Source: Malacoraja senta | Taxonomy: Eukaryota | Length of the DNA: 64,000 bases | Direction of reading: 5' to 3' | Assembly (NCBI GenBank): GCA_038087875.1 | Contig: JAXLNO010002062.1 | Span: 1 to 64,000 of the forward strand | Part shown: positions 1 through 64,000 of the stretch, piece after piece | How positions within the stretch are numbered: the first letter of the stretch is position 1 | Layout of the letters: each line of letters starts with the position of its first letter | Position numbers and translations under genes: made by a program | The notes under the pieces: model-generated | Told to the model about the DNA's origin: nothing | The model's database searches: none | Seen by the model: the letters and a program-made list of their open reading frames with translations, nothing else

Positions 1-240
1 CAGACAATGCCAACTGCGGGCTGGCAGGGGCGGAATGGGCCGAAGGGCCTGTTTTGGCCGGTCTGGGCTCCCCACATCCACGCCGTTGTCACGCAAGGTC
101 GGCTTCGTGAGTTTGGGGAGGGGTTTGGGGAAATGGTTTGGAAATAAGACAGAAATCGGCCTTAAGGGCTATATTATGTGTGAATATAGTGTGAATTATA
201 AAATGCGGGGATCGGCCTGCAAGTGCCTGTGCATGTTCCC

Positions 241-791
241 CCTGCTGCATTAAAGGGCGTGCATGCATTACTGGTTGCATTAAAGGGAATGCATGCATCA
301 CTGGCTGCATTAAAGGGAATGCATGCATCACTGGCTGCATTAAAGGGAATGCATGCATCACTGGCTGCATTAAAGGGAATGCATGCATCACTGGCTGCAT
401 TAAAGGGAATGCATGCATCACTGTCTGCATTAAAGGGAATGCATGCGTCACTGGCTGCATTAAAGGGAATGCATGTGTCACTGGCTGCATTAAAGGGAAT
501 GCATGCATCACTGGCTGCATTAAAGTGAAGGCATATATCACTGGCTGCATTAAAGGCAATGCATGCATCACTGGCTGCATTAAATGGAATGCATGCGTCA
601 CTGGCTGCATTAAAGGGAATACATGCATCACTGGCTGCATTAAAGGGAATGCATGCATCACTGGCTGCATTAAAGGGAATGCATGCATCACTGGCTGCAT
701 TAAAGGCAATGCATGCATCACTGGCTGCATTAAAGGGAATGCATGCATCACTGGCTGCATTAAAGGGAATGCATGCATCACTGGCTGCATT
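241..791. repeat. 30-bp minisatellite, ~18 copies (CTGGCTGCATTAAAGGGAATGCATGCATCA)
   Basis: Unit is directly visible with period 30 and few substitutions; it explains the repetitive ORFs on both strands. Confidence 0.97.
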
Positions 792-829
792 GCTGCCTCC
801 CGCTGCATGACAGCGCTTTTATCCTTACC

Positions 830-1010
830 TGCTCTTCACAGCTGGATTCCTGCACCACTTCCGGTCGGGTGGCGAACCTCTCGTCCACAAAGGCGCTTCC
901 GGGGAAAGGGGGGACGGTTTAGGGCGGCGCACCGGCGCTGGCAAAGTGGGACGGCGGGTCTCAGGCCTCCGGGTGGAGGGCGAAACGCCGCAGTTTTGGT
1001 TCCGGGTGTT
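830..1010. promoter_or_regulatory. CpG-rich segment with ETS-like CTTCCGG motifs; promoter-like or the end of an unrecognised element
   Basis: High GC and CpG content; ACTTCCGGT, GCTTCCGGG and GTTCCGGG motifs. No downstream gene identified. Confidence 0.25.
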
Positions 1011-1075
1011 TTGTTGTTGTTTTTTGGGGCATTGAGGGTGGAATGGAGAGAACAAAGGGGGGGGGATGAAGGGAT

Positions 1076-1187
1076 GGAGGGAGAGAGAGAGGGAGAGAGA
1101 GAGAGGGAGAGGGGGGGGGGGAGAGTGAGAGGCAGGAGAGAGAGAGAGATAGAGAAGCAGGGAGAGAGAGAGAGAGAGAGAGAGGGT
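1076..1187. repeat. (GA)n purine microsatellite
   Basis: Direct inspection. Confidence 0.95.
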
Positions 1188-1221
1188 GAGAGAAGTATCC
1201 ACCTCTCCCTCCCTCTCGGGT

Positions 1222-1545
1222 CGTCACGGTGACCCAGCGGTAGAGTTACCGCCTCACGGCGCCAGAGACCCCGGTTCCATCCCGACCACGGGTGCTGTCT
1301 GTGCGGTGTTTGCACGTTCTCTCCCCGTGACCTGCGTGGGATTTCTCCGGGCGCTCTGTTTTTCTATCACACTCCAAAGATGTGCGGGTTTGTAGGTTAA
1401 TTGGTTTCTGGTAAAGATTGTAAATTGTCCCCCTGTGTGTGTGTGTAGGATAGTGTTAGTGTGCGGGGATCGCTGGTCAGCACGGACTCGGTGGGGCCGA
1501 AGGGCCTGTTTCCGTACTGTATCTCTAAACTAAACTAGACTAAAC
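1222..1545 (+). mobile_element. tRNA-derived SINE (V-SINE/HE1-like)
   Basis: tRNA-like head with degenerate A/B boxes, central GGTTTGTAGGTTAATTGG domain, GGGCCGAAGGGCCTG tail and (TAAAC)n end; many homologues in the window. Confidence 0.85.
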
Positions 1546-1635
1546 TGGTTGAAGAACATATTTCAAACATCAAGGTGTCCACAAAGTGTAAAATATGTTT
1601 TCATTTTATTTGGAAAGGCCACTAAAGAAAACAGA

Positions 1636-1729
1636 GAAAGAGTTGAGTATTGGAGCAATGATGTCCTTCTGCAGTTGTACAGGGCCCTGGTGAGACCACA
1701 CCTGGAGTATTGTGTGCAGTTTTGGCCTG
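1636..1729 (+). repeat. CR1 LINE RT fragment, first unit of a 109-bp tandem array
   Basis: Encodes [20 protein letters not shown]; same unit as 3092-3396. Confidence 0.85.
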
Positions 1730-3091
1730 TTCGCCTTCCTAATCCACCATCATTCCTGTGCCCACGTCTAACACAACATCCTGCCTCAATGACTACAGAC
1801 CGATTGCCCTTACATCTGTGGCCATGAAGTCATTTGAGCGCATTATTCTCGCTCACCTCAAAACCAGCATTTCATCCAACATGGACCCACATCAATTCGC
1901 ATATAGAGCAAACAGGTCAGTAGAAGACACAGTCAACCTGGCCATCCATCACACACTGCAACACCTGGAAACTGCCAACACTTACGCCCGCATCCTGTTC
2001 ATGGACTACAGTTCGGCATTCAACTCCATCAACCCGGTCAAACTTTTCCATAAATTAACGGACATGAACATTGACCCCTGCGTCTGTCATTGGATCTATA
2101 GCTTCCTTTGGAACAGACAACAGAGGGTGAAGATACATAACACCATATCTCACCCTCTGCACCTCAGTACAGGAGCCCCTCAGGGTTGCGTCTTGTCACC
2201 CTGGTTATTCTCACTCTACACAAATCAACTCACATCCCAGTATAGTTCAGTTAAAATATATAAATACGCAGATGACACAACCATCATAGGTCTCATCTCT
2301 AACAACAACGAAACAGAATACCGCACTCAAACAAACAAAGCAGATAATAACCTCCTACTCAACACATCAAAAACACATGAACTTATCATTGATCTCAGAC
2401 GTAAGGCACAACCCAAGACCCCCCTACTCATCTCTGGCGAACCCATATCCACCACTGACTCATTCAAATTTCTTGGCACTCACATAAGCAATAACCTCAA
2501 ATGGAAAATCAATTCAGATCACATTTATAAAAAAGCCAACCAAAGACTTTTCTTTCTCCGTCAGCTCAAGAAGTTCAGAGTGAGGAAACATCTCCTAATC
2601 CGATTTTACACAGCCATCATCCAAAGCATGCTCACTTCATCAATAACAGTTTGGTACAGCAGTTTAGACACTCACTCCCGTAATAAACTACAGCGCATTG
2701 TCAACAAAGCATCCAAAATCATCAGCACTTCCCTCCCATCAATAGAATCACTCAATCTCAAACGGTCTGTGTCAAGGGTGAATAAAATAATTTCTGATCC
2801 CTCCCACGCAGCTCACCACATCTTCCACCTGCTGCCGTCAGGAAGGCGCTACAGCTCACTGCCCGCCAAAACATCACGACTTAAAAACAGTTTCTACCCA
2901 TATGCAATTCGAAATCTGAACACTCTATGACAACATCACATAGCCACCTCGTGCATGTACTGTATACTGTATGTTGTTGTGTTTTATGTTATGTTTGACA
3001 GGAATCAGCCTATTGTGTAACATCCTGTACTGAACATGAATTCCACCAGCTTGACTGTGTGGTCATTAAATAATCTGAATCTGAATCTGAA
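1730..3091 (+). mobile_element. 5'-truncated Rex1/Babar-type LINE with (CTGAAT)n tail
   Basis: RT ORF followed by a 3' UTR ending in TCTGAA repeats; interrupts the CR1 tandem array. Confidence 0.85.
1758..2930 (+). CDS. Reverse transcriptase, C-terminal part of Rex1/Babar LINE ORF
   Basis: YRPIALTS, GAPQGCVLSP, YADD, FKFLG and KKANQRLFFLRQL motifs; 390-aa open frame that is 5'-truncated. Confidence 0.88.
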   Translation: MPTSNTTSCLNDYRPIALTSVAMKSFERIILAHLKTSISSNMDPHQFAYRANRSVEDTVNLAIHHTLQHLETANTYARILFMDYSSAFNSINPVKLFHKLTDMNIDPCVCHWIYSFLWNRQQRVKIHNTISHPLHLSTGAPQGCVLSPWLFSLYTNQLTSQYSSVKIYKYADDTTIIGLISNNNETEYRTQTNKADNNLLLNTSKTHELIIDLRRKAQPKTPLLISGEPISTTDSFKFLGTHISNNLKWKINSDHIYKKANQRLFFLRQLKKFRVRKHLLIRFYTAIIQSMLTSSITVWYSSLDTHSRNKLQRIVNKASKIISTSLPSIESLNLKRSVSRVNKIISDPSHAAHHIFHLLPSGRRYSSLPAKTSRLKNSFYPYAIRNLNTL

Positions 3092-3396
3092 TAACAAGAG
3101 GAGTTGAGTACAGGAGCAAAGAGGTCCTTCTGCAGTTGTACAGGGCCCTGGTGAGACCACACCTGGAGTATTGTGTGCAGTTTTGGCCTGTTGGCCTTTA
3201 TAACAAGAGGAGTTGAGTATTGGAGCAAAGAGGTCCTTCTGCAGTTGTACAGGGCCCTGGTGAGACCACACCTGGAGTATTGTGTGCAGTTTTGGCCTGT
3301 TGGCCTTTATAACAAGAGGAGTTGAGTATTGGAGCAAAGAGGTCCTTCTGCAGTTGTACAGGGCCCTGGTGAGACCACACCTGAAGTATTGTGTGC
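3092..3396 (+). repeat. Tandem array (~3 units) of a 109-bp CR1 RT fragment
   Basis: TAACAAGAGGAGTTGAGTA recurs at about 3092, 3201 and 3310. Confidence 0.92.
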
Positions 3397-3436
3397 CCGC
3401 ACACACGCACGCCCTCCACCCGCGCGTGTGTGAACG

Positions 3437-3853
3437 GGCGATTCATCCCCAACAACACTGCTCCGGATGGGTCAGTGTCAAGAGCCCTAGCAGGTCTCAC
3501 CTCTCTGTCTATCGAATTGGCTGAGAACTCTGGAGTAGACAACTCCTGGACTGGGTTTCTAGAATCCTGGTTTGGGAAATGGAAGCACTGCTTTACCTCA
3601 GCTCTAACATCAGTGGTAGTCATGGTGGGGTTACTGTGTTTGTTCGGATGTTGTATCATTCCCTGCGTACGGGGATTGGCTCAGCGATTGATAGAAACAG
3701 CCCTGACAAAGAACAGCGCTGCCACCATGATGGCCTTCAGAACACAGTATAACCAACGAGAGGGGGATAGGGAGGCGAAGAATCTGCTGCTAGCATTAGA
3801 AAAGGAAGATAGTATAAATCAAAGGTTGCGTAGCAAAAAAGAAAAGGGTGGAT
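3437..3853 (+). pseudogene. env: ERV env TM C-terminal fragment (duplicate of ~5980-6394)
   Basis: Near-identical to the downstream env (FIPNNTAPDGSVSRALAGL...CCIIPC). Confidence 0.92.
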
Positions 3854-4144
3854 TGTGAGGAAAGAGTTAACAGACATAGTTGATTTAGACTAGGGATAGA
3901 AAAATGGCTTGTGGTGTCAGCAGAAGCCAGACTGCTGGTAAAATAGAAAATAACGATATATAGAACAGAGAGAAATTCTAGATAAAAAGTAGCAAATTCA
4001 GCAGAAGATTTGAGGAGTAAGTAGAAAGGGAGAAAGTACATAAGGTCAAACATATCTGTGCATGCCTAATGAACTTACATGTATATGTACACACACCCAC
4101 TATGACAAGATGCCTCATTTAAATGCACATGCGATGCATGATAT
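3854..4144 (+). repeat. Partial ERV LTR (U3 portion only)
   Basis: Starts TGTGAG after a polypurine tract and matches 6395 to ~6680, then jumps into pol sequence. Confidence 0.88.
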
Positions 4145-4145
4145 A

Positions 4146-4445
4146 GAACTAAAATTAAAGGATTGCTGGCCCAGAGCCCACCACTGGACTTCCCGATACA
4201 CTCAGTCAAGGCTGGAGACTGGGTATTAATAAAAACGTGGAAAGAAGAAAAGCTGCAACCTAAGTGGACTGGACCCTACCTGGTGTTACTAATCACCGAG
4301 ACGGCAGTACGAACAAAAGAGAAAGGGTGGACACACGCAAGTCGAGTTAAGGGTCCTGTGGAGGCCCCACCAGACAATATCAGCCCGTGGACTGTGCGCA
4401 AAGGAGAGGAACCATTGACTTTAATATTTACCAAGAACCCGCGGG
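4146..4445 (+). pseudogene. pol: ERV pol 3' end (integrase C-terminal GPY/F domain)
   Basis: GDWVLIKTWKEEKLQPKWTGPYLVLLITETAVRTKEKGWTHASRVK is a typical class I ERV integrase tail. Confidence 0.9.
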
Positions 4446-4448
4446 AAA

Positions 4449-6424
4449 ATGAAGATTTTGTGTTGGTGGGTCGTGTGTTGGGTGGTTACCCAACTCGTGA
4501 GTAATATAACATGTATAAAAATCACAATACCACAGAATAGAAGGCCCACCACCATCCCATTTAATGTATGTAAAAGAAAATGGTGGTGTGGCTATAGAAT
4601 GTATGTATGCACCCATCCCTGTAGAAATTGGCACGCGGTGTTTACTTCATCAAAATATGGGTGGCATCGAACCACCTATCAAACTGATAGGTGGAAAATA
4701 TATCAAAACCCGAACGAGAAATTGCCAGGACGTATATATGTGAGCATACAGAGTGTTCAAATGCAGGAAAGTGGTAGGTATTGGATATGTGCAGATAGAA
4801 CAGGGAAGGACACATGTCTGAAGTTTGAGATAGAAGTGAAGCGGGATGGGGAGATGGTAAGATAAGAGAATAGGGGAAAGGTGTTGAAGATAGATGACAG
4901 TCAGAATAGGGATCCCGGGGCAACACCAGCACCACCGGTAGTCAGCAAAGTCACCAGGGAGAATGAGTCTAAGGATCTGAATATAATGATAGTAGAAGGA
5001 GAAACAGGATGAAGGCAGTTATATGAGAAGGGAATACCAACAGGGGGAAAAGGAGCCAACACCTGGCTTGCCTGGATGATGTACACAGCCAGAAGTATGC
5101 AACAAACCAATTGTTACACCTGCGCCGGAGCTAGGCCTCAGCTGGTCCCAGTACCATTTCCCCTGAATTGGAATAGAACACCTAGGGCTATGTCATGTAT
5201 ACTACAGCTATTCACGAATCCCCTCTTACCAAAGAATGTGATATGCCAGAGTTATCATTACCTATTTCCGACCAGCAACAACAATACGAAGGGCCGAAGG
5301 GAAGATCCTCGACCTCCTCCATTTACCAGTCCTCTTGGGGAGGAGGGATTTGAGTGTTATACCAGAAATAACCCAGAGGGACAGGATATGGGGAAGGTGC
5401 TCAACTGCAATCAGACGTATAACATAACGGCTGAGGAACAGGGACCACTGTTCAATAGCTCCTGGCTAAAAAAGCAGATAGTCAGTAGAGCCGATGTCTG
5501 GTGGTGGTGCGGGGAGAATACCCTGTGGCCCCGGTTACTGGGGTCATGGACGGGAACCTGTACCCTCACACAACTGATGATGCCCTTCACCATAGCAGTA
5601 GAACATGCTGTAGAACTCAATGACGGAAGCCAACGACAAAAGAGAGGGGTGAAAGGATCATTCGACACACACATATATATATAGATGCGATAGGGGTGAC
5701 AAGAGGGGTACCCGATGAATTCAAAGCCAGAAACCAGATAGCTGCGGGCTTTGAGTCCATGCTCTTCTGGTGGTCCACAATTAATAAAAATGTGGACTGG
5801 ATCAACTACCTATACTACAATCAACAACGCTTTATAAATTACACTCGAGATGCAGTTGAAGGATTAGCGGAACAACTGACAGCTACCAGCCAAATGGCCT
5901 GGCAAAATCGCATGGCCTTGGACATGCTACTGGCTGAGAAGGGAGGGGTGTGTGTAATGTTTGGCGAACAATGTTGCACATTCATCCCCAACAACACTGC
6001 TCCGGATGGGTCAGTGTCAAGAGCCCTAGCAGGTCTCACCTCTCTGACTATCGAATTGGCTGAGAACTCTGGAGTAGACAACTCCTGGACTGGGTTTCTA
6101 GAATCCTGGTTTGGGAAATGGAAGCACATCTTTACCTCAGCTCTAACATCAGTGGTAGTCATGGTGGGGTTACTGTGTTTGTTCGGATGTTGTATCATTC
6201 CCTGCGTACGGGGATTGGCTCAGCGATTGATAGAAACAGCCCTGACAAAGAACAGCGCCGCCACCATGATGGCCTTCAGAACACAGTATAACCAACGAGA
6301 GGGGGATAGGGAGGTGAAGAATCTGCTGCTAGCATTAGAAAAGGAAGATATAGTAGAAATCAAAGGTTGCGTAGCAAAAAAGAAAAGGGTGAATTGTGAG
6401 GAAAGAGTTAACAGACATGGTTGA
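4449..6424 (+). pseudogene. env: HERV-I-like ERV envelope with two in-frame stops and one frameshift
   Basis: Signal peptide; one frame 4449-5684 with TAA 4863-4865 and TGA 5010-5012; furin site RQKR; 2-bp slip in an (AT)n run near 5680; DAIGVTRGVPDEFKARNQIAAGFES; ISD QNRMALDMLLAEKGG; CX6CC; membrane anchor. Confidence 0.93.
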
Positions 6425-6948
6425 TTTAGACTAGGGATAGAAAAATGGCTTGGGGTGTCAGCAGAAGCCAGACTGCTGGTAAAATAGAAAATAACGATAT
6501 ATAGAACAGAGAGAAATTCTAGATAAAAAGTAGCAAATTCAGCAGAAGATTTGAGAAGTAGAAAGAGAGAAAGTACATAAGGTCAAACATATCTGTGCAT
6601 GCCTAATGAACTTACATGAATATGTACACACACCCACTATGACAAGATGCCTCATTTAAATGCACATGCGATGCATGATATGGGAGGTGTCTTTGACGTT
6701 GGGTGGACGTTCCAGGACGTTCTCGTGGGAATGTGGGCTTTATGTTATGATTGGAAGAAGCACAATGGGGATGGATGAGGGTGTGACAATGATACCCATG
6801 AAATGTATAAAGATAGAAGATATCCCGATCCTCGGTGTGCCTCTAGGGGACATCAGAGGAGAGGCACCGATTCTGCAGAATATGATTTAAATAAAAAGCT
6901 TCTTTGCCGACTTTGTCTCTAAAAGTGTTTGTGATTTTGCATCTCACA
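6395..6948 (+). repeat. ERV 3' LTR (554 bp)
   Basis: Preceded by PPT AAAAAAGAAAAGGG; perfect 6-bp terminal inverted repeat TGTGAG...CTCACA; AATAAA at 6890-6895. Confidence 0.9.
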
Positions 6949-7899
6949 CTTATGTATGGCTTAATTGTATTCATGCATAGTATGATTTGGCTGAATACCA
7001 CGCAAAGGGGTTTTCACTGTATATAGTTACCCGTGTCAATAATAAACCAACACGTTGTATCTATCGATTGCAACACCCAGTGTTTATTTTAAGCAGGTAG
7101 CAAGGTTGTATTAAAATTTCCTTTTTGCCTTTGACTACGTGGTGAATGTAAAGATGGGTCATAATGCACTGTATCGTTACTACTGTTTATTCATAATACA
7201 CATACTTTGCTGCCCTAGCTGTCCGTGGTCTGTCACTGGAACTAGAGAGAGAGAGAACTGGGTGGGAAGGTTGTAATTATACCAGTGATGTGGGGAGTGG
7301 TTAGTAGTGGTGAGGTCACTATGTTAAAGGTACATGCACATTTCATCTACAGTGAAGAGCCATCTTTTTTTCCACCGCTGAAGACCTCCTGGCGCCAGTA
7401 CAATATTCTGTCGGCGTGGGGCGATTCGGCATTTGCAATACTGAGGATCAGGACATATTTCCAAATCAGAATGGCGGTCAATTTGGATCTTGATCTGCAG
7501 GTGCTATTTTTACACGGTAGATTTCAAAGGGAGAACAGCACTAATTGCCCGCTTGGAAAGCGAAAGGGTGTTGATTCCACCGTCCAGAGGAAAATGATTA
7601 TAATCTTCCATTCAGTGGCCAAAAGTAACACCAGTCCAAATTAGTCATTTTCCCTGCAGCTTCCAAGTTCACGCGAGTCCTACTGTCTGGTCAAAAAGAC
7701 GGTGATTCAATTATTATTGGAACAGAGATTGATGGCGGAGGAGTTAGCTTGGTAATGTTATTGAATGTCAAGGCAGTTTACATCTTGCCTAATACTACAC
7801 CTGCAAACAACTTTGCTGACATTCACACATTTCCTAAACATGGAACTCATATCTATACCAACATCTTTGATTTAAATCAGAAAATACAAACAAAATTCG

Positions 7900-8068
7900 C
7901 AGCAGTCGAACGGATGCCTCGCAGCGTCAGAGACCCGGGTTTGATCCCGACTACGGACGCTGTCTGTGTGAACGTCGTACGTGGGTTTTCTCCGGGCGCT
8001 GGTCTCCACCCACATTCCAAACTCGTGCAGGTTTATCGGTTAATTGCCCTTTGTAAATTGCCCCTAGT
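7900..8068 (+). mobile_element. Degraded SINE
   Basis: Homologous to 1222-1545. Confidence 0.7.
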
Positions 8069-8089
8069 AAGACTGCGTCGAAACGGGCT

Positions 8090-8440
8090 TCTCGGCACAG
8101 CATGCCCCATCTACATTAGTCCCAACTCCCCACGCTTGGCTCATAACCCTCTAAACCTATCCTATGCATGTACCTGTCCAATTGTATATTTATTGTTATG
8201 ATAGTACCTGTCTCAACCTCCTCCTCTGGCAGCTCGTTCCATATACCCACCACTCTTTGTGTAAAAATGTTATCCCCAGGTTCCTATTAAATCTCCACAC
8301 TCACCCACCTCTCACCGTAAATCTATATCCTCTGGTTCTCGAGTCCCCTATTGTGGGCAAAAAACTCAAGCGCATTTACCTGATTGATTGCTCACATAAT
8401 TTTGTAAACCTCTTTCAGATCACCCCATCCTTTTGCACTC
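8090..8440 (-). mobile_element. CR1 LINE 3' end fragment
   Basis: Reverse complement matches the TGGACAGGTACATG...GGTTTAGAGGG CR1 tail seen elsewhere in the window. Confidence 0.65.
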
Positions 8441-8484
8441 TAAGGAATGAAATCCAGAACCAGGGGCCACATTTCCAGAACCAG

Positions 8485-8760
8485 GGACCACAGTTTAAGA
8501 ATAAGGAGTAAGCCATTTAGAACGGAGACGAGGAAACACTTTTTCTCACAGAGAGTGGTGAGTCTGTGAAATTCTCTGCCTCAGAGGGCAGTGGATGCTT
8601 TCAAGAGAGAGCTAGATAGGGCTCTTAAAAATAGTGGAGTCAGGGGATATGGGGAGAAGGCAGGAACGGGGTACTGATTGGGGATGATCAGCCATGATCA
8701 CATTGAATGGCGGTGCTGGCTCGAAGGATCGAATGGCCTACTCCTGCACCTATTTTCTAT
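8485..8760 (+). mobile_element. CR1 LINE 3' end
   Basis: RT end (FRTETRKHFFSQRVV) and 3' UTR ending GGCCTACTCCTGCACCTATTTTCTAT. Confidence 0.8.
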
Positions 8761-9034
8761 TGAAATCAGAGCCTTCTCAACCTCACCCTCCCTGAACAGA
8801 GACTCAGTGACTTGCAGAACAGTTCAGCATTGGAACAGGCCCTTGGGGCCACACCTTCTGTTCCAAACGTGATGCCAAGTTGAACTAATCTCCTCCACCA
8901 ACACATGTTCCATATCCATCCTTTCCCTGCATATCTATGCCTTTCTAAAGACTTCAAATGCCACTATCAAGTCTCCTTGTAAATCTTCTCTGGACTCTTT
9001 CCAGCTGGTGTGTTAAAAACAAAGTGCATGAAGA

Positions 9035-9200
9035 ATTCAGTGGGTCAGGCAGCATCTGTGGTGGGAATCGACTGACAACGTTTTGAAGTCACCAGTCTGA
9101 ACAAGAGTTCCAGCCTGAATTGTCGTTGGTTCATTCCATCCCACAGATGTTGCCTGACCCACTGTGTTCCTCCAACAGTTTTGCTCAACGATCCAATATC
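9035..9200. repeat. Penelope-terminus-derived palindromic mini element
   Basis: GGGTCAGGCAGCATCTGTGG ... CCACAGATGTTGCCTGACCC inverted arms; the same arms flank the Penelope fragment at ~57970-58130. Confidence 0.6.
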
Positions 9201-10764
9201 TGCAGTTTCTAGTATCCCCAGAGATCTGTTAACTGTCACCATTTAATTGCCCTATTTTATTACATTTTGTATTACATTTCTGTTAAATTATGTTGCAGTC
9301 TTGGAAATGTTTTCACCTCAGCTGCAAACCTGCGTTCCTAGTGTACATTGCTACTTTAATCATGCTAAATTATGATCACTGCCATCAAAACACCTCATCA
9401 CTATCACTACAATACTACTCCCATCTTGCTGCCAAGCAATACCCACCATTTTCTATACAGTCGCCTTAATACTATTTCTTAAATGAATTTGAGAACCTCT
9501 GCACTCTGCTTCAGTGACAGATAATATTAAGTGTAAATTCACAACTATTTATTGTTCTGGGGTGGGTTATTTTGCACCATATAAACAGGCCAAAATATTT
9601 CTCCTTCCGTATCCCTAAGTTTATTTGATATACGATGATAAATACAAATCAATGGATCATTTAAATGTTTACTGTGCTGATGGAGACCATTCATCCTATC
9701 AGGCCAATGCCACCTCTCTACTGGAGAAAATCACGTTCAACCCCAGCCCTTAGACTGTAGTTTTGCATGTTTTTGCTCACAATTAGTTTATCCAATTCTC
9801 TCTTTGTGATGAAACATAAATAGGATTTGGATCAATGAACGGAGAAAGAAAATTTCAAGGGTACAAATGACTATCTTTATTACGTCAAATTACAAGACAA
9901 AGCATTAAAAAAGCAACGAATCTCATGGCTTTCAGCTCAATGTGTTAAATGATAGAAGCCATGGCAAATACCATCAAGTCTCACAGTCTTCTTCCCATTG
10001 GAGACTCCTATTTATGATGGCTGGTGTGGAGATCTTGCGGGCCCAGCCACTGTCCTTCAAAGGTTCTGCATTAAATCGAGCACCGTGCTATTCTTGCATG
10101 TCTCGGAGAAAAGAAAGGTTTAACTTATCCTTTAGCTACAATAAATATCCTTGTAGGCTGCTCCATCATTTCCCAGTTATTCTAAGTGAGCCCTCAATCA
10201 TCTAATTGTTTCCCAAAGCCAGCCTACTTGCTTACCATAAAGTGCAGTTAGCAGAAAATGTCATCTTAGGTGAAAACCCCGTTTAACTTTTCCAATGCAC
10301 TAAGGGCATAATGGAGCCAATTACACAACATCTACATGCCATACACTTGACATTCCAAACGCACGTTGCATAGAATTCCTTGTCCACTCTCAAACCCTCC
10401 AGCAAAGTGAGCAGCCTCCCTATCCATTCTTCCCATCAAAGATTGATAATTTTCCAGAGCTCCAAGAACTTAATATGTGATTCACCACCCTCTGACTCTT
10501 GAGATTCCTCCTTATCCCTTTCTAAAGATACATCATGTTATTCTGAGAAATGTGCTTGCCAAGACCATGGCATCTGCAGTTTTAGTCTCCTGATCTTAAG
10601 AAGAATGTTCTTGTTATGGAGGGAGTGCCGTGAAGGTTGATCAGATTTCAGGGATGGGAGGACTAATGTATGAAGGGCGATTTGGGCGATTAGTTTTACA
10701 TTGTGATTAGGACCATTCAAAATCAACTACAACATTCTTATGGGTCTGTACAGATTGAAGAGAG

Positions 10765-10950
10765 TCAAGAGTATTTTATTGTCATATGTCCCAGATAATA
10801 TAATGAAATTCTTACTCGCTGCAGCACAACGGAATATGTAAACATAGTACATGGTAAACAATATGAAAAACGAGAAAGAGAAAAACAAAATCAATGTGCA
10901 CATATATATATATATACACACACACACACATATATGTGTAGAAAAGTACG
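10765..10950 (-). repeat. LINE 3' tail (Rex1-like) with (TA)n/(CA)n microsatellite
   Basis: Reverse complement reads ATGACAATAAAATACTCTTGACTCT. Confidence 0.55.
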
Positions 10951-13409
10951 CATACATATATTCAAGAGGGAAATCCGGTCAGTTCAGGGCCCAGTGGTCA
11001 CAATCTGATGATCAGGCTTCAAGTTGAGATGAAGAGCGATTACTTCTCCCACAGAATGATGAAGGTGTGGAATGTTATACCACTGGAAGCAGTTGAACAC
11101 AGATCATTGAATTTATACAAGGAGTTATATGTTATTTGTATGGTCAAAGGATCAGAGAAATAAAAGGATCAAGGTATAAATTTTAGGTCACAATTGATCA
11201 CATGGAATAATAGTTGAGGCTCAAATGCCTGAATTCCTATTACTTTTATATTCTGCATTTCAACATTTTTGTATTTATCGTGGCCACATTTCCTCTGCAT
11301 CGAAGAACATGATAACTGGGATGCTTAAAAGGAACTGAGACCCTGGTGCCAATGCCTTTTTGCAGCTGCATACATTGGTTTGGTGTTCACAAAGCGAGGA
11401 CAAATCAGAAATAATTTTCTGAACACGCCATCCATTGCTATTTCAATGTGCTTACCCAAGATACAAAAAAAAATACTATATTAATCTATATTAAAAAATG
11501 TTTGGATAAAATAAACAAAACACGGTCATCAAATGTCCCTGGGTAAGTCATCCACCCCCTGCCCTCCACCCCTTTGAGAAGTGGCTGAAGGGAGATATTA
11601 AAATACATAAAGCTTTTAAATGAATCACTATGGTGAAAACTTTTCCACCATAAAATCCAGCAGGGAATTCGACAGAGAATGCTCCCTCTCCTCCCCTCCC
11701 ACCCAATACAGGTGAGAATGAGGATCCAGATCAATGAATTGCATTTAGGGGACGGCTGGGCAAACACAAAAGAGAAAAGAATAGTCGGTTCTACATTGGA
11801 GAATCCAGCACAGACTTGCCAACCATGTTGCAGATCGCATAAGGTGGGAAGAGGGTCATGTGGACTATATGCACCAGTATTGGCAGGATAGGCAGAGTGG
11901 CCTGTTCCTACACACTTGTCTCCACTACAACCTTGTATTACTTTGACTGCCAATTCATTTTTGATCATGTTGTTCCCATTCATTCTTTAAAAAATACAAA
12001 ATCAACTTTGACGTAAGATAACTGTGATTGATGCTGTTGCAAATAAATGGAGGCCTTACATTTTCTTAACAACAATTTAATTTTGCGCCTTGCATATTAT
12101 ATCTTTCATATTATATCTTGCACATTCCATATATCTTGCCTTTACTTGGCAACATGAAGCCACTATAAAACAGGGTGCAATCCAATATGTTTACTTGGAT
12201 TTCATGCCAATCTATTTCCAAAAATCATATACGCAATGGTCTATTCATCAAGCACATTCTACAGGCAACTATTATTAGGTGAAATCTCAAGAGCAGAACT
12301 TGTACCAAATGAGCCACATAAAATGAACTTGATCACTGTGCCACCAGTCACTGTGGACAATTTTATATTCATATGGATGATAAATTCTTTGCATTAGATT
12401 AGAAATGTACAAAGTACAAACAATCAAGACTTTTGACATCAAATAACCAAGCGTTATGTAACAACATTTATTGGTGCTGTGTCTCAGACTAAATGCAGTG
12501 TTAAAACAAAATATATTCTATCCAATAATGACTGTAGCTAATGGAATCTGCAACTAAAAACAGAAGACTGAAAGCATTCAATGGCTCAAGCAAAATTATT
12601 GGGACAAATGGTTGATGTCACAAATAGGGTCAAGAACCTGCACCAGACCTGTGAGGGAAGAGGATGAATTGCCAATATATAGCAATCAGGGAGGAATAGG
12701 ACAGAGGCTGGTAGATCAAACGTAGAACCAGGTGGGGAGAGGATAATGGGTAGATGGAAACAGGTAGGAGAGGAGGAGGAAGAGGTGAACAACAGGAGAA
12801 TAAACTGTTCAAATGAGACAGAGGTTCACTTGCACCTCTTTCAACTTTCTATACTGCAATCATTGCTCACACTGTGGAGAAACTAGCTTAGATGTCAACC
12901 ATTTTGTACAGCACATCCCTTTGAAGTAAAGATCATCCTGAGATCTGTTGTATGGTATTTTAATACCCCTTCCCACTCTCACACTCACCCATCTGTCGTT
13001 AACCTTGGGCACAGAAAGTTTTAAGTAAAATATCTGATAATCCACCTGGGTAACTTTATATAAATATAAAGTTTTCACATTTCAGCTTATCCATACCACT
13101 GGTGTTCATTTGTTCTCCCACAACCACCCATACACCAACTTTGCTCCATCTGCCCATCATCCCCTCCCCAGCTGATTTTACTTCGGAGTCACGTGAGTGA
13201 CTACGTGAAGAAGCCCCGTCCAGCCGCACACGCGTCATTATCGATCAGACGCATAGCGTTCATGACCGTGTGTGGAGGAGCAGGAGCTCCTCCAGCCGGT
13301 GAGTAAAACAAAAGTAAAACAAAAGTCGGAAGGTAAGTGAGTTACTTTTCACTTACAGGAGCGTTTCCTTCCCGTTTAGACTTGTTTGGTGGAGCTCCAC
13401 ACAAGTTTA

Positions 13410-14760
13410 TTATGGAGAAATGGGAAGGAGAGGCGGCCAGGGACGCACTGTAGTAAAACCCCAGATCCTAAGGGTAGCGGGCGTCAGTCAGGGGAGTCAG
13501 TGGCAGCGAAGCCATTAACTCCAGTTGTGGTCGAATGTGCGTTAAACCGCCGCGGGCGGGCGCAAGGCAAAAATCGGCCCGACCTGTAGACTCGGATGAG
13601 TCAGACCCGGAGGTATGCCCTCCTCAGGCAGGAAAGAGTATTACACTGCAAGGGTCAAAAACGTTTTAACTCATTATGGGGCAGATGATTTGTAAAGAAC
13701 CCCCACAGGAGGATTTAAGTCGGTGTTGGCCAATGAAGTATAGCACAGGAGGTGCCTTGGAACAGGCACAAGGGTGGCCTACAGGAGAGCCATCAGTGCC
13801 TGTGCAGAAACATTAAAGAGGTTGGCCTACAGGAGAGCCAGTGCCCCAAAATGCCATAAAAAAGGCAAGTTATGTGTTGGCCTATTGGAGAGCCAGTACT
13901 AGAAATGCCTGAACTAAAGGCAGCACAAACGTGCAATGATAAATGTGCCAGCACCGACAAATATAAAGTGTAAAAATAATGAAGCGTTGGCCTAGAATTG
14001 AGCCAGCGCCAGCAGCACCTGAAGCAGGGCTGCCTGTCCGTGGGCCTACAAGAGAGCCCGCGCAGGGGGAATCTGGCAGAGACTTACCTGAAACAGGGGA
14101 GCCAGAAATTACCCAACATAAAAATGAATATTTAAATTTAGATGATGATTTAAATGAGGACCAGAGCCCATTATCAGAGCCAAAAATGTTCCAAGGCTGG
14201 CACAAAACTTTGCTGTTCCCAGAGTAACAGGGGAACCTTTGAGAGAGGAAATAGCTATGACTATAAATTATCTACTCTCCCATCAGCCCCAGGAATTAAC
14301 CATGGATGAGACAAAAAAAATATGAGACCCGGGAAATTGTAGCAGTTACAGCAGTGAATAAACTTGATATGGGTAATTTGAGCAGTGGTTTACGCTCACA
14401 AGAATTGAAATTACACAAGTGCTGAAATTTCTGGGGTCAGTGGTTTGGATGAAGGTTATATATCGTATTCACAACAAAATGTAGCACTCATGTGTAGTGC
14501 GCACTTTGAAATAAATTGTATTCATAAAAATGCAATAAGACCAAATATTCATCCTAAGTATGCAGGCTCTGCAAACCATCCAATATACAAATGCCTAAAT
14601 CTGTTTTGGAGAAAATCTAACAAAGAAACTAAAGGATCACCTATGCTGAGCAGAGCGGTGAGAAGGCAGTATCCCTACAGGCGAAATGTGGTGCTGGAGA
14701 AGGAACAATCCTATCATTCTCGTATACACGTTGACATGCTGCACCGAGGATACGTGGAGG
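13410..14760 (+). pseudogene. DIRS-A gag-like ORF1, degenerate
   Basis: Fragment CSAHFEINCIHKNAIRPNIHPKY is homologous to DIRS-B CSTHFEINCPRKGAIRPIMNPKF; multiple stops. Confidence 0.65.
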
Positions 14761-14849
14761 TTACAATGTGCCTACTAGAAGGGGACAACAACTGCCGGTG
14801 GCAAACCCTGAGGTTAGGGGGCTTGGTCTGGTAAGAAACACAACAAATG

Positions 14850-16750
14850 TTTCACACTCACAAATAGGGGGAAGGTTACGATTCTTCCTAAAAGAATGGC
14901 AATCAATAACAAATGATTCATTTATTCTATGTAGCATTGTTGGATTCAAAATTGAGTTCTCTCCACTTTTGGATCCTCCAATTCAGCATAATTCAAACTG
15001 GTCACAGATTTTTTTCAAAGGAAGAGAATGGGTAGATCAAAGGAGAAATGAAAAATGTTATGCAGAAAAGGATGATATAAATGTCAGTAGAACAACACCA
15101 TCAGTTTGTGTCAAATATTCTCCTAGGAATATTCTCCTAGAAAAGGGATGGTGGACGTAGAATCATTTCCGATCTGACAAATCTTAACCTTTATGTACAA
15201 TAGAAACATTTCAAAATGGAAACATTTACTAATGCCATTTAGCTAGTCACAAAGAATTGCTACAAGGCAAGCATAGATCTGCAAAATGCATATTATTCTG
15301 TGGCAATGCATGGTAATGATCAAAGATATTTGAAATTTAGATGGATGAGTCAGTTATGGCAATTTAAAGCATTGCCCAATGGTCTGATTTCAGCACCAAG
15401 ATTATTCACTAAATTGCTCAAACCAATTTTAGCTCTGTTAAGAGCTGAGGGCCATGTATTAATGGCTTATTTAGATGATATCCTCATTGTAGGGGACACT
15501 TTGGCTGCTGCAAAATTGTCAGTATCCAGTCAAATACATTTTGAGAAATTAGGTTTCATTATTCACCTACAAAAATCTAAATTGTTACCAAGCAAAAAGA
15601 TTGATTACCTTGGGTTCACAATTAACTCCGAACACATGGTAATCACTTTGCCAAAAGATAAAAAGCTGCAGTTAATTGAAGGTTGCATAAAACTCATTAA
15701 CGAGGACACATCTTCAATTAGAGAAGTGGCAAGCTTGCTAGGCAAATTAATTGCAGGGTTTCCAGCGGTCACGTTTGGACCATTGCATTATCAATGTTTA
15801 CAGAGAGCTAAGGTACAAGCGTTAAAAATGAATAGAGGGCATTTTGATAGGCCCATGAAATTAACAATTCAATCCATTACAGAAATAGAATGGTGGATTA
15901 ACAATGTTTCTAATGCTTCCAGAAAAGTTCTGGTAGAAACACCTTCCGTCACTTGACAGACTGATGTAAGTGCGCTGAGTTGGGGCGCTACTAACATGAT
16001 TTCCAGCTGTGGAGGTAGGTGGAATGTGAATGAAGTACCTTTGCTGGAAAAACTGGGAATCAATTACCTAGAGCTATTAGGCGCATTTTACGGCCTTAGA
16101 GCTTATTGCACTGATATGGGAAATGTGCATGTTCAGGTACAGGTTGACAATACTACAGCTGTAGCATACATAAATCACATGGGTGGTATAAAATCAGAAT
16201 CATGTGATAAATTGGCAAATGAAATTTGGACCTGGGGTATTGCCAGAAAAATGTGGCTGTCAGCAATATTTACCAGGTAAAAATTAATACAATTGCAGAC
16301 AAAAGATCACATAAATTTAATGATAATACAGAATGGATGTTAAATCGGAAAATATTCACACAAATTATCACACAATTTGGAATGCCAGAAATTGATCTGT
16401 TTGCATCAAGATTGAACCACCAGTTGCCTAAGTATGTGTCATGGGAACCTGATCCTGGTGCAGTAGTGGTGGATGCTTTCTCGCTACATTGGGGTGGTAT
16501 GTTTCTGTATGCGTTTCCACCATTTTGTTTAATCCACAAATGCATACAGAAAATTAAACAAGATTCAGCCTCAGGGATTTTGGTAGTACCAGATTGGCCT
16601 ACACAGGTGTGGTACCCACTGGTGTTAAAAATGGGGGGAAAAAACCCAAAACCCTTATGGTTATTCCAAAGCAGATTAAACTGCTTGTACACCCTGTGAC
16701 TAATGAATCACATCCTTTACATAATCGTATTGGTTTGTTGATTTGCAGAT
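14850..16750 (+). pseudogene. DIRS-A pol (RT-RNaseH-adenine methyltransferase-like), disrupted
   Basis: FKALPNGLISAPRLFTK, YLDD, IDYLGF, TDVSALSWGA, INYLELL, DNTTAVAYINHMGG, DLFASRLNHQL and YAFPPF; stops and frameshifts including a short duplication near 15115-15140. Confidence 0.92.
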
Positions 16751-17738
16751 TCTAAGAAGGCCATATCTTGGAAAAAGATTATCAGACCGTACGGTGGATG
16801 TTATGACAGCAGCCTGGAGGAATAGTACCCAGAAGCAGTACATTTCATATATAAAGAAATGGGAGGTGTTTTGTTCAGGAAAGAATATTGCATATAACAC
16901 AGCAGAAATTTCAGATGTAATAGAGTTTCTTTCAACTCTACACTATGAATTGAAATTAAGTTATAGTGCAATTAATACTGCAGAAAGTGCACTCTCTGCA
17001 TATTTAAGCAGTGAATCAGAACAAACTCCAATTGGAGCACATCCTTGGGTCTGTAGGTTTATGAAAGGAATTTTCAACTCTAATCCTCCCAGACCCAGGT
17101 ATACAGAAATTTGGAATGTAAAAGATGTACTGATGTTCCTAAGGAATTGGAATCCAGTTGAAACTCTGTCATTATCCAAAATTACCATGAAATTGGTTAT
17201 GCTCATGGCATTAGTTTCAGCACAGAGAGTTCACACATTACAGAAACTCAGAATTGATAGAATGAAAGTAGGGCAAAATGCCGTGACATTCTATGTCTAT
17301 GATTTACTGAAGCAAAGTAGAGATGGGTCCACAGGATGCAAGTTGGAATTTTTAGCATATCCTACAGATTCACGACTGTGTGTAGTAACATATGTGAAAT
17401 GTTACATAGAAACAACAAAAGTTTTAAGAGGCGCCGAATTGGCATTTTTTATTAGTCATAAAAAGCCTCATAAGAAAGTGTCAACACAAACAATTTCACG
17501 ATGGTTGAAACAGGTGTTGAGATATTCAGGTATTGATACTGATAAATTTAAATCTCATTCCACCAGGGCGGCATCAACATCAGCGGCCAGGGATTCAGAC
17601 GTGCTAATAGACCTTATTCTCGTGGCCGCGGGATGGGCAAGTGAACAGATGTTTCACAAGTATTACCACAAGGAGATTAAAGATCTCAGAGGGTTTGGTG
17701 ATGCCGTGCTGGATACAGTATTAAATCCCCCATTATAA
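16743..17738 (+). CDS. DIRS-A tyrosine recombinase (open frame; first ATG 16803)
   Basis: 331 open codons; catalytic R (SAQRV), HSTR, AGW and YY motifs. Confidence 0.92.
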   Translation: MQILRRPYLGKRLSDRTVDVMTAAWRNSTQKQYISYIKKWEVFCSGKNIAYNTAEISDVIEFLSTLHYELKLSYSAINTAESALSAYLSSESEQTPIGAHPWVCRFMKGIFNSNPPRPRYTEIWNVKDVLMFLRNWNPVETLSLSKITMKLVMLMALVSAQRVHTLQKLRIDRMKVGQNAVTFYVYDLLKQSRDGSTGCKLEFLAYPTDSRLCVVTYVKCYIETTKVLRGAELAFFISHKKPHKKVSTQTISRWLKQVLRYSGIDTDKFKSHSTRAASTSAARDSDVLIDLILVAAGWASEQMFHKYYHKEIKDLRGFGDAVLDTVLNPPL

Positions 17739-17902
17739 ATGGGCCTAATTTTGTTACGTTTATTAAAATAAATAAAACCATTAACTGATTACATTCAAAT
17801 GTTGTGGTTATGCATTGTTGATTGTGCTTACTCAAATAGAGTCAATCGATGCAGTGAACACCTGGATTTGAATCCACGGTGTGAAATCACAGAGCTTTGA
17901 AA

Positions 17903-18016
17903 TCTTCACGTAGTCACTCACGTGACTCCGAAGTAAAATAGTAAGATTAAACGAGAACTTACCAAGTTTGAAGTTTGATCTTTATTTTATGAGGAGTAAC
18001 GTTGAGGGATTACGTG
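17903..18016. other. DIRS-A internal complementary region (ICR)
   Basis: Reverse complement of the left end (37 bp) joined to the reverse complement of the right end (~78 bp). Confidence 0.95.
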
Positions 18017-18479
18017 CCCTCTGCTCCCACCCTCATAAAAGGATCAAGCTGGTAGTTCTAAGTCTTTATGCATCTTACTATCATACTTCAGTAGTTATCG
18101 TCTGTGATTGTCACTCCGCTGCTTTGAAAGATTGACGCGTGTGCGGCTGGACGGGGCTTCTTCACGTAATCCCTCAACGTTACTCCTCATAAAATAAAGA
18201 TCAAACTTCAAACTTGGTAAGTTCTCGTTTAATCTTACTATTCCACCTGCCACATACCAGCCTCTGCCCCATTCCTCCTTCAAACTGTTAGAATCTTCCC
18301 ATCCTCTCCTTCAATTCTAATGCAGTGCCTTGCCTTGAAATGTTGGTATATGTCATTTGCCTCCACAGATGCTGTTTGACCAAGTACTTCCACTGGCCTT
18401 TCTTTAGTCTAAAATTCTTGTTGGAAATAACCACAAAGTCTTACTCTATCTATAATTGAAACCATTTAATTGGTGCTTA

Positions 18480-19470
18480 GAGAGCTTTCTAAAATCATGA
18501 GGGCGATTGATCAGGATTTATTTTACCCAGGGTAGGGTAATCAAGAACCAGCAAAAACAGATTTAAGCAGTGTTCAATGCTAATTTTTTAGGTGTCTGAG
18601 CTGTCAAACAGGGGCATTTCAGATTTTGCTGGGGGGGGGGACAAGCTAGTTTCCCTAGAGGGTCAAACAAGATTATAGCCTATTACTACATCCCAGTGTA
18701 TAGCTAGTACTTTAAAACATATAATACTTAATTTAATTATGACAAAATATTGCACGGTTGCACTCACTGATTATCATGAAATATAATTATGAAGCAAGTA
18801 AAGAAAAAGACTGTTATCATGTATTTTTACAGAGGTGCCGGCAAGACACCGACTCGCCCTGACTATCCCACAGCTCTGGGCCTTCACACACACACACACA
18901 CACACTCTCACCCTCACACCCATTCACCTACACACCCACCCACTCATCCACCCACCAGAGTTCCAGGCTCAGCTCCAGGCCCACAACCACAAACGATGCA
19001 CACATCACATGGTCTGTCTCTGCTGCATCATAGTGTTCCCCTCCTCCTACAGGGAACCTCAGTAGTGATGGATCTTCCCCTTACCCCTCTTTTAATCAGG
19101 TTACCCCGACCACACATCCGCTAGTTAAAATTCCACCCTGTTTATTTTTTCTTTAACAGAGGTGCCGGATCGGTGCTCAGGTGAGCTCCGGCAGCACTGC
19201 ACCCCTGGGTTTAAGGTGAGGAGGAAGATTTAGTAGGAACCTGAGAGGCAACCTTTTCTACTAAGAGGTTACTGGGTGTATGGAATGAGCTGCCAGCGAA
19301 GGCAGAATAACAACATTGAAAAGACACTTGGACAGGTACATGGATAGAACATGTTGAGAGGAATGTGGGCCAAACGCTGGCAAATGTGACTAACCTAGAT
19401 GTAGCATCTTGTTCAGCTTGGAGCATTAGGCTGAAGTACCTACTTACATGCTATATGGCTCTATGACTCT
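18480..19470 (+). mobile_element. CR1 3' fragment interrupted by a MITE
   Basis: CR1 sequence AAGAACCAG...GATTTAAG resumes as GGTTTAAGGTGAGG after the insertion. Confidence 0.7.
18568..19207. mobile_element. Non-autonomous hAT element (MITE, 640 bp)
   Basis: Imperfect TIRs (CAGTGTTCAATGCT versus rc CAGGGGTGCAGTGCT); 8-bp TSD GATTTAAG/GGTTTAAG; subterminal ACAGAGGTGCCGG repeated twice. Confidence 0.75.
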
Positions 19471-20317
19471 TTGTTAGATGAACATAAACATGGCAAATGG
19501 AGTTTAATAATGGAAAATATGTGCTCACACACTCTGGTAAGAGCAATTCAAAGGAAGCTATTATCTAAATGGAGTGAAATTGCAAATGAGTGGAGTACAA
19601 GAGATTCAAGTGCTTAAAGTGCAAAACAAAAAGCCAGCAGGTAGATGCAGCACACAACTCAGAAGGTGATTAGCATTCAAAGGTAGGTTACTATTGTAAT
19701 TATGGTACATGATGTTGCTAAGGACATATCAGGAGCACTGTGCACAGCTTGGTCCTCAAATTTAAGAAAGGATATATTAATATTGGATATCAGCTAGAAG
19801 AGATTTCTGGAATAAGCAAGTGTTACCTAACCATGAATGGCTGAAATCACTGGTTCTGTGTCCCTTGGAGATGACAAGAAACAGAGTTAACCTTATGAAT
19901 GTATTAAAGAGGCATGATGTGGTGGTGAATTGATGGATAATGCGTGGATATATTCTAAAAGACCAGGGAATTGTGTCTTATGTGGAATAAGCACAGTAAA
20001 GGAGTTGAGGCCTCAGTCATATCAGCTGTTATCAACATAAATTGCTAGATAGCTCTAATTTGTACAAATGCAGGGCAGTCTATTGAGAATTTCTGTCATG
20101 TTTGATAAACTTAATTTAACTCTTTCCATTTATTTCAGTTCCTGCATTTTAATCACATCCATGAAATCTTCTACTCAGCGATTGGTTAGCAGTGCACGTT
20201 CTGCTTTGGTTGAATATTTTGATAATCTGAGGAGGGAAATTAAATATTAGACAACAAAGAAATGGCATAGCAGAGAAGAGAACTCAGAAAGATGCAACTA
20301 GTTTATTCGCTTTAACT

Positions 20318-20600
20318 GTTGATTCATCCCACATAACATCTTCCTTCCAGATATAAAGGCACAGTGCCAGACACCTGGGTTTGATCCTGACCACGGGTGA
20401 TGTCTGTACGGAATTTGTACCTTCTCCCTGTGACTGCATAGGTTTCTCCAGGTGCTCCAGTTTCCTCCCACATTCCAAAGACAGATGTGCAGGTTTGTAG
20501 GTTAATTGACGTGTTCCTAGCTTATGTGGGTGATCGTTGGTTGGTGCGGCCTCAGTGGGGCCGAAGTGTCTGTTTCAATGCTCTCTCTCTAAACTAAACA
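20318..20600 (+). mobile_element. SINE
   Basis: Homologous to 1222-1545 with a (TAAAC)n tail. Confidence 0.75.
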
Positions 20601-20679
20601 AAAAACTCAATACTCCTTCAAATAGTTTCGTTCACACAAGTTCTATGTTATCTAACTTTCGCTTCCACACTAGGGTCAA

Positions 20680-20865
20680 ATTACAGAGACCAATTAACCC
20701 ATAAAACCTGGCATCTTTAGTATGTGTGTGAAAACTGGAGGACAGTGGAAACCCATGCGGTCATAGGGAATACATGCAAACTTCACACAGCCGACAAGCG
20801 AGGTTAGGATTGAACTGATGTCTATGACGCACTGAGGCAGCAGCTCTATCAGCAGCGCCACTCTG
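20680..20865 (-). mobile_element. SINE, degraded
   Basis: Reverse complement matches the SINE head and core. Confidence 0.65.
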
Positions 20866-21566
20866 CCTCAGGTTGCGTCATGTTCAGCACAAACGTTGTT
20901 GGACAAAGGACCTGTTCCTCTATTACAGGGGCATTCCCATTCACCGTAAAATTCAGCGAACTCAGCACCATTGGGTCACTGGAAATATTCCCTGCCTGAC
21001 CATCAGATCCCTCCAGATCAGTCGGACAGACACCAGTTAGGCAGCATCTGCCTGCAAATGATTCATGTCCCTCAAACCCCTGCATCTCCATGCACCCACG
21101 AAGGTGCACCCCAGACGCCACCATCCCTGGCAGTGCTTTCCAGGCACACACCACATAGTATGTAATAAAAACTTGCCCTTTTAAAAACTGCAGCTTCTAC
21201 CCTGCACTGAATATAATGCAATAATTTAAATGCCATAGTAGGCATTTAGTTAATTGGGGTAATTTTAGTCAATTGGGAGGTGTGATTGCAAATCTTGTAC
21301 AATATCATAAACCAAGTAAAATGTGACAAAGTCAAAATGGCCAGGCACAAAGAACAGAATAATCATGAACATCAATAACATGTCAATAACTAGACTCTCC
21401 TTGTGTAAGGCAGCATGCTGTAAGGTTGCAAACTCGTTTGCTCCCTTAACTTTTAACTTCCACTGACCACTCTTTCAATGTTACTGGTGACTATTTGACT
21501 TCAAGACATCGTCTAACTGTTCATAAAGTGTTGATAACACATTTACACGCCTTAATCGTGAAAAGG

Positions 21567-22401
21567 ATGGAGACAAGAAGGAAAGGAGGATCCCCAAAGA
21601 AGGAACTGGGGAAAGCCACAACCACAGCTGTAGCTTCTGATTCCAGCATCATAGAAGCAATATCGAAAATGAACGATGAATTGAAAAATGAGCTGAAAAA
21701 TGAAACGAAAACAAGATTTGGCAGTTTGGAAGAAATGGTGAAAGGAGTTGACCAAATTGAAGGAAGTCCAAGGAAAACTGTTTTTGTTACAAGATGAACT
21801 TCGTGAAGAAAAGGATCAAATTGATATCTTGCGCACCCTGGGACAGGAGAGAGATTTGAAATTTGAAAAATTGGAACGGAGAATGAATGAAAACACTTGA
21901 GAACTTCAGCAATACAAGTCTAAAAATATGGACTTAGAATACAGAAGCCGTCGTTTGAATTGATGAATTGTTGGTTTGCCGGAAGGCCAAGGAGGAGATA
22001 ACGTTATAAAATATGCTTCTAAAATGATAAAGGAAACATTCAACATTGAGCACAATGAAAACCTTCTGTTCCTGGATAAGGCACACAGGATTGGGAAGAA
22101 ATCCGGTAATAAACCGAGACACTTGATCATTCGGTTTCATTTTTTTCAAATGAAGGAGAATATTCTCCAGGCAGCAAAAAAGTTTGGTGTGGTTGAATAC
22201 AAAGGATGTAAGTTTCGGTTTGTCCCTGATTATAGTTACGAGCTTTTGGAAATAAGAAAGACTTTTTATAATGTAATGTCTGATTTGTATAAGAAAAAAC
22301 TGCGCCCAGCTCTATTATCACCAGCTAGATTGCGTATTCGGCTTTTCAATGGTAACTTTCGATTTTTTAACAGTCCTCAAGACGCCTCCAGCTGCGTCTG
22401 A
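21567..22401 (+). pseudogene. L1-Z ORF1, disrupted
   Basis: Coiled-coil remnant and RRM/CTD motifs (AHRIG, PRHLIIRF, FVPDYS, LLSPARLRI); stops and frameshifts. Confidence 0.85.
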
Positions 22402-23020
22402 AGAGCTACGACGAGGAAGGGGAGTAATTGATAGCTGATTAAGTTATAATTGGAGATTTACTGTTCCTCTTTTGACAACATTTCGTTTGGTAATGATTAA
22501 GAATTTAACTGGACGAGTTGTTTTTCTTTTATATATATTCTTTTAAGAATTTCTTTGTTAATTCGTGTTCCCCTGTCGTTAGACAAACTAAGAGAACGCA
22601 GTTCTTGTTTTTCATATTTTGACCTTGGATAATAATAAGCAGCATTCCATGCCAGTCTGTATTTTTTTTCTTCTCTCTCAAAGAGATAATAACGAATGTG
22701 TTATGACGTAGTGGTTAAATATTATTCATTTTATGCTGAGCGCTGTTACTGGGAGAGATGGGATCGGGGAGGGGATTAGGTAGTTTGCTGACTGTCTTTT
22801 GGTCAGTTTGGGGTTCTACAGGGGTGGGAGGGGGAGGGGGGAGGGGGGAGGGGTCTTTTGTTCCCTATTTAGTGATCTCCATTTGTGCAAATTCTGAACT
22901 ACAAAATTGGCTGAAATGTCGTCACCTGGCTCCGCCCTAGATTTTTCTTCTTCCAGTATTATGAACTTTTAGGCTTCAAGAAATTAACCCATTACATCCC
23001 ACATGATTTTTACAAGCAAT

Positions 23021-26000
23021 ATGGATAAAGTTCCTTTCATGGAATGTGAATGGCTTGAACCATCCCATTAAGAGGATTTTTTTTAAAAGTTCTTCACAGA
23101 CTAAATGCTCAGATTATCTTTGTTCAGGAAACTCATGTAAGGCAAGATGACAAGTCACGATTTTTCAAGTTTTGGAGAGGACAGCAGTTTCATTCAAATT
23201 CACAGGCTAAGGGGAAAGGAGTCTCTATTTTTATCGACCCCTCAATTCCGTTTGTTCACCATGAAACAATTTCTGATCCATATAGCAGATTCTTGGTGAT
23301 TACCGGTGTCCTTTATAGGCAAAAAGTCACTATGGTGAATGTCTATGCACCAAATATTGATCACCCTGAGTTTTTTAAACAGTTAATTGTATCCTTTCCT
23401 AACTTAAATGAACACTTTTTAATAATGGGTGGAGACTTCAATTGCTGTTTGAATCCCTCGATTGATACGTCTACATCTGATCATGTGCTTCCAAATAAAT
23501 CAGCTAATTTTATTAATTCTTTTTTACTTGACTCGGGAATGTTAGAAATTTGGAGATTCTTACACGCAAATGACAAAGAATTTTCATTTTTCTCTCATGT
23601 ATATCATAATTATTCTAGGATCGACTATTTTATACTAGATTCTCGGCTAATTCCATTCGTCATTGCATGTGAGTATGATACAATTGCTATTTCTGATCAT
23701 GCACCAGTGAAACTATTGATCAAACTACCTGATTCCAAGTTTAGTGCTAAACAATGGCGATTTAATGCTACTTTGCTCCAAGACTTAAACTTTATTAAGT
23801 TTATGAAAGATCAGATTGCTTTTTACTTCTTGACAAACTCTAATGAAGAGATATCGAATGATATAGTTTGGGATGCTTTTAAGGCATATATTCATGGACA
23901 AATTATTTCATACTCCGCGGGATTAATAAAACAAACACAAAAAGAAATACGCACATTGGCTGACGAGATTAAAGAAATTGATAAAAAATATTCAAAAGCT
24001 CCTAGTTTAGAGCTCTATAAGAATAGTTGAACTTCAATTGAGATATGATTTGTTATTAGTATCACCGATTGAGAACCAGTTACTTAAAACCAAAAGTAAA
24101 TTTTATATAAATGGCAAAAATCTGGTAAATTACTTACTAATCAATTGAAAGCAGTGTCGGCCAAGAGTCAGATTACTAAAGTGAGTAAACGGGATGGTAC
24201 AGTAACTGTAGACCATGACGAAATTAATAAATCCTTTCAGGAATTTTATACCTCCCTATACCAATCAGATTTTCCTACTGATTCCAATATAATGCATGAG
24301 TTTTTAAAGAAACTGAACTTACCAAATTTACCATACAATGAGTCTCTGTTGTTAGATGAACCCATCACGGAAGAAGAAATACAGAGAGCAATTTTTTCAA
24401 TGAATTCTGGTAAAACACCCGGTTTAGATGGGTTTACAGTAGAATTTTTAAAGTATTTCTCAAATTTATTGTCTCCATGGCTATGCAAGGTATTTAAAGA
24501 AGCTTTTTTAAAGGAATAGATTACCACAATCTTTTTATGAAGCTTCTATTTCTTTAATTTAAAAAAAAGATAAAGACCCTACTGAAGTGACATCATATAG
24601 ACCTATATCAATGTTAAATGTAGATTTTAAAATTCTTTCCAAAATATTAGCTATGAGATTGGAAAAGATTTTACCGCAAATTATCTCTGAAGATCAGACA
24701 GGTTTTATTAAAAATCGTTACTCATTCTTTAATGTTAGGAGATTAATAAATATTGTATATACAGCGTCTAATAAAACCCCAGAATGTGTCATCTCACTTG
24801 ATGCCGAGAAGGCTATTGATAGAGTAGAATGGAATATTTATTCAATATACTTGAAAAAGTTAAGATTGGTCCAAAATTTATCTCTTGGATCAAACTGATA
24901 TATCTTATACCTCAGGCTTCTGTATTTACTAATAATCAGAGATCCCCTTTTTTCAGGCTCTTTCGAGGTACTAGACAGGGCTGTCCCTTAAGTCCTTTAC
25001 TATTTCATATTGCTTTGGAAACTTTAGCCACTGCTATTAGGGAATCCCCTAATATTTTTGGTATTGTCCGTGGGAATAAGACACATAAGCTATCTCTTTA
25101 TGCAGATGATCTGTTATTATTTATTTCTAACCCTGAGAAATCTATTCCGGCAATAGTAGCATTACTTAATCAATTCAGTAGTTTTTCTGGTTATAAACTA
25201 AATCTTAGTAAGAGTGAGCTTTCCCATTATATAATTTTGTTTCGAGTTATGGACAGTTTCCATTTAGATTGACTACCGAAAGTTTTACTTATTTAGGTAT
25301 TAAGATCACCAAGAAACACAAGGATTTATTTAAAGCTAATTTTATTCCTTTAATTGACCATATTAAACATCAGTTCACTAAATGGTCACCAATGTCCTTA
25401 TCCTTAATTGGCCGAATCAATGCTATTAAAATGCTCATTTTACCTAAATTTCTGTATTTATTTCAGACGATACCAATTTGTATTGCCAAATCTTTCTTTG
25501 ATATTATAGACTCTAAAATTTCTTCATATATATGGCAGAATAAAAATGCCAGACTAGGTAAAAAATACCTACAGAAATCAAAAAAAGTTGGTGGTTTGGC
25601 AATGCCGAACCTTAGACTCTACTATTGGGCAGTCAATGTTCGTTATTTAACATTTTGGACAAAAGATTTAGAAGATACCCAATGCCCTGGATGGATAAAC
25701 CTAGAACGTGATTCCTTACAAGGGCTATAATTGGCTTCTATTCTAGGGACCTCGTTACCTTTTACAATTACGAGATTGAATAAATATATGACGAACCCAA
25801 TAATAAGACATACGTTCCGAATACGGTTTCAATTTCATAAGTTTTTTGGACTATCTGATTTTATCCAAATTTCTCTTCCAACCATCTAGTACTGATCAAG
25901 TTTTTTTGTTATGGAAGAGGAAGGGATTAGTAGCTTTTTGTGATTTGTTTTTGGAGGGTTGTTTTATGTCTTTCGAACAACTCTCCAATAACTTACCTAA

Positions 26001-26337
26001 TTCACACTTTTTTAGATATTTACAAATTAGACAAAAGGAACTACCCCTTTTTCCGCTACCACATCAACCCGAAATTTTTGATTTTTTTTTACAGTTGAAC
26101 CCTTATCAGAAAGGATTAATAACGACTATTCATGAGTTGATTTCAAAATTACAAATAGATACATTTGATAAAATTAATAATGACTGGGAAAGAGAACTCC
26201 AAATGTCTTTATCTATAGAGAAATGGGAGAGGATCCTTCAATTAGTTAATACCTCTTCAATGTGTGCAGACACGCTTTGATACAATTCAAGGTGGTTCAC
26301 AGAGCTCATATGTCAAAAGATAAGTTAGCTCGTTTTT
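23021..26337 (+). pseudogene. L1-Z ORF2, 5' part (continues 39077-39508), many lesions
   Basis: VQETH, GGDFN, SRIDY, SDH, YRPISMLN, RQGCPLSP, YADD and TYLG fragments in successive frames. Confidence 0.92.
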
Positions 26338-26684
26338 TTTTTTTTTGAAAATATTTTTTATTGGAGATAAGTAAACAACCTATTAACATCATTACCAGTC
26401 TTACATTTTTGAATTGATAATATTGTCAATTATTATTACATTGTCTCCAATACCTTTTGCATTTTTTTGTTTTTTTAAAACTAGATAGAACTAAAAAGAT
26501 AGATGAAGTAAAGAAAGAAAAGGGAGAGAAGAAAAGAGAAAGAAGGAAAAAAAAAACAAAAAAAAACAGAAAAGAAAAAGATAGTTAAAGAAGAATGGAA
26601 AAATTTATTAAAATAAAAAACTTCATTCGAGATATATTCGTACATTTCAGAGTATAGCATTTCATCCATTCTTTAGCCCGAGTG

Positions 26685-29287
26685 CTAGTCAGGTTCCTGT
26701 GCTGAACCATTCTGACCCTTTAAATAATCAATAAAGGGAGACAATGTTCCAACGAATAATTCCTGTTTGTCCAACAGGGAAAATCTGATTATTTCCACGT
26801 TTAAGGTCTCCGTCATTTCTATAATCCACATTTTGATTGTGGGGGTTATAGGGCCTTTCCAAAATTTTAGAATTAATTTTTTTCCCGTTATTATACTATA
26901 ATCAATAAAGTTTCTTTGTGTTGTTTTAAATGTTTGATTTAATTCTAATGTTCCGAGTATTATTAATTTTGGATCCGGGTCCAATTGTGTGCTGGTCACT
27001 TTAGATATTATACTGAAAATATTTACCCAGAATTTTTTTATTTTTATACAGTTTGCAAACATATGAGATAAGTTAGCTTCTAAATGTTGACATTTATCAC
27101 ATATAGGTGAGATATGTTGAAAGATTTTATGTAATTTTGTTTTTGAATAATGTAACCTATGTATTACTTTAAATTGTATTAATGAATGTCTGGCATTTAA
27201 TGAACATTGATGTATGTGTTGTAAACTTTCTTCCCAAGTATCTTTCGTTATTATTTGATTTAATTCTTTTTCCCATGTTTGTCTGTGTAAGTCCGTCGAT
27301 GGAATGTCACTGTCTAATAAAATATTATATATATAAGATATTAATTTTTCTGTATTAGGATGTTTATTCCAACATTCGTCAAGAATTTCTGAATTTCTAA
27401 TTCGAAAATTTTGAGTATTCGATTTTACATAATCTCTGAGTTGAAGATATCTGAAAAAATCATTTCCTTGAAGTCCATAAGTCTGTTGCAACTCCTGAAA
27501 TGTCAGAAAGGTGCCTTCCTTGTAAAGTTGTCCCATATTTTTAATTCCATAATTCTTCCATTGTGTAAAACCCCTGTCCAACCATGAGGGCTTAAACAAA
27601 GGGTTATTCACAATTGGAAGAAAAAGTGATAAATTATCTAATTTTAATGTCTTTTTTAATTGTTTCCAAATTCGTATAGCACTAAATATTATAGGGTTTT
27701 CCTACAATTTTTTTTGTTTAATTTAGACGTAGCAAATAATATCGAGCCGATATCAAAAGGTAAACAATCTTCCTTTTCCATTTTTAACCAATCTAGTTGT
27801 TGATCTATTTCTTCCAACCAGAAATTCATATTTTTAATATTAACTGCCCAAAAATAAAACAGAAAGTTGGGTAAAACCAAGCCTCCATTTATTTTTGATT
27901 TACACAAATGTCTTTTATTTATCCTATGATTCTTATAATCCCAGATAAAATCATTAACAATGGAATCCAATTTTTTAAAAAAGTTTTTTGACAAATATAT
28001 CGGAATTGTCTGAAAAAGGTATAATATTTGCGGTAAAAAAATCATTTTTATGGCATTAATTTTGCCAACCATTGAGATAGGAAGTGTTTTCCAATATTGA
28101 ATATTCTTATGTAGTTTGTTCAGTAATGGGGGGAAATTTGCTTTAAATAATGATGTATATATCTTAGTTACGTAAATGCCTAGGTATTTAAATTTTTCGT
28201 TTACTATTTTAAATGGAAATTGTTGTATTATCTGTTTGTTGTGTTCCCTTATTGGCATAATTTCACTTTTATTCCAATTTATTCTGTATCCTGAGAGTGA
28301 ACCAAATTGGGTTATTAGCTTTAATAAGTTTGGAATACTAATTTCTGGTTTTGTAATGTAAATTAGTACATCATCTGCGTATAGAGAAATTTTATTCACT
28401 GTGTCCTTTGTGTTATACCCATGTATTTCCGGATGACCCCTAACTCTTTCTGCGAGTGGCTCAATAGCAAGCGCAAATAATAATGGAGATAACGGGCATC
28501 CTTGTCTACAACCTCTAGATAGGCTGAATTTAGATGACAACCTTTGGTTTGTTAATATTCTAGCCGTAGGGTTTGTATATAACAGTTTTATCCATGTGCA
28601 GAATTTCTCCCCTAGCTGCATATTTTCCATCACCGAAAATAAATAAGACCATTCAACCTGATCAAATGCTTTTTCAGCGTCAAGTGAGATTATTGCTAGA
28701 TCTTCATTAATAATTCTCTTAGAATAAATAATATTAAATAATCTTCTTAGATTATAATATGAGTACCGTTTCTGAGTAAAGCCTGTTTGGTCAGGGTGTA
28801 TTAATTTATTCATCACTGTACTTAATCTATGCGCTAGTATTTTAGTTAATATTTTCTGATCTGTATTTAAAAGTGCAATTGCTCTATATGATCCCGGATC
28901 GTCCGGATCTTTATCAACTTTAGGAATAAGTGTTATTATAGATTCATTTAAAGTATCTGGAAGTTTCTGTTGAGTATAGATATGCTCATACAGCCTTTGT
29001 AAACGTGGGGAGAGCAAGTCATAATTTTTTTTATAGAATTCAGAGCCTAAACCATCTGGTCCTACTGCTTTACCATTTTTTAAAGAGCCAATAGACTCCT
29101 CAATATCCTTTATCGTAATCTCCCTTTCTAATAATTCTCTATCGTTTGAATCTAAACCTTTTAAATTACATTTTAGTAAAAAATCTGCTATTCCTTCTGG
29201 TTGTACTACAGTTTTAGTTGAATAAAGATTATGATAGTATTGGAGAAATCTTTCGTTTATATCCTTGGGCATTTTTAATAATTCTCC
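26685..29287 (-). pseudogene. L1-X ORF2, 3' part (RT and CCHC domain), frameshift near 27690
   Basis: ORFs 27689-29272 and 26685-27611: YRAIALLN, RQGCPLSP, YADD, CDKC...HMFANC. Confidence 0.92.
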
Positions 29288-29718
29288 TGTCTCTGTTCTA
29301 ATTTTTTTTTTTTTTTAATTTTTATTTATTAGAAGTACATTACATCACAGCCACATACATTAATACTCGTCATTTATATCTTCTTACAATTAATGTACTC
29401 CCTTTATTTTTTTTTTACGCTAAAGAAAGAAAAGATTGAAAGAGAGAAGAAAGTGAAGGAAAAAGTGCAAGTGTAGAAAAGTGTAGAAAATGTAACAACA
29501 AAAAAAAAAAAGGACGAGGACCCTATGAAAGCGAAATTAAAAACAAAAAAAAAAAGAGTTAAGAAATAGGCCCTAAGAAAAGAAAAGAGAGAGAGAAAAA
29601 AAGAAAAACAAATGTTTTTTTTTTTTGAGCATCACGTAAATAGGACATACCAACTCTTCAACTATCATCCCCCCTTACCCGACCTCAATTTTTTATTTTT
29701 TTAAAGTACTTTTGCACC

Positions 29719-32700
29719 CTATGTTTGTAATAATTCTATAAATGCAGACCACGTCAGGTGGAAGTGATCTGGTTTACCTGCTAGGAGGAGTCTTATCTCT
29801 TCAAGGTGTAGTGTTTCAAACATATTTGAAATCCACATATTTATAGTTGGTATTGGAGCCTTCTTCCAAAATTTTAGAATTAGCTTTTTTCCAGTTATTA
29901 ACCCATAATCCATTAATTTCTTTTGAAACACATTTAGTTCTGGATCATCTTCCGTTATTCCGAAGATAATCCATTCTGCTTTGGGTATCAGTCTTGTTTT
30001 AAATAACTTTGTAAAAATTTCAAAAATTTCATTCCAAAATTTTTGAATTTTTGTACAGAAGACAAATGAGTGCGCTATAGTTGCTTCTTGGGATTGACAT
30101 TTATCACAAATAGATGATACGTTTGGGAAAATTTTATGAATTTTAGTTTTCGAATAATATAATCTATGTAAAATTTTAAATTGTATTAAAGTGTGTCTTA
30201 CATTAATCGAGCATTTATGTACTTTTAATAAGTATTCATTCCAACTTTCCTTTGAAATTTTAATAGCTAACTCTTGTTCCCAGTCTCTTCTGATACCCTC
30301 CGTAGATGGTATTTGTACATTTAAGATAATATTGTACAAATATGATATTAAGTTTGCTGATTCCGCTTTTGTCTGCATTGCCTCGTCCAGTACATCTGCT
30401 GGGTTATTATGATGATCTTTTATATATTTTTTCAAATAGTCGCATATTTGAAAGTATTTAAAATATTGATTATTTCCGAGTTTATATTTTATTTGTAATT
30501 GTTGAAATGAAAGTAATTTTCCAGTTTCATACAAGTCACCAAGCGTTTTAATTCCTAGTCTATCCCATTGTGTATAAGCTTTATCTATAATAGAAGGACT
30601 AAACGAAGGGTTATTGACTATAGGTAATAAAAGTGATAAGTTTCTTAATTTTAAATTTTGTTTTATTTGTTTCCAAATACGGATTGTACTATGAATAATT
30701 GGGTTCTTATTATAGTTTATGTTATTCAATTTCATTGGAGAGAGGAGGATCGCTCCAATGTTTCTAGAGGAGCAATCCTCTTTCTCCATTACAATCCAGT
30801 CTACTTGCTGGGCGGAGTTATCCATCAGTTGAATCATGTTTTTAATATTTACTGACCAATAATAATACATAAAATTGGGTAGTGCTAGACCTCCCAATAC
30901 TTTAGATTTATTCAGATGGGTTTTTTGTATTCTATGTGATTTATAGTCCCATATAAAATTAGTGATATCTGAGTCGAGTTTTTTAAAAAACTTCTTAGGT
31001 AAGTATATAGGAATTGATTGAAATAGGTATAAAATTTGTGGTAAAAAGATCATTTTTATTGCGTTTATTCGGCCTATTAAAGACATCGGAAGCGTTTTCC
31101 AGAATTTAATTAATGTATTCAGTTTATTAAGTAGGGGGTCAAAATTTGCCCTGAGCATACCTTGATATGCTCTGGTAATTTCGATTCCCAAATATTTAAA
31201 TTTTTCTGTAGCTATTTTAAAAGGGAATTTTAAAAGATGTGTTGAATCTTTCGGTTTTATTGACATAATTTCACTTTTATTCCAATTTATTCTATATCCA
31301 GAAAAAGATCCGAAGTCTTCAATTAAATTTAATATATTTGGTATAGTGATTTGAGGTTTTGTAATATACAATAATATATCATCCGCGTATAAAGATATTT
31401 TATTATATGAGTCTTTAGTATTATATCCATGAATATCAGGGTGTATTCTAATTTTTTCTGCTAGCGGTTCAATAATGAGAGCAAACAGCTGTGGTGATAA
31501 TGAGCATCCTTGTCTATTTCCCCTTGATAGTTGAAATTTCGAGGATAATATGTTATTAGTAAGTATTCTAGCTGTAGGTTTGTTATATAGTAACTTAATC
31601 CATAAAATAAAATTCTCTCCCAGTTGAAATTTTTGTAATACTTTATCCATATAATTCCATTCTACTTGATCAAATGCTTTTTCAGCATCCAGCGAAATAA
31701 TTGATAATTCTTGATCTTCAGATTTGTGTGAGTGCATTATGTTGAGTAGACGTCTCATATTATTAGAAGAGTATCTCTTAGGGATAAACCCTGTCTGATC
31801 TGGGTTTATTAATTTACTAATGTATTTACTTAATCTTCTGGCTAATGTTTTCGCTAATATTTTTTGATCTGTGTTTAACAATGCTATAGCTCTATATGAG
31901 CCAGGATCTTCTAAATCCTTATTTTTCTTAGGTATTAATGTAATCGTTGATTCCGCTAATGTATCAGGTAGTATTCGTTTTTTAAAAGCGTATTGGTACA
32001 TTTTTTGTAATCTTGGTATTATTTTTTCATAAAAGTTTTTATAAAATTCATTAGTAAATCCATCAGGGCCTGGTGTTTTTCCATTTTTTAGTGAGTTTAT
32101 TGTATCTTCTAATTCCTTAATTGAGATTTGTGCACCCAGTTCCTCTTGTTCCTTCAGCTCTAACTTTGGAAGATTACAGGTATCCAAGAACTTTGTGATA
32201 TTATTGGAATCAATTATCGTTTTAGATGTATACAAATTCTCGTAAAATTGCGCAAATCTTTTATTAATATCCTTCGGTGTTGTTAATAATTCCCCTTTAT
32301 CTGATTTGATCTTTGGTATAGTATGTTCCTTTTCTCGTTTTTTTAGCTGGCGAGCCAAAAGTTTATGCGGTTTATCCCCAAATTCAAAGTGCTCTTGTTT
32401 TGTAATTTGAAAAAGTCTTATAAGTTTGGCAGATAATAATTTATTTAATTTAAATTTTAAAATTATTATTTTATTATGTTTATCTATTGTTGGATCTTTA
32501 GCATTATCTATATCCATTTGTCTAATAAGTTCTTCTAACTGTCTTTGTTCATTCTTATTCTTTTTATTTTGAAAAGCTTGATATGAAATTATAATACCCC
32601 TAATGTATGCTTTAAAAGATTCCCAAAGTAAAGTAGGCGATATATCTGAAGTATCATTTGTTTGAAAAAAGACCTCCATTTGTTCTTTTAAATATATACT

Positions 32701-33510
32701 CGCTTGTGGATCTTTTAAAATTTGAGAGTTAAATCTCCAGAATGAATTATTCTTAGACAATCCTTCCAGTTTTAAAAAGAAAGTTAGTGGAGAATGGTCT
32801 GAAATTGAATTTGTATGATATATTGCATTAGATGTTTGGGGGATTAATTTTGTATCCAGCAGAAAGTAGTCTATACGTGAGTATGTCTTATGTACCATTG
32901 AGTAAAACGAATATTCCCTGCCAGTTGGGTTCACAATTCTCCAAACATCTGCTATATTAGTGTTGTTTATGTAGGTATTGAGGAGTTCCCCAGTTTTCGA
33001 TTTCATATTCCCTCTCTGTTTTTGACTTGATTTATCTAAGTACGGGTCTAAAACACAATTAAAGTCTCCGCCTATTATAACATTTTGATAGTTTGACTCT
33101 GCAATTATATTGAAGATTTTATTGAAAAAGTGGGGGTTATCAAAGTTAGGGGCATATATATTTACCAAAGTAAGTGGAGTGTCATGGATTTCTCCATTAA
33201 CTATTAGGTATCTCCCTTCTATATCTGTTATAATATTCTTTGCTTTAAATGGTATACCTTTTCTTATGATAATTGACGTGCCTCTAGATTTTGAAGTGAA
33301 TGAAGAGTGGTATGTTTGACCTATCCATTTCGCCCTCAGCCTAACTTGGTCCTGAGGTTTTAGGTGTGTTTCTTGTAGGAAGGTAATGTCAGAATTATAC
33401 ATTTTTAGCTGAGCTAATATCTTACCCCTTTTGATAGGTTCATTAATGCCTCTTATATTCCAACTACAAAATGAGACTCCTCCTAGGTTCTTTTGTGTGG
33501 TGTCATGCAT
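29719..33510 (-). CDS. L1-Y ORF2 (APE endonuclease, RT, CCHC), 1263 aa
   Basis: SWNIRG, LQETH, GGDFN, SRIDY, SDH; RQGCSLSP, YADD, FKYLG; CDKC-x8-H-x4-C; no stops. Confidence 0.97.
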   Translation of the reverse strand: MHDTTQKNLGGVSFCSWNIRGINEPIKRGKILAQLKMYNSDITFLQETHLKPQDQVRLRAKWIGQTYHSSFTSKSRGTSIIIRKGIPFKAKNIITDIEGRYLIVNGEIHDTPLTLVNIYAPNFDNPHFFNKIFNIIAESNYQNVIIGGDFNCVLDPYLDKSSQKQRGNMKSKTGELLNTYINNTNIADVWRIVNPTGREYSFYSMVHKTYSRIDYFLLDTKLIPQTSNAIYHTNSISDHSPLTFFLKLEGLSKNNSFWRFNSQILKDPQASIYLKEQMEVFFQTNDTSDISPTLLWESFKAYIRGIIISYQAFQNKKNKNEQRQLEELIRQMDIDNAKDPTIDKHNKIIILKFKLNKLLSAKLIRLFQITKQEHFEFGDKPHKLLARQLKKREKEHTIPKIKSDKGELLTTPKDINKRFAQFYENLYTSKTIIDSNNITKFLDTCNLPKLELKEQEELGAQISIKELEDTINSLKNGKTPGPDGFTNEFYKNFYEKIIPRLQKMYQYAFKKRILPDTLAESTITLIPKKNKDLEDPGSYRAIALLNTDQKILAKTLARRLSKYISKLINPDQTGFIPKRYSSNNMRRLLNIMHSHKSEDQELSIISLDAEKAFDQVEWNYMDKVLQKFQLGENFILWIKLLYNKPTARILTNNILSSKFQLSRGNRQGCSLSPQLFALIIEPLAEKIRIHPDIHGYNTKDSYNKISLYADDILLYITKPQITIPNILNLIEDFGSFSGYRINWNKSEIMSIKPKDSTHLLKFPFKIATEKFKYLGIEITRAYQGMLRANFDPLLNKLNTLIKFWKTLPMSLIGRINAIKMIFLPQILYLFQSIPIYLPKKFFKKLDSDITNFIWDYKSHRIQKTHLNKSKVLGGLALPNFMYYYWSVNIKNMIQLMDNSAQQVDWIVMEKEDCSSRNIGAILLSPMKLNNINYNKNPIIHSTIRIWKQIKQNLKLRNLSLLLPIVNNPSFSPSIIDKAYTQWDRLGIKTLGDLYETGKLLSFQQLQIKYKLGNNQYFKYFQICDYLKKYIKDHHNNPADVLDEAMQTKAESANLISYLYNIILNVQIPSTEGIRRDWEQELAIKISKESWNEYLLKVHKCSINVRHTLIQFKILHRLYYSKTKIHKIFPNVSSICDKCQSQEATIAHSFVFCTKIQKFWNEIFEIFTKLFKTRLIPKAEWIIFGITEDDPELNVFQKKLMDYGLITGKKLILKFWKKAPIPTINMWISNMFETLHLEEIRLLLAGKPDHFHLTWSAFIELLQT

Positions 33511-34316
33511 TTTGAATAATTATAGTACCTTTGAATCTTGTGGTGCGTCCATATCCCAGGTCTTTAGGTATTGGGGGAGTTTTTGAATTGTTAACTTTTG
33601 TTGGTATGTCCATATTATTCTTATCACTAAACACAAAACACAAACAAGTGATTTTATGTAATAAAAAAAAAACTAAAAGAGTGAGGCTACAGTGTCTATA
33701 GTCGGCACTGTAGCAAGTGACCCACCTGTAGGTGGGGAAAAACCTTATTTTGACTTCCATTGCGTTGTTGCTCAACTCGCTCCGCTCTCTTAGTTAATCA
33801 TAACATATTAAAATATTAAAACGAGGCCTCACATTCATATATATAATACAATTTTACCCTGATATTTCCTTATAACATATATATATATCAGAGTTTAATT
33901 ATTAAACCAATATTTTTGATTTCAATAAGAATCAGCTGTTGGTTGAAGGGGTTAACGAGACGTGCTCCTGGACATAAGCCAGGAGCTCGTTTCTCATCCC
34001 CTCCTCCTGCTTATAGACAAGGTTACAATTTATTAAAAATTCATATTAGTATGTTAGTTCATTATTTTTTTTGTTTTTTTTGTTAGTATTCTAATCTAAC
34101 CTGCATAACTTTTAAAGTTGTTAATAGGATAAGTTCTTACAATTGGTTATAACATTTTAATCAATAAGCAATTATTTTCTAATTCATATCCCGTTATAAA
34201 GTTGTTTACACGTTTTGAACAGAAAATGTCCTTGCTTCAACATTCCGGAGATAACAGTGTAACTATCCCCAGACAAAACATAGCTGAGAATTATTCGGAT
34301 CTGCCAAAGCTCCCTT

Positions 34317-35387
34317 TTATTTCTGTCTTTCAACAATCGTTTGGGCATATTTGAAAGCGTCTTCAGGCTTAACAAATGACTTTTCAAGACCATTAAAAGA
34401 AATACGCATTTTAGCGGGATAAAAAACCCCGAATCTGACCCCTTCTCTCCCTCTTAAAAGATCTTTAACCTTATCAAATTTGTTTCTTTTTTGCACAATT
34501 TCATGTGGGTAGTCCCTGAATATCTTAATAGTGTCTTTGTCCAGCCGTAATTGTACACCATATTTGATATGGGTCATAACATATTCCAGTTCTGCAGTAT
34601 CTCGAAATTTCACTATAATATGTCGTGGATAAGCTTTTCCCGCATCAAATCTTTTTCCAAATCTTGGGACACGATGAGCCACTTCGATTTTCGGTTCCTT
34701 GGGAAGATTCAACAGTTGTTTCAACAAGCCCATGGCAAATTCACGTACCTGTTCCCCTTCTGCCCCCTCTGAAACACCAAGAATCCTCAGATTCTGGCGT
34801 CTAGAACGAGCTTCCAGGTCCAGGCATTTGAATGAGACTTTCTCTAATTGAGTCCCCATTTGTAGTGATGCTTGTTCGTTTTCTCGCCTCATTTGCTCAT
34901 GTTCTTGCCTCAGTTTCGCCATGTCTTCAACAAGTCGTGCCGTATTTTTCTCCAATTCCGTGATTGTCTGCATACTTGCAGCTACTGTTTCAAGTACAGC
35001 CGTGAACTTATCCGTAGTAATTACATCCATCTTATCCATTTTCTCTGATAGTCCATCTTTCACCTCATCAATTCGTTTATTCATAGTGTCCAGTAAATCC
35101 GTCATATTCTTCTGGTTACCAGCATTTAAATCCTTCATCATCTTCTGCATTCCTTCCATCATTTTTGCCGAATTTTCCTTCATTTCCTTCTTATCTTCCA
35201 CCCTATTATCCGAGATCTCATCTTTCAAATTTTTTATTGATTTTTTCAAGTCATCAAAGTCTTTCTTAGATCTTGTATCCATTTCTGCAGCCACTTCAGA
35301 GACTTCAGAGGTAACTTCAGTTTCGAACTGTTTCGACAGTTTATTCACAGCTCTCTGAGGGCTCACAGCTGGAGTCAATTTACTCAT
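34317..35387 (-). CDS. L1-Y ORF1 (coiled coil, RRM, CTD), 356 aa
   Basis: RSRRQNLRILG, AHRV, PRHIIVKF, IFRDYP and FYPAKMRI motifs. Confidence 0.95.
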   Translation of the reverse strand: MSKLTPAVSPQRAVNKLSKQFETEVTSEVSEVAAEMDTRSKKDFDDLKKSIKNLKDEISDNRVEDKKEMKENSAKMMEGMQKMMKDLNAGNQKNMTDLLDTMNKRIDEVKDGLSEKMDKMDVITTDKFTAVLETVAASMQTITELEKNTARLVEDMAKLRQEHEQMRRENEQASLQMGTQLEKVSFKCLDLEARSRRQNLRILGVSEGAEGEQVREFAMGLLKQLLNLPKEPKIEVAHRVPRFGKRFDAGKAYPRHIIVKFRDTAELEYVMTHIKYGVQLRLDKDTIKIFRDYPHEIVQKRNKFDKVKDLLRGREGVRFGVFYPAKMRISFNGLEKSFVKPEDAFKYAQTIVERQK

Positions 35388-35596
35388 TTAAAGGGCTTCA
35401 AACCACCGTTTAAAACATCGCGTTTAACGATGACGTCATCAGCGCGGTAACCAGAAGCTCCGGTAAGGTTTTTAAAAACAATCCCGATTTTCGGACCCGT
35501 TTTACACGATAAATCGTGAAGTTTTTCGGGAGAGGAGCTGGGTGCACGTCTGTTAGTCTAACATGACGCCACCGGAAGTGTCTCTGTTCTAATTTT

Positions 35597-36789
35597 ATGA
35601 ATTATTTTTTCCCCTTCCATTTTTCGTAACTGATGTGCTAATAGTTTTTGTGGTTTGTCTCCAAACTCAAAATGTAATTGTTTGTTTTTTGATAAAGTTT
35701 TATTACTTGTTCTGAATACATTTTGTTTAATTTATATTTCAATACAGCAATTTTATTATGTTTTAAAATAGATGGCATTCTCGCATTTTCTATATCTTGT
35801 TGCTTGATTTCCCTTTCCAATGTTTGTTGTTTAATCTTGTTCTCTTTATTATAAAATACTTGAGCAGAAATTAATGCACCTCGAACAAACGCTTTAAACG
35901 TTTCCCACATAAGAGAAGTAGGTGTGTCAGGGTTGTCATATACCACAAAAAATATTTGAATCTGTTTAGTAAGATATTCTTCGCATGATCTTTCGTTCAA
36001 AATTTGTGGGTTAAATCTCCAATATGTTTGTTTCTCGGACATTCCATTTAATTTAATCATGAATGTTACAGGTGCGTGATCTGAGATTATAATATTATGG
36101 TGTTTTGAGTTGTAAGTAAATGGGATAAACGTGGAGTCAACTAAAAAATAATCTATTCTTGAGTATGTTTTATGTACTGGTGAGTAAAATGAATATTCCC
36201 GTCCAGTTGGATTTTCAATTCTCCAGACATCCTTAATATTAGTGGTATTAATAAATGAATTTAAAAATACACTTGATTGAGATTTTACTTTTTTTTGCCT
36301 TGATGATCTATCTAAGTATGAATCTAATGTGCAATTGAAGTCTCCTCCAATTATTAATTTATATTGTGTAAATTCAGGAATTATATTAAATGTTTTATTA
36401 AAAAACATAGGGTTATCAAAATTAGGCCCATATACATTAAGAAGAATCACTTTCTCTCCATTTAACTCTCCAACTAATATAATATATCTACCATCAATAT
36501 CCGCTATTGTTGATGAATTCGTAAAAGGTATTCCTTTACGAATTAATATTGCAACTCCTCTGGACTTATGGGAAAAAGAGGAATGATATGATTCAGCGAT
36601 CCACTTAGCTTTAAGTCTATGTTGAGATTCCTTTTTAAGGTGTGTTTCTTGAAGGAATATTATATCTGTTTTGATTGAATTTAGATGTGCCAAAACTTTA
36701 CCTCTCTTAATTGGTTCATTGATTCCCTTAACATTCCAACTACAAAATGTTATTCCCTGACCCCCTCTTGTCATATTAACATCTTGCAT
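35597..36789 (-). pseudogene. L1-X ORF2, 5' part (APE endonuclease), 1-bp frameshift near 35690
   Basis: SWNVKG, LQETH, GGDFN, SRIDY, SDH; the shifted frame resumes as KQLHFEFGDKPQKLLAHQLRK up to the L1-Y TSD. Confidence 0.92.
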
Positions 36790-37169
36790 ATTGTTTCTAA
36801 GGTGGTCTATAACCGAGCAGAAGGTGCAACACATAAAACCTGACCCTGCTCCCGAACCTCGAATAGATGAATTTAAAATCATATACATCGCTCTTCCGAA
36901 CACATCTCCTTGAATTAGTCTTGTTGTTCCATTCAAACATTAAGTTATAAAAATATTTAAAGTGAAAAAAGTGATAGAATTGGTTAGTATAGGGTGAAAG
37001 AAAAAAAACTACATCTACAATTAGTGTAGTTAGTGATAGCCACACTAACGTGGCTAGAATTCTAAAGACTTCCGTAGCCTTTGTAAAAAAAAAATTCCCA
37101 GCTCTGTGCCCGAAAAAAAAAAGAAAGAATATTTCTGACAATCAATTAACTTCTTTGGGAGTAGCAAAC

Positions 37170-37200
37170 ATATATATATACCCATACATACACACACACA

Positions 37201-37246
<46 letters not shown>

Positions 37247-37270
37247 CATATGCATACATATATACGCACA
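37170..37270. repeat. (TA)n/(CA)n microsatellite in the L1-X inter-ORF spacer
   Basis: Direct inspection. Confidence 0.9.
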
Positions 37271-37860
37271 TATCCCTGCAGAAAAGTCCGAAAACAACAT
37301 AAATTCACAACGTTATTATTCTGTACATACCATATTAATATCTTCGCTAAATCTATAAATTTAATTTTAAATTGAAAAATAAAGAGAAAAACCGTCAAAC
37401 CTTATTATGACGTAGGCTGAATTACCTCTTGCACATCTTCCTGTAGAATATAAGTATGTAACTCATTTCTACGTTAACCAGAGATTGTTAGTTATTAATC
37501 ATTGTTATCGATCATACCCAGTATTAAATTTTTATGAGTAATATAAATGTTAATAATTTTAGTAGTAATATAGATATTTAATAAGTATTAGCAGTTACAT
37601 ATATAGTTAGATATGAATATACTAAATAGTAATAGTGATTAATAACAATTGGTCACAACTATGATATTATTGTTCTTAAAGTTTATACTAAAAATAAAAA
37701 AAGATTTAAAAAAAAAAAAAAAAAAACACGGTTTTCTCCAATGTCCACCGTCCATTTCGGTTTTCGAATGTCCTTAAAGCTCTTAAAAGAACTTTAAAGG
37801 TCCTTTTAAATCTGGTGAAGTCCCGTTAATCCTTGACTCCTGAGGAGTAATGTAAATTCT

Positions 37861-38922
37861 TCAGTCTGTGGTCACGTTCCCGATTTCTTTGGCATATTCC
37901 AGTGCTTTTTCATGGTCTGTAAAAAATTGCTCCTTCTGCTTGTAGGTGACTCTTAGTCTTGCGGGGTAAAGCAAGCCGTATCTCAAATCAGGTACCTTCT
38001 TCAGTATTCTTTTTGTCTCAGTGAACAGTGCTCTTTTCTTGAAGACCTCTGCCGGATAATCTCGGTAAATACTGAACCTCGCACCTTCAAAATAGAGCTG
38101 TCCGCTTCGGACGATTTTCTTCATTATCTCGTCAAATTCATGATCAAGTTGCACCTTTACTATAATTTGTCTTGGATGGGCATCATCTTGTGTACGACGC
38201 CCCTGCGCTCTATGTGCTCGACCGAGTGAAGGTTTTTGATCCAATTTTAAGGCTTTTTGTAGTAGGTCTGCCACAAAATCCCGAGGGCCCATTTCCCTCT
38301 CACTTCCTTCTTTCACCCCTACAATTCTTAAATTCTTGCGTCTTTGACGCCCCTCCAAATCGGTACACTTATCACTTAATTTGATCACCATACCGGAGAG
38401 GCGTTGGTTTTCAATAAGGAGTCGATTTACAGTTTCCTCACTTGTCGCCGCCCATTTCTCAAGTTCGGTTATCGCTGTTCTATGTTGATCAAGTGCTTGA
38501 TGAATGGGGACCACCTCCATATTAGCGTTCGATTCCACCGAAACGAACCTGGCTTCCAGCACTTCCATCTGTTCCTTGACCTCATCGTCCCTCGAACTCT
38601 TCCAGACTTCCAGTATTTCTTGAACGGTAGAAAGCATTTCTGCTTTAAAATCTACCTTAAAAGAGTTAAGTTCCTCTTTAACATTCAATTTTCCTTGAAA
38701 GGTTTTCAACTGTAGTTGAATCTGTTTAATTTCAACAGCGAGAAAAGTTTTAAGAACTTCAATTTCAGACTTTTTCTGCTTTGATTTCTTCGTTGGGTCT
38801 TCCTGGGCCGTCATTGTACCTGAGGCCGAGGCCTCTGTTAGGCCTACCTCTTCCATCGGTGGTTTCCCTTTAACGGGTTTTTTTGGCACACGGGGGGGGG
38901 GGGGGGTATGTTGCGTCGACAT
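37861..38922 (-). CDS. L1-X ORF1, 353 aa, open
   Basis: RQRRKNLRIVG, RAHRA, PRQIIVK, IYRDYP and LYPARLRV motifs. Confidence 0.93.
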   Translation of the reverse strand: MSTQHTPPPPRVPKKPVKGKPPMEEVGLTEASASGTMTAQEDPTKKSKQKKSEIEVLKTFLAVEIKQIQLQLKTFQGKLNVKEELNSFKVDFKAEMLSTVQEILEVWKSSRDDEVKEQMEVLEARFVSVESNANMEVVPIHQALDQHRTAITELEKWAATSEETVNRLLIENQRLSGMVIKLSDKCTDLEGRQRRKNLRIVGVKEGSEREMGPRDFVADLLQKALKLDQKPSLGRAHRAQGRRTQDDAHPRQIIVKVQLDHEFDEIMKKIVRSGQLYFEGARFSIYRDYPAEVFKKRALFTETKRILKKVPDLRYGLLYPARLRVTYKQKEQFFTDHEKALEYAKEIGNVTTD

Positions 38923-39840
38923 ACCGTCAAAGTCGCGCGCCTGATGACGTCACGCGGCAGGCAGCCGTTCAGATCGCGATCGCTGCAGGTAAGACCCGAT
39001 TTTCTCCCGTTTTCAGATTCTTCGGCACGGAGCTAGTTGGTACTGGACTCAAGCCTCCATAGCGCCACCGGAAGTCAAGTTAGCTCGTTTTTATGGTCAT
39101 ATAAATCCTACCTGTGACAGATGTAACTCTGAAGTGGCATCACTGACCCATATGTTTTGGTCCTGCCCTCTTTTGGAAAAATATTGGAAATAAATTTTTG
39201 ATACTATTTCGGTAGTCTTAGGTATAGATTTACAACCTCATCCTATTACTGCAATTTTTGGGTTACCAATGTTAGATTCTATTCATTTGTCCCACTCCGC
39301 CCATCGGTTGATTGCTTTTACCACATTAATTGCCAGAAGATTTATTTTCATTAAATGGAAAGATTCCAACCCTCCGACCACACTCCAGTGGTATTCTGAA
39401 ACGATATCATGTTTAAATTTAGAAAAAATCAGAAGTGACATTGTTGAACCCTTGATTCAATTTGATAAGACTTGGGGAAAATTTATTGAACACTTTCATA
39501 CAACATAAATTGTTCCCTCTTTAACCTTTATAAAAATTATTTTACCTTCATAGGGTGGAACGGACTTGACGACAAACAGACGTAAATTGTTGAATTTCTC
39601 AGTTCAGATTTGGTTTTGCTTTGTTTTGTTTTATTTATTTATTTTATTTTTATTCTTATTTTATTATTATCCAATTTTTTTTATTTTTTTTTAGTTTAGG
39701 GGGGTTTTGTTTTTTCTTTTTCTTTTTGTCTTTTTATCTTTGCTTTTTTTTTACATTTATGTTTCCTTTTAAAGATTTAACTATATTTACATAGAGATGG
39801 AGAGGTCTATATTCATTGTGTATTTTGACACTGGTCTCAT

Positions 39841-42800
39841 ATTTTACTTCGGAATCACGTGAGTGACTATGTGAAGAACCCCGCCAGTGCGCCTGCGCGT
39901 CATTACGTCATACGCCTTGTCGCAAACGGACGTGAGGAGCAGAGCTCCTCAGTGGATTTGTAGTTTTTTAACTACAAGGTAAGTAAAAACTTTTTTAGTA
40001 TTTTTTCATGTCCGTTTACTGTGGGTCTGTGGGGATTTCTTCCACAGATGCCATGGGGAAAAACGGGCAGGGGGAAGAGGCGAGCGACACAGCCGACAGA
40101 AAGTCGGGAAAGTCGGGAGTCTGCGGGTAGCGACCAACCGCCTCTAACCCCGGTACAGTCGTCAGCGGTGAGCATAGCGACTGTGGACCTGGGGCAGTCA
40201 ACGCCTGTCGGGCGCAAGGCCAAGTCCGAATTGAAACGGGCCACGGAGGAGGAGTCCCAGGAAATGGAAGCTCCAGGGCTAGATACTGCTTTTAAAGCGT
40301 ATTGCCCAAATGGAAAGCCTGCTACATAGGCTGTTGGAGCAAAGCACACTCAGGTAAGAGTGTACTGAAAACCAAGCTGCTGGAAGCAGCTCAACAGCTC
40401 CTGGTTCAGGGCTGATAGAATGCACCCTCAGGGATGAGGAGCGTGCCACGGGTCATGAGATTTCAGACCCTGATTCTGACGGTGAGGCTCTATGTGATTT
40501 GTCACAGTAGCCGTGATGTACGTGATGTACAGATGTTCCACCCCTGGCAGTATGATTCGCTGCCCCGTCAGAGTCAGGAGAGCCATTAGAAGAGAATTGG
40601 CCTCCCTAATAAATTACTTGGTTTCCCATCAGCTGGAACAGCAGGAAATGAATGAGAATGCAAGAAAATATGAGTTGAGTATGATTATGAGAACTCAAGA
40701 ATTGAAATGGCAGAGAATATTAAAGCTGCTGGAATAACTGCTTTGCCAGAATAGCGGATAAAAGCCAAGAGATGACGGAGTTGCATCAGAAAGCACTGGG
40801 GTTGCTATGCAGCACCCACTTCGAGATCAATTGTCCGAGGAAAGGTGCTATACGGCCTATTATGAATCCGAAATTCGCAGCACTCTGCAAACCAAGTAAT
40901 GTACAATTACCCAACTTACTCTTTGGAGAGGATCTCGAGAGATGTGTTAAAGAGTTGGAAGATGAAGCGAAAACAGGATTGATGAAAACATCAATGGTTG
41001 AAAAGTCTGTAAAGCGGAATATCCTTTCAGATGTCATACGGATCCTGGACAGGACCAAGTCGCACATTAACGCAGGGACGTAGCTGGCGGCCTGCAGCGG
41101 GAGCAAGAACCAGTGAGGGTGCTTCCGGGAGAATCCAGGAATCTCAGAGTACTCAAATGACTCAAGAGGTAGGTGGACCTGGTTCTCATGGGAACATACT
41201 AACTGGATTAAGTCCAAAAGTTGGCGGCAGATTATGTCTCTTCTATAAACAATTGGAAGATTACTTCAGATGTGGTAATTCTGAATAGTATACAAGGATT
41301 TCGAATTGAATTCAATCCAAATTATGATTTGCCTGTCCAGCATGTTCCTAGCAGAATTCTCCACTTCTTCGGCATGGACTTGAAAGGCCGAGATGGCCTG
41401 TTTTCCTGCTGTAATTGTCATATGGTTTGCACAAAAAGAAGTGATGGAGGTTCAAGCTGCGTTTCAAACCCTATATATAAAATGTGTTATTGAAGAATCA
41501 GTCTACCAAATTCACCAATTTGTGTTAAATATATTCCATCGATCAAAAAAGGATTGAGGATGTGGGATTATTCTAGACTTGACAAGTCTGAATCCTTTTG
41601 TTTAATTTAAACATTTTAAAAGAGATATTTGTGACTGCCAAACAACTTATTTCAGAAGCATGTCATATGGCAACTATAGATTTAAAAGATACATATTCAG
41701 TATCTTAAATTTACATGGATGAACCAGTTATGGCAGTTCAAAGCTTTGCCTAATCGGTTAACGTCCGCTCCCAGAATATTCACAAAATTATTAAAACCAG
41801 TTCTGGGGTTGCTAAGAAGCCAGGGGCATGTACTAGTGGCATATTTTGGATGATGTGCTGATAATAGGAAGGACAAAACAGTCAACAGAAGCATCTGTGG
41901 CAGTTGTGAAATCAACTTTTGAAAGTTTGGGGTTTCTAATTCATCCAAAGGAATCAAGGTTAACACCATGTACCTCGATTGATTATTTGGGGTTCACAAT
42001 TGATTCAGTCCAAATGAAAATTACTTTGCCCAGTGAAAAAAGGGTGGAGTTGATTAAAGATTGCAGTAATCTGGTAAACGAGCAAAACCCCTCAATCAGA
42101 CAGGTGGCTTGAGTACTGGGAAAATTAGTAGCAGCATTCCCAGCAGTCCAATTCGGACCATTACATTATCAACAGCTGCAGAGAGTTAAAGAACAGGCAC
42201 TGAGAATGCATGTTGGTCATTTTGATAGAACCATGCAACTGACAACAAATGCTGTTTCTGATCTGCAGTGGTGGATTCTACATGTCTCAAGCAGTTCCAG
42301 CAGAGTGCTGATTGAACAAACCTTCCATGATATTACAAACAGATGCCAGTACACTAGGATGGGGTGAAACTGACTTAGCATCTAGCTGCGGAGGCAGATG
42401 GAATCAGGAAGAGTCATTGTTACTGCAGACATGGGGAGTTAACTATTTGGAGTTTTAGGATGTTTCTATGGACTCCAAGGTTATTGTTCTAACACAACTA
42501 AAAGGCATGTCCAAGTTCAGATTGATAAACACAACAGCAATTGCCTATATTAATGATATGGATGAAATCAAGTCAGGGTCATGTGACAAAATGGCTAATC
42601 AACTTTGGACTGGGTGTATTGAAAAGAATATTTGGATTTCAGCTATCTATCTACCAGGTAGAATGAACACGATAGCAGACACCAGGTCACGAAAGTTCCA
42701 TGATAATAAGAATGGATGTTGAATCGAGAGGTATTCAATGATATAGTAATCAGATTTGGAATGCCCAACATTGACTTGTTTATATCTAGGCTGAATCATC

Positions 42801-44860
42801 AGCTATCGAGATATGTCTCATGTGAATCAGATCCAGGAGCAGTGGCGATTGATTCTTTCTCGCTACATTGGAGTGATATGTTGTCATATATATTTCCACT
42901 TTTCTGCCTTATAAGCCAGTGTTTGCTTAAAGTCAGGCAAGATGCTGATTCAGGTGTATTGGTAATACCAGATTGGCCTACACAGCCATGGTATCTGTTG
43001 ATATTAGAATTAACAACACAAATGTTGATGAAAGTCCCCAAAAGGAGTAATTTATTGCTGCACCCTGTAACAGGGAAACAACATCCATTATATCGACCAC
43101 CCCGGGCCGCGGTGTTTGAGCCGCGGGAAACATCGCCCGGGGGGTATCGCCTCAGCGCAGAGGGAGAAGAGGAGGGAAGAGACTGCAGACCTAAGACTTT
43201 TGCCTCCATCACAGTGAGGAGATGTTGGGTGGACTCACTGTGGTGGATGTTAATATGTGTTTATTGTTGTTTTATGTATGACTGTTGCAATTTCGTTCAG
43301 ACTTCGGTCTGAATGACAATAAAGGGCTATCTAATCTAATCTATCTAATCTAATGATTGTTTGGATTTGTTGATTTGCAGGTTTAAGAAGGCCTTTTCTG
43401 GGGCGAGGACTGTCTGAGCGTACTGTGGACATGCTTACGGCAGCCTGGAGGAAGAGCACTCCAAAAACAGTACCTTTCTTATATTAAGAAATGGGAAAAG
43501 TTCTGTGTACAAAAGAATTTGCAATATAGTACTGCAGATATTTCAAATGTTTAGAAAATCTGTCAAAACTCTATTATGATGAAGGTCTGAGTTGTAGTGC
43601 AATTAATTCAGCCATAAGTGCATTGCCCTCATATTTGGTTCTGGATTCAGAAATAAACCCAATTGGGTCACACCCAATTCTTTCCAGACTAATGAAAGGA
43701 ATCTTTAATTCCAAACCACCGAAACCTAGGTACATGACAATCTGGGATGTAAGTGTGGTACTGAAACTACTTCGTGAATGGTCACCAAGTGTGTCTTTAC
43801 CTTTGGTCAAGCTCAGGATGAAAGTATTCATGCTTATGGCATGAGTGACTGCACAACGAGTGCAAACACTTAGAAAATTACAAATAGATACTATGGAAGT
43901 AACTGAAGACAAGGTTACATTCTATATCTATGACCTATTAAAGCAAATTAGGCCAGGTGTGACAGGATTTAAAATTATGCTAGCAGCATATCCAAATGAT
44001 CCTTGTCTCTGTGTTAAGACATATTTGTGACAATGCATTGAGGTCACAAAGCATTTAAGAAATACGGAAACTGGGTTGTTAATCACACACAAGAAACCAC
44101 ACAAGAGAGTTTCAATACAGACTATTTCCTGATGGATAAAAGAAGTCATAACAGCTGCTGATATTAACACTTATGTTTTTACGTCTCACTCGACTAGGGC
44201 AGCAGAAATGTCGGCGGCCAGGGCATAAGACGTCCCCGTCGACCATAACCTCGCAGCCGCCAGATGGTCCAATGAGTTGATGTTTCAACATTTTTACCAT
44301 CGGCCTATTGTTAATGCGGGATTGTGTGCAGAAACTATTTTAAGTTCTGTGTAAATTCCTCTGGTTTAAAGGGGATCTGATTAATTTCATTATTGAAATG
44401 AATGACTGCATTTGTGGTACAAATGTTATTATGAATGCATGATTGATTATTCTCGTTCCGAGTCAATCTATGCAGTGAGAAGCCGGGATTGATCTACGGC
44501 ATGAAATCACAAAGCTTTAAAATCTTCACGTAGTAACTCACGTGACTCCGAAGTAAAATAGTAAGATTAAACGAGAACTTACCTAAGTTTGAAGTTTGAT
44601 CTTTATTTTATGAGGAGTTACGTAGGTGATTACGTGCCCGCCATGACCCTACCCTCTATCATAAAGGTCAGATTGAAGTTCTTGTATTACTCGTTTTATT
44701 ATGAGACTATATTACTTCGGTTGTTGTTTTTTGTGATTTCACACCGCTGCTTTGAAGATTGGCGCACTGGCGGGGTTCTTCACGTAATCACCTACGTAAC
44801 TCCTCATAAAATAAAGATCAAACTTCAAACTTAGGTAAGTTCTCGTTTAATCTTACTATT
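39841..44860 (+). mobile_element. Second full-length DIRS1-type element (DIRS-B), all ORFs decayed, inserted in the L1-Z 3' UTR
   Basis: Same terminal sequences as DIRS-A; ICR 44523-44636; ATT at both junctions; RT (FKALP, IDYLGF), MT (DLFISRLNHQL) and YR (AQRVQTL, HSTR) fragments. Confidence 0.94.
43094..43354 (+). mobile_element. 3' end of the GC-rich non-autonomous retroelement, inserted in DIRS-B pol
   Basis: Interrupts HPLY|DCLDLLIC; carries the CCATCACAGTGAG hairpin, AATAAA and a (TCTAA)n tail. Confidence 0.82.
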
Positions 44861-45009
44861 AGTTTATACCTGTTATTAATGTAATCATGATCCCTATGTA
44901 TCAATACCATTGTTATGTTTATCATTATTCTTTTTGCCCTGTTTTTTATGTTTTATTTTTGTTTTTGTTTTTTTGAAAAAAAACAATAAAAAGATTTTAA
45001 AAGAAAGGT

Positions 45010-45545
45010 ACTGAATAAAAAAGTTGGGATGTTCTGCTACAGTTGTACAAGATGTTGGTGAGGTCACATTTGGAGTAATGTGTTAAGTTTTGGTCACTCC
45101 ACTATCGGAAGGATGTCATTAACAGGGCCTGTGATTCAGGGAGAGGATGAGAATGCTTGGACTTTAGTCCTTGGCATGCAAGAGGCTGAGGGGTGATCTT
45201 ATAGAAGTTTATAAAATCAAGGAGCATAGATAGATTGAATGCACGGAATCTTTTAACCAGCCTTGTGTAATCAAGAACCAGAGGACTTAGGTTTAAGGTG
45301 AGAAGGAAACGAGTTACTCGGAACCAGAGGAAGTGGAAATATGGAAGAACATTCCAGCGGAAGGAGTTGAGGCAGGTATTAAAAAACATTTAGAACACAC
45401 TTGGACAGGTACATACTGTAGATAGGAAAGGTTCAGTGAGATATGGGTCAATTGCAGGTAAATTGTAGTTTAAACATGGCATCTTGGTTGACATGGCCAA
45501 GTTGAGGTGGCCATTTCCATGCCGTATGACTCTATGGCTCCGTGG
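45010..45545 (+). mobile_element. CR1 LINE 3' fragments
   Basis: LLQLYKMLVRSHLE remnant and a CR1 3' tail. Confidence 0.7.
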
Positions 45546-46084
45546 GCTTGAAAAGCCAATTCTTTTCCGTTTCACTGCTACATGATAGTTAATCACCCTC
45601 ACTAATAGTGACCACAATGGCAGACCCATGACCACGACTGGTTTACAGTGATAATAAGCTAACCATTGCCTCAGTTCAAATATGCATGTCGTTGATGTTC
45701 AATGACTAAATTGTTGCTGCATTCTTAGTTTTGGCAAGGTTCTGATCTGGGTGCTGGAGCTGTTGGACATCTTGATACCATGAAAGCAGAACCTCCGTTT
45801 CAGGAAATATACTTGCTGAATGGTGCCTCAGACCAGAAATGCCAGGGAACATTGTATTTTGAAGAGGAAATATTACACAACCAAGGCCAAGTGCTCGAGA
45901 AAGCTGCACGTCTGTTATTTCAATGAAAACTCTGCTCTTCATCCATCTTGTCATTTTGATCACCCAGTTTAGTTTATAATATTGTATAACATTTGCAATC
46001 AATTCTCACAGTTTATGACATTTACAGCTGGTGTGAAGATGCATCAGTAAATACCTTCTGTCTTCCAATTTAGTTTATTTAATA

Positions 46085-48170
46085 GAAAGATAGAAACATA
46101 AAAAAATAGGTGCAGGAATAGGCTATTCGGCCCTTTGAGCCAGCACCGCCATTCAATACAATCATGGCTGATCATCCAAAATTAATACTCCGATCTGGCT
46201 GTTTCCCCATATCCCTTGAATCCCTTAGCCCTAAGAGCTAAATCTAACTCTCTCTTGAAAACAGTGATACAGTGTGTAAACAGGCCATTTGTGCCACCAA
46301 ATCCATACTAACCAGCAATCACCCATTCATAATAGATTTCCCATCCACCCCCTACACTATCAGGGTGACTTACCGAGGATGATTACCTGCACACCTGCTC
46401 ATCTTTGGGATATGGGAGGAAACCGGAGCTCCCTGAGGAAGCCCACATAGTCACAAGGAGAACATGCAAACTCCACGTAGACAGTACCCGAGGTCCAGAT
46501 TGAACCTGGGTCTCTGGCGTTGTGAGGCAGCAGTTCTACCAGCTGCACTACCATGCTGCATTACGTACAAACTCTAAATCCTGCACTGACTTTCCCTTCC
46601 ACTTGTTATATTCAACACAATAACTCCTTTACACAGGAGGAAAGTGAACTGCAATTCATCACCAGAATATATCTTACAACAGTGTGATCACAGGCAAGAA
46701 ATCAGTGATATAGATGACTTTGAATTTACACTAAAACCCTGATCATCCAGCTCTCTTGGGATTTGGGAAATGGTAGATTTTAAGGACTGCTGCATGTTAC
46801 TCCAAACATACTTTAATTCAACTAATTTAAGCACTTGTTGAGCAAGTCAGTGGTTGAGGTGCATCTGTACACTACTATCAGACTTAAGCGGAGGAATACC
46901 CATTGTAATTTGCCTGAAGAGTCTCGAACCAGATTGTCACCTATCCATGGTCTCCAGGGATGTTGCCTGACCTGCTGAGTTACTCTAGCACTGTCCCTCA
47001 CAGTCTTTCCCAATCTTATAAATCAAAAATAGTCAACATCTTTCTACATCATAAAGAGTCATGGAAATATGCAGCATACAAACATGGCCTTTGTCCCACT
47101 GACCTGCACCAACCATTCATGTACACTAATCCTATATTTGTCCCACATTCTCATCAGCTCTCCCCACATTGTATCATGCACAATCTAGGGGACAACTAAC
47201 CTACCAAACCATGTTTTGGGGATGTGGGAGGAAACCAGAGCACCTGGGGAAACCCACATGGTCACAGGAACAACATGCAAACTCTACAGATACAACAGCC
47301 GATGTCGGTATTTAATTCAGGTCTCTGGCTCTGTGCTGCCCTGTTTCACATTGTAGTCCACCTGTCATGTTGTTGCTCATTCATTCGACTTTCCACATTG
47401 AACCATTTCTCCCACTACTCACATTCCCACTTAATTTTGAGTCATAGAAACATAGAGTCTTCCAGCAACAGCGGCCTTGGTGGCAGCTACTGAGTGCAGC
47501 AGTAGAGTTGCTGCCTTACAGCGCTTGCAGCACCGGAGACCCGGGTTCGATCCCGACTACTGATGCTGTCTGTACAGAGTTTGTACGTTCTCCCCATGAC
47601 CGCGTGTGTTTTCTCCGAGATCTAAGGTTTCCTCCCACACTCCAAAGACGTACAGGTATGTAGGTTAATTGGCATGGTGTGTGTGTATAGGGTAGTGTTA
47701 ATGTGCGGGGATCGCTGGTCAGCGCAGACTCGATGGGCCTAAGGACCTATTTCGTCACTGTATCTCTAAATTAAACTAAACAAAACTAGTAAATGTTAAA
47801 CTGCAACCAATCTGCCTCGTAGCTGACTTGGATCATGAACAGTGCGAGCCCCCAACAGAGCAGCACAGTGTCACAACTCGTAGAGCTGCTGCCTCACAGC
47901 GACACAGACCCGGGTTCAATTTTGACCTCGAGTGCCATCTATGTGGAGTTTGCATGTTCTCCGTGTAACCGCATTGGATCCCTCCAGGGGCTCCGGTTTC
48001 CTCACACATCCTAAGATGTGTCAGTTTATAGTTTAATTGGCCACTGTAAATTGCCCCTAGTGGGTGGGTGACTGGATGAGAAGGTGCAATGAGATAGAAT
48101 TCATGAGAACAGGTGGTTGGTGGTTGGCATGGACACGGTGGGCCAAAAGGACTGCTTCCATGCTGTACTT
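46085..48170. repeat. Cluster of CR1 tail and SINE copies (about 46085-46262 -, 46270-46560 -, 47040-47350 -, 47470-47790 +, 47860-48170 +)
   Basis: Each matches the SINE or CR1 tail consensus seen elsewhere in the window. Confidence 0.75.
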
Positions 48171-48422
48171 TTTAATGACTCATTGATATTTCTAGGATTT
48201 GGGGCAGTGAATCCATAATGTTTAACTTTTTTTTACACTGAATTCACAATTTTTAAATATCTGATTATCAGAAACATTTAACAACAGCACAAAGGCTAGT
48301 TGACAGTGGTGACTGTCGAGGCATTTCAGGTGTAGCTGCTGCCTTATCCTACTTGAGATCGATCATTTCTTCAAGCCCAATACCTTTACTAGCAACAGTG
48401 CATCACAATTTTTCCATCTTAC

Positions 48423-48530
48423 CTCTCCTCTTTTTTCTCCACCAAACAATTACTGCCAAGACAATAGCCAGCAATATCAGCACACACACGGCAATAAGGC
48501 CTATGTGCCTGTCTTTCTTCCTATTTCCTT
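48423..48530 (-). CDS. Transmembrane exon of the MHC class I-like gene
   Basis: TTTTTCAG acceptor and G|GTAAG donor; 108 bp, phase 1-1; EGNRKKDRHIGLIAVCVLILLAIVLAVIVWWRKKRR has a hydrophobic core and basic stop-transfer; 2.7 kb downstream of the Ig-C1 exon on the same strand. Confidence 0.75.

Positions 48531-64000: not shown

Follow-up and report, generated by a model that had tools for sequence, protein, structure and literature searches.

A predicted IgV receptor-binding domain of probable CD300/pIgR-like ancestry in a broken gamma-type env of Malacoraja senta

A truncated env gene in the window

The window (the whole stretch of DNA analysed here, 64,000 nucleotides) contains at positions 3441–6948, on the forward strand, the remains of an endogenous retrovirus (ERV). 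A frame at 4449–4862 (+) encodes 138 residues, among which all the SU N-terminal motifs quoted in a preliminary description of this DNA are present, and closes with a TAA stop at 4863–4865. It represents the start of a gamma-type env, cut off by the stop after 138 codons, with the integrase C-terminus of pol upstream (Pfam MLVIN_C, E 4.5e-11) and TLV_coat downstream (Pfam, E 8.4e-12). The features of the element are:

3441–4144, +: near-identical duplicate (96–99%) of 5980–6681, made of the 3' part of TM and the first 290 LTR bases (3854–4144), joined directly to the pol end
4145–4504, +: 3' end of pol, integrase C-terminal domain, its frame overlapping the env start (Pfam MLVIN_C; blastn to other copies)
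4449–4514, +: env start codon and probable signal peptide, residues 1–22 (hydrophobic stretch recognized by eye, cleavage site deduced)
4515–4850, +: IgV-like receptor-binding domain (RBD-C, EnvP(b)1 type), residues 23–134 (sequence profiles and predicted model)
4863–4865, +: premature in-frame stop TAA directly after the domain
4866–5012, +: Pro/Thr-rich linker, closing with a second in-frame stop TGA (5010–5012)
5013–5684, +: SU C-domain with CXXC (5112–5123) and furin site RQKR (5634–5645), its frame broken in a CA/TA dinucleotide run near 5660–5684
5624–6424, +: TM frame with an immunosuppressive-domain-like stretch (5903–5929), CX6CC (5951–5977) and membrane anchor (Pfam TLV_coat)
6395–6948, +: 3' LTR (TG...CA) preceded by a polypurine tract, 92% identical to the LTR of another copy

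The layout is that of RBD-C, with an N-terminal SU domain (23–134), then a Pro-rich linker and then a CXXC at residue 222. The marks of gamma-type Env (CXXC in SU, the basic cleavage site RQKR, the immunosuppressive-domain-like stretch and CX6CC in TM) are all present, scattered over broken frames in the window copy and in a single frame in natural copies. By position and homology, the domain would bind a cell-surface receptor. Stops at 4863 and 5010 and the frame break near 5660–5684 interrupt the window env, and this copy is most likely dead. In place of a 5' LTR and gag, the upstream side carries a duplicate of about 700 bases covering the TM end and LTR start; given this tandem-like duplication, the element appears to be a rearranged, env-centred remnant devoid of gag and of a full 5' LTR.

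Elsewhere in the window there are LINE pieces at 29722–33519 (−), 27692–29314 (−), 34320–36939 (−), 23059–24027 (+) and 1743–2930 (+), among them an open 1266-codon endonuclease-RT frame. At 15243–17735 (+) an RT frame is followed by a tyrosine-recombinase frame, which we take to be the remnant of a DIRS-like retroelement. Tandem arrays whose repeat units measure 30, 109 and 103 bases occupy 244–791, 3091–3396 and 63353–63992, respectively, and a run of N spans 62620–63066.

An abundant and young ERV family

The ERV family of the window is abundant and young. A genome search with the domain gave 150 scored matches out of 578 candidates, at 69–100% identity, and the paired LTRs are 93–99.5% alike in the fetched stretches that contain both. 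Fourteen of the 150 scored copies lie in open frames of 657–694 codons. Of 14 longer stretches fetched from the genome, some contain gag-pol-env, while internal deletions in others have spared env. Residues Y52, C54, W61, G119 and D121 are invariant in the 31–35 copies covering them, and pN/pS in the domain is about 0.4 (eight open-frame copies, the pairs not being independent). A word-indexed homologue search for longer proteins gave one match among 15 candidates, a family member 90% identical. Assembled contigs from three of four sequencing runs of other organisms (the kind of run being uncertain) cover the domain and are mostly 90–99% alike.

Several deleted forms were encountered. Internally deleted proviruses of about 4.5–6.9 kb (L021, L023, L024, L026–L028) show no long gag or pol frame, yet their env is open throughout; non-autonomous copies with env alone seem to be common in the family. 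In another subfamily (L029–L031) a deletion has removed env between about codon 95 and the TM end, with LTRs 97–99.5% alike where both were seen. In contigs of runs X2 and X15 the end of pol is followed directly by that of TM (window 4422–6182), 1759 env bases being skipped; these contigs would represent either a deletion copy or a spliced form.

The position of the premature stop, directly after the domain and with signal peptide and RBD intact, could be read as the sign of a protein reduced to a secreted RBD, comparable to the soluble FeLIX RBD, that the host has co-opted and maintains to block or assist related viruses. Soluble RBD-C does work in trans, according to the available part of a preprint (bioRxiv 2024.03.17.585361), and one other fetched copy shares the frame end of the window ORF. 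However, the open frames of the 150 scored copies end at many places, from 100 to 694 codons, the ORF is not preceded by a complete 5' LTR, and in the domain it is 99% identical to copies whose frame continues, which leaves no separate constraint visible. We regard co-option of this ORF as highly improbable.

Searches with the window domain alone

The preliminary description proposed that the SU N-terminus resembles an Ig-V domain of the CD300/pIgR family, and suggested V-set profiles and structure prediction as checks. The first check gave nothing for the window sequence itself: the domain alone matched no Pfam family at E≤10, and hence no V-set, and a PDB sequence search with it produced two hits, neither of them an Ig chain. 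Against a profile of 17 host CD300-like domains it scored 6.5 bits, which 8 of 1000 shuffles also reach, and hhalign against a 24-row alignment of host CD300-like domains gave a probability of 0.7%. A search of 1.84 billion proteins returned seven hits, namely one family member, one wrasse protein and five bacterial repeat proteins. The wrasse protein (P0004), which has five V domains, was the best non-self match and aligned in register, at an E of 3e-7 that sums five repeats; the next five were bacterial propeller repeats. As a query against the host genome, P0004 had no match. A profile including P0004 (21 bits for the window domain) was dropped as circular and the host-only profile mentioned above used instead. 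For the window sequence alone, the V-set/CD300 signal is weak and not significant; at the level of family profiles and in the predicted fold, the likeness is clearly non-random (see below).

Homology to the EnvP(b)1 receptor-binding domain

Using the SU-C/TM part of a natural copy as query, we found 511 relatives, 120 of them listed; sharks, teleosts, frogs, birds, a marsupial and primates are among those listed. The primate relatives are EnvP(b)1 orthologues (gibbon row P0031, E 3e-99). We built an HMM from env N-termini, leaving out the window sequence and the two sequences most similar to it, and on this HMM the window domain scored 37 bits end to end. We then compared with the PDB a profile (A1) consisting of the window domain, two copies and 61 relatives, with three primate EnvP(b)1-like rows included, no host rows, and two V-set-positive envs excluded. 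Its best match was the EnvP(b)1 RBD 6W5Y (E 1.1e-22, over the N-terminal part), and no Ig chain was listed at E≤10 in this search, made with the full-length alignment. In a tree of SU-C/TM (68 rows, 408 columns, LG+G4), which lacks an outgroup and therefore gives no direction of transfer, the window family is sister to P0016 (98/93), a bearer of the same kind of N-terminal domain, inside a group (88/90) that holds the primate rows. Given the env HMM score, the profile match to 6W5Y and this placement, the window domain belongs by inheritance to the EnvP(b)1-type RBD-C class, in a form with shortened loops.

These data also bear on the idea that the window family, or a near ancestor, recently captured a CD300-like domain of its host in replacement of an older RBD. 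Such an event would be in keeping with the small size of the domain and its scarcity of loops, which recall a host V domain, with W112, which matches CD300, and with the very large CD300-like cluster of the host. The scores of the window domain, 37.7 bits on the env RBD profile versus 6.5 on the host profile, nevertheless largely refute it. Moreover, the domain has the env-specific F-[DN]-x-C, W61 and W72, the sister env P0016 (98/93 for SU-C/TM) has the same kind of domain, and no host-gene-level match appeared among the 150 scored of 578 genome candidates, all 69% or more identical. A recent capture is thus very unlikely.

Predicted fold

An AlphaFold2 model obtained from A1 (env rows only) has eight strands, with a pLDDT of 87.9 and a pTM of 0.80, and predicts an IgV sandwich for the window domain. 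Foldseek ordered its matches as 6W5Y (TM 0.73), pIgR D2, CD300a (0.73), CD300lf, TIM-3 and NKp44. With VIA-align against 997 chains, the best Z was that of CD300a (12.2, rmsd 2.5, 102 aligned), followed by 6W5Y (11.9, rmsd 2.6, 112 aligned) and, further down, CD300lf (11.5), TREM2 (11.2), CD33 (11.1) and PD-1 (11.0). Against 48,161 representatives, ranks 1–8 were taken by 6W5Y (Z 11.9, rmsd 2.6, 112 aligned) and then CD300lf (11.3, rmsd 2.5, 98 aligned), CD300a (11.0), teleost and human pIgR (10.8) and TREM2 (10.6). This second check, in which EnvP(b)1 comes first and CD300, pIgR and TREM2 follow, agrees with the preliminary proposal. Unrelated IgV domains (CD33, PD-1, butyrophilin) reach Z 10–11 versus 11–12 for CD300 and, as the margins between IgV families are only about 1, the fold alone does not pick the donor. 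A search of a viral fold library gave generic viral Ig proteins and added nothing to the PDB result. MLV and FeLV structures were not among the matches listed in the three fold searches, an absence that is uninformative.

Host V domains resembling the env RBD

A V-set search of the host genome found one CD300-like exon; starting from it, we located a cluster of CD300/pIgR-like V exons (G000:C5:650000–1770000, L085–L114) that holds most of 150 scored matches out of 205 candidates. In one subgroup of the cluster, Ser replaces both C-C' cysteines. The host genome also has V-J-joined light-chain-like exons, which, with the sharks among the close env relatives, point to a cartilaginous fish as host. 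In L065 (from 4543 downward, − strand, G000:C2:99.86 Mb) an antigen-receptor-like V domain starts a 1968-codon open frame with no intron break after V in the first 200 residues, the part viewed.

For profile comparisons, 24 of 30 fetched CD300-like loci were aligned (A2; pIgR, CD300 and secretory component account for its first 16 PDB hits), and 17 host CD300-like domains were chosen by the C-strand Cys motif. Control sets from the same genome, labelled by eye or by query, comprised 28 antigen-receptor V, 11 butyrophilin-like, 14 Siglec-like and 12 mixed domains. Aligned with hhalign, the env RBD columns matched the 17-domain CD300-like profile with a probability of 96.4% (E 1.3e-9, 81 columns), and the controls over 23–29 columns at 12.1% (antigen-receptor V), 8.7% (IgL-like), 1.6% (TCR-like), 3.6% (butyrophilin-like) and 8.8% (Siglec-like). 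The value was still 95.6% without the window family, 95.7% with the motif-unfiltered 24 rows of A2 and 86.6% (E 4.5e-6) with the full-length A1 alignment. Reversed controls stayed below 1%, and the highest score in 100 column shuffles was 17.7 versus 48.1 for the real columns. The E-F-G half gave 93–94% with CD300-like and 37% or less with controls; the A-D half reached only 14–26% in register and under 2% out of register. Among the host sets compared, only the CD300-like one aligned in register over both halves.

Single domains gave the same picture, all 17 CD300-like ones scoring 24.1–42.8 against the env RBD and all 65 others 23.3 or less (20–21 for three TIM-like domains). On the CD300-like profile the env profile scores 54 and other host V-set families 27–49. 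Fifteen of 75 env N-termini exceed 5 bits on the CD300-like HMM, against 1–3 on other host HMMs and none when reversed. These host profiles are shallow (Neff 2.5–4.9) and derive from one genome, with TREM, NKp44, Fc-mu-R and CD8/CD2-type families outside the comparison; among the host V-set families compared, profile evidence supports a specifically CD300/pIgR-like env RBD.

RBD-C could instead stem from another, or a generic, IgV gene and resemble CD300/pIgR by convergence, the second disulfide and the F-G Gly-x-Asp having arisen twice. We consider this unlikely. The Z-scores are indeed nearly tied across IgV families, identities are 15–19% with a weak single-sequence signal, and several V-set families lie outside the profile comparison, but the in-register match of both halves is restricted to CD300-like domains, TIM-like domains score no better than Ig or TCR even though their C-C' region is Cys-rich too, and the env profile is as close to the CD300-like one as other host V-set families are.

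Disulfides, tetrad and the CD300 cleft

The canonical Cys columns of the window domain are occupied by F38 and I113, so that, by sequence, the B-F disulfide is lost. The first column is F in 37/61 env relatives and the second L in 39/61; host CD300-like rows have the canonical Cys in 24/24 and 22/24. The one-residue offset of the F-strand Cys noted in the preliminary description is real, as the D-x-G-x-Y-x-C register puts the canonical position at I113, beside C114. Reading C114 as a slipped Ig cysteine was rejected, this column being Gly in 49/61 env relatives; it is also Gly in 17/24 host rows. On the B strand, hhalign pairs C41 and not F38 with the host Cys, and the register therefore rests on spacing and on the strand limits of the model. 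The extra cysteines are 41, 47, 114 and 123, which probably pair as C114-C123 and C41-C47.

The Tyr/Trp/Trp/Asp tetrad and the C-strand disulfide are recognized by sequence columns as Y52, W61, W72 and D121, and C54 and C58. The C-strand Y-x-C...C occurs in 49/61 env relatives and 18/24 host CD300-like domains versus 0/53 Ig/TCR, butyrophilin-like and Siglec-like domains, the F-G loop Asp in 40/61 and 15/24, and the whole set (Y52, C54, C58, D121) in 34/61 and 14/24. Tyr-x-Cys...Cys, a C' Thr, a D-strand Arg, an E-F Asp and the F-G Gly-x-Asp-Pro are common to env and host CD300-like domains.

In CD300lf, as described in the available part of PMC6166816, the phosphocholine cleft has Tyr34, Cys36-Cys44 and Trp89 as its floor, and Lys94, Gly96 and Asp98 hold calcium. 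The spacings Tyr34/Cys36 and Trp89/Lys94/Gly96/Asp98 are repeated in the window domain by Y52/C54 and W112/R117/G119/D121; G119 and D121 lie at the same distance from W112 as Gly96 and Asp98 from Trp89, so that the Gly-x-Asp of the calcium site is present by sequence. With residues and spacings shared, the Tyr and Asp of the RBD-C tetrad are probably those of the CD300 cleft, while its two Trp are probably viral additions (the W61 column is Leu/Val in host CD300-like domains). W112 is shared with only 1/61 env relatives, and part of the extra CD300 likeness of the window family may therefore be secondary. The C-C' loop has 3 residues, not 7 as in CD300lf, and the Gln41/Arg42 wall of the choline pocket is without counterpart. 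The short loop makes an intact choline pocket doubtful in the window domain.

Other envs with V-set heads

Scanning 74 relatives for V-set domains gave five matches at E≤0.5, one of which (P0024, 30.2 bits) passes the cut-off. Two other envs, P0106 and P0140, retain both canonical Cys and a KYWC-type strand. On the env RBD HMM these three, each a single record, reach about 0, and on the CD300-like HMM 13–15 bits. P0024 also scores 18.7 bits on the butyrophilin-like and 14.2 on the antigen-receptor HMM and, as these do as well, no single donor family can be picked for it. PDB sequence hits of P0106 and P0024 to pIgR, CD300a and other Ig chains were not significant (E 0.01–0.7). In the full-length P0106 model the N-terminal domain is poor (pLDDT 30–55), and the V-domain assignment of P0106 and P0024 thus relies on sequence.

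In the SU-C/TM tree, P0024 and P0106/P0140 fall into two separate groups among RBD-C-bearing envs. Grouping the V-set-headed envs together was rejected (AU p 0.0007), in a test on 30 of the 68 rows with the mixture off and made after the first tree had been seen. Independent captures and module exchange both fit, and the occurrence of more canonical V domains on separate branches hints at repeated capture. According to the available part of bioRxiv 2024.03.17.585361, no other kind of RBD was found among CXXC-bearing Env; P0024, P0106 and P0140 are CXXC-bearing gamma-type envs with V-set heads, a kind reported there as absent.

Comparison with known receptor-binding domains

The comparisons with published systems below draw on the available parts of the sources cited. 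The EnvP(b)1 RBD (6W5Y; PMC7683403; bioRxiv 2024.03.17.585361) occupies the same place in SU as the window domain, is homologous at family level and is its top Foldseek match; both lack the B-F disulfide and have the Tyr/Trp/Trp/Asp tetrad, the C-strand disulfide and a short F-G loop. The window domain differs in its size (112 versus 154 residues), in the near absence of the VRA, VRB and VRC loops, in having only 3 residues between C54 and C58, in the extra Cys 47, 114 and 123, and in the presence of the second tetrad Trp (W72), reportedly missing from EnvP(b)1. With the V domains of CD300/CMRF35-like proteins and pIgR (2Q87, 5FFL/5OR7, 5F1S, 1XED), the predicted model shares the IgV fold (TM 0.70–0.77), and the sequence shares Y-x-C...C, the C' Thr, the D-strand Arg, [DE]-x-G-x-Y and the F-G loop G-x-D(-P). 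Unlike them, the window domain is without the canonical B-F disulfide, has two added Trp and is fused to a fusion protein and not to a signalling tail.

The RBD of MLV/FeLV (1AOL, 1LCS; PMC12051499) is likewise described as an extended IgV, and its tetrad spacing (Tyr119/Cys121, Cys141/Trp144) equals that of Y52/C54 and C58/W61, but it has long variable loops and an extra N-terminal strand. This link rests on partial TLV_coat alignments and publications. The alpha-like Env-Dbi (bioRxiv 2024.03.17.585361) also bears a host IgV domain, SIRP-like, at the SU N-terminus; that capture is recent and mammalian, with the B-F disulfide kept and an Env without CXXC, whereas that of the window domain would be old and degenerate, in a CXXC-bearing Env.

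Origin of the domain

We think it likely that the window stretch encodes the signal peptide and predicted RBD of a broken gamma-type env, and that this RBD, an inherited RBD-C of EnvP(b)1 type with a predicted IgV sandwich, descends from a V domain of the CD300/pIgR family that an ancestral retrovirus captured in the distant past. Ancient, clade-wide descent, and not capture by the window family, most likely accounts for the likeness, because the B-F disulfide was lost while Tyr-x-Cys, the C-C' disulfide and Gly-x-Asp were kept. The preliminary description had left the choice between a captured and a convergent domain, and between an ancient and a coincidental likeness. The Ig-V likeness itself holds, in the predicted sandwich and, among the host V-set families profiled, for CD300/pIgR specifically; ancient capture is favoured, capture by the window family itself is not (an inherited RBD-C, 37 bits on the env HMM), and coincidence is disfavoured by the family-level profile match against shuffled controls.

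In the scenario we propose, a piece of host mRNA would have recombined between the signal peptide and the SU C-domain. The core B-F disulfide would then have been replaced by hydrophobic residues (F38/I113), with the C-C' disulfide, its Tyr and the F-G loop Asp retained as a scaffold over which two Trp (61, 72) were added. Receptors may have changed through the loops, lengthened in EnvP(b)1 and more so in MLV, and shortened in the window family. By analogy with what is known of gamma-type Envs, binding of the domain to a receptor on the cell surface would, in the infectious ancestor, have set off the SU-TM fusion machine, linked through CXXC/CX6CC.

A wider proposal, for which we see the chances as evenly balanced, is that the gamma-type RBD as a whole (in EnvP(b)1 and fish, amphibian, bird and shark ERVs, and in MLV/FeLV by published homology) is a captured CD300/pIgR V domain. 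The conserved tetrad would be a relic of the CD300 calcium/phospholipid cleft, and the first RBD therefore a lipid- or Ig-binding attachment head; in CXXC-bearing envs, fresh host V domains would have entered this slot on two or more further occasions (P0024; P0106/P0140).

That gamma-type RBDs fold like Ig domains has been published before, and the locus itself is an ordinary dead copy. RBD-C has been published as IgV-like, with its donor gene called 'unidentified' and a vertebrate IgV origin uncertain, and the available part of that preprint (bioRxiv 2024.03.17.585361) does not mention CD300 or pIgR. In the openly available literature searched, with the preprint taken in its posted form and without its supplements, we found no paper linking RBD-C to a CD300/pIgR origin. 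What is likely new is the family-level sequence evidence for CD300/pIgR-like receptors as the source of RBD-C, together with a residue link to their ligand cleft.

The window family provides a stripped-down RBD-C that bridges the gap and makes both a named donor family (CD300/pIgR) and an ancestral function (the calcium/lipid cleft) testable. If true, this origin would explain the conserved surface patch of leukaemia-virus RBDs, so far without an assigned origin, and would mean that retroviral receptor-binding heads have repeatedly been taken from host immune receptors.
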